Part shown: positions 1-16,123 of the stretch, one piece after another
How positions within the stretch are numbered: the stretch's first letter is position 1
Layout of the letters: every line of letters starts with the position of its first letter
Source of the DNA: a virus
Taxonomy: Duplodnaviria; Heunggongvirae; Uroviricota; Caudoviricetes
Length of the DNA: 16,123 nucleotides
Direction: 5' to 3' (one strand)
Virus record (IMG/VR): IMGVR_UViG_2558860288_000003
Location: 1-16,123 of that record
Made by a program: the position numbers and the translations under genes
The notes under the pieces: generated by a model
Told to the model about the DNA's origin: nothing
The model's database searches: none
The model's input: only the letters and a program-made list of their open reading frames with translations

Positions 1-216
1 AACACCCTCTGCCCAGGCGGCGTATTTCGGCAGCAGCTCCACCTTGATTTCCGCTTTTTTGACCGTGGACTGAACGCCCTTGAGACGGCGGCGGTCTTCC
101 GCCAGTTGCAGCAGCATCAGGTCATAGCCCGATGCGTGGCGAACACTGCCGCCCTCGCGGGCGGCCTGTTCAGCCTGAACGCGCAGGCGATGCTGCCGTG
201 CGGGACTCAGGCTCAT
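1..216 (-). CDS. Terminase small (endonuclease) subunit, P2 gpM family; N-terminal 72 codons only, gene runs off the window
   Basis: Minus-strand ATG at 216-214. The translation MSLSPARQHRLRVQAEQAAREGGSVRHASGYDLMLLQLAEDRRRLKGVQSTVKKAEIKVELLPKYAAWAEGV matches the N-terminal pattern of P2 gpM as I remember it (SPAQRH..RV, RHA, ML..LA.D.R.LK, ELLP, W..GV). A TAA of the preceding in-frame reading lies 3 nt upstream, as at the P2 N/M junction. Confidence 0.7.
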   Translation of the reverse strand, partial: MSLSPARQHRLRVQAEQAAREGGSVRHASGYDLMLLQLAEDRRRLKGVQSTVKKAEIKVELLPKYAAWAEGV

Positions 217-219
217 GGA

Positions 220-420
220 TTACGCTCCGGTTTCGGCTGCGGCGGCGCTGAAATCACCAATCTGGATGTTTTCCACCAGTGCGGCGCAGCGGTAGTCCTC
301 AACCACATAGGCTTCATTAACGGATTCAAAGTTTTCAATCCGGTCACGTTTCGGGTTGTCGATAACTGAACGGCGGCGGGTGTCTTCCTGCCAGTAGATG
401 GACAGGTCAACGAAGCCGAC
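220..420 (-). pseudogene. Major capsid protein (P2 gpN family) C-terminal remnant of about 66 codons with no start codon
   Basis: The minus-strand frame that ends in TAA at 222-220 reads VGFVDLSIYWQEDTRRRSVIDNPKRDRIENFESVNEAYVVEDYRCAALVENIQIGDFSAAAAETGA. This resembles the remembered gpN C-terminus (LSIYY..RRVI.ENPK.DR.EN.ES.N..YVVEDY...LVE.I..GDFS). It is bounded upstream by an in-frame stop at 421-423, contains no Met, and its 5' end overlaps the terminase reading frame. Confidence 0.5.
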
Positions 421-528
421 TTAAACCCTAACGTCGCCAACCGCAACAAAGGCCCGCGCCGTCAGCCGGAAAAGAATGTCTTCACCGATGAACAGATTGA
501 GAAGCTGGAAGAAATCTTCCATTCCTCC

Positions 529-1866
529 ATGTTCAACTACCAGCGCCACTGGTGGGAAGCCGGAAAAACCAACCGCATCCGCAACCTGCTGAAGTCACGC
601 CAGATCGGCGCGACCTTCTATTTTGCCCGTGAAGCCCTGATTGACGCTCTGCTTACCGGACGTAACCAGATTTTTCTTTCCGCCAGCAAGGCACAGGCCC
701 ACGTCTTCAAACAGTACATCATCGACTTTGCCAAAGAAGTGGAGGTGGAGCTGAAAGGCGATCCGATGGTGCTTCCCAACGGGGCCACACTGTATTTCCT
801 CGGCACCAATGCCCGCACGGCCCAGAGTTACCACGGCAACCTGTATCTGGATGAATATTTCTGGATACCGAAATTCCAGGAGCTGCGCAAAGTGGCTTCT
901 GGTATGGCTATTCACAAGAAATGGCGACAAACCTATTTTTCCACGCCATCCAGCCTGACACACAGTGCTTATCCGTTCTGGTCCGGTGCACTGTTCAACC
1001 GTGGGCGCAACAAAGCCGATAAGGTGGACATCGACCTGTCCCACAGCAATCTGGCCCCCGGCCTGCTGTGCGCAGACGGGCAATACCGCCAGATAGTCAC
1101 CGTGGAAGATGCGGTGCGCGGCGGCTGCAACCTGTTCGACCTTGACCAGTTGCGCATGGAGTACAGCCCGGACGAATACCAGAACCTGCTGATGTGCGAG
1201 TTTGTGGACGATCTCGCGTCCGTGTTTCCGCTCAGCGAGCTGCAGGCGTGCATGGTGGACAGTTGGGAAGTCTGGACCGACTTTCATGCTCTGGCCCTGC
1301 GCCCGTTTGGCTGGCGCGAAGTGTGGATCGGTTATGACCCGGCAAAAGGTACGCAGAACGGCGACAGTGCCGGATGCGTGGTGGTGGCACCGCCAGCCGT
1401 GCCAGGCGGTAAGTTCCGCATTCTTGAGCGTCACCAGTGGCGCGGGATGGACTTCCGCGCCCAGGCTGACGCCATCAAAAAACTGACCGAACAGTACAAC
1501 GTGACATACATCGGCATCGACTCAACTGGCGTCGGCCACGGGGTTTACGAGAACGTGAAAGCATTCTTTCCTGCCGTCCGGGAGTTTGTCTACAACCCCA
1601 ACGTTAAAAACGCCCTGGTACTCAAGGCCTACGACATTATCAGCCACCGCCGTCTGGAGTTTGACGCCGGACACACCGACATAGCGCAGTCATTCATGGC
1701 AATCCGTCGCGCCACCACCGCCAGTGGCAACCGCCCGACCTATGAAGCCAGCCGCAGCGAAGAAGCCAGCCACGCCGATCTGGCCTGGGCAACGATGCAC
1801 GCACTGTTTAACGAACCGCTGCAGGGCGAATCCGCCAATACCAGCAATATTGTGGAGATTTTTTGA
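529..1866 (+). CDS. Terminase large (ATPase) subunit, P2 gpP family; apparently N-terminally truncated
   Basis: The 445-aa ORF contains WWEAGKTNRIRNLLKSRQIGATFYFAREA and an acidic-residue-rich nuclease-like C-terminal half typical of P2-type large terminases. The frame stays open upstream to a TGA at 367-369 with protein-like sequence (LNPNVANRNKGPRRQPEKNVFTDEQIEKLEEIFHSS) but no start codon. The stop TGA overlaps the portal ATG. Confidence 0.8.
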   Translation: MFNYQRHWWEAGKTNRIRNLLKSRQIGATFYFAREALIDALLTGRNQIFLSASKAQAHVFKQYIIDFAKEVEVELKGDPMVLPNGATLYFLGTNARTAQSYHGNLYLDEYFWIPKFQELRKVASGMAIHKKWRQTYFSTPSSLTHSAYPFWSGALFNRGRNKADKVDIDLSHSNLAPGLLCADGQYRQIVTVEDAVRGGCNLFDLDQLRMEYSPDEYQNLLMCEFVDDLASVFPLSELQACMVDSWEVWTDFHALALRPFGWREVWIGYDPAKGTQNGDSAGCVVVAPPAVPGGKFRILERHQWRGMDFRAQADAIKKLTEQYNVTYIGIDSTGVGHGVYENVKAFFPAVREFVYNPNVKNALVLKAYDIISHRRLEFDAGHTDIAQSFMAIRRATTASGNRPTYEASRSEEASHADLAWATMHALFNEPLQGESANTSNIVEIF

Positions 1867-2894
1867 TGGGAAAGAGTAAGAAGAACCGCGCTGCGGCGAC
1901 GAAACAGATCCAGCTTAAAAGTCAAACTACAGCCGAAGCATTCAGCTTCGGCGATCCCGTTCCTGTTCTGGACCGCCGTGAACTGCTGGACTATGTGGAA
2001 TGCGTACAGATGGATCGCTGGTATGAGCCGCCTGTGAGTTTCGACGGACTGGCGCGAACCTTCCGCGCCGCCGTGCATCACAGTTCACCAATTGCGGTGA
2101 AATGCAATATTCTGACCAGTACCTACATCCCTCACCCGCTGCTCAGCCAGCAGGCTTTTTCACGTTTTGTGCAGGACTATCTGGTATTTGGTAACGCCTA
2201 TCTGGAGAAACGCACGAACCGGTTCGGTGAAATTATCGCTCTTGAGCCTGCCCTGGCAAAATATACCCGACGCGGGTTAGACCTGGATACCTACTGGTTT
2301 GTGCAATACGGTATGACCACGCAACCGTATCAGTTCACGAAAGGCAGCATTTTTCATCTGATGGAACCAGATATCAACCAGGAGATCTACGGCCTGCCCG
2401 GTTATCTTTCTGCCATTCCGTCAGCCCTGCTCAACGAGTCCGCCACGCTGTTCCGCCGTAAGTATTACATCAACGGCAGCCATGCAGGCTTCATCATGTA
2501 CATGACCGACGCCGCGCAGAACCAGGAAGATGTAAACAATCTCCGTAACGCGATGAAAAGCGCCAAAGGTCCAGGCAACTTCCGCAACCTGTTTATGTAC
2601 TCGCCTAACGGCAAAAAAGACGGGCTTCAGATTATTCCTCTGTCAGAAGTCGCGGCAAAGGATGAATTTTTGAATATCAAGAACGTGAGCCGGGATGACA
2701 TGATGGCAGCACACCGAGTGCCGCCGCAAATGATGGGGATAATGCCGAATAATGTTGGGGGATTTGGGGATGTGGAGAAGGCTAGTAAGGTTTTTATGCG
2801 TAATGAATTGATACCGCTACAAAACAGAATAGAAGAACTCAATAAATGGCTCAAAGATGACATAATAAAATTCATGCCATACAGTTTCATATAA
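1866..2894 (+). CDS. Portal protein, P2 gpQ family
   Basis: The ORF is about 342 aa from the ATG at 1866 (the ORF track began at an in-frame TTG at 1863). Size and position immediately downstream of the terminase ATPase gene match the P2 P-Q operon, with a TGATG overlap and GGAG upstream. Confidence 0.8.
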   Translation: MGKSKKNRAAATKQIQLKSQTTAEAFSFGDPVPVLDRRELLDYVECVQMDRWYEPPVSFDGLARTFRAAVHHSSPIAVKCNILTSTYIPHPLLSQQAFSRFVQDYLVFGNAYLEKRTNRFGEIIALEPALAKYTRRGLDLDTYWFVQYGMTTQPYQFTKGSIFHLMEPDINQEIYGLPGYLSAIPSALLNESATLFRRKYYINGSHAGFIMYMTDAAQNQEDVNNLRNAMKSAKGPGNFRNLFMYSPNGKKDGLQIIPLSEVAAKDEFLNIKNVSRDDMMAAHRVPPQMMGIMPNNVGGFGDVEKASKVFMRNELIPLQNRIEELNKWLKDDIIKFMPYSFI

Positions 2895-2899
2895 AACTA

Positions 2900-2920
2900 A
2901 GGGCCGAATACCTCGGCCCT
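2900..2920. terminator. Stem-loop between the convergent portal gene and cargo gene X
   Basis: AGGGCCGA-ATACC-TCGGCCCT forms a perfect 8-bp stem with a 5-nt loop. On the minus strand it is followed by TTAGTTTTAT, so it is a plausible intrinsic terminator for gene X and possibly also for Q. Confidence 0.45.
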
Positions 2921-2925
2921 CTACA

Positions 2926-4131
2926 TTAAGATTTATGGCTAAAGAGTATACCTGTAACAGAACGTTGATAGGCATCAAGCTTCTCTTGCCTCTGCTTAAA
3001 TTTAGATTTGATATCACTAATACTCGGAATACCTATTACTCCAAGGCCTGCACTTAACGCCGTTAAAGTAGTATTGCCAGTCAGCGCTCCAGCAATTGCT
3101 ATAGCACCATTTGCGATACATGGTAGGACATCTAGTCCGTAAATTCTCAATTTCTCTTTTTGGGCTTTTGCAAGAATCCTTTGATGTTCAATAAAAGCCC
3201 GGTCTACATTATCAATTACTTTTTGCGTTGTCCTCGAAAAGCTCTCTGCCGAAGAATTGATTAAAGAGTCAACACCATTTGATAAGATGGATCTTACATC
3301 CTCCATCAATTTGTTACGTCTCAACTCAATTATTTTATTGACCGGTACATTTCCTAACCATGAAAAACCATCTTGCATACCAGCAGATAACGCATGAACC
3401 ATATGCAAATTTTTTAGTTCAATATCATTGACATCAAAATTAAGAGATTCGTACTCAATAAGCCAAGTATAATAGAGCCAAGATGTGTCTGCATTTATAT
3501 ATGGAGTACTACCAAGTTCTTGTGCATTACATTTTGCTGAATAGGCTTGCGGCATTCTTCCAATGCAGGAAAGGAAAACCTCCATTCCAGCATGATCACC
3601 AACAAGATTACGTGATATTCTTTTTTTATCAGATAGTAGTTTTTCTAATTGAGTTTTTGGATTTAGCCCCCATGCTGTATCAAAAATAAGTCTATCTGCT
3701 CTCTTAATATTTTTAAGAACAGCATCAATATCATTCATCGAATAACTAAAATCTCGAAATTCATCGTAGCTTTCGAACCGTCGATCATAGAGATATTGCG
3801 CATGAGTCAGAGCATAAGGCTCACAAAAACTCATCAAATTTTTTTTGCTCTCAGTTTCAAAATCTCTTCTATCCGGCAAAATTAATACTATTGCTGGCTC
3901 TATATCTTCAAGCGCTACTTCTTTATATGTCATACATGTTAGGACATGCTTCAGAAGTATCCTTGTAAACTCAGCCTTATCTGACTTTTCATAGAGACGA
4001 CCGACTCTTAATATAGGACATGGAAGTGAAATAGTATCAACATACAACCCTGCAATAGAGACAGCATTCTCATCAAATGCAGGAAATAAGTCACCAGAAA
4101 AATTAGCTTTAAACTGAGAACCATCCTGCAA
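2926..4131 (-). CDS. Uncharacterised protein, C-terminal ORF of split gene X (candidate defence / abortive-infection effector)
   Basis: The 401-codon ORF in the track starts at a TTG. The same frame stays open and protein-like for 40 more codons upstream, to a stop at 4252-4254 (SIKFFSQQEEYVKQIEDIFPELYNQVIEFWQVTSDIGVIH), with no ATG. The C-terminal region has a hydrophobic Gly/Ala-rich stretch (LPCIANGAIAIAGALTGNTTLTALSAGLGVIGIPSI). The gene is strongly AT-rich by eye. Confidence 0.6.
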   Translation of the reverse strand: MQDGSQFKANFSGDLFPAFDENAVSIAGLYVDTISLPCPILRVGRLYEKSDKAEFTRILLKHVLTCMTYKEVALEDIEPAIVLILPDRRDFETESKKNLMSFCEPYALTHAQYLYDRRFESYDEFRDFSYSMNDIDAVLKNIKRADRLIFDTAWGLNPKTQLEKLLSDKKRISRNLVGDHAGMEVFLSCIGRMPQAYSAKCNAQELGSTPYINADTSWLYYTWLIEYESLNFDVNDIELKNLHMVHALSAGMQDGFSWLGNVPVNKIIELRRNKLMEDVRSILSNGVDSLINSSAESFSRTTQKVIDNVDRAFIEHQRILAKAQKEKLRIYGLDVLPCIANGAIAIAGALTGNTTLTALSAGLGVIGIPSISDIKSKFKQRQEKLDAYQRSVTGILFSHKS

Positions 4132-4205
4132 ATGTATTACACCAATATCGGATGTTACCTGCCAAAACTCTATTACCTGATTATATAACTCAGGAAAAAT
4201 ATCTT

Positions 4206-4598
4206 CTATTTGCTTAACATATTCTTCTTGTTGAGAAAAAAACTTGATGCTTTATGTGGCGTTGCATTAGTTTTTTTCATCAGATAAAACAACTCGCCAA
4301 AATTACTAAAAAGAATATTAAAGTAAGAACTTTGCAAGTCCTGAATAGAGTATTTGTTTTTTATATCTTCTCTTTCTAAAAAGTGATTAACCGCTGCTCC
4401 CATAGCCCTTATTCTGCCATCAACAGTAGAAGGGTCAACTTTACCATCCTGTCGCAGCCTTATTCTTTTAAAACTTTCAATAAAACCTTCTACAAGATGA
4501 TGAGCTATTTTTAGTTTTCCCGCTTCCAGTTGTTGCTTAATGAGAAAAACACGCTCAGTTAAATCATCTACATATTCCTCATCTTGATATTTTTCCAT
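4206..4598 (-). CDS. Uncharacterised protein, N-terminal ORF of split gene X
   Basis: ATG at 4598 with a GGAG 5 nt upstream (ttaatGGAGcgtttATG). The 130-codon ORF ends shortly after a T7 homopolymer (plus-strand A7 at 4236-4242). One extra T would fuse it in frame to ORF 2926..4131. Confidence 0.55.
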   Translation of the reverse strand: MEKYQDEEYVDDLTERVFLIKQQLEAGKLKIAHHLVEGFIESFKRIRLRQDGKVDPSTVDGRIRAMGAAVNHFLEREDIKNKYSIQDLQSSYFNILFSNFGELFYLMKKTNATPHKASSFFLNKKNMLSK

Positions 4599-4706
4599 AA
4601 ACGCTCCATTAAAATATTTAATAATGCATATAAGAATAGTTAATAATATTTACAGTAACTATATCACATTAGATCCAGATTGTTACACTGTTGCGCGCGC
4701 TCGTAT
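4599..4706 (-). promoter_or_regulatory. AT-rich upstream region of gene X (putative promoter)
   Basis: About 100 bp of very AT-rich non-coding sequence immediately upstream of the gene X start, with several TATA-like hexamers. No -35/-10 pair could be assigned with confidence. Confidence 0.3.
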
Positions 4707-4718
4707 CCCCGCCACGCC
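4707..4718 (-). other. cos-like motif: GGCGTGGCGGGG on the minus strand, matching the first 12 nt of the 186 cohesive end as remembered
   Basis: The plus strand reads CCCCGCCACGCC. The remembered 19-nt cohesive ends are GGCGTGGCGGGGAAAGCAT (186) and GGCGAGGCGGGGAAAGCAC (P2). Here the first 12 nt match 186 exactly and 3 of the remaining 7 also match (about 15/19). Orientation and position (between the A/tum side and Q) fit a cos site. Confidence 0.4.
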
Positions 4719-4767
4719 TGCTCGCTTTGTGTAGTGGTTTTCATGCAGGTGCATGACATAAGCAAAA

Positions 4768-4787
4768 GCCCGCCAGAACTGGCGGGC
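4768..4787 (-). terminator. Hairpin GCCCGCC-AGAACT-GGCGGGC followed on the minus strand by TTTTGCTT
   Basis: Perfect 7-9 bp GC-rich inverted repeat. On the minus strand a T-run follows it, so it is a possible second terminator or structured element in the cos-proximal non-coding region. Confidence 0.35.
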
Positions 4788-5003
4788 CTGCATCAAAACG
4801 ATCCTCAAACGATCATGCGTTCTCATGCAGCATAGTCATGCACGGATGAGAGAAATGAATGCGCGTATCCAAATGCCCGTTTGAAAAACGCAGATGAACT
4901 AAAAAAGCTTAAGGTCTACTATGAGCGAGAAACGGACATTTAATTTTCGAGTAGTGGAAATCGAAGCCAGTACCTGCCGGAGCCATAGTATCGAAACCAC
5001 GAA

Positions 5004-5031
5004 CAATAAAAAGCCTGGAAATATCCAGGCT
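5004..5031 (-). terminator. Intrinsic terminator downstream of the qor-like gene
   Basis: Stem GCCTGGA / TCCAGGC (7-8 bp) with a 4-nt loop. On the minus strand it is followed by TTTTTATTG, and it lies about 37 nt past the qor stop. Confidence 0.55.
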
Positions 5032-5066
5032 GCGCAAGACTCATTTATAGAATGCTGCGGTAAGGA

Positions 5067-6059
5067 TTACTCAACGGTCACAACTATTTTGCCGACCTGT
5101 CCATTGGACTCCATATAGCGCTGGGCGTCTGCAATCTCTTCGAACGGGAACGTCTTATCGATGACCGGCTTCAGTTTGCCGACTCGCAAGCCTTCTGTGA
5201 TAAAGGATTTTGCGCGCGCCATTTTTTCAGAGTCCGTCGTGATTTCAAACAGCTCATATCCACGCAGGGTGAGATGCTTACCGAGAATATCAAATACAGG
5301 CACAAGCATGTCACGGCTATCGAGCGCGCCGTACTGGAAAAACATACCCTGTGGTGCCATCACCTGCGTCAGTTTTGCCACGTCCGGCCCACCGACGGGA
5401 TCAAAAACAATATGGGCACCTGCGCCATCTGTTGCACGACTGATTTCAGCAACCATATCCTGCTCCGCAGTAGCAATGACGGCGGCTGCGCCAGCTTTAA
5501 GGAGCATTTCGCTTTTTTCAGAGGTCCGTGTGAGTGCAATTGGGTTTGCACCCAGCATGTTAGCAATCTGTATGGCAGCCAGACCCACGCTGCTTGATGC
5601 TGCGCGGATCACGACATTCTGACCAGCCTGAAGGTTGCCATACTCAACCAGCGCACCATAAGCGGTGACATACATCATCCAGCTTGCGGCGGCTTCCTCG
5701 AATGAAAGGTTTTCAGGATGCTTTACGACAGCATGAACCGGTGCGTTGACCACTTCACCATACATGCCGTATTCATTAAACATAAATGAAGGGATCACGC
5801 TTACCCGATCTCCAGTGGTAAACTCATCTACATTCTCACCTACTGCCTGTACAACGCCGGCCGCTTCATAACCAAGACGTGCCGGAAATTCCGGCTCAAT
5901 AACATATTGGCCGTTGCGGTACATGATTTCTGCACGGTTGATACCTATCGCATGTACGCGGATCTGCACTTCACCCGCTGTCGGTGCAGGCACCTGCACA
6001 TCAACAACTTCCAGCACTTCCGGGCCACCGGTGCGGTTAAAGGTAATAACTTTAGACAT
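5067..6059 (-). CDS. NAD(P)H:quinone oxidoreductase-like enzyme (medium-chain dehydrogenase/reductase superfamily)
   Basis: The translation MSKVITFNRTGGPEVLEVVDVQVPAPTAGEVQIRVHAIGINRAEI... has the typical quinone-oxidoreductase N-terminus and a Rossmann-type glycine-rich segment (VVIRAASSSVGLAAIQIA). ATG at 6059 with a GAGAG SD; the track start at 6065 is a TTG. Confidence 0.85.
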   Translation of the reverse strand: MSKVITFNRTGGPEVLEVVDVQVPAPTAGEVQIRVHAIGINRAEIMYRNGQYVIEPEFPARLGYEAAGVVQAVGENVDEFTTGDRVSVIPSFMFNEYGMYGEVVNAPVHAVVKHPENLSFEEAAASWMMYVTAYGALVEYGNLQAGQNVVIRAASSSVGLAAIQIANMLGANPIALTRTSEKSEMLLKAGAAAVIATAEQDMVAEISRATDGAGAHIVFDPVGGPDVAKLTQVMAPQGMFFQYGALDSRDMLVPVFDILGKHLTLRGYELFEITTDSEKMARAKSFITEGLRVGKLKPVIDKTFPFEEIADAQRYMESNGQVGKIVVTVE

Positions 6060-6208
6060 ATTCAACTCTCTTCAGTTAAAGGCACACCTTCAGAATAATG
6101 CCGAAGGGATGCCCGAATCATTTGTGAACAATCTACGTTGTTACGAACACACCAGAAATAGCTGAGAGGGAACTTCAGTATTAATTATCCATTAACAATC
6201 CGCCTGCT

Positions 6209-7099
6209 TCAGCGGATCTGCGTGGCCAGAATATCACTGAACCAGTCGATAAAGACGCGCACTTTTGGAGAAAGGTAGCGCCTGTCGGGATACATCACTG
6301 ACACGGGCTTTGACACCGATGGGTATTGCGGCAGAATCTCTTCAAGAGCGCCGGAAGCAATATGGGGAGCAACGGCATCATAGGTAGCCTGGATAATGCC
6401 CAGACCAGCCAGAGCACAAGAAAGCAGAATATCGGAATTATCAACCAGCAGGCTGCCCGCAGGACGTAGCGAAACAATGCTCCCGTCTTCGATAAACTTC
6501 CATTCCATGACGTCACGACTGTGGTCGCTAAAAAAGTTAATTGCCCGATGTTTATCCAGATCCGCAAGTGTTTCTGGCCGCTCATGCTGCTGCAGGTAAG
6601 ACGGGGCTGCACAGGTAACCATCCGGATGTCACCAAGACGTCTGGATATAAAACTAGAATCTTGAAGCGCCCCCAGGCGGACAAGGCAATCTACGCCTTC
6701 CGTAATCAAATCAGTTTTTTTATCGGAAGAAACCAGCACAACTTCAATACCTGGATACAGTGCCTGAAAATGCCTGAGATTAGGGATCAATATGGAATGC
6801 GCCAGCGCCAGGGGCACATCAAGTCTCAGGCGTCCTCGCGGTGGAAGTGTCGGTGAAAAACTGGCCATCATGTCATTAACTTCGGCCAGAACATGCCTAG
6901 CATGATGATAGAACTCATCCCCTTCAGCAGTAACGCTCAGCTTTCGGGTTGTGCGATAAATGAGTTTTACACCCAGATCATGCTCTATCTGCTGTATCGC
7001 TTTGCTCACAGTGGGGCGATGAATCTGAAGTACATCAGCAGCTTTCGTGAAGCTACCCTGCTCAACAACCTGTATGAAAATATTTAGGTATTCAATCAT
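6209..7099 (-). CDS. LysR-family transcriptional regulator
   Basis: From the ATG at 7099 the protein starts MIEYLNIFIQVVEQGSFTKAADVLQIHRPTVSKAIQQIEHDLGVKLIYRTTR..., the canonical LysR-family N-terminal helix-turn-helix. The rest has a substrate-binding-domain-like size of about 296 aa. Confidence 0.85.
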   Translation of the reverse strand: MIEYLNIFIQVVEQGSFTKAADVLQIHRPTVSKAIQQIEHDLGVKLIYRTTRKLSVTAEGDEFYHHARHVLAEVNDMMASFSPTLPPRGRLRLDVPLALAHSILIPNLRHFQALYPGIEVVLVSSDKKTDLITEGVDCLVRLGALQDSSFISRRLGDIRMVTCAAPSYLQQHERPETLADLDKHRAINFFSDHSRDVMEWKFIEDGSIVSLRPAGSLLVDNSDILLSCALAGLGIIQATYDAVAPHIASGALEEILPQYPSVSKPVSVMYPDRRYLSPKVRVFIDWFSDILATQIR

Positions 7100-7333
7100 G
7101 TTGGCATGCACGTGCTCACCTGTTTTGTAGGCTGTTCAAAACCGACATTGTAAAGTAAACCATCCCAACGACATTATTTCTTTTCGTTCAGATAAGGGCT
7201 TTCTGACTGTCACAATGTCCACTTCTGGCACAAAGCGGACGACCATTTTCAAATGGCCGTCGCATCTAACACCTCGTTTCACTCATTGTTCAACCTTACC
7301 CCCATCAGAAGGAATTCTTTCGGGGGCAACGTT

Positions 7334-7567
7334 TCAGTGTAACCAGCTGTCGTCTTCCCAGACCTGCTGCAGAATTTCCATTACACGTTCCTTATCTTCA
7401 GCCTGTCTTACCCCGCTAAGTTCAATACCATTGGCGCTGCCCTTGCGGATTCGGATAGCTGTTTTTGGGTAGAGGGGGCGCAAATTTCGGTAAAGCTCGG
7501 ATTCAAGTGCTTCTAAAAGCATCTGGCTAATTTTCTGCTCTTTATCGATCATTATTTCAATGCGCAT
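7334..7567 (-). CDS. DinI-family protein (186 Tum C-terminal-domain-like)
   Basis: The 77-aa protein MRIEIMIDKEQKISQMLLEALESELYRNLRPLYPKTAIRIRKGSANGIELSGVRQAEDKERVMEILQQVWEDDSWLH aligns with E. coli DinI as remembered (MRIEVTIAK...ELSRR...VSVRYAAANNLSV...KEDKQRISEILQETWE). ATG at 7567 is preceded by AGGGGA. Confidence 0.75.
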   Translation of the reverse strand: MRIEIMIDKEQKISQMLLEALESELYRNLRPLYPKTAIRIRKGSANGIELSGVRQAEDKERVMEILQQVWEDDSWLH

Positions 7568-7577
7568 AGATTTTCCC

Positions 7578-7766
7578 CTAACAGGTAACGTCCATTGTTC
7601 GGCTGTATTCATGGTTGCGGATTTTCGCCATCAGCTCGTCAGTCAGCTCGGAAACCCACTGGATGGCCAGCCGCTTTTCTTCGTCGCTGCACTCGCTCGC
7701 CGCTACCAGTTTTATGAAAAAATCGATGCGCTGAAGTTTCAATGATTCCAAAAGATAATCCTGCAT
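7578..7766 (-). CDS. Small protein, first gene of the SOS operon (Tum N-terminal-like?)
   Basis: ATG at 7766 with a strong SD (taatAGGAGGgaaaATG); the track start at 7787 is a GTG. The 62-aa product is MQDYLLESLKLQRIDFFIKLVAASECSDEEKRLAIQWVSELTDELMAKIRNHEYSRTMDVTC. Its TAG stop lies 10 nt before the DinI-like ATG, suggesting coupling. Confidence 0.5.
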   Translation of the reverse strand: MQDYLLESLKLQRIDFFIKLVAASECSDEEKRLAIQWVSELTDELMAKIRNHEYSRTMDVTC

Positions 7767-7798
7767 TTTCCCTCCTATTACGGCCACTTACACAAGAT

Positions 7799-7833
7799 AA
7801 CTGTATGTATATACACTGTTTATATATACAGTA
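7799..7833 (-). promoter_or_regulatory. LexA operator(s) / SOS-regulated promoter of the tum-like operon
   Basis: cACTGTTTATATATACAGTA at 7814-7833 is a perfect CTGT-N8-ACAG core and matches 18/20 of the consensus TACTGTATATATATACAGTA. A weaker overlapping box at 7799-7818 (aACTGTATGTATATACACTG) has ACAC instead of ACAG. Both lie 35-65 nt upstream of the operon start. Confidence 0.7.
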
Positions 7834-7922
7834 TAGTACCGATTTCTAAATGTAAAACGCTTTTTTGGACTTCAATAAGAAAGCCCTGATATGAGTCAAA
7901 GACAGGAAATATTTTCGGTGTG

Positions 7923-10316
7923 TCAGTAATACTGCCGCCACTTGTCATCCTCACGCAGCCGCCCGTTCTGGTAAAAGATGCGCAGCCCTCCCCCTGACGG
8001 AAGGCTGCCGCCGCGTAAAAGTAAATTCACTTCATACTCACTGCCATCGAACCCTCTGGACCGCAACTCATACTCCAGCTGCAGGCGCTGCTGCTCAGAA
8101 ATATTCTGCTTGTATGCCTTTTTCCGTTTCGGTTTTACCAGCCTGAGCCGGGCAACCAGCTCCCGCCGTTCCTTTTTGCCCATGCCGTGCAGATAGTCCT
8201 GCAGCGCCTTTTCATCCATGGACGTGATACCCGTTACTTCCCCCCCTGTTTGGTTCAAATTTTCAACAGGGGGACAGTTATTGCCACGAGTCCAAGGGGC
8301 GCAAGCGCCCTGGTCGGCTGCCGCCTCCTGAACGTCAACGGCCTTACGAACCATTTTCCACTTCACGGCATGAGTGCAGATCTTGCCCTCTGCAATAGGT
8401 GACCAGATGCCATAAATACGAATGCCGTGATCGCCATAGGCGGTCGGCTCTTCGTTGATTTCATAAGCAGTTCTGATGAGGTGATATTTGCGGGGAACCA
8501 GTACGCCACCCTGCTTCATGATGTAGGTGGCAAAACAACCAGCATCAGCAGCAGCCAGAATGGCATCAAGGCGCGGGTTATCCAGTACCGGCGCACCTGC
8601 TTTTTTGTCCCCCTGTTGCCTTGCCGCCTGACCAGCCAGCAATCGCAGTTCACGGTAAGCCTGACGCCCCGGAATGCCAAAGAAGCGGAATTGCTGAACA
8701 CGATGCAGAGACGCCCAGGCATTAACGTATTCAGCATTATCACGCAGGGATTTCCCCGTTTCCTTGCTGATCTCGCCAGCCAGACCACGCCCGTCAATGT
8801 TCTTACTGATGTATTTCACGATGTAGCTAGTCGGCGTTCCTTTGCGCGGGTTTATCAGCTCAGACTTAAAGCGTGGCCCCGTGTTATTACCCAGCTCCTC
8901 GCGGTCTTCACGGATAGCAAACTTACGCAACAATGCAGTAATGGCGCGGCGGTCTTTTTTGCGCATGAAACACAACAGGTGCCAGTGAACTGTGCCGTCA
9001 TGATGCGGCTCAGCCACCCGCACGCCATACCAGCGCAACCCGGCTTTGTGCATCGCCTTACGAAATGCAGCAAACATGCCGACCAGATAATCACTGCTTT
9101 GTCTTACCGTCGCATTTGTCCAGGTCGGGTTGGGCCTGCCGTTATTTAGCGTGGAATGGAAACGTGACGGACAGGTGATGGTGTAGAAAACGGCGCAGTC
9201 ACCGCGCATTTCCGCGATAAGCTCCAGACCTTTAACACAGGCCATCATCTCATTGCGGCGATGCGCAGGGTTGCTGCTGCTGGCGTTTACCACATCCTCC
9301 ATGTCCAGCGTGTCGCCGTCTTCGTTCACCAGTTCATGAGAACGGAAAAACTCCAGCGACTTACGGCGCTGCTCACGTTTATGCATCACGGCTTCATAGC
9401 TGACATAGGGAGATGCTTTTTTGCTGACCAGGCAAACAGCACGCAACTGCTCTTCCCGCCATTCGCAACGCATCTTCCATAATTTCCGGTACCACCAATC
9501 GGCGCACAACATACGCGCCAGCGAACCCGGAATGAGTTCATAGGGCACGGGTTTACGGCGGTTTCTTTTCCGGCGGAGTTGCTCAAACGCAGGCGGTATG
9601 ACATCCAGTCGCAGGGTTTCTGCTGCCACCTTTTCCCATGTCTTGCGGATTTCTTCTGGCTTAACATCATCGGTGGCGTACAAATCACCACAAGCGGCAT
9701 CAAGACACATACTCATATGCGCAGCGACAAGAGTAGACAGGCGTTTCACCTGATCCTGACTCATTTCAGGCAAGATCAGCAGGCCGTCCAGCCCTTCATG
9801 GCTTGCCATAAAGCGAAAAGAAGTGGATAGCTGACTGTCGCGTACATGCTCCAGTCGTTCCAGACATGGCTTAATCGTCTCACGCAAATAGCGGGAATAA
9901 GCCTTTGGCCTGCCCAGGCTGCTGAAGTATTCAATACGTTGCATCAGCGGCTTGCTGATATGGGAAGGCTGGGCGTTAACGTCCGCCAGTATGACCATGT
10001 CCGGATTAAAACGCTGCTGCTCATGCGCCAGCTTTGCCCGGCTAATAAGCTTATCCTGCTCCATTTCGCGCTGGACAGGATCACGGGATTCATTAAAGAA
10101 ATAACGCTCCCAGACCTGATCACTCAGTGCCTCGCGGCGCAGTTGTTCCTGCTCGTTATCGGCAGCGTACAGAGTGATCAGGTTTGAAAGCGCAGAAACC
10201 GGCGCAACTTCCGCCGGGTCCAGATAAGGGTTAATAGCCTTTTTCGGGCTGTTCCATGAGAATGCTGCGGCGGCCTCGTTAAAGCCGCTGCAGTTGTTCA
10301 TATCAGCATGGCTCAT
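7923..10316 (-). CDS. Replication initiation protein, P2 gpA family (rolling-circle HUH endonuclease)
   Basis: The 797-aa protein contains a His-hydrophobic-His motif ([11 protein letters not shown]) and sits at the P2 gene A position downstream of the early genes. Its start overlaps the dam stop (ATGA). Confidence 0.85.
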
Positions 10317-11170
10317 GCACGCACTCCGTACACGGCAGAACTATCCACGCCACGCGAAGAATCAAATCCCACCCAGCAGCGTGCCCCAGAAACAGCGATG
10401 ATTTCTGTTGCAGATTTACTCTCACCAGCTGCTACGCCGATGCTGCGTTTTGCCTTGATGTAGTGGTGAGTAAAATTGCGATACAGCGAACGGATCAGGG
10501 ATGTGTCACTGTTAGAAACAATGACCGGATGTCCTTCTGATGACCGATGTTCAAGAACGGATGCCAGGTGATACTGGTCATCTTCAGTGAAACCATCAGT
10601 GTGATAGCCGGAAAACGTACCGTCATACGGCGGATCGCAATACACCACATCCCCCGCCTTCAACATCGCCAGCGTTTCATCAAAGCTGGCGCAGATAAAC
10701 GTTGCTCGCTGGGCCTTTTCTGCAAATGCGCGAATTTCTTTTTCAGGGAAATACGGATTTTTATAATTACCGTAGGGAATGTTGAAATGCCCGCTCTTGT
10801 TATAGCTACATAAACCACGGTAACCGTGACGATTGAGATACAGGAAATATACCGCTTTCATGAAATCAGTAATTTCAGTTGAGTAATTAAACTCCTGCCT
10901 TATGTTGTAATAAGCCACCTCCCTGTTTGCGATCTCAAATAAAACTCTGGCGCGAGATATAAACGATTCACAATCAGCAGCAACCTTTTTATAGAGGTTG
11001 ATTAAATCAGGATTAATATCCGCAACAAGATAGCTGGGGTAATCCGTCTCCATCATCACAGCACAGGAACCCGCGAAAGGTTCAACCAGTCGCGGGCCAG
11101 CAGGAAGATGTTTTTTCAGTTCGGACATAATGGTAGTTTTATTACCCGCCCATTTCAGGATGGTGCTCAT
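10313..11170 (-). CDS. DNA adenine methyltransferase (Dam-like, GATC-type N6-adenine MTase)
   Basis: From the ATG at 11170 the protein starts [62 protein letters not shown]... and contains a DPPY catalytic motif ([12 protein letters not shown]). SD AGGAGG; the track start at 11242 lies inside the upstream gene. Confidence 0.85.
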
Positions 11171-11469
11171 ACAGCACCTCCTGCAATAACATATCCTAAA
11201 GCTTCTAATGGGGTTAATGGGCGAATTGATAGCATCACCCATTGTTCTGAAACTGCCATGACGTCATTAACCGGAAGCACATGAGAGATAACAGCGGCCC
11301 ATTCCCTACCCGTAAATACGCCATGCTTCCATTCGCAAAGAGAAAGAACATCACCAACTTTATAGCCACGATCGTCTTTACGAAGTTCAGCCGTCTTTTG
11401 ACCTGCAACCACAGCGTTGAAATACTTAGGTGCAATTTTTAATTGATGGATACGCACTGCCCTTGTCAT
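11167..11469 (-). CDS. Small early protein, ASCH / DUF3850-like
   Basis: From the ATG at 11469 the 100-aa protein starts [41 protein letters not shown].... SD GGAGG. It has ATGA overlaps with both neighbours. Confidence 0.55.
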
Positions 11470-11693
11470 ACAGCACCTCCGTTGTAATGTTTGCCTTTCA
11501 GCTCTACGATTTCCTGGCAGGTAATGCAAAGCTGCACTCCCGGAATGGCGCGGCGTCGTGCTGGCGGAATTGGCGCTTCACATTCAATACAAAGCACGCG
11601 AGACACGCCCGGTGTTTTGGCACGGGCAGCACGAATATGGCGCTGGCGTTCTTCTTCAACGCGCTGCTGTACGAGATCCATTGCATCAGCCAT
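11466..11693 (-). CDS. TraR/DksA-family C4 zinc-finger protein
   Basis: The 75-aa protein has a Cys-x2-Cys ... Cys-x2-Cys arrangement (CIECEAPIP...LCITCQ), typical of the small TraR-like zinc-finger proteins in P2-family early operons. Confidence 0.7.
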
Positions 11694-11926
11694 TAGTGGA
11701 TCTCCTGCGCTTCGTTCTGGATTGCTTCAGCAGTTACACGCAGCAGTTCTGCCGCTTCGACGTGGTTTAGCTGGCGGGATGTGATATGACACGCCAGGCT
11801 ATCAAGGCGAGCTGCCATTGCTTCAGCCCTTGCCCGGCGTTCTTCCAGACGAGCCTCTGTCAGTAAAATATTAAGCCCTGCGTCATCCGGTCCGGTTTTA
11901 GTCGAGAGGGTTTCAATATTACGCAT
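11693..11926 (-). CDS. Hypothetical early protein (small, helical)
   Basis: ATG at 11926 with SD AGGAGA. The 77-aa product is rich in Ala/Arg/Glu. Its stop overlaps the next start (TAATG). Confidence 0.45.
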   Translation of the reverse strand: MRNIETLSTKTGPDDAGLNILLTEARLEERRARAEAMAARLDSLACHITSRQLNHVEAAELLRVTAEAIQNEAQEIH

Positions 11927-11993
11927 AATCAATTCTCCTGAATTTAGATAAAGGGATGCCCGGCGGGTTTACGCCATTAATTTCATTAGTTGG

Positions 11994-12335
11994 TTAATTC
12001 GGCATGGTTAGCCGTCTGGGAAATAAGCTCACCACTGCACGAAAATGATTCATTGCTTTAATCAACTCCCGCTTTTCGTCAGTGGTCAGCTCATTAATGC
12101 TGATGCTATGACGTTCAGCTGGAATTTTTGCCATAAAGAATATGGCAGCCAGTGCCCGTTTATTTTGTTCGCTATTAATATCGCGTGGATCACGCATATC
12201 TTTAATAAACCGCTCAAGCTCTGACTCAATATTCAGACCAAAAACTTTCGCCCTTAACTCCGCAATGTGATTAAGTCCATTCAGGCGTTGACCGGGGCTT
12301 AATGGAACAGTCGCCGCAGCGCCTTCAATAGCCAT
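11994..12335 (-). CDS. Hypothetical early protein (at the 186 dhr position)
   Basis: ATG at 12335 with SD GGGGGA. The 113-aa ORF overlaps the upstream fil-like ORF by 37 nt in another frame. Confidence 0.45.
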   Translation of the reverse strand: MAIEGAAATVPLSPGQRLNGLNHIAELRAKVFGLNIESELERFIKDMRDPRDINSEQNKRALAAIFFMAKIPAERHSISINELTTDEKRELIKAMNHFRAVVSLFPRRLTMPN

Positions 12336-12499
12336 TTGTTCCCCCGTTTTTTCGTAGATAGTTCTGCCAGCAATTCATCTTGTGAACGGCACGGATGCCA
12401 GCGTTTACCATCCTCACCCATGATCCAGCCGTGACCGTAGTGCATTGCCGGGCTTTGTTTAACCAGCAGCGATGCAAATGATGGTTCTTTCGTAAGCAT
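12299..12499 (-). CDS. Small early protein, possibly Fil-like
   Basis: ATG at 12499 with SD GAGGTG; the 66-aa product is MLTKEPSFASLLVKQSPAMHYGHGWIMGEDGKRWHPCRSQDELLAELSTKKRGNK.... The position immediately after cII matches fil in 186. The family assignment is from memory only. Confidence 0.4.
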   Translation of the reverse strand: MLTKEPSFASLLVKQSPAMHYGHGWIMGEDGKRWHPCRSQDELLAELSTKKRGNKWLLKALRRLFH

Positions 12500-12506
12500 A
12501 AGCACC

Positions 12507-13016
12507 TCACAGCAAACCGAATGAAGCACCAAGGCCAGTCATGGTATCAACTGCACTCGCCATCGCCGGGTTAGCCTGTAAACGGGCCTGCAATGAAACA
12601 GCAGCCAGCGCCATCAGTCGTGTTACAGAGTTAATGCTGCTGATAGCATCACGACGACCTGCACTGGTTTTTACATTGCCAGATACCGCACCTGCAGCAA
12701 CACGCCCGATCTCTGCGGTTGCACTCATGACGTAATGCGGCAGTTTCTCTTTTGCTACCTCATTAATCGGTACACATGGCAGGCAGTGAATCTGTGCCAG
12801 AAAACCATCTATCAGCGTTGAATCTTCAGTCAGATCGGTAAGCAGCCAGATTTCTGGCGCATTGAGCTGATGCGGTTGATCTGGGTTGAGTTTGTTTCGC
12901 AGAGTCTGGACATTCATTCCTGCACGTTCTGCCAGCTTCGCCATATTGTGACGAAGTGCAAAAGCTCTACAGGCTTCATCAAAATGCGGGTGTTTGGAAA
13001 TCTTATAATCAAACAT
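12507..13016 (-). CDS. cII: CII-like lysogeny establishment regulator (186 CII family)
   Basis: The 169-aa protein MFDYKISKHPHFDEACRAFALRHNMAKLAERAGMNVQTLRNKLNPDQPHQLNAPEIWLLTDLTEDSTLIDGFLAQIHCLPCVPINE... has the same length and the same start as 186 CII as remembered. SD AAGGGGG. Confidence 0.8.
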   Translation of the reverse strand: MFDYKISKHPHFDEACRAFALRHNMAKLAERAGMNVQTLRNKLNPDQPHQLNAPEIWLLTDLTEDSTLIDGFLAQIHCLPCVPINEVAKEKLPHYVMSATAEIGRVAAGAVSGNVKTSAGRRDAISSINSVTRLMALAAVSLQARLQANPAMASAVDTMTGLGASFGLL

Positions 13017-13048
13017 GCTACCCCCTTAGAAAGTTCTCATAATTGAAC

Positions 13049-13291
13049 TTACTTACCAACAATGACGCGGAAGTTGGAATGACCGAGGGATTCACGGACC
13101 TGATCGGTTTTGTACATTAAATAACGCAGGCTTACGCGGCCTTTGTTTTTTTCTTTCTTGACCATGTATTTAGCAAGCTGACCATGGTGAATTTTTTGAT
13201 ACACGGAGCCGCGGGAGATACCTTCCCATTCCGCGAACTCTGCAGGCGTAGCCATCTCTTTTGGTACACGAATTGAAATATCAGTACTCAT
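13049..13291 (-). CDS. Apl/Cox-like excisionase-repressor, first gene of the lytic operon
   Basis: 80-aa basic protein, divergent from cI and immediately upstream of cII. It has a helix-turn-helix-like segment (ATPAEFAEWEGISRGSVYQKIHHGQL). Confidence 0.6.
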   Translation of the reverse strand: MSTDISIRVPKEMATPAEFAEWEGISRGSVYQKIHHGQLAKYMVKKEKNKGRVSLRYLMYKTDQVRESLGHSNFRVIVGK

Positions 13292-13407
13292 AGTGCAGTA
13301 TCTCTTAGTTTGGTTTCGTTTTATCTTGTTTTATGTGGTTTGGTTTTGCTTTTCAAACCATAAATGGATATTGGGATCACTTTTTATATACGTCAAGGGG
13401 TTTGATT
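13292..13407. promoter_or_regulatory. Divergent lytic/lysogenic promoter-operator switch region
   Basis: 116-bp AT-rich intergenic region between the divergent apl-like and cI-like genes. It has repeated TTTGGTTT motifs (around 13310 and 13339) and an inverted repeat GGTTT-N8-AAACC around 13340-13357. Confidence 0.5.
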
Positions 13408-14040
13408 ATGAGTTTGATCAAGGCGGGAAATGATAGTGGTGGGCGCGATGCAATTAACAGGCTTATTAAGGCTTACAACTTCAGCTCACGACAGCAGCTC
13501 TGCGAACATCTGGAGGTATCCAAAAGCACTATGGCTAACAGATACTTAAGGGATAGCTTTCCTGCCGAATGGGTAATTCAATGTGCCCTTGAAACAGGAG
13601 CTTCCCTTCTATGGCTGGCTACTGGTCAAGGAGATATGTATGCGTGTGAGAACGAAGAAACAAATCTCAAAAATGAACCTCCCGTCACTGTAAGACCACT
13701 TTCTAAGATCGTTGCTCCTAGCATCAAACGTGTTGAACTGAAGAACGGCGAACTGCAGGCAAGTGATGAAATTCTTCTTGATAGCAGCCTGCTCGATGGT
13801 GACTCATCCAACGCTTTATTTGTTAAAACAGCTAATAATAGCTTTGTAGTGGATACGTCCGTTAAACAAGTCAGTAATGGCTTCTGGTTAGTCGATATGG
13901 ACGGAGTTAAAAGCATCGTCAAAATTGCGCGCATACCCGGAAACAAAATAGTAGTTAACCAAGATGACACTTCATTTGAATGTTCTGTAGATGATGTGGA
14001 AGTCGTAGGACGTGCAGTCAAAGTAATCAAGAACCTCTAA
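13408..14040 (+). CDS. cI: CI-like immunity repressor (186 CI type)
   Basis: ATG at 13408 with SD AAGGGG (the track start at 13333 has no SD and a non-protein-like leader). The 210-aa protein has an N-terminal DNA-binding-like region, sits divergent from apl/cII and lies directly upstream of int. Confidence 0.75.
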   Translation: MSLIKAGNDSGGRDAINRLIKAYNFSSRQQLCEHLEVSKSTMANRYLRDSFPAEWVIQCALETGASLLWLATGQGDMYACENEETNLKNEPPVTVRPLSKIVAPSIKRVELKNGELQASDEILLDSSLLDGDSSNALFVKTANNSFVVDTSVKQVSNGFWLVDMDGVKSIVKIARIPGNKIVVNQDDTSFECSVDDVEVVGRAVKVIKNL

Positions 14041-14043
14041 CTT

Positions 14044-15060
14044 ATGACCATCAGAAAACAGCCGAACGGAAAATGGTTGTGTGAGTGCTATCCCAATGGA
14101 CGCAATGGTAAGCGCGTGCGTAAGCAATTTGCTACCAAAGGCGAAGCCATTGCATTTGAAAGCTTCACCATGGACGAAGTAAACAAAAAGCCATGGCTTG
14201 GTGAGAAGGAAGATCGGCGGCGATTATCAGAAGTGATTGAGCAGTGGTATTCCCTATATGGTCAAACACTCGCAGACCCCAAACGCCTGATGGCGAAACT
14301 TAGAATTATCTGTAATGGTCTAGGCGATCCCATCGCCTCTGAGCTGACAGCAGGTGATTTCACAAAATATCGGGAAGCCAGATTAAAGGGGGAGGTCCAA
14401 AATGAAGACGGCTCGTTCATGTCACCCGTTAAACCTCGCACAGTTAATCTTGAGCAGCGTAACCTGTCATCGGTGTTCGGTACATTGAAAAAACTAGGGC
14501 ACTGGTCCGCACCAAACCCGCTGGCAGGGCTTCCAACCTTCAAAATTGCTGAAGGTGAATTGGCTTTTCTTTCCACGGACGAAATCAAACGCCTGCTTAA
14601 TGCCTGCGCCGAATCTCAAAACACCAGCCTACTAATGATTGCAAAAATATGCCTGGCTACTGGTGCGCGATGGAGTGAAGCAGAAAACTTGCAGGGCCAT
14701 CAGTTATCAAAATACCGGATCACCTATACCAAGACAAAAGGTAAGAAAAATCGTACCGTGCCGATATCTCAAAATCTGTATGATGAACTCCCCAAGAACA
14801 GAGGGAAACTATTCACACCGTGCAGAAAAGCCTTTGAACGAGCAGTAAAGCGAGCAGGCATCGAGCTACCAGAGGGCCAATGCACCCACGTGCTGCGTCA
14901 TACATTCGCCAGTCATTTTATGATGAATGGCGGGAATATTCTTGTCCTTAAAGAAATATTGGGCCATGCCGATATAAAAATGACGATGGTTTACGCACAC
15001 TTTTCTCCAGACCATCTAGAAGATGCTGTTACAAAAAATCCTTTACATAATTTGGTTTAA
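14044..15060 (+). CDS. int: Tyrosine integrase, P2/186 family
   Basis: The 338-aa protein starts MTIRKQPNGKWLCECYPNGRNGKRVRKQFATKGEAIAFESF..., typical of P2-family integrases. The C-terminal catalytic region has HVLRHTFASHF and a Tyr in MVYAHF. Confidence 0.9.
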   Translation: MTIRKQPNGKWLCECYPNGRNGKRVRKQFATKGEAIAFESFTMDEVNKKPWLGEKEDRRRLSEVIEQWYSLYGQTLADPKRLMAKLRIICNGLGDPIASELTAGDFTKYREARLKGEVQNEDGSFMSPVKPRTVNLEQRNLSSVFGTLKKLGHWSAPNPLAGLPTFKIAEGELAFLSTDEIKRLLNACAESQNTSLLMIAKICLATGARWSEAENLQGHQLSKYRITYTKTKGKKNRTVPISQNLYDELPKNRGKLFTPCRKAFERAVKRAGIELPEGQCTHVLRHTFASHFMMNGGNILVLKEILGHADIKMTMVYAHFSPDHLEDAVTKNPLHNLV

Positions 15061-15065
15061 TAGAA

Positions 15066-16123
15066 TGAAAAAAAAGCTCACATTAATCATTACCTACGCA
15101 ATCATTACTATCTTAATTGCCTTAGCATTGATATACACTAATCGTCCAAGAGTTTTTATCTTCTTTAGTGTAGCTTATATACTTGGATTGATACTTATGT
15201 TCTATTGCTTCAATTGGCTTAAACTAAATGAGAAAAATCTATTAAAACAACCATTATTCATAGCATCTATTATCGTACCGTTAAAAATGTTTGTTTTGTA
15301 TGGCCTCTGGGCTTGGAAAGGCCACGATTTAAATTTCACATCAGACGGTTTTAATCACTTTCTTGACATCTCTAAATTGCCATTATTTATTTTAGCTTCT
15401 TCGGTACCTCTTGCAGCAATCGTCAACAATATACATAGAACCACACAAACAGAGAACCAAATAGAAAAAACACAAAAGCAAATCAATCTTGTTATTGAAA
15501 AAAACACCACTGATTCATATTACTCACATCTGAAAAGCTTCGCTGACATATTCCAAACACTACCAACATTTAAATTATCAAGATTAAATAAAGAAACTAG
15601 TGATATAGACAGTATTGAACTATCTGTAGTTCATCCGTACACTCTTTATAAAAATATTTTCAAATCATCTTCCATTGATAATGGCTATAGCACCGTTGTC
15701 GAAGAAGATTTTATTCGAAAAACAACAAATCATTATAACAACATAAACAAATCGCTTAAGTCCAACAACAAAAATCATGACGACCAATTAGTTAGCCTAC
15801 AACTCATAGAATCAAACATAATTCAACTTTGCAGACTACTTGGAATTGATTATAAATACCAAGAACATCTTTTCTCAATAATTCTTGAACATCCAAAACC
15901 AGATACGGAAGCCATAAGCATCTCATTCAATGATGAAAAACAACTAAAGCAAATGCTTTGGGGACTAAGAAATATTCTCATTGAGTTATATGTTTTAATC
16001 GACAAGGACCCCTCTATCTTCCAAACAGGTAAAAGCAATGGTGATTACATACCTGAGTACGCACTATATGACGAAAAACTCTTTACAAGCATTTTACCTA
16101 TATCAAATGACCAGCGCATTTAA
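15066..16123 (+). CDS. AT-rich uncharacterised membrane protein (four predicted N-terminal TM helices plus a soluble domain of about 220 aa)
   Basis: Complete ORF of 352 aa from the ATG at 15066 (alternative ATG at 15023 overlaps the int 3' end); it ends in TAA at the window edge. Four hydrophobic segments (LTLIITYAIITILIALALIY, VFIFFSVAYILGLILMFYCF, LFIASIIVPLKMFVLYGLWAW, LPLFILASSVPLAAIV) precede a hydrophilic Asn/Lys-rich domain. Codon usage is very AT-rich. Confidence 0.6.

Follow-up and report, generated by a model that had tools for sequence, protein, structure and literature searches.

The window analyzed here is a stretch of 16,123 nt (positions 1 to 16,123 of IMG/VR record IMGVR_UViG_2558860288_000003) that corresponds to the first 16 kb of contig AHHN01000010.1 in the draft assembly GCA_000498235.1 of Escherichia coli ECC-Z. 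It starts within about two bases of the contig end, inside gene M; the remainder of the late region, including the tail and lysis genes of the prophage, would, if present, be located on another contig. The remnants of the capsid gene N and of the terminase gene P, termed N′ and P′, lie between M and the portal gene Q. Q is followed by a 557-aa cargo gene, cos, a cargo region coding for a LysR-type protein and a Zn-dehydrogenase, DinI, A (797 aa), and Dam, and then by CII, Fil, a Cox/Apl-like gene, CI, and the integrase gene. The following features are relevant for the analysis (window coordinates).

1 to 216, minus strand: 5′ part of gene M (terminase small/endonuclease subunit), first 72 codons, assigned by alignment to the Cartapus "terminase endonuclease subunit" and to M of the KE58 prophage
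220 to 407, minus strand: remnant of the major capsid gene N, consisting of the last 61 codons, one partial codon, and the stop codon (222 to 220), without a start codon, assigned by residues 292 to 352 of the Cartapus protein
407/408, no strand: deletion junction ggacaggt/caacgaag, with identical end points in comparison with 10 intact relatives
408 to 439, no strand: interval containing both recurrent end points described below, coding for the linker between the helix-turn-helix (HTH) and ATPase domains, defined by mapped junctions
408 to 1866, plus strand: remnant of the terminase large-subunit gene P, codons 104 to 588 and stop codon, assigned by alignment to the 588-aa P and by Pfam
529 to 1866, plus strand: longest P open reading frame (ORF) with a start codon, 445 aa, beginning at Met144 of P, taken from the ORF list
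1866 to 2894, plus strand: intact portal gene Q, 342 aa, co-linear with Cartapus and present in the contig gene listing
4693 to 4841, no strand: retained cos region, of which 4693 to 4746 match the Cartapus "putative cos site" and 4693 to 4841 the KE58 counterpart

M, N′, P′, and Q are co-linear with Cartapus (L001) and with the intact prophage of E. coli KE58 (L002), and the position of cos next to Q, the gpA protein, a 186-type switch, and a tyrosine integrase are features of P2/186-like phages. Pfam domains were detected for P′ (Terminase_6N and Terminase_6C), the portal protein (PF04860), and M (PF05944) and, in the same contig, for A (PF05840, 797 aa), CII (PF06892), Fil (PF10893), CI (PF07022), and the integrase (PF00589). 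Gene M starts at ATG 216 to 214 on the minus strand, exactly where the sequence-only reading had placed it, and its reading frame runs off the contig. Overall, the window is 92 to 99% identical to Cartapus, the KE58 prophage, and P2-like phages of Klebsiella and E. coli; positions 11466 to 16123 reach 99.4% identity to the KE58 prophage, which sits at ssrA. Two further peculiarities of the window concern its cargo. The gene of the 557-aa protein (function not known), which is continuous in other E. coli strains, is split into 121 and 438 aa here (2929 to 4598, minus strand) by a frameshift near 4236 to 4242 in a T7 run, which is either a second genuine lesion or an error in sequencing the homopolymer. 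Between cos and DinI, the variable region (5067 to 7111, minus strand) codes for a LysR-family regulator and a zinc-type alcohol dehydrogenase; this cargo is metabolic and not recognizable as anti-phage.

The first 2.1 kb of the window were compared with relatives by megablast. The alignments split into two co-linear pieces, positions 2 to 407 (M and the 3′ end of N), which are 97.0% and 98.5% identical to Cartapus and KE58, respectively, and positions 408 onward (P and Q), with approximately 95% identity. Both pieces are oriented as in intact phages, and N′ still adjoins M. Between them, 2,171 bp are absent relative to Cartapus, KE58, and eight further intact relatives, with the same size and the same end points in 10 of 10 comparisons. 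The sequence-only reading had located the junction somewhere within an overlap of the two gene fragments at about 400 to 425; BLAST replaced this range by the single point 407/408. Comparison of the junction with the intact relatives revealed no microhomology at this join. From N to P, the missing segment takes in 871 nt of N, the N-O spacer (16 nt), the complete O gene (834 nt), the O/P intergenic region (142 nt), and 308 nt of P, corresponding to a loss of 291 codons of N and 103 codons of P. Consequently, the earlier expectation that gpO, most of gpN, the P/O promoter region, and at least 90 codons of P had been lost was borne out. As homology extends over hundreds of bases on each side, the scar is not a chance pattern.

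The capsid remnant is short but unambiguous: the codons at 223 to 407 (minus strand) are identical to residues 292 to 352, i.e., the last 61 residues, of the Cartapus major head protein. The frame stays open for five more codons past the junction (VGFVD) before it meets a stop; these are junction-derived and not capsid sequence. Together they make up the frame of about 66 codons that had been described as capsid-like, correctly with respect to the open frame and its missing start codon, too generously with respect to its capsid content. A similar adjustment applies to the terminase. Its plus-strand frame is indeed open from position 370 for 498 codons without a start, as proposed before, whereas the P-derived part is limited to the 485 codons from 408 onward, which begin with NEADLNPNV at residue 104 of 588. 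The length of about 590 aa that had been given for P2 gpP agrees with the 588 aa found in intact relatives and with the 585 to 590 aa of P homologues in functional phages. As almost all of the best 120 P protein matches are full length, they are uninformative on the length distribution of truncated homologues. According to Pfam, full-length P consists of the Terminase_5 HTH (residues 11 to 68), the Terminase_6N ATPase (162 to 382), and the Terminase_6C nuclease (410 to 571). P′ keeps the ATPase and nuclease domains intact and lacks the entire N-terminal HTH domain. The first in-frame ATG, GTG, or TTG in the remnant is the ATG at 529, and no sigma-70-like promoter was predicted in window positions 1 to 900, hence none upstream of P′. 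The 445-aa product is nevertheless annotated as "terminase, ATPase subunit [Escherichia coli ECC-Z]"; for annotation purposes, this "terminase" and the 61-codon capsid tail represent pseudogene fragments.

Taken together, the alignments make it very likely that the window derives from a 186-type (Peduoviridae) prophage of E. coli ECC-Z, spanning its early region, cos, its portal side, and the beginning of its late region, and that a simple internal deletion of 2,171 bp fused the antisense 3′ end of N to codon 104 of P and removed the divergent late promoters as well as the DNA-binding N-terminal domain of P. The absence of O and of most of N from the window is thus due to the deletion only. 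In an intact relative, the O/P intergenic region contains a TGT-N12-ACA element, the hallmark of Ogr-dependent late promoters in P2, and this element is lost from the window. Judging from the established roles of N, O, and P in P2, it is reasonable to assume that a prophage missing N, O, and a transcribed full-length P would be unable to build heads or package DNA on its own and would thus persist as a defective remnant inherited vertically; complementation could be provided by a co-resident P2-like prophage. As essential genes are missing in comparison with intact close relatives, which is the mark of a defective (cryptic) prophage, and judged from the scar, the ECC-Z prophage is very probably defective.

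Close relatives carry the intact region, which had been suggested earlier as a check on sibling strains. The identical portal protein occurs in 465 blocks of the assembly collection, mostly beside an intact P. Among ten places in which it is accompanied by the same 557-aa neighbor, M, N (352 aa), O (277 aa), and P (588 aa) are all intact in eight, and the remaining two have other deletions. The intact state in eight of ten places indicates that the N′/P′ lesion is recent and strain-specific. Consistently, the exact junction 23-mer had no match in other genome, viral, or metagenome contig collections, none of the complete E. coli genomes spans an N′/P′ junction, and the junction was seen in GCA_000498235.1 alone, 407 nt from the contig end. 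Two loci with the same portal as the window (L325 and L329) share a small deletion of 410 bp, which joins O at 9195 to P at 9606 (located at 4388 to 4390) and thereby also eliminates the late-promoter region together with the beginnings of O and P; further late-region deletions are present in both loci.

A junction observed in a single draft assembly close to a contig end raises the question of an artifact, in which the first 407 nt (M′-N′) would have been mis-joined or chimeric to P while the real prophage is intact. The missing microhomology at the join would fit this notion, and the T7 homopolymer frameshift in the same prophage could point to sequencing errors. On the other hand, the two pieces have kept their native orientation, N′ has kept its native contact with M, and the P-side break falls on the same nucleotide as an independent event in another assembly and within 1 nt of a junction class present in 106 complete genomes, a coincidence expected for a random chimera at about 1 in 1,800. 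We therefore regard an artifact as improbable. Still harder to sustain is a natural compact arrangement, i.e., a functional phage or satellite with a short terminase of 445 to 498 aa and no head genes, which had been named before as a finding that would overturn the deletion. It draws on the intact ATPase and nuclease domains of P and on the retained Q and cos, but there is neither a start codon before Met144 nor a promoter, the N fragment is a dead 61-codon tail, functional-phage homologues have 585 to 590 aa, and the relatives with an identical portal have a full-length P of 588 aa together with full O and N. Moreover, the gene listing contains no markers of P4-like satellites or phage-inducible chromosomal islands (PICI) and instead has the contents of a helper phage type (Q, P′, M, A, Dam, CI, CII, and Fil). 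This arrangement can hardly be credited. The other way out that had been considered, an intact capsid gene on continuation of the sequence, is closed by the position of the N remnant in its normal place beside M, which means that the missing part of N cannot be provided by sequence outside the window.

With the deletion itself thus being an ordinary one, another instance of well-known prophage decay, its end point within P deserves separate consideration. The exact 445-aa P′ ORF was found in 128 contigs and in 157 blocks of the assembly collection, and at the loci inspected, it is preceded by different DNA in each case. Junctions between late genes and the 5′ part of P were mapped to the full KE58 reference, the coordinate being the first retained base of P in L002 numbering. 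Eleven of 17 distinct junctions fall at two positions 31 bp apart, corresponding to 407/408 (hot spot 1) and 438/439 (hot spot 2) of the window; these are listed below together with one junction in between.

9761 (hot spot 1): the window, partner N; L009, partner T
9762 (hot spot 1): L013, partner D (D′/P′)
about 9775: L006, partner T
9791/9792 (hot spot 2): L003, L007, and L011, partner T; L004, partner K; L008, partner L; L012 (identical to L324), partner J
9792 (hot spot 2): L105 (IMG/VR), partner I
hot spot 2: L295 (metagenome), partner T

The last three lines contain the complete set assigned to hot spot 2. The left partners at the two positions thus vary among N, L, K, J, I, T, and D, and the microhomology at the junctions ranges from 0 to 7 nt. 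The P′ DNA to the right of the junctions differs by 1 to 5% between loci, which indicates that the deletions struck different parental phages. The D′/P′ junction at 9762 belongs to a remnant located at ybjL; it was found in 106 of 5,426 complete E. coli genomes and probably goes back to one inherited event. Long-read-grade complete genomes also carry junctions of late genes with P′, and beyond D′/P′ the complete genomes contributed J′/P′ at 9792 and T′/P′ at 9850. The junction set is small (n = 17) and was partly ascertained through a look-up of the exact ORF, which detects end points only between about codons 72 and 143 of P (about 215 nt), and P′ served as the anchor in all searches. Samples retrieved via DNA motifs, and hence independent of P′ ORF calling, yielded four breaks, two of which are at hot spot 2: among 119 IMG/VR loci retrieved via a 27-mer just right of hot spot 2, breaks were found at 9792 (L105) and 9529, and among 107 metagenome contigs selected with an anchor another 183 nt to the right, breaks were located at hot spot 2 (L295) and 9616. 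A look-up anchored on the portal gene added one extra junction, the O 9195/P 9606 deletion mentioned above.

In all 17 P junctions, late-gene DNA meets P directly, with no insertion sequence (IS) or other insert in between, and at this site the intact P genes sampled from IMG/VR and metagenomes were likewise free of insertions. A search for a motif shared by the left partners was negative. Near all 28 unique break points, CCGC and AACC were weakly enriched (13 observed versus 4.9 expected; p = 4e-4 before correction for 136 k-mers). Several additional observations were made at these and neighboring sites. A site with the sequence CA(A/C)CCGC in the lysozyme gene K (L002 5626 to 5632) serves as an end point in three deletions (K/P, lysB/K, and K/L in L004, L008, and L329). 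Two metagenome scaffolds with intact O and N, L005 (about 9880 to 9900) and L010 (about 9895 to 9920), have runs of N exactly at the hot spot, which would fit a branch in the assembly graph and possibly reflect mixed intact and deleted variants. The 845-aa protein P0100 of E. coli (L323 3000 to 3008) consists of the first 388 residues of tail-fiber protein H, in sense orientation, fused to P from about residue 132; this fusion must involve an inversion, and its P-side join lies a few nucleotides from the T′/P′ break of E. coli D2 (L002 9850), so that there may be a third recurrent position. Finally, P2-like loci of Citrobacter, Atlantibacter, Buttiauxella, Pectobacterium, and Phytobacter (L021, L048, L080, L085 to L088, L090, and L091, at approximately 4776 to 5480) contain a second, diverged copy of the terminase ATPase directly downstream of P, which has 30 to 38% identity and covers P residues from about 126 to 370. 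Long tblastn spans that had suggested an insertion in P (an intron, a homing endonuclease gene, or an IS) were traced to this diverged paralogue.

The distribution of end points leads us to a tentative proposal, which we consider somewhat less than an even bet, namely, that the P linker (408 to 439) might be a site-specific, one-sided deletion hot spot generating headless remnants of independent P2/186-like prophages. At either position, a precise end, created by a nick, a barrier, or a nuclease, would be joined to variable points in the late genes, and the resulting remnants would keep Q, the cargo/defense hotspots, and the early region. A recurrent truncation point in P is not mentioned in the papers examined on P2 hotspots and defective P2/P4 elements, and the P-side hot spot is apparently undescribed.

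The clustering could alternatively reflect selection and sampling rather than a mutational hot spot, with loss of the promoters and head genes being favored as long as Q and the cargo are kept. The anchoring of all searches on P′ and the span of about 215 nt accessible to the exact-ORF look-up would both promote such clustering, the remnants do keep cargo or defense genes next to Q, and the 106 genomes of the D′/P′ class probably count as one inherited event. Selection, however, could not fix the same nucleotide in eight events with different partners, half of the breaks in the motif-based samples are still located at the hot spot, and P′ without a start codon or promoter would make no product to select on. 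This explanation thus appears unlikely. The spacing of the two positions also called to mind escape from CRISPR-Cas3 self-targeting, in which a type I Cascade-Cas3 complex would attack a protospacer in the P linker, degrade the DNA in one direction, and leave ends to be rejoined. A fixed end near a 32-nt interval, long one-directional deletions, and short microhomology resemble known Cas3 outcomes, the 31 bp between the positions equal about one protospacer, and a CC dinucleotide precedes hot spot 2 like a type I-F protospacer-adjacent motif (PAM). Cas3 deletion starts, however, are normally ragged and not fixed to one nucleotide, and both the window and L009 retain the whole candidate protospacer. 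Furthermore, a 111-nt query (L002 9722 to 9832) gave no spacer-sized match outside P genes in the 5,426 complete E. coli genomes, and those with the D′/P′ junction show a single match to it. Self-targeting is therefore very unlikely as the origin of the end points.

For a site-specific hot spot in the P linker, several sources of the fixed end were considered and dismissed. A pseudo-origin for gpA was rejected because the motif common to both hot spots (GNCGNCAAC) does not recur anywhere else in the window, gene A included, and a resemblance to cos amounted to nothing beyond 11-nt chance matches. An adjacent deletion mediated by an IS was discarded, as no insertion sequence is present at the fixed end in any of the 17 junctions. 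The idea of a conserved DNA element embedded in the gene was given up since, in 41 homologues from across genera, synonymous variability at codons 101 to 115 is above the gene average. Inspection of the hot spot for repeats and palindromes yielded nothing notable, and folding of the single-stranded DNA predicted no unusual hairpin there (z-scores of 0.2 to 0.9).

One exact end, one variable end, and little microhomology point to a site-specific DNA end that was joined illegitimately. A possible, if doubtful, mechanism is that the DNA end arises where the P linker is prone to breakage or stalling and is then joined independently of homology. Based on the flanking gene order and the K-12 map, the chromosomal replication fork would run in the direction int to Q to P at both ssrA and ybjL, which would place the deleted DNA ahead of the fork. 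If the fork met a site-specific nick or barrier within the linker and collapsed, it could create a one-ended break at that site, which might re-prime or be joined further ahead in the late genes with 0 to 7 nt of microhomology. Such a sequence of events would account for the fixed right end and the variable left end. It is at odds with the results insofar as the junction of the window is devoid of microhomology and the hot spot did not reveal any nickase, binding site, repeat, or unusual structure.

The scar matters primarily for the annotation of the ECC-Z prophage and for predicting its inducibility. If the hot spot is real, inactivation of P2-family prophages would be partly deterministic rather than random decay, and breakage of independent P2-like prophages at the same two nucleotides would then mean that prophage domestication has a specific mechanism that is accessible to experiments. 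As context for its relevance, the P2-like family carries many anti-phage defense systems.

With respect to known systems, the window has the layout of 186/Cartapus-type prophages (Peduoviridae; P2-like), sharing the order M-N-O/P-Q, cos, the cargo hotspot, DinI, A, and Dam as well as CII, Fil, the Apl-like gene, CI, and int. In contrast to this type, it lacks the 2,171 bp containing N and O sequences, the late promoters, and the 5′ end of P, and it has the LysR and Zn-dehydrogenase cargo and the frameshifted 557-aa gene. R-type tailocins are headless particles derived from P2 tails, and the window resembles them in being a P2-like element without head genes. It differs from them in keeping the portal gene, M, most of P, cos, and the replication and integration genes, and its gene content gives no indication of domestication. 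A tailocin was accordingly rejected on account of the retained Q, M, P′, cos, A, and int, with the tail region lying beyond the contig end. Further counterparts are cryptic P2-like remnants, such as ogr-D′ of K-12 and the defective P2-like prophage of E. coli B, in which morphogenetic genes have likewise been lost by internal deletion while the early region, Q, and cargo were kept. The D′/P′ remnant at ybjL shares with the window a P-side end point that is the same to within 1 nt; the window differs from it by the size of the deletion (2.2 kb versus about 20 kb), by its left partner N, by its occurrence in one strain only, and by the attachment site, as its relatives are of the ssrA type. MMBIR-type models and alternative end joining describe microhomology-mediated or illegitimate deletions after fork collapse, and the junctions at the two recurrent positions in P agree with such models in their 0 to 7 nt of microhomology, in the combination of one fixed and one variable end, and in deletions that would extend ahead of the inferred fork.

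Follow-up and report, generated by a model that had tools for sequence, protein, structure and literature searches.

Two adjacent minus-strand open reading frames, 4598..4206 (130 aa) and 4131..2926 (401 aa), make up a single frameshifted gene of 557 codons at positions 2926-4598 of the window, by which we mean the whole 16,123-nt stretch of a Caudoviricetes record analyzed here. This cargo gene lies in a P2-like prophage, with the following parts and surroundings:

1863..2894, plus strand: gpQ-like portal gene, which bounds the hotspot on one side (annotation of the window)
2899..2921, minus strand: GC-rich hairpin terminator between the cargo stop codon (2926) and the end of the converging portal gene (2894) (sequence)
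2926..4598, minus strand: frameshifted gene for a DitB-family protein of 557 aa, orthologue of WP_024235280.1 (reading frames, repair and reference comparison)
4598..4236, minus strand: native frame, residues 1-121 (repaired reading frame)
4235..2926, minus strand: native frame after the one-base shift, residues 122-557 (repaired reading frame)
4236..4242, minus strand: T7 homopolymer, site of a 1-nt deletion within a T8 run (comparison with E. coli copies)
4206..4598, minus strand: truncated product as sequenced, 130 aa, comprising native residues 1-121 and nine out-of-frame residues (translation)
3183..4349, minus strand: DitB-homologous core, about residues 84-472, coordinates approximate (PADLOC and profile alignment)
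3012..3137, minus strand: helical hairpin (about residues 488-529), conserved, hydrophobic and rich in Gly/Ala/Ser/Thr, Lys/Arg-rich on both sides (family alignment and hydrophobicity)
4604..4607, minus strand: Shine-Dalgarno sequence GGAG, separated by 5 nt from the start codon (ATG at 4598) that follows (sequence)
4658..4686, minus strand: weak sigma-70-like promoter candidate, GTAACA, 17-nt spacer and TATAGT, with TG before the -10 element (9/12 match)
4700..4718, minus strand: cos-like site GGCGTGGCGGGGATACGAG, matching at 15 of 19 positions (4718-4700) what we take to be the cos sequence of phage 186
7923..10316, minus strand: gpA-like replication endonuclease gene, which bounds the hotspot on the other side (annotation of the window)

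Where the window has seven Ts, E. coli PE15 and 210221272 have eight, as does every E. coli copy examined bar one record with one further base; the T7 allele thus occurs in 0 of 19 E. coli records and T8 or longer in all 19. Adding one T yields a 557-aa protein whose sole difference from WP_024235280.1 is L332V, and WP_024235280 (557 aa, annotated 'hypothetical') is the product encoded by all 19 E. coli copies. Because of the frameshift, the cargo gene as sequenced is broken and cannot act in its host. The prophage around it is itself defective: some 2.2 kb covering genes for capsid, scaffold and terminase has been lost. The truncated 130-aa product still includes the Avs1c-like N-terminal helical domain described below (residues ~19-85).

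A foreign, AT-rich base composition sets the gene apart from its surroundings, as the earlier note had judged by eye: GC content is 0.325-0.39 over 2800-4800 but reaches 0.50-0.60 on the flanks, where the terminase, portal and gpA genes lie, and the cargo gene has 35.3% GC and 24.6% GC3 versus 49.5% and 58.4% for the portal gene. That note had also credited the gene with its own Shine-Dalgarno sequence, AT-rich promoter and convergent terminator. The Shine-Dalgarno sequence, which has purine-rich counterparts at homologous loci, and the terminator both hold up. The promoter does not: five promoter-like sites were found versus 8.2 expected in shuffled sequence, so the candidate is not above chance. 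Alignment of the regions upstream of the start at homologous loci disclosed no conserved promoter, only cos; none can be defined because the AT-rich sequence ahead of the gene changes from one cargo to the next.

The cargo gene adjoins cos between gpA and gpQ, the location that defines the P2-like hotspot, and is the first gene after cos; this bears out the proposal that a P2/186-like prophage acquired it horizontally as cargo of its cos-proximal region. The cos-like motif GGCGTGGCGGGGATACGAG recurs 80-170 nt upstream of the gene at other loci (L001, L002, L007, L008, L009 and L012). The flanks of the cargo gene are matched by 1190 E. coli genomes, only 17 of which have the cargo gene; elsewhere the junction holds other genes, such as a Sll1717 ATPase or a GTP pyrophosphokinase in other E. 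coli P2-like prophages. We observe that the gene sits on the portal side of cos, not the gpA side. Homologues with 46-59% identity occupy the same slot beside the portal gene in Serratia, Pseudocitrobacter and IMG/VR P2-like elements, which answers in the affirmative whether the family recurs near cos in other P2/186-like prophages. The gpA-gpQ hotspot has been defined and its defense systems validated (Rousset 2022), with WP_024235280 already listed there in Table S5A as 'hypothetical' and absent from the eight additional P2 systems that were cloned. That the gene stands alone is borne out, as no conserved neighbor was found across 67 loci; the protein is not unseen, having been listed before.

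Profile comparisons place the protein near known defense components, overturning the view that it has no motif assignable to a defense family. PADLOC matched DitB to residues 195-452 of the repaired protein (E 7.3e-10), and 12 of 40 diverse family members match the same model. Aligned by hhalign to a 21-sequence DitB profile, the family profile scored 96.2% probability (E 2.6e-9, 328 columns), family positions 81-470 corresponding to DitB 9-358. By these alignments, the core (~84-472) is a remote homologue of Aditi DitB, at about 14% identity. Toward the N-terminus, residues ~19-85 match the Avs1c model (PADLOC PDLC02160, 86 positions) in 12 of 40 members (best E 5.3e-7) and contain a conserved RLxxDGxVDPxTVDGRIR motif; the domain is absent from some members, including a Sutcliffiella protein and the ~480-aa forms. 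The DitB homology supplies context rather than function.

Other searches were negative. Pfam, NCBIfam and PHROGs gave nothing significant for the intact protein or the 40 diverse members, sequence-profile searches of the PDB with two alignments gave no match, and we found no catalytic motif or fold match for the cargo protein. Beyond DitB, Avs1c and a weak LeoBC hit, no PADLOC model matched, and there was no similarity to Old. The LeoBC hit (bacterial dynamin-like Eleos; E 0.001-0.005, residues 430-541 only, one of 40 members) comes without a GTPase domain, and we set it aside as compositional similarity of coiled-coil and hydrophobic sequence. The ~200-aa N-terminal extensions in a subfamily (P0222, P0238 and P0200) had no Pfam match; that of P0217 matched only an HTH. 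Homology to phage structural, morphogenetic or housekeeping proteins, which the earlier note had said would speak against its proposal, did not appear in the profile searches, so the proposal survives on that count.

DitA, the partner of DitB, is missing. It shows no similarity to the family profile, tblastn found nothing at E<=1 in the window and 76 loci (1.26 Mb of flanking DNA), and no DitA was matched by PADLOC among the 40 members. What the protein has is a C-terminal segment, GAIAIAGALTGNTTLTALSAGLGVIG, forming a hairpin with arms of 16-18 residues preceded by a long helix. In 38 of 40 members this hairpin is the most hydrophobic segment, with basic residues on both sides, and its Kyte-Doolittle 19-mer score is >=1.2 (also 38/40). 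The Hessa-type insertion energies sum to a positive value in 39 of 40 (median +4.1 kcal/mol). A membrane-perturbing Gly/Ala tail had been proposed; the segment is there and conserved, but with a positive median energy it is only marginally hydrophobic. Insertion of such a hairpin into a membrane is plausible on its sequence, and it could alternatively be a buried or oligomerization element.

The family comprises 752 clusters at 50% identity, distributed patchily across many phyla, both Gram-negative and Gram-positive, with members in P2-like prophages, integrase islands and plasmids. Elsewhere, homologues often adjoin defense genes: their neighbors include integrases, type IIG restriction-modification enzymes, SNF2/ZorD-like helicases, nSTAND3, DUF4238, a retron reverse transcriptase, PDC-S31, an AriA/PD-T4-4-like ATPase and MADS components. 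Housekeeping genes (MetH, ThiC and GcvP) also account for many of the neighbors, and one homologue lies beside a PAAR toxin cassette.

Because of the hotspot position, the DitB and Avs1c homologies and the defense-gene neighbors, we propose that the intact protein serves in defense. With moderate confidence, we read the gene as a stand-alone DitB-family defense candidate of P2-like phages, broken here by a one-base frameshift, that would combine a sensing core with a membrane hairpin. The intact 557-aa protein consists of an Avs1c-like N-terminal helical domain of ~80 aa, a DitB-homologous core of ~390 aa and a long C-terminal helix followed by the hairpin. A lysogen would express this single protein as its anti-phage defense; the DitB-like core would recognize an infection cue; and the hairpin, in place of the missing DitA, would tether the protein to the inner membrane or insert there, and this output step would either damage the membrane abortively or exclude phages at it. 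What we observe is the gene structure, its conservation, its place in the hotspot, the homologies and the lack of a partner gene; we infer the anti-phage activity, the sensing by the core and the membrane action of the hairpin. That the family lacks DitA counts against this reading, because Aditi requires DitA, and so do the marginal hydrophobicity of the hairpin, the many housekeeping neighbors and the lack of a catalytic motif or fold match.

Could the gene nonetheless be canonical Aditi, or half of it? Homology spans the whole length of DitB, but DitA is missing from the protein, the window and the surroundings of 76 related loci, DitB (361-372 aa) has no counterpart of the additional modules at either end and identity to DitB is about 14%, so we regard this as very improbable. 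The broken frame raises a separate question. It is possible, though we lean the other way, that the homopolymer was miscounted in sequencing or assembly and that the real organism has an intact T8, hence an active copy and not a pseudogene. When window 408-4780 is compared with E. coli 210221272, the missing T is the sole indel in coding sequence, and it sits in an 8-base homopolymer; beyond it the cargo gene differs by one substitution only, and the 19 reference copies speak with one voice for T8 or longer. In strain 13P477T, two extrachromosomal records match the protein only in two or three pieces, and in one of them the 101-nt stretch spanning the T-run contains an additional base, so the gene is prone to assembly errors. 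However, the terminase and portal reading frames in the preceding 4 kb are free of indels and thus give no general homopolymer-error signature, and a genuine inactivating mutation is plausible because the prophage is demonstrably decaying, a 2.2-kb deletion having fused capsid-region sequence to mid-terminase.

Two further readings keep the intact gene and change its role. A membrane-anchored superinfection-exclusion or lysogenic-conversion factor, constitutive at the inner membrane (blocking DNA entry, for example) rather than abortive and sensor-triggered, would fit the conserved C-terminal hairpin, whose basic residues on both sides suit a cytoplasm-facing monotopic anchor, and a prophage moron that comes first after cos and has a ribosome-binding site and a terminator to itself. 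We think it unlikely, given that hydrophobicity is marginal, that the DitB homology and Avs1c match tie the protein to cytoplasmic defense systems and that homologues are found on many islands and plasmids outside phages and across both Gram-negative and Gram-positive phyla, a spread not expected of a receptor- or injection-specific exclusion protein. We give similarly little credence to a non-defense accessory role (counter-defense, inter-bacterial toxin or host fitness factor) in a hotspot that is merely insertion-tolerant. In its favor, the hotspot also hosts plasmid-partition systems and a cytolethal distending toxin (Rousset 2022). In this window it holds a Zn-dependent dehydrogenase and a LysR regulator besides the cargo gene, and the PAAR cassette and several housekeeping neighbors point the same way. 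Known anti-defense proteins are typically much smaller, however, and the only significant similarities are to component models of two defense systems. Moreover, in E. coli PE15 the cargo gene is the sole variable cargo in the hotspot, and complete or putative defense genes are held by 81% of P2 elements (2026 survey).

Aditi is one of few validated systems made of two proteins without a recognizable domain or known mechanism, and the family ties DitB to a larger, phylum-spanning group whose members manage without DitA, carry a presumptive hairpin output module and have their N-terminal domain in common with an accessory protein of AVAST type 1. More tentatively, and with some doubt on our part, such stand-alone DitB-family proteins may represent a new phylum-spanning single-gene anti-phage system in which the hairpin replaces DitA as the output module and the Avs1c-like domain serves as a common module for regulation or sensing. 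In that case DitB would act as the sensing core of Aditi, and the family would open a first way into the mechanisms of DitB and Avs1c, both so far opaque. Its one-gene form in the P2-like prophages of E. coli would be convenient for working out what the DitB fold senses. As for this window, its copy of the gene is genuine and conserved, yet broken as sequenced, in a decaying prophage.

Of the known systems, Aditi, experimentally verified in Saccharibacillus kuerlensis (Millman et al. 2022), is one of the closest. A literature search on its mechanism or on WP_024235280 gave nothing beyond the Rousset 2022 table entry. The family core aligns with nearly all of DitB, the two share the motifs FW, LFPxY, DDP/LPDP and IhhILP and the AQA...IPYIR / GRMxQA...TPLIDAPTSW block, and both are without a Pfam domain or known fold. 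Whereas Aditi consists of two genes (DitA, 483 aa, and DitB, ~365 aa), the cargo protein has no DitA nearby and adds the Avs1c-like N-terminus (~80 aa) and a C-terminal coiled coil and hairpin (~85 aa); the DitB proteins examined came from Firmicutes, whereas the cargo family spans many phyla. Avs1c resembles family residues ~19-85 but is a small protein in its own right, the third of AVAST type 1, where its gene accompanies those of Avs1a (an MBL-fold nuclease) and Avs1b (a protease-STAND protein); the window contains neither a STAND nor an MBL gene, only the Avs1c-like N-terminal domain. Abortive-infection effectors with transmembrane or glycine-zipper tails share the plan of a large cytoplasmic domain followed by a Gly/Ala hairpin with basic flanks, although the arms here are 16-18 residues long and marginally hydrophobic and the membrane role is predicted from sequence. 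The gene differs from old and tin in its place, toward the portal gene from cos and not toward gpA, and its product has no sequence similarity to Old. With old, tin and other validated cargo of the hotspot, such as the single-gene DUF4238 system (Rousset 2022), it shares the P2-like slot by cos and the character of a single, AT-rich gene swappable between similar phages, and DUF4238 genes are also among the neighbors of distant family members.

The best-supported reading of the gene at 2926–4598 (minus strand) is that it encodes a stand-alone DitB-family defence candidate. The window around it is a P2/186-like prophage segment in reversed orientation, with these Pfam-assigned genes:

529–1866, plus strand, terminase large subunit
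1863–2894, plus strand, portal
5067–6065, minus strand, Zn-dependent dehydrogenase
6209–7111, minus strand, LysR regulator
7923–10316, minus strand, replication endonuclease gpA
10313–11242, minus strand, Dam-type methylase
12507–13016, minus strand, CII-like regulator
13333–14040, plus strand, CI repressor
14044–15060, plus strand, integrase

Compared with an intact relative in strain 210221272, the prophage is defective: window positions 2–407, which align to the region of the small-terminase and capsid genes, run straight at 408 into mid-sequence of the terminase ATPase gene. The loss amounts to about 2.2 kb, covering the scaffold gene, the N-terminal part of the terminase and some of the capsid gene, and leaves a terminase ORF of only 445 aa.

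Two other features of the map deserve mention. On the gpA side of the hotspot, a 2.4-kb cassette (4845–7265, GC ~50%) carries the Zn-dependent alcohol-dehydrogenase-family gene and the LysR regulator, a metabolic-looking cargo inside a 'defence' hotspot; it is present in only 3 of the 5,426 E. coli genomes, and in strain G3/10 it sits in a tRNA-Phe island whose other genes next to it are for an integrase and a restriction endonuclease. Another ORF, again very AT-rich (15023–16123, plus strand, GC 31.5%), starts within the integrase gene, at its 3' end, and runs past the window end, encoding several hydrophobic helices at its beginning and matching nothing in Pfam or PADLOC; this int–att position is a minor defence hotspot according to a 2026 P2/P4 survey.

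Between the portal and dehydrogenase genes, the earlier note had reported two minus-strand ORFs, 4598..4206 (130 aa) and 4131..2926 (401 aa); both are present, and they are a single gene that a missing base has split. Across 5,426 complete E. coli genomes, Megablast found the region at 98.5–99.3% identity in 17 of them (19 records), and in every record the gene adjoins "phage portal protein" and bears the annotation hypothetical protein. Strains PE15 and 210221272 carry it as an unbroken 1,674-nt CDS (WP_024235280.1, 557 aa), from each of which the window DNA differs by one substitution and a one-base deletion, seven T at 4236–4242 (minus strand) aligning with eight T in both strains. With the T restored, the 557-aa protein differs from WP_024235280 solely by L332V; the product as sequenced comprises residues 1–121 plus 9 out-of-frame residues. 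The AT-richness that had been judged by eye is borne out, GC being 0.325–0.39 over 2800–4800 versus 0.50–0.60 in the phage flanks, and 35.3% (GC3 24.6%) in the gene versus 49.5% (GC3 58.4%) in the portal gene.

The window copy is thus broken as sequenced, a matter that we hold apart from the function of the intact protein. When a 101-nt probe over the T-run was searched, the seven-T allele appeared in 0 of the 19 E. coli reference records, all of which match across 102 nt (103 nt in one). A sequencing artefact is a distinctly possible cause, if one we would not favour; against it, the T-run deletion is the sole coding indel between window 408–4780 and 210221272, and homopolymer errors thus leave no general signature. 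Such an error would look the same here as a true inactivating mutation of recent date. E. coli 13P477T carries three copies of the gene (NZ_CP019273; CP019275, 37.4 kb circular; CP019279, 22.6 kb), one of them in the chromosome; the other two are on small extrachromosomal records resembling excised or replicating P2-like genomes. The extrachromosomal copies are matched by tblastn in 2–3 pieces, a fragmentation that suggests homopolymer assembly errors in the gene.

A cos-like sequence, GGCGTGGCGGGGATACGAG, lies at 4718–4700 (minus strand) and agrees at 15 of 19 positions with what we take to be the cos of phage 186; the gene is therefore the first after cos on packaged DNA, converging on the portal gene. 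The same motif stands 80–170 nt upstream of the homologous gene in loci L001, L002, L007, L008, L009 and L012. As the earlier note had proposed, the gene has its own Shine–Dalgarno sequence (GGAG, 5 nt ahead of the ATG) and a convergent terminator, a hairpin with a 10-bp stem (2921–2899) between the converging stop codons of gene and portal. Its promoter region fared less well: a sigma-70-like site with 9/12 matches (4686–4658) lies between cos and the start codon, but such sites are no commoner than in shuffled sequence (5 found versus 8.2 expected), and the leader shows no conservation among homologous loci.

Rousset et al. 2022 (PMC9122126) defined the gpA–gpQ hotspot that the gene occupies, where P2 has old and tin and several cargoes are proven anti-phage. 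WP_024235280 is listed there in Table S5A, in loci given as "hypothetical + DinI + hypothetical", and is absent from the systems cloned in that study (PMC9122126). The gene is thus already catalogued and uncharacterised; the accession is mentioned in no paper of the searched literature, and neither Aditi nor DitB comes up in the 2026 P2/P4 survey.

A word-indexed search returned 212 homologues, the best 120 of which come from Enterobacterales, Aeromonas, Aquitalea and Electronema, are nearly all ~550–560 aa without a Pfam domain, and are "hypothetical" wherever the source gives a name. An exhaustive profile search extended the family to 752 clusters (50% identity) at E ≤ 1e-3, 258 of them at E ≤ 1e-30; matches are mostly full-length, some lacking the first ~80 residues and some members being longer by ~200 aa at the N-terminus, an extension that matches nothing in Pfam. 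A one-genome-per-species scan located 58 loci across alpha-, beta-, gamma- and delta-proteobacteria, Bacteroidota, Cyanobacteria, Firmicutes, Acidobacteria, Planctomycetes, Nitrospirae and Dadabacteria, and copies are plasmid-borne in Cupriavidus, Photobacterium, Sinorhizobium and Sutcliffiella. Across 40 aligned sequences (21–43% identity to the E. coli protein), Y92, W146, G169, P195 and R436 are invariant and the motifs YxDTIxLP[DC]P, GRMxQA, TPxI[DN]AxTSW and WLG nearly so.

Some members depart from this plan. In the ~740-aa proteins P0222, P0238, P0200 and similar, the ~200-aa extension is conserved (motifs NLWD..W and EGDI..GYSV), matches nothing in Pfam or PADLOC and may provide a different sensor or effector module. 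A 452-aa Firmicutes member on Sutcliffiella horikoshii plasmid pBH-BAT-167 (locus L076, 5968–8224) lacks the Avs1c-like N-terminus and keeps the hydrophobic hairpin; a SEC-C-domain protein gene follows 2 nt downstream, then XerS, and the pair may be a two-gene variant.

Homologues 46–59% identical occupy the same slot, converging on the portal gene, in P2-like elements of Serratia, Pseudocitrobacter and IMG/VR, the cos-proximal recurrence that the earlier note had looked to. The Serratia homologue adjoins an ATPase matching HEC-02A, PD-T4-4_A and AriA models. Other settings are not P2-like prophages: Aeromonas offers an integrase island beside mutS, and at a metagenomic locus the homologue is flanked by a pair of HTH and retron-type RT_VI genes and by a PAAR toxin cassette. 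At L007 (GCA_033363915.1, 3413–9674), a 48%-identical homologue directly follows a cos-like site within a small island that also has an integrase, two PDC-S31 (DUF2971) genes and Ogr/Delta, contents that hint at a satellite of P4 type; this setting is notable in view of the 2026 survey, which reports that defence genes are almost never common to P2 and P4.

All-against-all clustering of up to five neighbours per side at 67 loci yielded no conserved partner gene, the only recurrent neighbours being integrases (6 loci) and the portal gene (4 loci). We also annotated, with Pfam and PADLOC, 104 immediate neighbours at 54 loci lacking earlier annotation. The counts, which overlap, have no matched control and amount to no formal enrichment test, are: integrases, 4; SMC_N-type ATPases, 4; MmeI-type IIG restriction-modification enzymes, 3; DEAD/ResIII helicases, 3; SNF2/ZorD/DrmD-like helicases, 2; nSTAND3, 2; DUF4238, the domain of a validated single-gene P2-hotspot system, 2; reverse transcriptases, 2; AAA_21, 2; and MADS components, mad8 6 and mad3 4. 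The set appears supportive of a defence role. It also includes clear housekeeping genes (MetH, GcvP, ThiC). A non-defence accessory role is improbable in our estimation.

AlphaFold2 (22-sequence alignment; pLDDT 82, pTM 0.73) models a mostly helical protein with four short strands (164–167, 189–192, 238–240, 365–367) and a 54-residue helix (454–507) leading into short helices at 510–521 and 527–545. The most hydrophobic part (Kyte–Doolittle 19-mer score 1.62) is a hairpin, VLPCIANGAIAIAGALTG-NTT-LTALSAGLGVIGIPSI, at about residues 491–527, with Lys/Arg-rich stretches on either side. As judged from hydropathy it is conserved in the family, the best 19-mer of the region scoring ≥1.2 in 38/40 members and ≥1.6 in 22/40. 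A crude Hessa biological hydrophobicity sum is positive in 39/40 (median +4.1 kcal/mol), which makes a constitutive transmembrane helix a marginal reading of the hairpin. Better fits are an anchor of interfacial or re-entrant type, an oligomer interface, or a glycine-zipper-like element that inserts conditionally. That this protein acts in constitutive membrane exclusion or in lysogenic conversion seems unlikely to us.

We lean, by a little, towards the prediction that the intact protein acts in anti-phage defence. Homology to structural or housekeeping proteins, which the earlier note held to be at odds with its claim, was looked for and not found, and the homologues associate with mobile elements and defence genes. 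From the modular architecture, a DitB-like core would supply recognition, and the hairpin would stand in for DitA, the partner of DitB in the two-gene defence system Aditi, as an output or anchoring module; the specific membrane-output step is a tentative and rather doubtful prediction.

Pfam, NCBIfam and PHROGs gave no matches for the family. The earlier premise that it belongs to no known family is wrong. PADLOC matches DitB at E 7.3e-10 (aa 195–452 against profile positions 95–344 of 361); because only this lone DitB-like match is returned, the protein goes undetected as a system. Among 40 diverse members, PADLOC finds DitB in 12 and Avs1c, the AVAST type 1 small protein, in 12 (best E 5.3e-7). 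A LeoBC match (E ~0.001–0.005, aa 430–541, 1/40 members) was weak and discounted. Using verified Aditi sequences from the Supplementary Table of Millman et al. 2022 (S. kuerlensis DitA, 483 aa; DitB, 372 aa), hhalign of the family profile rose from 62% probability (E 7.7e-5) against one DitB sequence to 85% (E 6.2e-6) against two and 96.2% (E 2.6e-9) against a 21-sequence alignment from a fresh homologue search, over 328 columns (family 81–470, DitB 9–358). DitB therefore corresponds to the core of the protein, which extends beyond it by ~80 aa at the N-terminus and ~85 aa at the C-terminus; DitB lacks the hairpin.

DitA has no similarity to the family, and tblastn with DitA (E ≤ 1) over 1.26 Mb around 76 family loci and the window found nothing, on which ground we reject canonical Aditi. 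The 86-position Avs1c model maps to family residues ~19–85, and, judging by these model matches, the family's N-terminal domain could have a free-standing version, or have left a remnant, in Avs1c. Another candidate single-gene system in the P2 hotspot will be of little surprise to specialists. The family differs from Aditi in the absence of DitA and the presence of two extra modules, and the apparent link that joins a phylum-wide 550-aa family to DitB and Avs1c, for which the searched literature shows no precedent, offers a tractable E. coli model for this opaque system.

Follow-up and report, generated by a model that had tools for sequence, protein, structure and literature searches.

Recurrent loss of one T from an eight-base run most likely inactivates an accessory gene of P2-like prophages in Escherichia coli

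Analysis of a 16,123-nucleotide stretch of prophage DNA (the window), supported by comparison with related loci, showed that a frameshift interrupts gene X (positions 2926 to 4598, minus strand), a single-gene cargo of 557 codons, with seven T residues in a run that holds eight in intact alleles. We consider it probable, at roughly 70%, that this is a recurrent, ordinary slippage frameshift (T8 to T7) inactivating an accessory gene of P2-like prophages. Intact gene X would be a single-gene accessory cargo of 557 aa containing the T8 run, and replication slippage in E. coli ECC-Z, the strain of the window, would have taken one T out of it. Translation would then end after 121 native and 9 foreign codons, the other 436 native codons would be left without a credible start, and the gene would thereby most likely be inactivated in ECC-Z. 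The same slip appears to have arisen independently in other lineages; such recurrence would be expected because an eight-base run is a mutational hot spot and the loss of an accessory gene is tolerated. Mononucleotide runs have been described, in qualitative terms, as indel hot spots in E. coli (PMC8510543).

On the plus strand the tract is an A7 run at positions 4236 to 4242 (4231 to 4250 reads TTGAGAAAAAAACTTGATGC), that is, T7 in coding sense on the minus strand, and it is the site of a -1 frameshift relative to the T8 alleles, in which Ser-Phe-Phe-Ser is encoded as AGT TTT TTT TCT. The original prediction, made from the sequence alone, had claimed that a 1-nt frameshift in this run splits gene X, and the sequence bears this out. 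Translation from 4598 to 4206 on the minus strand yields an N-terminal open reading frame (ORF) of 130 aa, made of 121 native codons and 9 out-of-frame codons followed by TAG; its C terminus reads ...HKASSFF, then, as had been claimed, nine further codons (LNKKNMLSK), then the stop. The second frame (...KFFSQQEEYVKQIEDIF...) is open through to the stop at 2926 to 2928 and, again as predicted, runs into a C-terminal ORF of 401 codons (2926 to 4131, minus strand), counted from the TTG at 4131, which is the earliest possible start in that frame. Upstream of this TTG, the native frame has no stop as far back as the tract. Between the stop of the 130-aa ORF and the TTG lie 75 nt. When one T was inserted into the tract and the result translated, the predicted single ORF of 557 aa was recovered, with the two frames joined as ...ASSFFSQQEEYVKQ..., which is the join proposed for a T8 tract. 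The premature stop 9 codons past the tract is accompanied by no compensating second indel in gene X.

Gene X was present at 99.3% identity or more in 19 records from 17 complete E. coli genomes, and 11 of these loci were read. Ten carry T8 with an annotated 557-aa coding sequence, and the remaining one, a frameshift-ridden "plasmid" prophage copy in strain 13P477T, carries T9. T8 was also found in all eight matches among JGI metagenome and IMG/VR contigs, and the comparison of tract length across related loci that the original prediction had called for thereby gave T8 in 18 of 19 other loci read, with one T9. As a point against the main reading, no T7 tract was found on the chromosome among the 17 complete E. 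coli genomes with gene X. Exact-sequence look-ups returned intact 557-aa variants in at least 684 contigs, the T7 product in 22, and the T9 product in 1. A 557-aa E. coli protein (P0001) shares 99.6% identity with the repaired gene X sequence, and nine further 557-aa variants differ from it by 2 to 8 residues. As a separate observation, two "plasmids" of strain 13P477T (L003, NZ_CP019275.1, and L011, NZ_CP019279.1) are copies of its chromosomal P2-like prophage; both carry many annotated frameshifts, the T9 form of gene X lies in one of them, and they look like poorly polished contigs of excised phage and not true plasmids.

The architecture of the family is that of one protein. Homologues that uniformly encode two separate proteins had been named as the pattern that would speak against a single split gene; among the 120 homologues listed, 118 are single proteins of 553 to 589 aa (nearly all 553 to 562 aa), and the other two are shorter entries, one of them marked partial. 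Even homologues as distant as 43% identity consist of one protein of about 557 aa, the two shorter entries apart. Members also occur in Citrobacter, Klebsiella, Yersinia, Enterobacter, Pantoea, Serratia, Aeromonas, and Aquitalea. On either side of the break and across it, some residues are invariant, F145 and W146 among them, and H156 is conserved. Since the homologues are single ORFs and T8 is nearly universal, gene X encodes a single protein and is intact with T8.

Pyrosequencing on the 454 platform miscalls long homopolymers, and the T7 tract counts among the window's longest runs. Sequence identity is 100% between the window and AHHN01000010.1 from E. coli ECC-Z, a bovine mastitis isolate, the genome of which (AHHN00000000) was produced by Roche/454 FLX with Newbler only (PMC4373696). 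With 454 as the sole source of the genome sequence, a miscall is a real risk, and to this extent the sequencing error raised as one option by the original prediction deserved to be taken seriously. That T7 is an undercall of a true T8, with gene X intact in ECC-Z, is nevertheless unlikely. A contig of the Logan assembly of a separate run, SRR9913842 (L029), seen as an assembly alone, is 100% identical over 3,203 nt, T7 included, and it also has the same alcohol dehydrogenase neighbor and the same private V332L change. This change (codon 332, in the region of window position 3604) is nonsynonymous, lies downstream of the frameshift, and was found only in AHHN01000010.1 and SRR9913842; as a single change, it fits relaxed constraint after inactivation. 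The other eight-base run of gene X (3839 to 3846) was called at full length, and no other gene of the window or prophage is frameshifted. Compared with three close relatives, T7/T8 is the only indel within gene X, and no other indel was seen over the 4.4 kb compared (window 408 to 4844), artifacts at the ragged upstream end of the alignment apart. The exact 130-aa T7 product was found in 22 contigs, which correspond to 38 index blocks and stem from many NCBI and SRA projects, and several of these places stand for groups of similar contigs, as inheritance within clones would produce. The same T7 allele in at least 22 other contigs of many projects likewise argues against a miscall.

T7 occurs on three haplotypes of gene X and six distinct flanking backbones. 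One T7 locus (L016) is the same within the gene as a T8 locus (L010), the tract apart, the L010 type being about 8 single-nucleotide polymorphisms (SNPs) from the main type. Another (L019) belongs to the I475T type shared with L007 and matches L007 within the gene, and the other T7 loci are either identical to the T8 loci L001, L005, and L006 or one private SNP away from them. Within the 2.7-kb downstream flank (portal and terminase), there are 0 differences between L016 and L010 and 0 between L019 and either L003 or L009, and L016 and L019 each show 67 to 78 differences from the other T7 loci. Three haplotypes and six backbones thus point to at least three, possibly six, independent slips from T8 to T7. 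Of the options that the original prediction had left side by side, the pseudogenizing slip is supported both by T8 in relatives and by T7 on at least three haplotypes. The T7 alleles of other strains reside in prophages whose called structural genes look complete, and the slip is therefore not tied to prophage decay.

Other runs of gene X are hit as well. For these runs, the products expected from +1 and -1 changes were derived and looked up as exact sequences. The studied T8 run gave 22 contigs with the -1 product and 1 with the +1 product. The A8 run at gene position 753 (window 3839 to 3846) gave 3 contigs, on two haplotypes, for -1 and 1 contig for +1; the A7 run at gene position 321 (window 4271 to 4277) gave 2 contigs for -1 and 6 for +1; and the A6 run at gene position 236 gave 1 contig for -1. 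Neither change was found in any contig for A7 at 972 or A6 at 1184. The A8 and A7 runs at 3839 to 3846 and 4271 to 4277 are intact in the copy in this window. Run frameshifts altogether affect about 5% of gene X copies, which number roughly 720, with T7 at about 3%, and when independent events rather than contigs are considered, the T8 run does not clearly stand out.

An AlphaFold2 model of the intact protein (73-sequence alignment; mean pLDDT, 82; pTM, 0.75) places residue 121, at which the native part of the 130-aa product stops, inside an N-terminal helical domain modeled with a pLDDT of 89 to 94. The 401-aa ORF begins at native residue 157, and 35 conserved residues (122 to 156), which comprise most of a long helix and include the invariant F145 and W146, are lost from both products. 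Since the predicted break falls inside a folded domain and residues 122 to 156 are in neither product, we infer loss of function, and gene X in this strain is most likely inactivated. One might still imagine that the 130-aa and 401-aa polypeptides are made separately and are jointly functional, given that both ORFs are annotated as genes in public records and that a weak GGTG stands 8 nt before the TTG at 4131; no other signal precedes the 401-codon ORF. We regard this as extremely improbable: the listed homologues are single proteins, the two shorter entries apart, the missing segment forms most of a confidently modeled helix, and the 75 nt between the first stop and the TTG rule out coupling of the overlap type. 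Two functional half-proteins were rejected for the single-ORF homologues and the loss of these residues from both products. The T7 allele may, on the other hand, not be a complete null. Its zero frame reads AG U_UUU_UUU C, a perfect, in-register X_XXY_YYZ heptamer, and a -1 shift on it would give exactly ...SSFFSQQ..., i.e., the wild-type protein. In E. coli, heptamers free of stimulators are reported to shift 2- to 10-fold over a background of about 0.05%, and transcriptional slippage has been linked to U7 and A7 runs (PMC4066793), so that a -1 ribosomal slip, or an extra U added by RNA polymerase, could yield a little 557-aa protein. The 96 nt 3' of the tract, however, fold no better than shuffled sequences (z = +0.26), which gives no sign of a downstream stimulatory structure; no Shine-Dalgarno-like element was seen in the AT-rich sequence upstream of the heptamer; and a two-frame layout is not conserved in the homologues, which are plain single ORFs, and the arrangement thus did not evolve as a recoding site. 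Given the lack of downstream structure and the low published rates, rescue of the T7 allele by a -1 slip should be well under 1%. A leaky allele is thus very doubtful as an account of the locus, and an evolved recoding site was rejected, with neither a stimulatory structure nor a conserved layout.

The original prediction had also raised a reversible on/off switch, that is, a contingency locus in which selection keeps the tract and a costly or autoimmune toxic defense gene is on at T8 and off at T7 or T9. T7, T8, and T9 are indeed all seen among near-identical alleles, the independent events number at least three, and T7 also occurs in prophages with complete-looking called structural genes. 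The OFF alleles are intact apart from the tract, and this near absence of further decay in T7 alleles is a counterpoint to simple inactivation, as it would also fit a reversible state. We nevertheless find no support for a switch and consider it unlikely. The closest homologues, from Citrobacter (79% identity), Klebsiella aerogenes (75%), and Yersinia (73%), encode Ser-Phe-Phe-Ser as TTC TTT TC, without a run; in runs, the intact gene is no richer than its synonymous-codon shuffles (P of about 0.22); the frameshift products of the A8, A7, and A6 runs show that the tract site is not special; and OFF alleles make up only about 3% of copies. An eight-base A/T run in mismatch-repair-proficient E. 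coli also mutates far more slowly than classical contingency tracts do. The pattern is what an incidental run would show in an AT-rich gene, and not what a maintained switch would. We can further speculate that the T run serves as a population-level attenuator of a costly, membrane-acting defense gene, with T7 off but slightly leaky by a -1 slip on U_UUU_UUU and returning to T8 under phage pressure. This seems quite improbable; if true, E. coli would offer here a rare example of a prophage defense gene under simple-sequence phase variation. Taken together, the evidence favors ordinary slippage that recurs and inactivates the gene.

What gene X encodes can be described only in outline. Searches of Pfam, PHROGs, and NCBIfam returned no significant match, a profile search of PDB sequences gave no meaningful match, and neither PDB nor BFVD returned a fold relative. 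The PADLOC profile for DitB (positions 95 to 344 of 361, a partial match) matches residues 195 to 452 with an E value of 6.7e-10, and 50 of the 73 family members match it. No match to DitA was found in gene X or in the two window neighbors scanned against PADLOC, and the family has no constant partner gene. By these sequence criteria, gene X is therefore best described as a single-gene module with a DitB-like core and not as an Aditi system. Strong hydrophobicity is confined to two adjacent Gly/Ala-rich segments at about residues 486 to 528, which overlap a weak LeoBC match and might form a membrane-inserting hairpin. Family members (about 553 to 562 aa) also share the invariant motifs LPCP, KH..T.MTY, GRMPQA, and TSW.YYTWL.EY. 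Gene X looks like a self-contained transcription unit. A sigma-70-like promoter match (GTAACA-17-TATAGT with TG; 4658 to 4686, minus strand), which is a consensus match only, lies about 60 nt upstream of the ATG; a Shine-Dalgarno sequence, GGAG (4604 to 4607, minus strand), lies 5 nt upstream of the ATG at 4598; and a terminator-like hairpin (2899 to 2921, minus strand) follows directly past the stop of gene X, before the convergent portal gene. The putative terminator of the previous unit (4789 to 4766) is upstream of the promoter-like match. From its location, a role in phage exclusion is plausible, and the function is probably anti-phage. It is likewise plausible that the product is potentially toxic, as the original prediction had suggested, in view of the hotspot location, the DitB-like core, and the putative C-terminal hydrophobic hairpin.

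The prophage is P2-like, with the order terminase, portal (1863 to 2894, plus strand), gene X, a zinc alcohol dehydrogenase with a LysR regulator, and DinI, followed by replication gene A, Dam, early genes, CI, and integrase. The GC content of the gene X stretch is about 34 to 36%, versus about 50% or more in its flanks. Rousset et al. (2022; PMC9122126) describe the slot between gpA and gpQ as a P2 hotspot of variable, often anti-phage cargo, and the intact protein, WP_024235280, appears in the hotspot table there as "hypothetical" (PMC9122126). Gene X lies between gpA and gpQ with variable neighbors and is thus hotspot cargo. Depending on the prophage, its upstream neighbors are none, a DUF2971 protein, a SIR2 and ATPase pair, a pair of 71-aa and 280-aa proteins, or the LysR regulator and alcohol dehydrogenase; DinI is the sole upstream neighbor in many loci. 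The portal gene adjoins gene X in every prophage of that comparison. Copies in Citrobacter and K. aerogenes (among L022 to L027) occupy the same portal-adjacent slot of P2-like prophages, and the Yersinia copy adjoins a giant LPD/MuF protein instead of the portal gene. The zinc-type alcohol dehydrogenase (332 aa) and LysR-family regulator (300 aa) of the window (5067 to 7111, minus strand, about 50% GC) have no match in PADLOC; they constitute metabolic-looking cargo in a slot that usually holds defense genes.

The prophage of ECC-Z is itself defective. In window positions 2 to 407, the capsid gene (3' end) and gpM (start) are recognizable by sequence match, and the terminase gpP takes over immediately at position 408, from about codon 103 on. 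This amounts to a 2,171-bp deletion that takes the scaffold gpO, most of the capsid gpN, and the N terminus of the terminase. The source contig begins 2 bases before the window. At the other end, an ORF of at least 366 aa (15023 to 16123, plus strand, 31% GC) runs off the window and shares 38 nt with the 3' end of the integrase gene; it has no match in Pfam or PADLOC and may represent a further horizontal acquisition at the edge of the prophage. A search for a cos site gave nothing usable.

These results have several implications. A recent survey (2026; PMC13586616) reported that pseudogenes similar to defense genes are rare in P2, and gene X, a P2 hotspot gene in which about 5% of copies carry run frameshifts, provides a small counter-example to this rarity. 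Such a fraction hints that gene X carries a cost. Annotators should treat the "hypothetical proteins" of 130 aa and 401 aa in this window and in at least 22 other assemblies as a single gene, merged and flagged as frameshifted. In P2-like prophages of several genera, the gene X family adjoins the portal gene; it is a candidate defense family, for which the natural T7/T8 pair offers a ready null and wild-type control.

Among known systems, Aditi is reportedly a two-gene defense system composed of DitA and DitB, described by Millman et al. in 2022 and represented as such in PADLOC-DB. Gene X resembles it in the match of residues 195 to 452 to the DitB profile; it differs in being a single 557-aa gene with its own putative transcription signals and no DitA match, and, unlike DitB, it has an additional N-terminal helical region and a C-terminal hydrophobic region. 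Gene X shares the portal-adjacent slot and variable neighbors of P2 old, tin, and other gpA-gpQ cargo, as presented in the available sections of the hotspot study (PMC9122126), and bears no sequence relation to either old or tin; it is not named among the systems which those sections describe as tested. With the programmed -1 sites of dnaX, IS911, and IS3, the T7 allele has in common an in-register heptamer and a -1 product that equals the wild type, whereas it lacks a stimulatory structure and a conserved two-frame layout, and its expected efficiency is below 1%.

Contingency loci that switch defense genes include the G tract of pglX in the Streptomyces Pgl/BREX system and the type III mod genes of Haemophilus and Neisseria. 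Like these, gene X has a homopolymer within the coding sequence of a likely defense gene, and the length of this homopolymer varies among close relatives; unlike these, its tract is short and unenriched, the nearest homologues lack it, few alleles are OFF, and other runs are hit. Slippage frameshift pseudogenes at mononucleotide runs of bacterial accessory and prophage genes present the same features as gene X: a one-base change in a run of eight that leads to an early stop, relatives whose intact alleles are otherwise near-identical, and repeated hits in the gene's longest runs. Between them and gene X we see no substantive difference.

Follow-up and report, generated by a model that had tools for sequence, protein, structure and literature searches.

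Introduction

The cos site of phage lambda (cosQ-cosN-cosB) is asymmetric, with a nick site that is flanked on one side by terminase-binding repeats, and its overhang is 12 nt long. Terminases of the P2 family act on monomeric circles, and the P2 terminase also packages the satellite P4. The cos sequence of P2 and P4 is GGCGAGGCGGGGAAAGCAC, and a cos core of about 55 bp common to the two has been described (Ziermann and Calendar, 1990, as cited in passages of PMC3931495 and PMC5694545). For 186 and PSP3 the cos sequence is GGCGTGGCGGGGAAAGCAT, and further variants have been reported in Stenotrophomonas phage Smp131 (GGCGTGGCGGGGAGACGAG) and in SEN4 and SEN5 (ggcgaggcgggggaacgag). The genome record of SEN8 begins with its cohesive-end sequence, and ggcgtggcggggatacgag is annotated there as cos by its authors, which is an annotation and not a mapping. 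In E. coli HS induced with mitomycin C, however, the cos 5'-GGCGTGGCGGGGATACGAG-3' was located at 926016-926034 by read starts and PhageTerm (PMC8008629, Table S4).

In P2-like prophages, the cos-proximal region between gpA and gpQ is a hotspot for accessory, mostly anti-phage genes, for which Rousset et al. (2022; PMC9122126) reported 1,650 arrangements in E. coli. This hotspot was confirmed by a paper in NAR in 2026 (PMC13586616) and is credited as well to Dodd and Egan (1996) and Nakayama (1999), both cited in PMC5694545 (Askora, 2017, cites Dodd and Egan). In the consulted portions of PMC9122126 and PMC13586616, the genes between A and Q near cos are variable accessory genes, often anti-phage ones, and they are presented as one cos-adjacent locus for which the side of cos is left unstated.

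Here, we analyze 16,123 nt of DNA from a member of the Caudoviricetes (IMG/VR virus record IMGVR_UViG_2558860288_000003, positions 1 to 16,123), in the following called the window. A preliminary description, made from the sequence alone, had noticed a cos-like motif around position 4700, separated from the portal gene by an AT-rich gene named X. It had offered two alternatives, namely that the insertion of X at or next to cos had possibly disturbed the site, or that the cos of this phage is divergent and has a cargo slot towards the portal gene.

Results

The Cohesive End

The gene map around cos was built from open reading frames and Pfam matches, and cos sequences of P2 (NC_001895), 186 (NC_001317) and PSP3 (NC_005340) served as references. 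On the minus strand, positions 4718-4707 read GGCGTGGCGGGG, exactly as the preliminary description had it, and are followed by ATACGAG. The 186 cohesive end quoted there is correct as well, since bases 1-19 of both NC_001317 and NC_005340, annotated as cos, have the same sequence, and three of the seven nucleotides after the 12-mer agree with 186, as had been stated. Within the window the 12-mer occurs a single time, also when one mismatch is allowed. An exact match to a 12-mer is expected by chance 0.001-0.002 times in a stretch of this size, close to the earlier estimate of about 0.002. When the window was searched with a degenerate 18-mer of the P2/186 type, allowing up to three mismatches, no second cos was detected in it, and the full cos elsewhere that had been considered at the outset is therefore absent from this window.

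The complete G+C-rich 19-nt cohesive-end sequence, the equivalent of cosN, extends over positions 4718-4700 of the minus strand, starts according to the P2-family pattern GGCG(A/T)GGCGGGG and reads GGCGTGGCGGGGATACGAG, which is identical to the cos annotated for SEN8 and to the one mapped in E. coli HS. When compared to the cos of 186 and PSP3, the first 13 nucleotides are identical and 15 of 19 agree overall, with differences at positions 14, 16, 17 and 19. The cos of P2 and P4 has the same architecture, and its overhang matches that of the window at 14 of 19 positions. With the cos of lambda, which is a functional analogue, there is no sequence relation. In this element, the nicks would precede 4718 on the minus strand and follow 4700 on the plus strand. 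The portal gene lies on one side of the site and the replication-gene end of the genome on the other, with the 5' end of the overhang directed towards the portal side. Place and orientation are those expected for the cos of the phage, as had been proposed, since the gene order is the same as in Fels-2, SopEPhi, SEN8 and E. coli HS.

Fels-2, SopEPhi, Yersinia phage vB_YpM_MLG42 and the E. coli prophages closest to the window all have the same plus-strand sequence, TTGCGCGCG-CTCGTATCCCCGCCACGCC. For a wider comparison, 80 loci were fetched through the portal protein, one genome per species, and the 57 with a portal identity of at least 72% and a recognisable cos downstream of the portal gene were retained. 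Among these 57 loci, 34 carry a 19-mer identical to that of the window, and most of the others differ at position 13 only. The cos 26-mer was also present in more than 120 IMG/VR contigs, mostly prophage-derived in appearance, a count that says nothing on physical ends. The mapping of ends after mitomycin C induction that the preliminary description had suggested is already available for one relative, E. coli HS, in whose genome we confirmed GGCGTGGCGGGGATACGAG at 926016-926034. The HS cos island and that of the window are identical at 136 of 152 positions, and the 16 differences include an A at position 4722 that is private to the window. The HS phage carries 1.5 kb of cargo, with a gene for 463 amino acids, between cos and portal.

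In one metagenomic contig (L164, IMGVR_UViG_3300011853_000021), inverted copies of the cos 26-mer were found at 3440-3465 and 6704-6729. Both copies sit in a multi-kb inverted duplication with arms that are 80-97% complementary, and the contig most likely arose as a fold-back chimera when two related phages were assembled together.

The Conserved cos Island

The preliminary description had proposed an alignment with the cos regions of P2, 186 and related prophages, and in this comparison homology reaches far past the 12-mer. With the circularised cos junctions of 186, PSP3 and P2, and also with the junction of P4, an alignment was obtained over -125 to +26 relative to the overhang. A block of 151 bp (4693-4843), here referred to as the cos island, is matched at about 80-95% identity by 93 phage records and by about 1,190 complete E. 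coli genomes. The phages that bear it include Fels-2, SopEPhi, RE2010, SEN8 and many P2-like phages of Klebsiella and Yersinia. In blastn comparisons with relatives, homology breaks at 4690-4695 on the portal side and, in nearly all relatives, at 4842-4844 on the other side.

An ungapped, overhang-anchored information profile was calculated from 53 distinct species-level loci. In this profile, conservation is high from -125 to +24, weaker at +25 and +26, and at background beyond both limits. On the portal side, 1.7-2.0 bits were obtained up to +24, 1.2 bits at +25, 0.8 bits at +26 and no more than 0.2 bits farther out; on the replication-gene side, background is reached at -126. The sharp limits on both sides indicate that the selected unit is the 151-bp island. 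Clearly, the island is asymmetric, with 7-8 nt between the overhang and its limit on the portal side versus about 125 nt on the replication-gene side.

On the portal side, the overhang is directly followed by the conserved CGCGCGCA (4692-4699, minus strand; +19 to +26), which constitutes the last conserved bases according to both information content and blastn. A GCGCGC in this place is also found in P2, P4, 186 and PSP3. The window also contains the core of about 55 bp that P2 and P4 share (-29 to +26), with GCGCGC to the left and TGCAT..AAAACC to the right. This P2/P4 core ends 7 nt past the overhang, which is where conservation in the clade of the window ends. The elements common to P2, 186, PSP3 and the window comprise a distal TGCAT pair, TCATGCA-NN-TGCAT(G/T)AAAACC, the overhang and then GCGCGC. 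P4 shares the distal TGCAT pair with P2 and with the window, and 186 and PSP3 resemble the window in the GCGCGC, the proximal TCATGCA-NN-TGCAT and the distal pair.

On the other side of the overhang lies the conserved right-end flank of cos (4719-4843, minus strand; -1 to -125), the presumed terminase recognition region, as suggested by conservation among the 53 loci and by homology to the right ends of 186, PSP3, P2 and P4. This flank is intact in the window. Closest to the overhang, it contains a perfect dyad, TCATGCA-CC-TGCATGA (4741-4756), at a distance of 23-38 nt from the nick, with 1.9-2.0 bits per arm position. The dyad is nearly invariant in relatives, and 186 has TCATGCAACTGCATTA at the equivalent place. 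Farther out, at 4766-4789 (minus strand), a G+C-rich hairpin followed by a run of T resembles an intrinsic terminator. It is kept in relatives, in some of them with other stem sequences, and, as such an element, would halt transcripts that run leftward from the A/DinI/cargo side ahead of cos. Two direct repeats of GATCGTTT with a spacing of 11 nt (4796-4814, minus strand), each containing a Dam site (GATC), are conserved in relatives. At the distal end, two copies of TGCATGA (4823-4829 and 4836-4842, minus strand) are the equivalent of the TGCAT pair in P2, P4, 186 and PSP3. Four of the five TGCATGA copies of the window are located within the 102 bp of 4741-4842 (Poisson P of about 2e-8). From their conservation, the TGCATGA, GATCGTTT and hairpin elements may have roles in the function of this flank.

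A Dam-type methylase is encoded by the same prophage at 10313-11242; a link between methylation and packaging via the Dam sites in GATCGTTT would be pure speculation.

The island of the window differs from that of all its relatives by a G-to-A change at 4722, 4 nt from the presumed top-strand nick. At this position, A is present in none of the 57 relatives, of which 51 have G and 6 have C. Besides 4722, all strongly conserved positions of the island are retained.

Cargo Between cos and the Portal Gene

The portal gene, a homologue of P2 Q with the Pfam domain Phage_portal, is located at 1863-2894 on the plus strand. From its stop codon (2894) to the 19-mer (4700-4718) we measured 1,805 nt, in accordance with the spacing of about 1.8 kb given initially. 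The distance from portal to overhang is 167 nt in P2, 176 nt in 186 and 178 nt in PSP3, so the earlier remark that the portal gene ends near cos in P2 and 186 was right. Unlike the window, 186 and PSP3 have an empty slot on the portal side (176-178 nt). The portal side is empty in P2 too (167 nt), where the cargo genes old and tin lie on the A side, with old next to cosR, whereas the window uses both sides.

The Q-to-cos distance in relatives, a comparison suggested by the preliminary description, ranges from 148 to 3,499 nt among the 57 loci, and the window turns out to be typical. Nine of the 57 loci are empty, with about 150-250 nt as in P2, 186 and PSP3. The remaining 48 are filled with 0.6-3.5 kb, the median being 1,790 nt versus 1,805 nt in the window. 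Portal-side cargo (48/57) is the majority state in the clade and the arrangement is ordinary. Empty sites retain the same 19-mer and the CGCGCG flank, and four loci (L022, L038, L042 and L043) combine an empty slot with the same 19-mer and CGCGCGCA.

The gene content between Q and cos varies among close relatives with conserved flanks, and the cargo open reading frames of different loci are unrelated to each other. Recognised anti-phage systems are frequent among the cargo of relatives. The gene STM2723.1 of Fels-2 matches AbiU (E = 3e-112), orf14 and orf15 of SopEPhi are ShosT and ShosA (ShosTA), and the slot of phage 500465-1 contains a bSEFIR/TIR gene. In the species-level loci, cargo matched AbiLi, AriA, PD-T4-9, Old and several PDC candidates, and PARIS-like genes also belong to the recognisable defence cargo of relatives.

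Of 90 slot open reading frames of at least 90 amino acids (loci L017-L088), 87 read from cos towards the portal and converge with Q, as X does. In the parts of the hotspot literature consulted, we found no mention of such an orientation bias.

The homology of the window to relatives breaks at about 2824-2884 and at 4693 (blastn). The first of these positions, where the homology of the portal gene fades, lies within the portal gene. The divergent 3' end of Q implies that the recombination boundary on the portal side is inside Q and not after it. The last 10-20 or so codons of the portal gene (2824-2894) are AT-rich, unlike those of relatives. At the other end of the slot, only 7-8 nt are under constraint on the portal side of the overhang, and the DNA from +27 is therefore free to vary.

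Gene X and Its Relatives

The portal-side cargo of the window, gene X (2926-4598, minus strand), comprises 1,673 nt with 32-39% G+C, compared to 50-60% in the portal and terminase genes. The presence of an AT-rich gene of about 1.7 kb between cos and Q is confirmed, but X is not intact in the window as had been assumed. It is frameshifted and appears as two open reading frames (4598-4206 and 4131-2926) of 130 and 401 amino acids, due to a 1-nt deletion that shortens a run of eight T to seven at 4236-4242. The same DNA, with about 99% identity, is present in 17 complete E. coli genomes, where it encodes the intact protein WP_024235280.1 of 557 amino acids, to which X corresponds; from the DNA for this protein, X of the window differs by one substitution and the 1-nt deletion. 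The frameshift reflects either a pseudogene or a homopolymer sequencing error.

Full-length members of the X family have about 556-560 amino acids, occur in Enterobacterales, Aeromonas, Aquitalea and others, and are always named hypothetical. Searches of X against Pfam, NCBIfam and PHROGs gave no match. In PADLOC, a weak match was obtained with DitB (PDLC03827; 36 bits, E = 7e-10), covering residues 195-452 (258 of 557) of X and positions 95-344 of the 361 of the profile, along with a marginal match to LeoBC. No DitA partner or DitA-like region was detected at E <= 0.1. Compared to DitB of Aditi, X is one gene for 557 amino acids with additional N- and C-terminal parts. We had considered X as a member of the Aditi system (DitA plus DitB), an assignment that was rejected because no DitA was detected. 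In intact relatives, X is a solitary gene that fills the slot. The predicted structure of X (pLDDT 83, mostly helical) gave no informative fold match in the PDB.

Distant homologues of X are solitary genes in mobile or defence contexts. On a contig of Aquitalea sp. (L100, 1440-13683), an X homologue is located between UvrD-helicase/HNH genes and an OLD-TOPRIM ATPase with UvrD (Gabija-like), inside a Tn7-like element with TniQ, TniB and transposase. In the P2 hotspot, X has been catalogued before: in the portion of PMC9122126 consulted, WP_024235280 is found at least six times in Table S5 (P2 hotspot loci), in the context 'hypothetical + DinI + hypothetical', and X is therefore known as cargo at the gpA-gpQ locus. 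It is absent from the table of systems tested in the same portion of that source.

Upstream of X, a consensus scan predicted a sigma-70-like promoter, GTAACA-17-TATAGT with TG (4658-4686, minus strand), which sits in variable DNA just past cos. Behind X, a terminator-like hairpin (2899-2921, minus strand) lies in the 31 nt that separate X from the portal gene, with which it converges. That X is a defence gene is plausible but unproven.

The Replication-Gene Side and the Early Region

A second cargo slot is present on the A-gene side of cos (4845-7265, minus strand), with Pfam matches to a Zn-dependent alcohol dehydrogenase (5067-6065) and a LysR regulator (6209-7111). These two genes are 99.7% identical to the tRNA-Phe island of E. 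coli G3/10 and are missing from the corresponding place in E. coli relatives. This cargo is metabolic and regulatory, not defence, which sets it apart from the often anti-phage content of the published hotspot. The slot is bounded by conserved genes (7334-10316, minus strand) for a DinI/Tum-like protein (7334-7612; Pfam DinI), a small open reading frame (7578-7787) and the replication gene A (7923-10316; Pfam Phage_GPA). On the phage map, which corresponds to the minus strand of the window, the order is A, DinI, cargo slot 1, cos island, cargo slot 2 (X) and portal gene Q. Whereas the hotspot has been described, in the portions of the literature consulted, as one locus next to cos, there are two slots here and both are filled.

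The dehydrogenase and LysR genes had also been considered as host DNA that would mark the prophage boundary. This was rejected, as the phage genes DinI and A resume directly after them and the module is found elsewhere as part of a genomic island.

The remainder of the window forms an early region of the 186 type, with integrase, CI, CII, DUF5347, DUF2732, a TraR-like protein, the Dam methylase, A and DinI; the early order CI, Apl, CII, Fil and DinI/Tum is shared with 186. An open reading frame for 366 amino acids (15023-16123), without a match in Pfam or PADLOC, starts in the 3' end of the integrase gene. It may represent cargo in the integrase-att slot that is mentioned in the part of PMC13586616 consulted.

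A Deletion in the Head Genes

Relative to the closest E. coli prophage (L002), 2,171 bp are deleted at 407/408 of the window; window positions 2-407 correspond to L002 1032-1437 and window positions 408-4844 to L002 3609-8046. The deletion takes most of the capsid gene N, all of the scaffold gene O and the first 103 or so codons of the terminase gene P. What is left of the large terminase gene P (408-1866, plus strand) contains the Terminase_6N and 6C domains. The 407/408 junction was found in none of 5,426 complete E. coli genomes. Consequently, the element does not encode a complete cognate terminase and head of its own, a defect that concerns activity in cis and not the identity of the cos site. 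As head and terminase genes are deleted, no virions are expected on induction without a helper, and the cos could be used only in trans by a related helper.

Discussion

The region 4692-4843 is, in our judgement very probably, the cos packaging site of a 186/Fels-2-type prophage of the P2 family (Peduoviridae), in the form that is standard for its clade. With the cos of the Fels-2 type (E. coli HS and the Salmonella phages SEN8, Fels-2 and SopEPhi) it has in common the 19-nt overhang together with the 7-8 nt that follow, the island of 151 bp, a place flanked by A/DinI and Q, and the presence of cargo that separates cos from Q. It differs from these phages in its cargo genes and in that the copy of the window belongs to a deleted, non-autonomous prophage. 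The cos variant with the ATACGAG end is the common Fels-2-type form and has been mapped in a relative, and the slot has been published; both are already known. Of the two alternatives formulated initially, the data agree with the second, in which a divergent cos has a slot for cargo on its portal side.

By analogy with P2 and 186, terminase (small subunit M and large subunit P) would bind to the A-side flank of about 125 bp, which would offer it the TGCATGA repeats, the TCATGCA-NN-TGCATGA dyad, the two copies of GATCGTTT and the hairpin. Terminase would then introduce nicks 19 nt apart, generating the 5' overhang GGCGTGGCGGGGATACGAG. The DNA from +27 onwards serves as a site for exchangeable cassettes, with the end of Q and the cos island as its two recombination anchors. 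Gene X is one such cassette and has left cos unaltered; foreign DNA from +27 would be tolerated beside the portal without harm to packaging because the portal side needs almost nothing. Terminase contacts, nick positions and the activity of this copy are deduced here from conservation and from the comparison with P2 and P4.

The alternative that survives best, albeit with a rather low probability, is that the site is a true cos by descent which has become a dead relic, neither cleaved nor packaged by anything. The 2,171-bp deletion in N-O-P, the frameshift in X and the unique A at 4722 would fit such a relic, and a junction that is present in no complete E. coli genome suggests a decaying element. 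However, every strongly conserved position of the island except 4722 has been kept, and with 136 of 152 positions the island is identical to the functional site of HS. Moreover, cos sites of the P2 family work in trans for satellites such as P4, which shares only the core with P2.

Far less probable is that, along the lines of the first alternative of the preliminary description, the insertion of X within or next to cos changed the 3' part of the cohesive end or the terminase flank, leaving a damaged or divergent cos that is peculiar to this phage. The last six nucleotides of the overhang do differ from 186 at four positions, and AT-rich foreign DNA begins 8 nt past the overhang. However, the same 19-mer with CGCGCGCA occurs next to unrelated cargo in Fels-2, SopEPhi, SEN8 and E. 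coli HS as well as next to empty slots, the conserved flank lies on the opposite side and is intact, and the HS phage with the same layout is inducible and has its ends mapped at the same 19-mer. A chance G-rich match unrelated to packaging, although only three of the seven following nucleotides agree with 186, has a negligible probability given the expectation of 0.001-0.002 occurrences, the homology of the surrounding 151-bp block to the cos regions of 186, PSP3, P2 and P4, its conservation in dozens of relatives, and the identity of the full 19-mer to a mapped cohesive end.

With a clade-standard cos as the preferred reading, some interest remains in the question whether packaging in trans is still possible for a head-less remnant that has kept its cos almost intact. 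We mention as a tentative and rather doubtful scenario that X is a single-gene anti-phage cassette, recently inactivated here, within a head-less remnant of the P2 type that could be packaged in trans like a satellite. Gene X itself is a reasonable, if unremarkable, candidate for defence-gene screening.

In summary, cargo between cos and portal is the rule in this clade and there is no sign of a disrupted packaging site. What the present analysis adds is that the gpA-gpQ locus resolves into two slots split by the cos island, and the limits of this island (4693-4843) provide exact boundaries by which cos can be annotated, and the two cargo slots delimited, in prophages of this kind.

Follow-up and report, generated by a model that had tools for sequence, protein, structure and literature searches.

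A LysR-family regulator and a quinone-oxidoreductase-like gene carried as cargo at the old/tin position of an Escherichia coli P2-like prophage

The 16,123-nucleotide stretch of DNA analyzed here (the window) comes from an E. coli P2/186/Fels-2-like prophage that hosts a LysR-family regulator and a qor-like gene, and sequence comparison indicates that this pair was copied from enterobacterial chromosomes into an accessory-gene slot of the prophage. The reading we favor, at a probability of roughly 0.6, is that the pair is a self-contained, inducer-responsive quinone/enone-reductase moron, captured once, whose role would be lysogenic conversion rather than defense.

Results

The pair is a two-gene insertion beside cos

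Comparison with empty-site relatives places a 2.4-kb insert at about 4844-7263. In Yersinia phage MLG42 and in E. coli p13P477T-2 the two flanks adjoin, and homology to two related Peduoviridae loci (L017 and L018) ends at 4843 and restarts at ~7264-7282. According to the list of open reading frames the insert contains two genes only, and their absence from the empty site of related phages bears out the original prediction that they are cargo. The landmarks of the site are as follows.

4844-7263, no strand: 2.4-kb insertion (slot A, the old/tin position), delimited by empty-site comparison
4700-4718, minus strand: cos-like 19-mer GGCGTGGCGGGGATACGAG, with 14 of 19 bases equal to the P2 cosL/cosR 19-mer and flanks that are similar too
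4766-4789, minus strand: phage-backbone intrinsic terminator (terminator scan; 10-bp stem followed by TTGCTTATGT)
7334-7787, minus strand: phage SOS operon, comprising a 62-aa ORF and DinI
7334-7567, minus strand: DinI gene (Pfam and PHROGs matches)
7578-7766, minus strand: 62-aa ORF (orf62), phrog_698 (PHROGs match)
7814-7833, plus strand: LexA box CACTGTTTATATATACAGTA upstream of the SOS operon (pattern search, one mismatch to TACTGT-N8-ACAGTA)

The other landmarks are gpA (7923-10316) and the portal gene (1863-2894). The analogy of position holds because P2 has its old and tin genes between gene A/orf91 and cosR: here the DinI gene, the 62-aa ORF and the LexA box stand on one side of the pair and the cos-like 19-mer on the other, as had been proposed. 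The LexA-box match is weak taken by itself, as at least one such match occurs in 52 of 200 shuffles of the window. The cos block (4685-4843) parts two cargo slots and is kept in all related prophages and phages. In relatives slot A is empty or holds a 243-aa gene (Fels-2), a 225-aa gene (KE58), or HEPN or DUF2971 genes, so that the pair, between gpA and gpQ next to cos, occupies a site that varies among relatives in the manner of hotspot cargo. GC content is 0.47-0.53 over the pair vs 0.34-0.36 in the neighboring slot (2926-4598). The prophage that carries the pair is defective and decaying. A transposon or insertion sequence was considered and rejected, there being no transposase, terminal inverted repeats or target-site duplication in the insert or at its junctions.

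Chromosome-like composition and gene content could also arise if an assembly had joined prophage to chromosome. This explanation retains practically no probability and is already refuted, because both junctions are base-for-base identical in 11 independent assemblies (NCBI, Logan) and the DNA on both sides of the insertion is contiguous phage DNA.

The backbone terminator at 4766-4789, a site kept in three related loci (L017, L018 and L019), directly follows the orf62-dinI operon in empty-site relatives and here lies downstream of the insertion. The insertion has thus cut the SOS operon off from its native terminator, and SOS read-through of the pair is therefore possible. It could be imagined on these grounds that the pair tunes induction, being co-transcribed on SOS, with the reductase acting on quinone-type DNA-damaging inducers or the LysR protein acting on phage or host promoters. 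The module is indeed co-oriented with orf62-dinI and directly downstream of this LexA-controlled operon, and the terminator scan makes no call from the end of dinI (7334) to the beginning of the LysR gene (7099). However, the argument is purely positional, two hairpins lacking T-runs between dinI and the LysR gene could lower read-through, and the internal organization of the module is the same in non-phage contexts; nothing in it is therefore adapted to phage, and we consider such a function very unlikely. An ORF at 7215-7472 on the plus strand was dismissed as a divergent partner of the LysR gene, as it lies outside the module, runs antisense to dinI and overlaps it, and gives no Pfam match.

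The module encodes a cysteine-free MDR-superfamily oxidoreductase and a LysR-type regulator

The two genes lie in tandem on the minus strand, and their ORFs and Pfam domains agree with the assignments originally made.

5067-6059, minus strand: qor-like gene, 330 aa, ATG at 6059 (Pfam ADH_N, ADH_zinc_N, ADH_zinc_N_2)
6209-7099, minus strand: LysR-family regulator, 296 aa (Pfam HTH_1 and LysR_substrate)

In the qor-like protein PF08240, PF00107 and PF13602 are all detected, and the combination of a GroES-like ADH_N domain with a Rossmann ADH_zinc_N domain, without zinc ligands, places it in the MDR quinone-oxidoreductase group. Its best PDB match is zeta-crystallin (1yb5, E 9e-45), followed by VAT-1, PIG3 and QOR (1qor). 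The enzyme contains no cysteine; the Cys-liganded zinc sites of classical alcohol dehydrogenases are therefore impossible, and the RefSeq name 'zinc-dependent' is misleading. With zeta-crystallin, PIG3 and E. coli QorA it shares the GroES-like plus Rossmann architecture, and it aligns over its full length with 1yb5, 2j8z and 1qor. Unlike members of that group, it scores under the curated NCBIfam cutoffs of the group models, at 233.5 bits against 296.8 for TIGR02824 (the PIG3 family) and 155.5 bits against 348 for NF008024 (E. coli-type NADPH:quinone reductase), and its glycine-rich motif reads AASSSVG. Since no named NCBIfam family passes its curated cutoff, the enzyme falls in an unnamed subfamily and its substrate class is a family-level guess only. 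Judged by these homologies, it is probably an NADPH-dependent quinone/enone reductase of the zeta-crystallin/PIG3 type.

The regulator has standard LTTR architecture, with PF00126 at residues 7-64 (1.6e-19) and PF03466 at residues 91-293 (4.6e-38). A GTG at 7111, with AGGTGA in front of it, is an alternative start that would yield a protein of 300 aa. Full-length PDB matches include 3mz1, CrgA (3hhg, E 4e-39) and 3szp. Tests against named LTTR equivalogs (YafC, AaeR, TtdR) gave no assignment; with the nearest NCBIfam models the scores were 200.8 bits for YafC (cutoff 470) and 175.3 for AaeR (cutoff 425). The chromosomal origin that had been suggested for the pair is borne out as well. Both module genes are under strong purifying selection, with dN/dS of 0.04-0.11 for the qor-like gene and 0.08-0.14 for the LysR gene (0.04-0.14 overall).

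Conserved signals are consistent with control of qor by the adjacent regulator

The noncoding parts of the module contain the following elements, in order of their place on the transcribed strand.

7100-7216, minus strand: conserved upstream region of the LysR gene, presumably its own promoter (highly conserved in 17 orthologous loci)
6179-6197, minus strand: predicted LysR-type dyad TGTTAA-N7-TTAATA of the T-N11-A class (columns invariant in 19 orthologues)
6130-6135, minus strand: candidate -10 hexamer TAGATT of a putative LysR-dependent qor promoter (GTAGATTGT nearly invariant in 19 orthologous spacers)
6081-6113, minus strand: stem-loop in the qor leader, with an 11-bp stem and an 11-nt loop, conserved and covarying
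5012-5031, minus strand: intrinsic terminator of the oxidoreductase gene (terminator scan; 8-bp stem with 5 G-C pairs, 4-nt loop, tail TTTTTATTGTT)

The predicted dyad directly follows the LysR stop codon and lies ~125 nt upstream of the qor ATG, and its Burkholderia counterpart is a perfect palindrome, ATTGTTAT-N7-ATAACAAT; a putative T-N11-A site near the promoter of the adjacent gene is what a LysR-type regulator is expected to have. The conserved GTAGATTGT element is found ~45-55 nt downstream of the dyad, at a place where the scan for consensus promoters makes no call; that scan made no sigma-70 call for either the LysR or the qor gene. In the leader stem-loop 83% of cells are paired, compared with 33-53% in slid controls, and double changes occur at 9 of the 11 pairs, a value reached in none of 500 shuffles. 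Rfam gave no match at E up to 1 in window positions 4600-7900, which include the module, the boundary repeat and the leader hairpin, nor in positions 4600-8100 of one compared locus (L021). The predicted terminator of the qor gene is real. The 117-bp upstream region and the spacer elements travel with the module, and the tandem order of LysR then enzyme, the dyad, the leader hairpin and the terminator are kept as far as Burkholderia. Thus, the original description of a regulator upstream of and co-oriented with qor is right as to layout, but the layout is not peculiar to the phage copy, being conserved in Enterobacterales and Burkholderia.

The arrangement recalls Neisseria meningitidis, where CrgA activates mdaB, encoding a putative NADPH quinone oxidoreductase (PMC2724274). 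In both systems a LysR regulator neighbors a gene of the quinone-reductase type and T-N11-A sites, predicted ones in the present case, lie between the two genes, and the present regulator is a clear sequence relative of CrgA. The two differ in that MdaB is flavodoxin-like whereas the enzyme here belongs to the MDR superfamily, and in gene order: crgA and mdaB are transcribed divergently, the present regulator gene upstream of its enzyme gene and in the same direction. As CrgA is a structural relative (3hhg) that activates a quinone-oxidoreductase gene, it provides a precedent for regulation that supports our main reading. With the signals described above, it suggests that this LysR protein probably controls qor.

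The pair is fixed in one prophage lineage and widespread outside phages

The same proteins recur with identical junctions, and at 99.85% identity, in a further 11 P2-like prophages of E. coli, where the orf62 and DinI genes flank the module every time. The integrase/CI immunity modules of these prophages differ, and so does their portal-side (slot-B) cargo, among which are SIR2 accompanied by a ParA-like gene, GmrSD, HIRAN, TIR/SEFIR and unknowns; a single slot-A allele is found with no fewer than nine kinds of slot-B cargo and with several types of immunity module. Identical junctions against such differing backgrounds argue for one capture followed by spread through recombination. The reading of slot A as a hotspot needs qualification, for the slot is indeed empty or otherwise filled in relatives, but in its own lineage the LysR-qor pair is a fixed allele and the truly variable slot is that on the other side of cos.

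The pair is absent from 50,697 phage records and present on one IMG/VR contig, and it occurs in 3 of 5,426 complete E. coli genomes; the exact proteins are found on 89 and 57 contigs. The module is thus rare in E. coli and unusual among sequenced phages, as had been supposed. Outside P2-like prophages, a search found it in tRNA-Phe islands of E. coli (99%), at the ends of lambdoid prophages (95%), on plasmids and in the chromosomes of some 25 Enterobacterales species, with neighbors that almost always differ, and an orthologue is carried on at least 1,000 Klebsiella contigs. The near-identical genes that lack P2 flanks, in tRNA-Phe islands and at lambdoid ends, are thus in other mobile elements rather than at a conserved chromosomal locus. 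The tandem of LysR then ADH with a ~150-bp spacer extends from the ~25 Enterobacterales species to Aeromonas, a Neisseriaceae MAG and Burkholderia. Outside phages the neighbors are mostly redox, detoxification or transport genes, among them PhzF, an F420-type NADP oxidoreductase (3 loci), MFS, SDR, GNAT, nitronate monooxygenase, disulfide oxidoreductase and UbiD.

These data bear on whether the module benefits its carriers at all. It might instead be a neutral passenger that was picked up by illegitimate recombination and spread only through tight linkage to the conserved cos block, conferring nothing on phage or lysogen. Near-identity together with one pair of junctions implies a single recent event, which equally fits neutral hitch-hiking beside cos. 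E. coli genomes seldom carry the module, the prophage of the window is itself decaying, and the lambdoid copy in E. coli NCTC9041 is frameshifted in both genes, so that the module is dispensable at least there. On the other hand, several of the host prophages are heavily deleted and yet both genes are intact and identical where many phage genes have been lost, the family as a whole is under strong purifying selection, the module keeps complete regulatory signals, and three types of mobile element in E. coli have each kept it independently. Taken together, we regard neutrality as unlikely, though a serious competitor to the inducible moron that we favor.

An unrecognized anti-phage or counter-defense system, for which the gpA-gpQ hotspot would be a natural location given that many systems there are defensive (PMC9122126), is far less credible. 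The neighbor of the module is indeed an Mrr-like restriction endonuclease in tRNA-Phe islands and a gene with a GIY-YIG nuclease domain at the ends of lambdoid prophages. However, neither protein matches any PADLOC model (E up to 0.01), the module sits in ~25 species among redox, detoxification and transport genes and not in defense islands, its orthologue turns up on 1,000 or more Klebsiella contigs, it is built like an ordinary inducible catabolic or detoxifying unit, and the slot with defense-like turnover in this lineage is on the other side of cos.

A close known counterpart of the site is the P2 old/tin locus and gpA-gpQ hotspot (Rousset et al. 2022, PMC9122126). Like the cargo of that hotspot, the pair lies between replication/SOS genes and cos and is an insertion relative to empty-site relatives; unlike typical cargo, it consists of a regulator and a redox enzyme with no defense signature, and its allele is constant while the portal-side slot varies. 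The hotspot is known to hold non-defense cargo as well, namely partition systems and cytolethal distending toxin (PMC9122126). The portions covered of the supplementary tables of that study (PMC9122126), the P2 hotspot table among them, list no LysR, ADH_zinc, ADH_N or alcohol dehydrogenase, and the main texts of Rousset 2022 and of a 2026 NAR paper mention no LysR or oxidoreductase. In the former, 'dehydrogenase' denotes HAD hydrolases only.

A bipartite palindromic repeat bounds the module

Two further features mark the edges of the module.

4874-4937, plus strand: left boundary repeat, composed of a degenerate half A (4874-4899), a spacer and half B GGTCTACTATGAGCGAGAAACGGAC (4913-4937), recognized by comparison with full elements (L001, L020, L021, L028)
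7217-7240, plus strand: right boundary repeat, half A GTCCACTTCTGGCACAAAGCGGAC, where the homology shared with module copies of E. coli islands and of at least 10 species stops

On the left, high identity to the module in other genomes begins at 4910-4924. Half B has the form AGGTCCGCTGT-GAGCGA-GAAACGGACAT and half A the form ATGTCCGCTYC-TGGCAC-AAAGCGGACAT; they lie on opposite sides of the module, measure 24-28 bp, and can each be parsed as 11-6-11, which is how recombinase core sites are laid out. This bipartite palindromic repeat, which is undescribed, bounds both the module and other cassettes in prophage hotspots; the half A motif is also dispersed elsewhere in the compared loci. In a search of the literature the motif was not found as text in any paper.

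In many species the module is flanked by full A-B elements, one E. coli site holds three alternative cassettes with breakpoints at the halves, and the same DUF6650 cassette recurs in another strain, whose second P2 hotspot has it in an array of two cassettes. It is tempting to see in LysR-qor one passenger of an undescribed Enterobacterales cassette system that would move by recombination at two palindromic sites, but we hold this to be speculative and improbable. At the E. coli paoD/lambdoid site an empty-site test found alternative cassettes only and no genome with a bare repeat. The likeness to integron attC cassettes and Acinetobacter pdif modules lies in cassettes bounded by a bipartite palindromic repeat, in alternatives at one site and in arrays. 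In contrast to those systems, the repeat resembles neither attC core sites nor dif, no recombinase is consistently adjacent, and in this window such a repeat is absent from the insertion site on the phage side. attC core sites read RYYYAAC/GTTRRRY, a pattern that the boundary repeats do not contain; identity of the boundary repeat with attC or with XerCD dif was rejected by inspection of the sequences. The comparison with attC and pdif bears on the mobility of the module before it entered the phage and on nothing else.

Discussion

The sequence of events that best accommodates the inducible-moron reading would begin with a single capture of the module, by illegitimate recombination, into slot A of a P2/186/Fels-2-like prophage. 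The LysR-type regulator would be made from its own conserved upstream region and would bind the dyad at 6179-6197, just past its own stop codon, where a small-molecule co-inducer, most plausibly a quinone or another electrophile, would allow it to activate the promoter ~50 nt downstream. The resulting transcript would carry the stem-loop first and then the zinc-free NADPH-dependent reductase, and would end at its own terminator. A lysogen would thereby gain an inducible detoxifying reductase, that is, a moron with a role in lysogenic conversion and not in phage defense; SOS induction may in addition cause read-through into the pair. Lysogenic conversion by the pair is plausible.

The pair has two hallmarks of a moron, being inserted between genes that are adjacent in relatives (L017 and L018) and equipped with its own terminator. 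A known case is Burkholderia phage phi1026b, whose LysR and MFS morons are expressed in lysogens (PMC2920897). Like such morons the pair lies between neighbors of its relatives and has its own terminator, a conserved upstream region and cargo of the regulator type. Unlike them, its base composition is not distinct from that of the phage, and the identical module is also found in non-phage elements.

All in all, the module is probably an ordinary, likely detoxifying passenger and no new phage-defense system. The old/tin slot, usually read as a defense hotspot, can hold and spread what is probably an ordinary inducible redox/detoxification unit derived from enterobacterial chromosomes, and the gene content of such hotspots should therefore not be assumed to be defensive. 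The lineage also offers a clean natural example of modular evolution around cos. The collateral lead of more interest is the palindromic repeat at the boundaries of this and other small cassettes of prophage hotspots; if the cassette idea were true, these hotspots would sample a cassette pool shared by chromosomes, plasmids and islands. Expression of the pair in lysogens, if it occurs, would make it a simple and testable instance of quinone or electrophile tolerance conferred by a prophage.

Position and gene content of the module

The window is a portion of a P2/186/Fels-2-like (Peduoviridae) prophage, lying in reversed orientation with respect to the P2 map, and its right part is 99.4% identical to a prophage of E. 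coli KE58. Its features are the following.

529-1866, +, terminase
1863-2894, +, portal (gpQ)
2926-4598, low-GC stretch
4700-4718, cos-like site (P2 cos 19-mer aligned, 14/19 bases, flanks similar too)
5067-7099, -, LysR + qor-like gene pair
7334-7567, -, DinI
7578-7766, -, 62-aa ORF
7814-7833, LexA box
7923-10316, -, replication protein gpA
10313-11242, -, Dam-type methylase
right of the Dam-type methylase, CII/Fil-type early genes, then CI
14044-15060, +, integrase

Because tin and old of P2 sit between A/orf91 and cosR, the LysR-qor module occupies exactly the P2 old/tin slot (slot A). Both ORFs of the original prediction are present as described, with these Pfam domains: the upstream ORF (296 aa, ATG at 7099) carries HTH_1 and LysR_substrate, and the downstream ORF (330 aa, ATG at 6059) carries ADH_N, ADH_zinc_N and ADH_zinc_N_2. 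Their composition is indeed balanced, with a GC content of 0.47-0.53 vs 0.34-0.36 in slot B, the region from cos to the portal gene. The enzyme aligns full length with human zeta-crystallin (1yb5, E 9e-45), VAT-1, PIG3 and E. coli QOR; its top-scoring model is the PIG3 family, yet it falls under that model's cutoff. The 330-aa sequence contains no cysteine, and the protein is therefore not a classical ADH-type zinc enzyme, its RefSeq name notwithstanding. For the regulator the nearest models are YafC and AaeR, both under cutoff, and the closest solved structures are 3mz1, CrgA (3hhg) and AphB; CrgA, a structural relative of the module's LysR, activates mdaB, which encodes a putative NADPH quinone oxidoreductase (PMC2724274). 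PADLOC models gave no match for either protein. PHROG families exist for both, and similar genes have thus been seen before in phage genomes. Comparison with eight orthologues gives dN/dS values of 0.04-0.11 (enzyme) and 0.08-0.14 (LysR).

The prophage in the window is defective. Compared with two other loci (L012 and L008), ~2.17 kb is missing at window 1-530: the first ~103 codons of the terminase large subunit, scaffold gene gpO in full and the greater part of capsid gene gpN; at the junction, window 2-407 abuts 408 onward. At the other end lies a low-GC (31%) ORF (15023-16123, +) that overlaps the integrase gene's end and is cut off by the window edge. It has a match in PHROGs, phrog_17460 (unknown function), and none in Pfam, NCBIfam or PADLOC. 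Its counterpart closes the related KE58 prophage just before ypjA; beside the integrase there may be a third cargo position, marked by this ORF.

Insertion into slot A and recurrence in related prophages

That the pair is cargo follows from the empty site: its flanks are adjacent in Yersinia phage MLG42 and in the E. coli phage-plasmid p13P477T-2, to both of which homology ends at 4843 and restarts at about 7264-7282. Slot A holds a different gene in Fels-2 (243 aa) and in the KE58 prophage (225 aa), and HEPN or DUF2971 genes fill it in other E. coli prophages. In empty-site relatives the orf62-dinI operon leads into a terminator (4766-4789); in the window the module lies between the two in the same orientation. 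The terminator scan called no terminator-like site between dinI and LysR, so that SOS-driven read-through into LysR-qor is possible.

A mis-assembly joining prophage and chromosome, which the original prediction had named among the findings that would refute it, is refuted by the recurrence of both junctions, base for base, in 11 other P2-like prophages. Among the loci read for comparison, these carry the pair between DinI and cos (L007-9, L012, L015, L016, L076-78, L080, L081) at 99.85-99.89% identity over window 4700-7400; one of them is lodged between rcdA and ybjL with a chromosomal flank that is 100% E. coli. In a large contig collection the exact ADH protein occurs on 89 contigs and the exact LysR protein on 57. 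The CI/integrase modules accompanying LysR-qor are also of several types, and the simplest history is a single capture, after which the slot-A allele spread by recombination around the conserved cos block (4685-4843).

Slot B varies beside this single slot-A allele, with at least 9 different contents (L007-L016, L072-L081), including SIR2_2 with a CbiA/ParA-like ATPase, GmrSD, SEFIR/TIR_2, a 304-aa gene with HIRAN, a 422-aa gene, several small-ORF sets and others; in some of these prophages both cargo genes are still intact despite heavy deletion. In the window, slot B holds a low-GC (34-36%) gene (2926-4598, -) between the portal gene and cos, in which a frameshift near 4236-4242 leaves two ORFs, of 130 aa and 401 aa. 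In intact form (557 aa) the gene is found on >250 E. coli contigs. The C-terminal part matches the PADLOC model DitB (1.9e-10). A homopolymer sequencing error is a possible source of the frameshift; the p13P477T-2 copy is also annotated as frameshifted. The window gene is probably an inactivated defence candidate.

Regulatory signals

The regulator was described as upstream of and co-oriented with qor, and the order LysR, ~150-bp spacer, enzyme is found in all close orthologues; it is kept in Burkholderia too, where LysR is 52% identical. Within the spacer, the core of a candidate LysR dyad, TGTTAA-N7-TTAATA (6179-6197), is invariant across 19 aligned spacers, the Burkholderia form being ATTGTTAT-N7-ATAACAAT. 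Some 45-55 nt further downstream the spacers have GTAGATTGT, nearly invariant in the same 19 sequences, a candidate -10 element (6130-6135) judged from the sequence. It is followed in the qor 5' leader by an 11-bp stem-loop (6081-6113, -) and then by a GAGAG Shine-Dalgarno and the qor ATG. The stem-loop is supported by covariation: 83% of cells are paired vs 33-53% in slid controls, double changes in 9/11 pairs, and an observed value reached by 0/500 shuffles. Its compensatory base changes span Enterobacterales. It could serve in mRNA stabilisation, in partial termination of LysR transcripts or as a regulatory element. The 117 bp upstream of LysR are likewise conserved. We infer promoters for both genes; a simple sigma-70 scan called none for LysR or qor, which is not unusual at activator-dependent promoters. 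The clean terminator proposed for qor corresponds to a terminator-like hairpin with a T-run at 5012-5031 (-).

Distribution outside P2-like prophages

The pair is unusual in phages, being absent from all 50,697 phage records and present in one IMG/VR contig; the module occurs in 3/5,426 complete E. coli genomes. Outside prophages, where its occurrence had been raised as a check, it is found in E. coli islands, on plasmids and in chromosomes of many species. The copy in E. coli G3/10 and relatives shares 99.1-99.7% identity over window 4879-7236 and lies in an island at tRNA-Phe genes (two different chromosomal tRNA-Phe loci), with an Mrr-like restriction endonuclease on one side and an integrase on the other. 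GDSC2BY4G and NCTC9041 carry a 95% identical module at the tail-fibre end of a lambdoid prophage adjoining paoD, with both genes frameshifted in NCTC9041. Further copies are on a Lelliottia IncFII plasmid adjoining a Tn3-family transposon (90%), a Pantoea vagans megaplasmid (88%) and a K. pneumoniae chromosome (85%), and at least 1,000 contigs carry the Klebsiella orthologue. With one genome taken per species, the pair is in ~25 Enterobacterales species (ADH 82-98% identical) and also in Aeromonas eucrenophila (94%), a Neisseriaceae MAG (84%) and Burkholderia (62-65%); P2 genes stand beside none of these one-per-species copies. Flanks are unrelated in almost every pair of species compared, and most neighbours are genes for redox chemistry, detoxification or transport of small molecules. 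A gene for an F420_oxidored-type NADP oxidoreductase (~270 aa) lies downstream of the ADH gene at three loci from unrelated species (L020, L026, L046; a Klebsiella species, Rosenbergiella and Aeromonas) and may be a functional partner without counterpart in the phage copy.

The boundary repeat

In many species module homology stops at window 4910-4924 and 7229-7242, and these ends coincide with a bipartite palindromic repeat. Its half A (GTCCGCTYCTGGCACAAAGCGGAC) marks the LysR end (window 7217-7240), and its half B (GTCCGCTNTGAGCGAGAAACGGAC) is found at the enzyme end (within window 4874-4937). Both halves allow an 11-6-11 reading, with inverted 11-bp arms on either side of a 6-bp centre, and in most chromosomal contexts a complete A-spacer-B element stands at each module end. 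The repeat is also found at unrelated intergenic sites, and 919/5,426 complete E. coli genomes hold it (1-4 copies, always in unannotated DNA); no Rfam family matches it (window 4600-7900 and L021 4600-8100, E up to 1), nor does its sequence match paper text.

Other small cassettes (DUF6650, FlxA-like) are bounded by the same repeat, as alternative cassettes per site and as tandem arrays, on chromosomes, on plasmids, at a lambdoid prophage end and in the second P2 hotspot (L084 4146-5947; L086 1010-1891; L002, L004, L005, L021 and others). The paoD/lambdoid site holds one of three inserts at a single place (LysR-ADH; a DUF6650 gene; a FlxA-like gene with a hypothetical gene), with breakpoints at the repeat halves. 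With both halves included, the DUF6650 cassette shares 96.9% identity with cargo of E. coli LS4 that lies in this second P2 hotspot, flanked by the genes for tail sheath and tail fibre, where the array reads B-DUF6650-A.B-hypothetical-A. Since the phage-side target in the window has no such repeat, and the insert has 35 + 23 extra bases outside the repeats (4844-4878, 7241-7263), capture of the module by the phage looks illegitimate rather than site-specific.

The original observation is thus confirmed and its interpretation supported with qualifications: the module adds a further case to a kind already known, moron cargo without a defence role in the cos-proximal hotspot of P2, and is built from an ordinary, widely distributed LysR + QOR-like unit. 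The interest of the module itself is modest, and the lead most worth following is the boundary repeat.

Follow-up and report, generated by a model that had tools for sequence, protein, structure and literature searches.

A tumA–tumB operon behind tandem LexA boxes as the probable SOS induction switch of a Fels-2/186-like prophage

We analysed a window of 16,123 nt, positions 1 to 16,123 of the IMG/VR virus record IMGVR_UViG_2558860288_000003 (Caudoviricetes), in which two small genes, tumA (ORF1) and tumB (ORF2), lie on the minus strand behind a promoter that carries two LexA boxes and are followed by a conserved hairpin. Reading of the sequence located the operon and its LexA boxes where the original prediction had placed them, and the features of the locus and its surroundings are collected in Table 1. 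The 62-aa and 77-aa products, with a stop, Shine–Dalgarno and start junction in different frames, were also as that prediction had described: the spacer between tumA and tumB is 10 nt and holds the tumB Shine–Dalgarno sequence, which abuts the tumA stop codon, and the reading frame of ORF2 differs from that of ORF1.

Table 1 Features of the tumA–tumB operon and of its genomic surroundings (window coordinates).
Feature	Position	Strand	Basis or remark
-35 hexamer TTTACA	7851-7856	minus	Read from sequence; analogue of 186 p95
-10 hexamer TACTGT	7828-7833	minus	Within LexA box 1; same hexamer and LexA overlap annotated for 186 p95
LexA box 1, TACTGTATATATAAACAGTG	7814-7833		Perfect CTGT-N8-ACAG core at 7816-7831
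LexA box 2, CAGTGTATATACATACAGTT	7799-7818		Core GTGT-N8-ACAG at 7816-7801
tumA Shine–Dalgarno GGAGGG	7775-7770	minus	
tumA (ORF1), 62 aa, antirepressor homologue	ATG 7766, TAG 7580-7578	minus	phrog_698, orthologues, profiles
tumB Shine–Dalgarno GGGGA	7573-7577	minus	
tumB (ORF2), 77 aa, DinI family	ATG 7567, TGA 7336-7334	minus	Pfam DinI, E = 2e-23
Conserved RNA hairpin directly 3′ of tumB stop	7296-7333	minus	Covariation
Conserved 30-nt box, GGTTGAACAAYGAG-N5-GCGAGGCGTTAG	7266-7295	minus	After the hairpin
Second hairpin GCGACGGCCATTTGAAAATGGTCGTCCGC, then TTTGTG	7229-7263	minus	Weak terminator candidate
LysR regulator and Zn-dependent quinone oxidoreductase	5067-7111	minus (tumAB strand)	Cargo slot between tumB and cos
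cos-like GGCGTGGCGGGGA	~4704-4716		
Terminase and portal genes	529-2894		
Replication gene A	7923-10316		Phage_GPA
Other early-region genes: apl-position ORF, cII (CP76), fil, DUF5347, DUF2732, DksA-like, Dam methylase			
cI, 186-type immunity repressor	13408-14040	plus	Pfam Phage_CI_repr and Phage_CI_C
int	14044-15060		

The early region of the window is of the 186 type by Pfam, and the SOS operon comes after replication gene A, in the place that p95–tum holds in 186. Peptidase_S24 was absent among the Pfam matches of cI, and we infer that CI is a non-cleavable repressor of the 186 type and the target of TumA. The cos-like sequence, which resembles the cos of 186 and is taken as a putative cos on that ground, lies inside a 155-bp block that is conserved in Fels-2 and other phages; the P2 cos 19-mer did not occur in the window at up to 3 mismatches. 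The module falls between gene A and the putative cos, and the phage has a CI/Apl/CII switch of the 186 type, whose CI is predicted not to cleave itself. Beyond tumB the next gene is that of the LysR regulator, and a prophage truncated just after tumB was considered and ruled out by the terminase genes, the portal gene and the cos-like site within the window, so that the LysR and oxidoreductase genes are read as phage-borne cargo. The host prophage of the operon is apparently a complete Fels-2/186-like (Peduoviridae) prophage. The closest E. coli prophages have the flanks on either side in common with the window but lack both cargo genes.

The TTTACA and TACTGT hexamers of the promoter are separated by 17 nt. 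LexA box 1 matches the consensus at 18 of 20 positions and box 2 at 16 of 20, and their 16-bp cores overlap by one base (G7816) as tandem boxes that span −67 to −33 relative to the tumA ATG, a range close to the 35–65 nt upstream that the original prediction gave for a perfect CTGT-N8-ACAG site and an overlapping weaker one. The core of box 1 is the sole perfect CTGT-N8-ACAG in the window. Chance alone predicts ~0.2 such sites, and at least one arose in 36 of 200 shuffles. Against the 20-mer LexA consensus, box 1 is likewise the only match in the window at up to 3 mismatches, and none of 200 shuffles gave such a match. A simple promoter scan of the window did not call the minus-strand promoter. 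The putative LexA operator overlaps the promoter directly upstream of tumA, as in the 186 Tum/PSP3 module. Tandem overlapping LexA boxes are also a feature of colicin promoters. With two 16-bp cores that share one base (CTGT-N8-ACAGTG(G/T)-N8-ACAG) in a conserved register, the predicted operators here resemble them and are classed as putative tandem operators of the colicin type; they differ from those of colicins in their context, a phage antirepressor promoter.

Conservation of this layout is the strongest evidence against a chance occurrence of the box. A perfect CTGT-N8-ACAG lies just upstream of tumA or tum in all ten reference phages (186, PSP3, Fels-2, SopEPhi, ESSI-2, ev015, Cartapus, 500465-1, a Klebsiella phage and the window itself) and in 63 of the 78 IMG/VR loci with the closest TumA. 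Of these 63 loci, 62 have TTTACA in the 28 nt that precede the LexA box, and 60 have a second core, GTG(G/T)-N8-ACAG, which overlaps the first by one base in the same register. An independent sample of species-representative genomes, from genera that include Citrobacter, Enterobacter, Klebsiella, Serratia, Pantoea, Erwinia and Tatumella, yielded a perfect box in 26 of 33, and several of the remaining 7 show a box with one mismatch, for example CTGT-N8-CCAG. Because the perfect box is kept across the references, the IMG/VR loci and the species representatives, LexA control appears to travel with tumA, and among the species representatives it accompanies tumA even where tumB is absent.

The second gene had been called a clear DinI-family protein, and the Pfam match agrees: TumB scored 82.9 bits against PF06183 (cut-off 24.2) over profile positions 2–63 of 63. 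It is alignable over its full length with E. coli DinI (PDB 1GHH; E = 1.5e-8), and its acidic C-terminal helix, EDKERVMEILQQVWEDDSW, aligns with EDKQRISEILQETWESADDW of DinI, a helix that is implicated in RecA binding. TumB thus resembles E. coli DinI (PDB 1GHH, 7YWA) in Pfam family, length and acidic C-terminal helix, but reached only 51.7 bits against the DinI equivalog NCBIfam NF007893, below its cut-off of 111; it is therefore taken as a phage paralogue, co-transcribed with an antirepressor, and not as an orthologue of host dinI. Identity to residues 71–145 of 186 Tum is 40% and to PSP3 TumB 78%, and we regard TumB as homologous to the Tum C terminus and to PSP3 TumB. The exact TumB sequence is present in GCA_000498235.1 and GCA_012360825.2.

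ORF1 belongs to phrog_698 (E = 2e-36), a family annotated as of ‘unknown function’; Pfam and NCBIfam gave no family for it, and a PDB sequence search with ORF1 gave no match. It is 85–97% identical to Fels-2 STM2728, SopEPhi orf10 and the SEN8 homologue, and 88% identical to ECHS_RS04495 of E. coli HS. BLASTP of ORF1 against 186 Tum and against PSP3 TumA produced no alignment, and BLASTP of PSP3 TumA against 186 Tum also found no match. Profile searches revealed the connection: residues 1–70 of 186 Tum matched phrog_1993, the family of PSP3 TumA (E = 1.5e-23), phrog_8554 (E = 3.4e-12) and, in register over residues 6–44, phrog_698 (E = 5.9e-6), and ORF1 matches the same three families, with phrog_8554 and phrog_1993 as the bridging ones. 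Comparison by hhalign of alignments built from IMG/VR loci linked Fels-2-type TumA to the ev015/ESSI-2 type (99% probability, E = 1e-18) and ev015-type TumA to the 186 Tum N terminus (90%, E = 1.5e-6), and the direct comparison of Fels-2-type TumA with the 186 Tum N terminus reached only 27% (E = 7e-4). With BLASTP negative and the direct hhalign comparison at that level, the homology of ORF1 to Tum rests on profile and transitive links, by which we take ORF1 to be homologous to the Tum N terminus and to TumA. An alignment with 186 tum, proposed with the original prediction, accordingly succeeded outright for ORF2, and for ORF1 through profiles and not through BLASTP.

Comparison with homologues that are 73–88% identical in DNA gave pS values for ORF1 of 0.5–0.8, near saturation, and pN values of 0.03–0.13. 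The dN/dS of tumA was 0.03–0.12 in divergent pairs and rose to ~0.5 only where dS was at most 0.18; tumB followed a similar pattern, with pS and pN in the same ranges and a dN/dS of 0.02–0.11. These substitution patterns indicate that ORF1 is under strong purifying selection and is not a remnant, and that tumB is likewise under strong purifying selection. That the first ORF might be an unrelated remnant, the outcome that had been named as contrary to a Tum-type module, is contradicted by this selection together with the profile links to the Tum N terminus. AlphaFold2, run on the single sequence, modelled TumA with helices at residues 2–23 and 28–61 (pLDDT 86) and with the conserved Cys26 in the loop that joins them, a predicted two-helix hairpin.

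Analysis of gene architectures revealed three arrangements. TumA of the Fels-2 type is encoded separately from TumB, with a gap of 10–14 nt, in 78 of 80 IMG/VR loci; 77 of 80 loci of the 186 type encode Tum as one fused protein of 146 aa; and the ev015/ESSI-2 type has tumA only, a DinI gene being nearby in 0 of the 80 loci retrieved with ev015 TumA. In 14 of 34 species-representative loci, tumB was absent within 1 kb. Judged by these counts, the split form is the normal architecture for the Fels-2 TumA type and not a frameshifted tum. Neither is the split a new curiosity, as it had first seemed: in the record of PSP3 the two genes are named tumA, with the remark ‘UV induction of prophage’, and tumB, and PMC3121763 describes tum as split in two genes in Fels-2 and PSP3. 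A literature search on the names ‘TumA/TumB’ returned nothing relevant.

The closest known systems are the pairs PSP3 tumA/tumB, Fels-2 STM2728/STM2726.1, SopEPhi orf10/orf11 and, in prophage DuoHS, ECHS_RS04495 with its DinI-like neighbour, which like the pair in the window consist of genes of ~60 and 77 aa with a junction of 3–14 nt that lie beyond gene A and have a LexA box in front of them. After tumB, the PSP3/Fels-2-type pairs have other cargo than the window, and PSP3 differs further in that its TumA is of another sequence type (phrog_1993), which BLASTP does not link to ORF1, and in having a single LexA box at −40 in place of the tandem box. Phage 186 shares with the window a LexA box that overlaps a TACTGT −10 hexamer, the genomic position, the CI/Apl/CII switch and a Tum whose C-terminal half is DinI-like and whose N-terminal half is related to ORF1 by profile; unlike the window, it has a fused 146-aa Tum with internal starts that give DinI-like products, a single annotated LexA box and, behind tum, the canonical terminator t95a. 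The dinI–antirepressor operons of the Gifsy phages (GfoA, GftA) are similar in being LexA-repressed and in combining a DinI homologue with a small antirepressor that acts on a non-cleavable repressor (PMC3121763), and differ in that dinI comes first, the order being reversed, in their unrelated antirepressor and repressor families and in belonging to lambdoid phages.

Covariation analysis of the hairpin that follows tumB revealed compensatory changes at 12 of 12 pairs, with 94.5% of cells paired as against 37–51% in controls in which the 3′ partners were slid; the observed values were reached in none of 500 shuffles. A hand tally counted ~27 G-U cells and 3 A-C cells, an excess of G-U that argues for a fold of the sense RNA. 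This hairpin has no U tract on its 3′ side. The 30-nt box next to it has the conserved form GGTTGAACAAYGAG-N5-(G)CGAGGYGTTAG and in many relatives supplies both the Shine–Dalgarno sequence (GAGG) and the start codon (ATG) for the cargo gene that comes next. The hairpin–box element always lies on the tum strand and is present in 0 of the 80 loci of the ev015 query set; it also occurs after orf97 in 186 and on both sides of gp37 in PSP3. We read it as the likely edge of a slot for cargo within the SOS operon. The folding z-score for 7195–7335 was −3.6; neither hairpin after tumB was called by a simple terminator scan, and a search of the whole window against Rfam at the gathering threshold had no match.

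Together, these results make it very probable that the operon is the LexA-controlled tumA–tumB SOS induction switch of a Fels-2/186-like prophage. The original claim of a 186 Tum-type SOS module is upheld by the p95-like layout of LexA sites and promoter, the position between gene A and cos, the correspondence of ORF2 to the C-terminal half of Tum and the profile link of ORF1 to its N-terminal half. Tum of 186 counteracts CI and is itself controlled by LexA (PMC7708051), and data cited in PMC3121763 assign the antirepressor of PSP3 to the upstream gene. Prophage DuoHS of E. coli HS loses its mitomycin-induced lysis when tum (ECHS_RS04495) is deleted in frame, and lexA(Ind-) likewise blocks mitomycin induction (PMC12055606). 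The HS record shows ECHS_RS04495 as a 62-aa ORF directly upstream of a DinI-like gene and behind the same tandem LexA boxes. The module is thus already known, described in PSP3, Fels-2 and DuoHS and genetically validated in near-identical form.

We suggest that in undamaged cells LexA dimers on both tandem boxes would shut the promoter, since the boxes cover the −10 hexamer and the transcript start. DNA damage would activate RecA, LexA would cleave itself, and the tumA–tumB mRNA would be made, with tumB probably translated in coupling to tumA because its Shine–Dalgarno sequence abuts the tumA stop. From the homology to 186 Tum and PSP3 TumA, TumA would then bind the non-cleavable CI and free pR, turning on the lytic early operon (apl, cII and onwards to A), a step that is backed by the loss of induction on deletion of the E. 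coli HS orthologue, which is 88% identical. TumB, judging by its similarity to DinI, would most likely bind to filaments of RecA and thereby modulate how strong or how long the SOS signal is, probably with no action on CI. The transcript may, more speculatively, end or be processed at the conserved hairpin, and read-through would enter the cargo before cos.

The sequences of TumA and CI themselves bear on which target TumA would have. Covariation between the two, which had been expected as support for specificity, was absent within the Fels-2 type (Spearman 0.06 over 65 loci), a comparison that is limited by the choice of the 80 IMG/VR loci as the closest TumA matches. Across the 65 loci, pairwise TumA identity had a median of 97% and a minimum of 87%, whereas pairwise CI identity had a median of 42% and a minimum of 32%, with 12 clusters at 70% identity. 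As a sequence pattern, a near-invariant TumA beside a divergent CI is unexpected for a specific antirepressor and counts against the main reading. It would be explained if TumA induced through a target other than CI, with Apl or CII, as further proteins of the switch, or a host factor as candidates; TumA proteins that are 87–100% identical go with CIs of at least 12 clusters at 70% identity, and the same CI clusters stand beside the Fels-2-type TumA and the TumA of the ev015 query set. We nevertheless consider such a target very unlikely. Tum of 186 acts on CI (PMC7708051; PMC3121763), and the coarse type of TumA tracks the CI clade, the CIs that go with 186-type Tum being at most 39% identical to those of the Fels-2 type. 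Moreover, the helix–turn–helix (HTH) N-terminal domain of CI is strongly conserved in the Fels-2/ev015 group, where the linker and the C-terminal domain vary, and has a different pattern in the 186 group, and it thereby offers a conserved docking surface. This conservation accounts for the pattern only in part, because the CI N-terminal domain, at 51–95% identity to that of the window, still varies far more than TumA. The lack of covariation and the conserved HTH would fit TumA docking on the DNA-binding domain of CI.

Whether the DinI-like protein acts on CI, on RecA or on both was called unclear in the original prediction, and the CI part of that question is now largely answered, the antirepressor being the upstream gene according to the PSP3 data, the ECHS_RS04495 deletion and the relatives that have tumA only. 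The opposite assignment, in which TumB is the real or obligatory antirepressor and ORF1 no more than a leader peptide, chaperone or remnant, could draw on the single polypeptide that holds both parts in 186, on the shorter C-terminal products there that are annotated as modulating SOS induction and on the lack of BLASTP similarity between ORF1 and Tum. It is very unlikely, however, given the strong purifying selection on ORF1, the occurrence of tumA with no DinI gene nearby in 80 of 80 ev015/ESSI-2-type loci and 14 of 34 species-representative loci, the loss of induction in E. coli HS when the ORF1 orthologue alone is deleted in frame, and the antirepressor activity that PMC3121763 reports for the upstream gene of PSP3. 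The tumA-only phages, the block to induction on tumA deletion and the retention of the DinI C-terminal helix in TumB favour a division of labour in which TumA would act on CI and TumB on RecA. That the operon is mainly an SOS accessory of benefit to the host, with a DinI-like modulator that limits RecA, and does not serve as the induction switch of the prophage, is extremely unlikely: DinI homologues are common as LexA-controlled prophage cargo and non-polar dinI deletions in Gifsy prophages left induction unchanged (PMC3121763), but position, partner gene and orthologue phenotype all indicate induction, and LexA control accompanies tumA even without tumB.

For the prophage, the tumA–tumB switch explains a response to DNA damage when RecA cannot cleave its CI, and by linking damage to an uncleavable repressor it predicts inducibility by mitomycin, fluoroquinolones or inflammation. 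For 186 this mechanism is textbook knowledge, and for an orthologue that is nearly identical it has been demonstrated by genetics, so that the locus adds an instance and not a concept. It also offers two modest leads, a nearly invariant antirepressor beside highly divergent repressors, with possible heteroimmune cross-induction, and a strand-specific structured element that borders a cargo hotspot. We tentatively raise as one joint proposal, doubtful as it stands, that TumA of the Fels-2 type is a broad-spectrum antirepressor that recognises the conserved CI HTH and, separately, that the hairpin and the 30-nt box form an undescribed RNA element that marks and controls the cargo slot of the SOS operon. 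If TumA does have so broad a range, a single TumA made on SOS induction could also induce heteroimmune P2/186-like prophages that reside in the same cell.

Sequence comparison of the post-tumB hairpin revealed compensatory changes in 12 of 12 pairs, with A–C pairs far rarer than G–U pairs, and the box GGTTGAACAAYGAG-N5-GCGAGGCGTTAG on its 3′ side; no U tract was present 3′ of the hairpin. In every case the hairpin and box element was located on the tum strand, and the Rfam search yielded no match to it. The element is also found 3′ of orf97 in 186, a gene that occupies the same position as the LysR-family regulator and oxidoreductase genes of the window, and on either side of gp37 in PSP3. It may be an RNA element and may mark out the SOS operon's cargo slot, the stretch downstream of tumB and before cos. 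The regulator and oxidoreductase genes are phage cargo of this tumB–cos interval and share the strand of the SOS operon; the closest E. coli prophages have both flanks in common with the window, with the two genes missing.

Locations of genes and sequence elements (L001 and L004 are comparison loci)
Feature	Position	Strand	Remarks
Two genes, 401 aa and 130 aa	window 2926-4598	minus	between cos and portal gene
155-bp conserved block	window 4683-4843		kept in Fels-2, MLG42 and Klebsiella phages
Strong terminator hairpin CAGGCCCGCCAGTTCTGGCGGGCTTTTGCTT	window ~4760-4790	minus	inside 155-bp block
LysR-family regulator and Zn-dependent alcohol dehydrogenase/quinone oxidoreductase	window 5067-7111	minus	
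Hairpin and box element	window 7266-7333	minus	conserved, directly after tumB
Further copies of the element	L001:6340-6415; L004:3552-3625; L004:3958-4030		
Terminator-like GC-rich hairpin with T-run	window 7982-8008	minus	
366-aa ORF	window 15023-16123	plus	reaches window end

The 155-bp block contains GGCGTGGCGGGGA (window ~4704-4716), a cos-like sequence that resembles the 186 cos. Neither the 401-aa nor the 130-aa protein encoded next to it belongs to a Pfam family; in PADLOC the 401-aa protein weakly matched DitB (E=1.9e-10), and the gene pair is 93–99% identical in some E. coli prophages. Possibly, the cos–portal interval carrying this pair is a hotspot for defence-type cargo. The 366-aa ORF, which had no match in Pfam or PADLOC, overlaps the 3′ end of int. 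The terminator-like hairpin falls within the 3′-terminal part of the gene A reading frame, ~60 nt ahead of the stop codon.

Comparison of loci L095-L254 and L256-L289 revealed three Tum architectures, each linked to sequence type: a 146-aa fusion in the 186 type, separate tumA and tumB genes in the Fels-2 and PSP3 types, and tumA alone in the loci retrieved with ev015 TumA (80 of 80). The Pantoea and Erwinia representatives are mostly TumA-only loci.

Across the window and loci L013-L254, TumA is 87–100% identical, whereas identity among the accompanying CI repressors drops as low as 32%, and these repressors make up at least 12 clusters. No TumA–CI covariation was detected in this set (window 7578-7766 versus 13408-14040). 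Identity to the window CI is 51–95% for the HTH N-terminal domain versus 20–82% for the C-terminal domain; the former, although better conserved, is more variable than TumA. Together, a near-invariant TumA, divergent CI repressors without covariation and a conserved CI HTH domain suggest, at the sequence level, that TumA may be a broad-spectrum antirepressor; if it acts in this way, cross-induction between prophages is possible.

Follow-up and report, generated by a model that had tools for sequence, protein, structure and literature searches.

A putative translational-coupling junction bounds an optional DUF3850 gene in a P2-like early operon

In the 16,123-bp stretch of viral DNA analyzed here (hereafter the window), a perfect 15-bp repeat bounds a precise insertion or deletion the size of one small gene. 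A second indel, found in a sister lineage and involving other genes, is bounded by the same type of sequence, so that precise, repeat-bounded indels are seen in two independent cases. The likely explanation, in our judgment, is that a standard coupling junction lies on both sides of an optional DUF3850 gene and that exchange between the junction copies adds or removes the gene, with loss as the preferred direction.

The repeat and the genes that it joins

A pattern search of the window finds exactly two copies of GGAGGTGCTGTATGA, both on the minus strand, identical in all 15 positions and spaced 299 bp start to start. The repeat lies at the junctions of the following genes.

11466..11693, minus strand: TraR/DksA-type C4 zinc-finger gene (ZnF; homologue of P2 orf82), 75 aa, ending in NGGAV (Pfam zf-dskA_traR, 3.7e-11)
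11466..11480, minus strand: J1, junction copy of GGAGGTGCTGTATGA, zinc finger to DUF3850
11167..11469, minus strand: DUF3850 (PF12961)/ASCH-like ORF, 100 aa, optional gene (Pfam)
11182..11465, minus strand: unique part of the optional cassette, the body of the DUF3850/ASCH-like gene, 284 bp (alignment)
11167..11181, minus strand: J2, junction copy identical to J1, DUF3850 to dam
10313..11170, minus strand: dam, D12-class N6-adenine methyltransferase, 285 aa (Pfam MethyltransfD12, 3e-76)

No other exact direct repeat of at least 15 nt is present within the window, and no further copy of GGAGGTGCTGTATGA was found there with up to three mismatches allowed. The degenerate form GGNGGNGCNNNATGA matches only the same two sites of the window, where 0.02 matches are expected and none of 200 shuffles yielded two or more. 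J1 comprises the last four codons and the stop of the zinc-finger gene (G-G-A-V-TGA), the Shine-Dalgarno (SD) sequence GGAGGTG and the overlapping ATG of the DUF3850 gene; J2 holds the last four codons and the stop of DUF3850, the SD and the start codon of dam. The initial annotation had described a perfect repeat at two successive junctions, with flanks that differ immediately, Gly-Gly-Ala-Val-stop tails, and an SD followed by an overlapping ATG. All of this agrees with the sequence, position and strand included: the flanks diverge at once (...ACAAC before and CAAGG after one copy, ...TTGCA and GCACC around the other), the zinc-finger ORF ends in ...NGGAV and the middle ORF in ...AGGAV, and at both junctions the ATG overlaps the TGA to give ATGA. 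The gene identities proposed there (zinc finger, ASCH, dam) are upheld by Pfam, with the middle gene matching DUF3850 best (1.1e-23) and ASCH more weakly (2.2e-5); its nearest solved structure is 3iuw, an ASCH-domain protein (7e-10).

The order in the window, zinc finger, DUF3850/ASCH, dam and gpA, fits that of P2-like (Peduoviridae) early operons (CI and cox/apl-CII-Fil-DUF5347-DUF2732-ZnF(orf82)-...-gpA), with homology to P2, Fels-2 and RE2010. The region is the early operon of a P2-like prophage resembling Felsduovirus and RE2010. Any complete E. coli genome covers at most 76% of the window, and E. coli 2824 is collinear with it only from about 8250 to 13050.

Presence and absence of the DUF3850 gene

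The 284-bp unique part together with one 15-mer makes up 299 bp that are absent from most relatives. Precisely this segment is missing from phages RE2010 and Fels-2 and from about 94% of comparable E. coli prophages; relatives without DUF3850 retain a single 15-mer at a direct zinc-finger-to-dam junction, with no other scar. In an alignment of RE2010 and E. coli ES1 with the window and two other forms that carry the gene ("with" forms), the two empty sequences read ...CATTACAAC-GGAGGTGCTGTATGA-GCACCATCC..., with 96-98% identity in the flanks. The region is present in 1,243 E. coli genomes, 76 of which have a near-identical DUF3850 gene. In IMG/VR, the 15-mer joins the zinc finger to dam 80 times, the zinc finger to DUF3850 17 times and DUF3850 to dam 17 times, the latter two contexts being always paired and 299 bp apart. 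Thus, in the comparison of P2/186-like relatives that the initial annotation had suggested, gene boundaries coincide with the 15-mer, and its reading of the repeat, either as a coupling cassette that was duplicated or as short homology for modular exchange, gains support from the fact that both the 299-bp and the 763-bp (see below) indels end at junctions.

A direct repeat around an insertion and a single copy at the empty site would also be expected of a mobile element, whether a transposon-like or a homing cassette, with the 15-mer as its target-site duplication or recombination site. We assign this reading a negligible probability and reject a transposon: there are no terminal inverted repeats at 11182/11465, the sole ORF is that of the 100-aa DUF3850/ASCH protein, no transposase, recombinase or nuclease is encoded, and the E. 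coli copies are confined to one locus, one per genome. A length of 15 bp also exceeds that of the usual target-site duplication.

No haplotype extending over ±150 bp was found to be common to with and without forms, the with forms mostly group together, and no tandem-duplication product (three junctions) was seen among the loci compared. Given these observations, the indel events appear to be rare and old, and homologous recombination between flanks may simply swap the alleles. Linkage to the indel is lost over a distance of about 200 bp, which does not tell gain from loss. Apart from the indel itself, no mosaic joints were found at 15-mers. Real divergence sets in toward the 3' end of dam, some 650-750 bp downstream of J2; the very divergent flanks that four with forms (L129, L163, L161, L083) seemed to have were alignment shifts and were discarded.

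The junction as a translational signal

By its sequence, the 15-mer is an extended SD combined with a stop/start overlap. The SD GGAGGTG is located inside the upstream ORF and is followed by a spacer of 4 nt (6 nt when counted from GGAGG) and by the overlap, AUGA in the mRNA; GGAGGUG is a perfect complement of the 3' end of 16S rRNA. We propose that, within the variable portion of P2-like early operons, this combination of extended SD, short spacer and AUGA is the junction normally used for translational coupling. At J2, the SD is also predicted to take part in RNA structure.

11156..11183, minus strand: hairpin predicted at the translation-initiation region of dam, CAGGAGGUGCU [GUAUG] AGCACC-A-UCCUG

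The 5' arm of this hairpin, at 11173-11183, corresponds to the J2 SD, the loop to the AUG with the upstream UGA, and the 3' arm, at 11156-11167, to dam codons 2-5. In the window, the 91-nt context folds at -32.2 kcal/mol (z -3.3). An identical hairpin is predicted for empty RE2010 (z -2.3) and for the exonuclease (exo)-to-dam forms (z -3.8), the four contexts giving -3.3, -2.3, -3.8 and -2.7. Across 34 junction variants, 81.8% of the cells are paired, compared with 34-49% when the partners are slid, the structure tested being derived from one of the aligned sequences. Covariation is modest, with one pair that varies as GC/GU/AU and a score that is reached in 2 of 500 shuffles. The Elveevirus-like lineage shows the hairpin weakly (z -0.5), and another fold takes its place in the locus L241. 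No significant local RNA structure was detected at J1/DUF3850 (z +0.56), and Rfam covariance models gave no matches at the gathering score in the whole window. Taken together, support for the hairpin is moderate, and a predicted structure of this kind in front of dam probably enforces translational coupling. In the proposed mechanism, J2 would act as the 5' arm, pair with dam codons 2-5 and bury the SD, and with the SD thus buried, dam would probably be translated mainly by ribosomes coming from the upstream gene. The hairpin arm at the dam junction is an addition to the initial annotation.

A second indel and the full gene array

In a sister lineage, a second precise indel of 763 bp, which comprises an exonuclease and a 61-aa gene (g61), distinguishes L008 (ZnF-DUF3850-dam) from L178 and L326 (ZnF-exo-g61-DUF3850-dam). 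It is bounded by GGAGGTGC[A/T]GTATGA and GGCGGTGCGGTATGA; one intact junction remains, and the left flank is 95-98% identical. L178 and L326 carry the full array with four consecutive junctions of this type, and the shorter arrangements seen are all subsets of this array, cut at junctions. Hybrid junctions were considered as crossover footprints and dropped: those left by the 763-bp indel and those in SEN8-type forms fit an exchange within the shared GTATGA and are indistinguishable from the parental junction. A scan of genome contigs with a zinc-finger-end pattern proved too degenerate, about 110 of 120 matches being noise and 11 real.

The retrieved loci contain about 110 distinct ATGA-overlap 15-mers, of which all that match GGNGGNGCNNNATGA fall in the slot between the zinc finger and dam, and the other ATGA overlaps of the same phages have a different form. 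The next junction downstream in the window is similar to the 15-mer.

10313..10327, minus strand: dam-to-gpA junction GGAGTGCGTGCATGA, ATGA overlap with the SD at the same distance

In relatives, this junction is GAGGTGCGTGTATGA, that is, the 15-mer minus its first G and with an added G after GGTGC, which shifts the frame. The junction of L173, GGAGGAGCTATATGA, is about two substitutions from the 15-mer of the window lineage. Fels-2 is a mosaic in which the window-type junction moves together with the 5' end of dam: it has the empty form on a backbone of the CCACTATCC dam type and carries the window-type junction with the window-type dam 5' end.

The resemblance of the junctions to each other is largely explained by function, namely SD complementarity, the ATGA and the hairpin arm. 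The two copies might accordingly be a coincidence or convergence, both being under selection for an equally strong SD with identical spacing and ATGA (and J2 also for the dam hairpin), with the polymorphism stemming from an unrelated event, maintained by homologous recombination in the flanks, and the repeat having no role in recombination. This explanation is compatible with the perfect complementarity of GGAGGUG to 16S rRNA, with the similarity of the dam-to-gpA junction despite its other frame, with the small distance of the L173 junction and with the movement of the Fels-2 alleles by ordinary recombination; moreover, SD strength accounts for two positions of the 15-mer, 3 and 6, which by our estimate leaves a chance of about 1 in 8 for the remaining free positions. 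We nevertheless regard it as improbable, given that the ends of the indels match the repeat to the base in both independent cases (299 bp and 763 bp), that one junction type terminates four successive, unrelated genes, that the remaining ATGA junctions of these phages are built differently, and that the degenerate motif is so rarely expected in a window.

Protein tails set by the junction

The C-terminal tail GGA-x-stop is common to at least four unrelated gene families that occupy the slot: ZnF, exo, g61 and DUF3850. Its occurrence in so many families goes beyond the account in the initial annotation. The Gly-Gly-Ala is retained in all four families with synonymous variation (GGA/GGG/GGC/GGT, GGT/GGA and GCT/GCA/GCC). 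Given that the junction lies inside the upstream coding sequence, any upstream gene must end in junction-encoded codons, and unrelated proteins share GGA-x tails because the tail codons belong to the junction. Outside this slot, the junctions P2 orf83-to-A and Quadragintavirus DUF3850-to-methylase have in common tATGGCCGTTAA and a YGR-stop tail. Judging from these sequences, the tail of a protein is set by the start region of the next gene.

Conversely, the GGA-x C-terminus might be selected at the protein level, for instance as a degradation or interaction tag on early proteins, the DNA identity then being a by-product; conservation of Gly-Gly-Ala with synonymous codons in the four families would be in line with such selection. 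We reject this as very improbable. In L191 the same sequence is a non-coding ribosome-binding site (RBS), with a TAA stop 14 nt upstream; the dam-to-gpA junction carries the sequence in another frame (EVRV-stop); zinc-finger tails vary (GGVV, KGVV and GSAL, with RRTA in P2); and the tails of DUF3850 are quite different before another junction type.

Direction of change

An exchange between the two junction copies would add or remove the 284-bp gene without a scar and would leave intact both the end of the upstream protein (tail and stop) and the initiation signals of the following gene (SD, hairpin arm and start). We infer that the junction copies themselves are the recombination substrate. 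The preferred direction would be loss from a longer ancestral array, ZnF-exo-g61-DUF3850-dam, by short-direct-repeat deletion, through slipped mispairing or recA-independent recombination, after which ordinary homologous recombination in the flanks could have spread both alleles among backbones. The window is 78-85% identical to four other lineages in ZnF, 76-80% in DUF3850 and 76-78% in dam. Because the three genes have diverged to a similar extent, ZnF-DUF3850-dam appears to be an old, co-diverging arrangement, which favors loss in the empty forms.

The opposite scenario is gain: the ancestor had ZnF-junction-dam, and DUF3850 was inserted at the junction by illegitimate or microhomology-mediated recombination (template switching). 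The junction would have been duplicated because two sets of signals had to be kept, the tail and stop of the zinc finger on one side and the SD, hairpin arm and start of dam on the other, and the identical J1 and J2 are what an insertion with junction duplication would leave as a scar. Several observations are in its favor: J1 equals J2 only in the window lineage, at least four positions differing in older with-lineages; the 15-mer is co-adapted to dam codons 2-5, and the zinc-finger tail looks as if it evolved beside dam; nucleotide diversity (pi) of the cassette is 0.015, about half that of the flanks (0.030-0.040); and the empty form is the majority. Gain nonetheless appears less likely than loss, given that DUF3850 and its neighbors show equal divergence from other lineages, that no closer donor was found (the next-best DUF3850 being 79-81% identical at the protein level), and that at least four diverged lineages have ZnF-DUF3850-dam and the longer full array exists as well. 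A comparison of IMG/VR loci asked whether empty forms are missing where J1 and J2 differ; none of 14 loci with the CCACTATCC dam allele was empty, but this was discarded as evidence, as the search pattern required that allele.

A broader version of the preferred reading is that in P2-like phages one standard translational connector, an extended SD with AUGA that is co-adapted to the start of the gene that follows, stands at every boundary of the variable early array and that recombination between copies of the connector is the actual gene-swapping mechanism. We put this forward tentatively and with some doubt.

Comparison with known systems

Deletions between short direct repeats, by recA-independent slipped mispairing, have reportedly been described in E. 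coli, and direct-repeat geometries of this kind delete at measurable rates. The present case resembles them in that the perfect 15-bp repeats are 299 bp apart and the product keeps exactly one copy; it differs in that only end-products in natural populations are seen and the repeat is itself functional, so that a deletion product would be neutral or viable rather than a loss of function. In the modular theory of phage evolution, conserved short linker or boundary sequences between genes, reportedly described in lambdoid phages, are proposed as exchange sites between unrelated modules, which is similar to the role suggested here; however, those linkers are lambdoid and intergenic, whereas here the RBS function explains conservation, and the sequence need not have evolved for recombination.

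Coupling through stop/start overlap and RBS occlusion is established for trpE-trpD, atpH-atpA and MS2 coat-replicase. Those pairs share with this junction the AUGA overlap and the SD in the upstream ORF, and they have an SD hidden in a hairpin that the upstream ribosome opens, as is predicted here for dam; the novel feature is the repeated use of one coupling unit at junction after junction, together with its location at the ends of indels. Morons, reportedly, are small accessory genes that only part of a phage group carries, placed precisely between a pair of conserved genes, as is DUF3850 here, but a moron brings its own promoter and terminator, whereas the cassette has neither and would rely on operon transcription and the coupling junction. 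We reject a moron, as no sigma-70-like promoter or terminator was found on the minus strand beside the cassette, where counts are at chance level.

In T4-type phages, PeSL cassettes mediate modular shuffling (Arbiol et al. 2010, PMC2839356; Comeau et al. 2014, PMC4122927). Both there and here, short repeated expression signals border small non-essential genes in a variable region, and the end-points of indels or replacements lie in the repeats. However, a PeSL is an early promoter plus stem-loop terminator between genes, whereas the present repeat has neither and is a translational signal inside the upstream coding sequence that dictates protein tails; mini-circles have been demonstrated for PeSLs, and the resemblance is functional. 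An evolutionary unit that runs from the 3' end of one ORF through the spacer into the 5' end of the following one has also been described (Tsuru and Kobayashi 2008, PMC2568036). In that system, as here, the junction rather than the gene is the conserved, exchanged unit (the 15-mer and the first codons of dam co-move in Fels-2), but it concerns tandem paralogues on a bacterial chromosome with long homology, whereas unrelated genes and a junction of 15-30 nt are involved here. Literature searches on the junction and on DUF3850 in P2-like phages, as well as a paper on P2-like evolution, yielded no mention of anything similar.

Implications

Whether single small phage genes are gained and lost at gene boundaries by linker homology or by random illegitimate recombination followed by selection is an old question, for which this locus offers a clean natural test case: a duplicated 15-bp signal, hundreds of sequenced relatives with and without the gene, a second indel of like design and a four-junction array from which all the shorter forms are derivable, in a system small enough for direct experiment. 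For annotation, short C-terminal tails common to unrelated phage proteins can reflect the ribosome-binding region of the next gene, and for engineering, the junction could serve for insertion of genes into P2-like early operons with dam and gpA expression undisturbed. If the broader connector reading is true, the exonuclease, g61, DUF3850, DUF5405 and other genes would be plugged in and out scarlessly, with the GGA-x tails as a by-product, and the connector would be a translational counterpart of the PeSL and a concrete, testable example of the linkers that the modular theory postulates. In these phages, a ribosome-binding junction appears to mark the sites of clean gain or loss of small early genes, which makes the locus a tidy, not a revolutionary, example of modular evolution.

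Junction repeat in the early operon

Read on the minus strand, the two junctions that flank the DUF3850 gene contain the same 15-mer, ...AAACATTACAAC GGAGGTGCTGTATGA CAAGGGCAG... at 11480-11466 (J1) and ...GTTATTGCA GGAGGTGCTGTATGA GCACCATCC... at 11181-11167 (J2). Pattern search confirmed that both copies noticed in the initial annotation are real and exact, and detected no further copy in the window even with 3 mismatches allowed. The 15-mer is the only exact direct repeat of at least 15 nt in the window, and its degenerate form, GGNGGNGCNNNATGA, was found twice against 0.02 expected. The zinc-finger, ASCH and dam gene calls of that annotation are upheld by the ORF map and Pfam, which give the following features:

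11466-11693, minus strand, TraR/DksA C4 zinc-finger (ZnF) gene, C-terminus NGGAV*
11167-11469, minus strand, DUF3850/ASCH-like gene, 100 aa, C-terminus AGGAV*
10313-11170, minus strand, D12-class dam methylase
7923-10316, P2 gpA-type replication endonuclease

Upstream of ZnF are DUF2732, DUF5347, Fil, CII and a cox/apl-like gene, with CI and the integrase divergent; the region is the early operon of a P2-like (Peduoviridae) prophage, and its nearest relatives are Salmonella phage RE2010 and similar Klebsiella and Escherichia phages. No Rfam family matches the window. For the early operon, L209 (E. coli 2824, NZ_CM128562.1) is the E. coli prophage most similar to the window (99.8% identity); it is not collinear with the window at 5064-6932 and is probably defective because IS26 is inserted there in the portal gene. 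Coverage of the window by any complete E. coli genome is at most 76%. Between the portal gene (1863-2891, plus strand) and DinI/gpA, the window carries non-phage cargo at 2929-7111:

2929-4131, minus strand, ORF, 401 aa, no Pfam match
4209-4598, minus strand, ORF, 130 aa, no Pfam match
5070-6065, minus strand, zinc-type alcohol dehydrogenase
6212-7111, minus strand, LysR regulator

Presence and absence of DUF3850 in relatives

A 1,701-bp query spanning the region, run against complete E. coli genomes and phage records, matched 1,243 of 5,426 genomes and 56 phage records. Nearly all matches are broken into two pieces that span 1,402 bp; they fall short of the query by exactly 299 bp because these relatives lack the 284-bp DUF3850 body and one 15-mer. 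In the underlying alignment (A1), RE2010 and E. coli ES1 read ...CATTACAAC-GGAGGTGCTGTATGA-GCACCATCC..., with a single 15-mer at a direct ZnF-to-dam junction; both the DUF3850 body and the second 15-mer occur in the window and two further E. coli prophages. The DUF3850 gene is found at 95% identity or more in only 76 E. coli genomes. Scanning IMG/VR for the exact 15-mer (counts cover at least 120 loci) yielded at least 80 ZnF-to-dam, at least 5 ZnF-to-exonuclease, and at least 17 each of ZnF-to-DUF3850 and DUF3850-to-dam junctions, the latter two always paired, 299 bp apart, among the matches listed, along with at least about 20 unrelated singletons. Given one copy in the empty forms and two in the forms with DUF3850, the 15-mer bounds a precise gene-sized presence/absence polymorphism; the coincidence of gene boundaries with the 15-mer in relatives, which had been proposed as a check, is thus borne out by empty forms that keep one copy and are shorter by exactly that unit. 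In L051 (IMGVR_UViG_643348545_000015), the 15-mers (10503-10517 and 11579-11593) are 1,076 bp apart rather than 299, and the DUF3850 ORF is broken after ...EWKHG, followed by GGTAATGCTGCCAACTTACTGATTTAGTGTATGAT, which we take to resemble an IS1 end; the spacing (299 + 777) fits IS1 plus a 9-bp duplication.

Other genes and arrays in the slot

A lineage about 20% diverged, represented by L008 (E. coli L3_E36) and L005 (Yersinia phage MLG42), retains ZnF-DUF3850-dam with junctions GGAGGTGCAGTATGA and GGGGGAGCTATATGA, which yield tails GGAV* and GGAI*. In SEN8, L100 and L220, the slot holds a DnaQ/RNase_T-type exonuclease (exo) that ends with GGTGGTGCTAAATGA (GGAK*) before dam. The full array, ZnF-exo-g61-DUF3850-dam (g61, a 61-aa gene), is present in L178 and L326 with four successive junctions, GGAGGTGC[A/T]GTATGA, GGCGGTGCCGAATGA, GGCGGTGCGGTATGA and GGGGGAGCT[T/A]TATGA; GGA-x is thus the C-terminus of four unrelated proteins. 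Compared with these two loci, L008 shows a precise 763-bp indel (exo and g61) that ends at the first and third array junctions, with a left flank 95-98% identical. Every other arrangement seen is a junction-cut subset; the arrangements comprise ZnF-exo-dam, ZnF-dam, exo-DUF3850 (Quadragintavirus), ZnF-exo-DUF5405-DUF3850-like-gpA (L039) and ZnF-exo-g134-DUF5405-C5 methylase-gpA (Citrobacter L242). In a control set of about 110 different ATGA-overlap junctions, each joining same-strand ORFs of at least 60 codons, from all fetched loci, matches to GGNGGNGCNNNATGA occurred in this slot alone.

The slot after ZnF seems to gather DNA-modification and nucleic-acid enzymes. In L330 (Dryocola sp. BD586), it is occupied by a 322-aa PAPS-reductase-domain protein (4616-5584), and in L242 (Citrobacter amalonaticus; minus strand, reverse-complement coordinates 1557-2363) a C5 cytosine methylase replaces dam. 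L326 (QAKE01000041.1), a contig of 7.4 kb that bears the label of a Bacillota MAG, has the content of a typical enterobacterial P2-like early operon (the full array followed by gpA); the public record was most likely misbinned.

Shared protein tails

Because the junction sits inside the upstream ORF, the last codons of the upstream gene are set by the start region of the next one. A number of observations agree with such dictation by the junction and speak against peptide-level selection. The junction sequence recurs in L191 as a non-coding RBS, behind a TAA stop 14 nt upstream; the dam-to-gpA junction of relatives, GAGGTGCGTGTATGA, is the 15-mer without its first G and with an extra G after GGTGC, and encodes EVRV*; and in P2 the zinc-finger homology ends at ...KHY, followed by the tail RRTA*. 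Fels-2 (L346, NC_010463, 964-1171) is a mosaic in which the exact 15-mer accompanies the window-type first ~60 nt of dam on a backbone with a ZnF from another lineage: this ZnF resembles that of E. coli L3_E36/MLG42, and the junction and dam start are the RE2010/window allele.

A different junction, tATGGCCGTTAA (11-nt overlap), agrees with this dictation as well and amounts to a second house style for early operons of Peduoviridae. It gives the same YGR* tail to P2 Orf83 and Quadragintavirus DUF3850, and is located at 1387-1397 of L344 (phage P2; orf83-to-gene A) and at ~2298-2308 of L006/L007 (DUF3850-to-methylase); the upstream proteins are unrelated and the downstream proteins start MAVK.

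Translational signal and predicted dam hairpin

In the 15-mer, GGAGGUG, a perfect complement of the 16S rRNA 3' end, precedes four further bases and an AUGA in which the upstream UGA and the downstream AUG overlap, in agreement with the SD and overlapping stop/start originally read there. Judged by its sequence, the 15-mer is a textbook candidate for a coupling junction.

RNA folding extends this account with a predicted hairpin at the dam start: CAGGAGGUGCU pairs with AGCACC-A-UCCUG (dam codons 2-5), and the 5-nt loop holds AUG and UGA. The fold reaches -32.2 kcal/mol (z -3.3) in the 91-nt window context, with z -2.3 in the RE2010 empty form, -3.8 at the exo-to-dam junction and -2.7 in another DUF3850-to-dam lineage; the Elveevirus-like lineage shows it weakly (z -0.5), and L241 has another fold in its place. 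J1, before DUF3850, shows no significant structure by the same folding (z +0.56). In the alignment of 34 distinct dam junctions, the share of paired cells is 81.8%, versus 34-49% with the 3' partners slid, for a structure derived from one of the aligned sequences; one pair varies between GC (22), GU (8) and AU (3), and the covariation score was reached by 2 of 500 shuffles. Support for the hairpin is moderate, not strong. The dam start region may thus be occluded and would be opened by ribosomes completing the upstream gene. A perfect 8-nt inverted repeat (11147-11154 with 11216-11223; CGCCCATT/AATGGGCG), specific to the form with DUF3850, pairs the DUF3850 3' part with dam codons 7-9 as an outer stem around this hairpin in the minimum-energy fold.

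Loss or gain of the cassette

Exchange between junction copies is the probable origin of the two states, and within this scenario loss, i.e., deletion between junction copies, appears somewhat more likely than insertion of DUF3850 into an ancestral ZnF-dam junction. Identity between the window and four other lineages is similar for ZnF (78-85%), DUF3850 (76-80%) and dam (76-78%), so the arrangement with DUF3850 is old and co-diverging with its neighbors, which favors loss. The longer array, from which all forms are derivable by deletions between junctions, points the same way, as does the repeat geometry: perfect direct repeats of 15 bp at a distance of 299 bp are a classic recA-independent deletion substrate. 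Gain is suggested by the restriction of identical junctions to the lineage of the window, by the co-adaptation of the 15-mer to dam, so that the zinc-finger tail looks evolved beside dam, and by the diversity of the cassette, half that of its flanks (pi 0.015 vs 0.030 and 0.040). The absence of empty forms where the junctions differ was dropped as evidence, given the biased search pattern and the Fels-2 comparison.

In the population data, the nearest neighbors of forms with DUF3850 are of the same form in 33 of 36 cases, association of flanking SNPs with the indel is up to 0.64 within 200 bp and ~0.1 further out, and no haplotype of ±150 bp common to both states was found. Together they depict a polymorphism that is old, has few origins and has been reshuffled by homologous recombination, compatible with either loss or gain. 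At the dam 3' end (~10150-10350), pi rises sharply among close relatives (0.115 vs 0.03-0.04 elsewhere) and similarity drops there or at the dam-gpA junction in several of them (L129, L163, L083); the mosaic boundary here bears no relation to the 15-mer.

Comparison with known systems

A moron was ruled out, the cassette having no promoter or terminator of its own, as was a transposon or homing element, in the absence of terminal inverted repeats and with a 100-aa ASCH-like protein as the sole ORF. The 15-mer junction recalls the linker sequences of modular theory, and the indel that it bounds recalls E. coli short-repeat deletions. Among described systems, the closest is the PeSL regulatory cassette of T4-type phages, in which small non-essential genes are flanked by repeated promoter and stem-loop units that mediate insertion, deletion and replacement of these genes (PMC2839356; PMC4122927), whereas the repeated unit of the P2-like phages is a translational signal inside coding sequence. 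We found no account in the literature of the 15-mer junction or the DUF3850 polymorphism in P2-like phages.

The initial reading of the repeat as a coupling cassette or a site of modular exchange is supported by the precise 299-bp and 763-bp indels that end at junctions. The phenomenon is of a known kind, short functional repeats at phage gene boundaries associated with gene-sized indels, and junction-bounded indels as such will not surprise a specialist in phage genome evolution; the locus is a clean, experimentally tractable case and offers a neat explanation for the common protein tails.

Follow-up and report, generated by a model that had tools for sequence, protein, structure and literature searches.

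The window analysed here is a stretch of 16,123 nucleotides (positions 1 to 16,123 of IMG/VR record IMGVR_UViG_2558860288_000003), and the Pfam gene identifications show it to be a 186/P2-like (Peduoviridae) prophage. The gene under study, called gene X below, and its product X, are found at the right end of the window behind the repressor and integrase genes. The main features are:

529-1866, + strand: terminase (Pfam)
1863-2894, + strand: portal (Pfam)
2926-4598, - strand: two AT-rich genes just after portal
5067-7111, - strand: quinone oxidoreductase and LysR regulator genes
7923-10316, - strand: replication protein A (Pfam)
10313-11242, - strand: Dam methylase (Pfam)
13333-14040, + strand: 186-type CI repressor (Pfam Phage_CI_repr 9.9e-33, Phage_CI_C 6.5e-40), first gene of the rightward CI-Int-X string
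14044-15060, + strand: tyrosine integrase of the ssrA-targeting lineage (Pfam Int_N 1.6e-28, Phage_integrase 7e-25)
15061-15064, + strand: 4-nt gap separating the int stop from the gene X ATG; neither a terminator- nor a promoter-like site was seen on this strand (sequence, scan)
15065-16123, + strand: gene X, encoding a predicted inner-membrane protein of 352 aa that belongs to an unannotated family (PHROG 17460)

The TAA stop codon of gene X (16121-16123) is the final codon of the window. An earlier reading of this DNA, made from the sequence only, had described a 352-aa open reading frame directly downstream of the integrase and ending at the last base of the window, and this is what we found. 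However, that reading placed the start at 15066 and counted 6 nt between the two genes; the ATG is at 15065, and only 4 nt separate it from the int stop codon (TAA, 15058-15060). A second in-frame ATG lies upstream at 15023, within int. Because the homologues align from an MK(K/I/V)K start and not from the ATG at 15023, position 15065 is likely the true start. No obvious Shine-Dalgarno sequence precedes it.

With a GC content of 0.318 (GC3 0.30), gene X is much more AT-rich than int (0.46), gene A (0.54) and terminase (0.57), in agreement with the sequence-only reading. The Asn/Lys-rich C-terminal domain described there was also recovered: the C-terminal part of X is enriched in K (8.4%) and N (7.9%), with I, L and S also abundant, as expected for AT-rich coding DNA. 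A sigma-70-like site lies antisense inside the gene (15849-15878, - strand; TTGAGA-18-TATAAT, 11 of 12 matches). It is probably a chance occurrence in AT-rich DNA, because such sites are less frequent in the region as a whole than in shuffled versions of it.

Among 1.84 billion representative proteins, a profile search retrieved 918 clusters of X relatives with E<=1e-3, of which 454 reached E<=1e-10 (clusters at 50% identity), with members mostly of 320-400 aa. This family size, together with pairwise dN/dS values of 0.12-0.32 over the whole protein, confirmed that gene X is not a chance reading frame. The dN/dS values indicate that X is a functional protein under purifying selection; they were below 1 everywhere, and no positive selection was seen by this pairwise measure. 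A word-indexed search returned 52 relatives from Escherichia, Klebsiella, Raoultella, Enterobacter, Cedecea, Salmonella, Citrobacter, Lelliottia, Kosakonia and Dickeya, every one of them annotated as "hypothetical".

The sequence-only reading recognised no family signature in X, and the domain searches bore this out. Pfam and NCBIfam scans gave nothing real, and a PADLOC v2 scan gave no match at E<=0.1. An NCBIfam match to RoaM was noise, scoring 18 bits against a cutoff of 400. The only match was to PHROG 17460 (E=2.4e-48, 166 bits, aa 32-267), which has no functional annotation and covers only the core and the beginning of the C-terminal domain of X. When 76 + 10 family members were scanned against Pfam, only scattered sub-threshold matches appeared, apart from a Longin_2 match in one member (28.5 bits against a cutoff of 27.3) that we treated as spurious, since only part of the profile was covered. 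Searches at the DNA level reached less far. Megablast of gene X against the phage collection found nothing, and blastn at a distant setting with the conserved core returned only two known E. coli alleles and one fragment, so that divergent alleles cannot be counted by DNA search. A profile scan of genome contigs yielded 5 loci only. A literature search on the RefSeq accessions of the family and the PHROG identifier found no papers. The protein family is new, and the type of locus in which it resides has already been published as a minor P2 hotspot (PMC13586616).

The hydropathy profile of X contains four hydrophobic helices, near aa 5-24, 28-48, 63-84 and 102-121. In an AlphaFold2 model based on 42 homologues (mean pLDDT 79.3, pTM 0.59), there are helices at 2-24, 28-48 and 63-84 and one long helix at 94-163, followed by an alpha/beta domain. 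The two methods agree with each other and with the four N-terminal TM helices proposed earlier. The MKKK sequence at the N-terminus and the distribution of charges in the loops make an N-in/C-in topology in the inner membrane likely under the positive-inside rule. The modeled fold had no match in PDB or BFVD, so that the profile and structure searches suggested by the sequence-only reading yielded PHROG 17460 and nothing else. Combining the model with the family alignment, X can be divided into the following segments:

15077-15208, + strand: variable module formed by the TM1-TM2 hairpin (aa ~5-48; mean pairwise identity 0.24)
15209-15463, + strand: conserved core (aa 49-133; mean pairwise identity 0.63, dN/dS <=0.05)
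15428-15553, + strand: predicted "stalk" helix (aa 122-163), with TM4 extended into the cytoplasm (AlphaFold2 helix 94-163, block pLDDT 77-94; mean pairwise identity 0.39)
15560-16120, + strand: hypervariable alpha/beta C-terminal domain (aa 166-352), predicted to be cytoplasmic (mean pairwise identity 0.21)

The core consists of a cytoplasmic loop (W51, L54, L59, Q62), TM3, a short periplasmic loop (G95, F99) and TM4 with P106 and P115. It contains 23 invariant residues, including W51, Q62, P72, G80, W84, G95, F99, P106 and P115, as well as the string N122-x-H124-R125-T126-x-Q128-...-Q132. The latter belongs to a juxtamembrane motif, NNIHRTTQTENQI in X and NNIHRTIQTExQI in the family form, in which N122, H124, R125, T126, Q128 and Q132 do not vary. 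Conserved residues of the stalk are K146, N147, D150, H155 and K157, and past the core three more positions are invariant (N147, K157 and P191). The TM1-TM2 hairpin is missing or cut to a single helix in some alleles.

The core and the C-terminal domain have separate histories. Their pairwise identities are essentially uncorrelated (Spearman rho 0.09): family members P0013 and P0052 are 86% identical in the core and 16% in the C-terminal domain, whereas P0008 and P0011 are 61% identical in the core and 71% in the C-terminal domain. The modules of X have therefore been recombined. The pairwise dN/dS of the C-terminal domain is 0.13-0.44. Whole alleles also move. The X profile found 71 IMG/VR loci, of which about 65 retain the same gene order, with cII and Apl pointing leftward and then CI, Int and X pointing rightward. 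In these loci Int is mostly 90-96% identical to that of the window, whereas the identity of X ranges from 99% down to 31%, and Int remains at 90-96% across the loci where X drops to 31-48%. Conversely, X of the window and of locus L019 differ by a dS of only 0.04, while the adjacent int genes differ by a dS of 1.2. The near-constant Int beside divergent X, and the opposite pattern in L019, imply that X alleles move among prophages independently of the integrase.

Because the window ends at the gene X stop codon, we extended it with the sequence of E. coli KE58, a 99.9% match across int and X. In KE58, ATGTAGGAATTTCGGACGCGGGTTCAACTCCCGCCAGCTCCACCA, the 3' end of ssrA (tmRNA), begins about 120 nt beyond the stop codon, and the att core corresponds to the last ~45 nt of ssrA. 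In E. coli BE2-5, a complete ssrA lies at the ogr end of a prophage remnant and a partial copy follows X; in locus L002, both copies of the ssrA core flank a prophage remnant. A 40-nt ssrA 3' core recurs about 100-200 nt after X-family genes in 32 fetched loci, and gene X is therefore inside the prophage, between int and att. The rightward extension that the sequence-only reading had proposed thus located both the att core and the insertion target, the ssrA 3' end, and its description of gene X as attachment-side cargo holds, as the gene is flanked by the int stop on one side and by the att arm and core on the other.

These data bear directly on the possibility that X is a host gene at the prophage junction, or a spurious AT-rich reading frame. 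The position of the window end at the X stop codon, with the att site beyond it, would fit such an origin. The att core downstream of X in the 32 loci refutes it, as do the family size and the purifying selection described above. In addition, of 5,426 complete E. coli genomes, a DNA search found only 12-13 with gene X, in each case beside this integrase, so that X is not the conserved core chromosomal gene that would have overturned the sequence-only reading. We regard a host or spurious origin as practically negligible.

A junction alignment defined the borders of the cargo. In cargo-free prophages, the int stop is followed directly by ATGGCGRCAnnnTGGCGRCAG, about 95 nt and then the core; in cargo-bearing prophages, the cargo sits exactly between the int stop and this repeat, which we infer to represent the Int arm-type sites of attP. 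In locus L006 of Klebsiella aerogenes (8740-13128), the att core at ssrA is followed by another integrase together with a retron Ec48-type system (RVT_1 + Retron_Ec48_antiviral), so that defence-bearing mobile elements stack in tandem at ssrA.

At least 80 IMG/VR loci encode an integrase 90-100% identical to that of the window, which we used as the anchor for a census of the int-att slot. The census covered the best 80 of at least 597 loci (Int >=90% identical to that of the window); the loci were not dereplicated, and the proportions are rough. The slot contained:

22 of 80 loci: 414-aa protein family, the most frequent occupant
21 of 80 loci: X-family gene, in two of these with the 514-aa protein too
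15 of 80 loci: empty, with 137 nt from int to the att core
8 of 80 loci: 514-aa protein
3 of 80 loci: dCTP deaminase (PADLOC dCTPase, 2.2e-146)
2 of 80 loci: 222-aa membrane protein
2 of 80 loci: dCTP-deaminase-like + ThyX pair
1 of 80 loci: other content
6 of 80 loci: uninformative, the contig stopping too soon after int

X is thus optional, exchangeable cargo in a variable int-att slot, and a known defence gene, the dCTP deaminase, occupies the same position in sister prophages; in E. coli CV839-06 the slot gene is annotated as "anti-phage dCTP deaminase" by RefSeq. Cassettes can also be stacked, as both X+414-aa and X+514-aa combinations were found, the former in Klebsiella aerogenes and Citrobacter. 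A 397-aa reading frame after X in Klebsiella aerogenes was considered as a paralog or obligate partner of X and rejected, since it belongs to the 414-aa cassette family, which is usually solitary. No conserved partner gene of X was found; its neighbours are int and att, or independent cassettes.

The other occupants can be described briefly. The 397-414-aa family (L134 7013-8263; L004 7184-8377; L011 about 6204-7352) has no Pfam or PADLOC match; we take its GLPCLYLGSS...WQE stretch to be reminiscent of RES-domain toxins, although the Pfam scan was negative. Examples of the 514-aa, 222-aa and ThyX-pair occupants are found at L113 7014-8555, L148 7025-7693 and L162 7029-8608, respectively. The 222-aa protein has multiple TM helices, and the pair found in two loci combines a dCTP-deaminase/dUTPase-like protein with a C-terminal TM helix and a ThyX thymidylate synthase. 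In E. coli EC96 (locus L088, 1502-3806), ISKpn26 is inserted at the 3' end of int and the X homologue is split into reading frames of 441 and 591 nt, which looks like decay of slot cargo.

A survey of P2-like prophages published in 2026 found 3% of the recognised P2 defence systems between int and att and proposed this position as a minor hotspot (PMC13586616). X lies in exactly that position, in a slot that is likewise variable, sometimes empty and filled by dCTP deaminase in sister prophages. The survey counts recognised systems, and we did not find the X family described there; here, the limits of the slot are resolved to the base, and its commonest occupants (the X, 414-aa and 514-aa families) are unannotated. 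In the same survey, 6 of 8 randomly chosen unknown loci from P4-satellite hotspots protected against phages (PMC13586616).

The lysogenic promoter of phage 186 drives both cI and int. X lies on the same strand as CI and Int, behind a gap of only 4 nt; a scan detected no terminator- or promoter-like sites between the three genes on their strand, and a simple scan found no promoter for X within the 3' end of int. Judging from this gene order, the lysogen probably produces X from the transcript of the repressor and integrase genes. The AT-rich DNA of gene X may be silenced by H-NS, which counts against lysogenic expression.

The position of X between int and the attP arm repeats, and its probable cotranscription with cI and int, would also suit a role in the phage life cycle or in prophage maintenance, for example as a modulator of integration, excision or induction, or as an addiction-type toxin. 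However, the slot is empty in 15 of the 74 informative prophages (Int >=90%) or is filled with unrelated genes, and X must therefore be dispensable for the phage lineage. There is no conserved antitoxin-like partner, and the family also occurs in elements with unrelated recombination machinery, as described below. Such a role for X is thus very improbable.

Members of the X family were found in several other genomic contexts. Another P2-like phage (locus L083, 4851-6991) carries tandem X paralogs of 347 and 366 aa between portal and gene A, the second identified by hhalign (E=7e-36); the two genes overlap by 4 nt, an arrangement which suggests that family members may act pairwise or confer two specificities. 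The portal-gene A region is the canonical P2 tin/old defence hotspot (PMC9519451). In Vibrio cyclitrophicus, PM2-like (Vinavirales) prophages have a gene for a distant X-like protein of 358 aa; this gene starts 1 nt after a LexA-like repressor gene and is the last in the element. Its product has a core of TM4, HR..QT..QI and stalk (hhalign probability 97%). Eight such elements were matched, an example being L010 12824-14506 from Vibrio phage 10N.286.54.C7_PE001, a tailless, corticovirus-type phage. Furthermore, a full-length member adjoins umuDC in Pseudomonas chlororaphis (5e-89), and another lies within an ICE-like island in Dickeya. The portal-A hotspot, the Dickeya island, the umuDC neighbourhood and the tailless Vibrio prophages all argue against a life-cycle function. 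The X family is cargo of mobile elements, twice independently tied to a lysogeny operon and twice to P2 hotspots.

The window has a second cargo region of its own, in the P2 portal-replication hotspot. The two AT-rich genes just after portal (2926-4598, - strand) encode proteins of 401 aa (GC 0.36) and 130 aa (GC 0.33); the former matches the PADLOC candidate DitB (1.9e-10), and the latter has only a marginal Avs1c-like match (0.011). The sequence-only reading likened the composition of the 352-aa gene to that of a "gene X", by which it probably meant this pair, and suggested a common low-GC donor pool for both; the GC contents, 0.32 against 0.33-0.36, are similar, as a comparison of composition only. 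Between this AT-rich cargo and gene A lie two genes of normal GC content (5067-7111, - strand). One encodes a 332-aa NAD(P)H quinone oxidoreductase of the PIG3 type and the other a YafC/AaeR-like LysR regulator of 300 aa, and the pair is 99.7% identical to E. coli G3/10. As the oxidoreductase/LysR pair matches G3/10 and the AT-rich pair matches other strains, the portal-A hotspot of the window is a mosaic that also holds metabolic cargo.

Prophage edges near int and att classically hold lysogenic-conversion genes, such as gtrABC and oac, and X could accordingly be cargo unrelated to defence that alters the host envelope, transport, stress response or colonisation to the benefit of the lysogen. 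The metabolic and regulatory cargo in the other hotspot of the window is in keeping with this, as is the lack of any direct link of X to phages. However, X has no similarity to Gtr, Oac or any transporter or enzyme family, and Pfam scans of X and 85 family members found no GtrA, glycosyltransferase or Acyl_transf_3 domains. The extreme allelic divergence and module shuffling beside a near-constant integrase are the pattern of a conflict gene, and known defence genes are found both in the int-att slot and in the other P2 hotspot. We therefore consider a conversion function rather improbable.

The reading that we prefer, and to which we give an even chance of being correct, is that X is a single-protein anti-phage factor acting by abortive infection, with a variable cytoplasmic domain for specificity and a conserved membrane effector. 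The prophage integrates at the ssrA 3' end and carries X as optional cargo, bounded by the int stop on one side and the first arm-type repeat of attP on the other; under this model, X would be produced in the lysogen from the cI-int transcript. The variable cytoplasmic domain would recognise a component of a superinfecting phage and so set the specificity, and the conserved TM3-loop-TM4 unit would act as the effector, compromising the integrity or energisation of the membrane and leading to abortive infection. The location in the slot, the exchange of cassettes, the modularity of X, the second P2 hotspot and the Vibrio repressor link point in this direction. The absence of positive selection in pairwise dN/dS counts against an anti-phage function, and X resembles no known defence, exclusion or channel protein in sequence or fold. 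In addition, inference from location is weak for any single gene, and the portal-A hotspot of the window also holds an oxidoreductase and a LysR regulator.

Several known prophage systems provide comparisons for X. P22 SieA, T4 Imm and HK97 gp15 block phage DNA entry at the inner membrane, and X might similarly exclude related phages without killing the host, with its variable parts tracking the ejection or tape-measure proteins of the targets. X is predicted to lie in the inner membrane, is encoded by a temperate phage and sits in the lysogeny gene string. SieA is carried by 22 of 66 P22-like phages in three types that are about 25% identical (PMC10883804). Like SieA, X is an optional prophage protein of very divergent types at one fixed locus, the SieA types being <30% identical, and SieA resembles it further in being an inner-membrane protein of 3-4 TM helices (PMC10883804) with a small conserved motif on the cytoplasmic side. 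The variable TM1-TM2 hairpin of X would also fit exclusion. However, X belongs to another phage family (186/P2-like) and another locus, the SieA locus of P22-like phages being flanked by homologues of gene 16 and gene 9. It has no sequence similarity to SieA, lacks the motif FxRYPxEAxxFNK and is about twice as long as SieA and the other known injection blockers. Moreover, most of the variable mass of X is in a predicted cytoplasmic domain of ~190 aa, away from the DNA conduit, and its sole periplasmic loop is short and conserved. These two features favour a modular abortive-infection protein over a SieA-like block, which we consider unlikely.

In genomic logic, X resembles lambda RexB, a four-TM inner-membrane effector that is transcribed beside the prophage repressor in AT-rich cargo DNA and works with RexA. 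The proposed scheme, in which a sensor triggers a membrane effector, is also shared. However, Rex consists of two proteins, and X would join sensor and effector in one chain. PADLOC, Pfam and fold comparisons found no RexB homology in X, and no RexA-like partner is conserved next to it. X also resembles P2 tin/old/fun and the systems of the Q-A hotspot (Rousset 2022, PMC9122126; Vassallo 2022, PMC9519451) in being lysogen-borne, AT-rich, swappable cargo of P2-like phages, and X paralogs are present in the Q-A (portal-replication) hotspot of another phage. PD-T7-4 often overlaps an integrase gene (Vassallo et al., PMC9519451); X matches no PADLOC v2 system model, and that library should include PD-T7-4.

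A more far-reaching form of the abortive-infection proposal, which we advance only tentatively, is that X is the founding example of a one-chain membrane immune family with a novel fold. In this family, a TM3-TM4/NNIHRTIQTExQI effector would be combined with interchangeable cytoplasmic sensors, recombined at the conserved motif, and the arrangement would be common to P2-like, PM2-like Vibrio and ICE-like elements.

Taken as a whole, the data make X a well-supported and easily testable candidate defence gene. If X is not a defence protein, it is still a common membrane protein specific to lysogens of E. coli and Klebsiella. For a very common ssrA-integrating prophage lineage of Enterobacteriaceae, the int-att slot is now defined to the base, and its unannotated occupants (X, the 414-aa, 514-aa and 222-aa proteins and the DCD-like+ThyX pair) form a short candidate list for the discovery of defence systems. 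If X does function in defence or exclusion, it would add a widespread, structurally unprecedented single-gene family to the immune repertoire of prophages, and its natural domain swaps, with the same core and different C-terminal domains or the reverse, would represent a ready-made experiment for mapping defence specificity.
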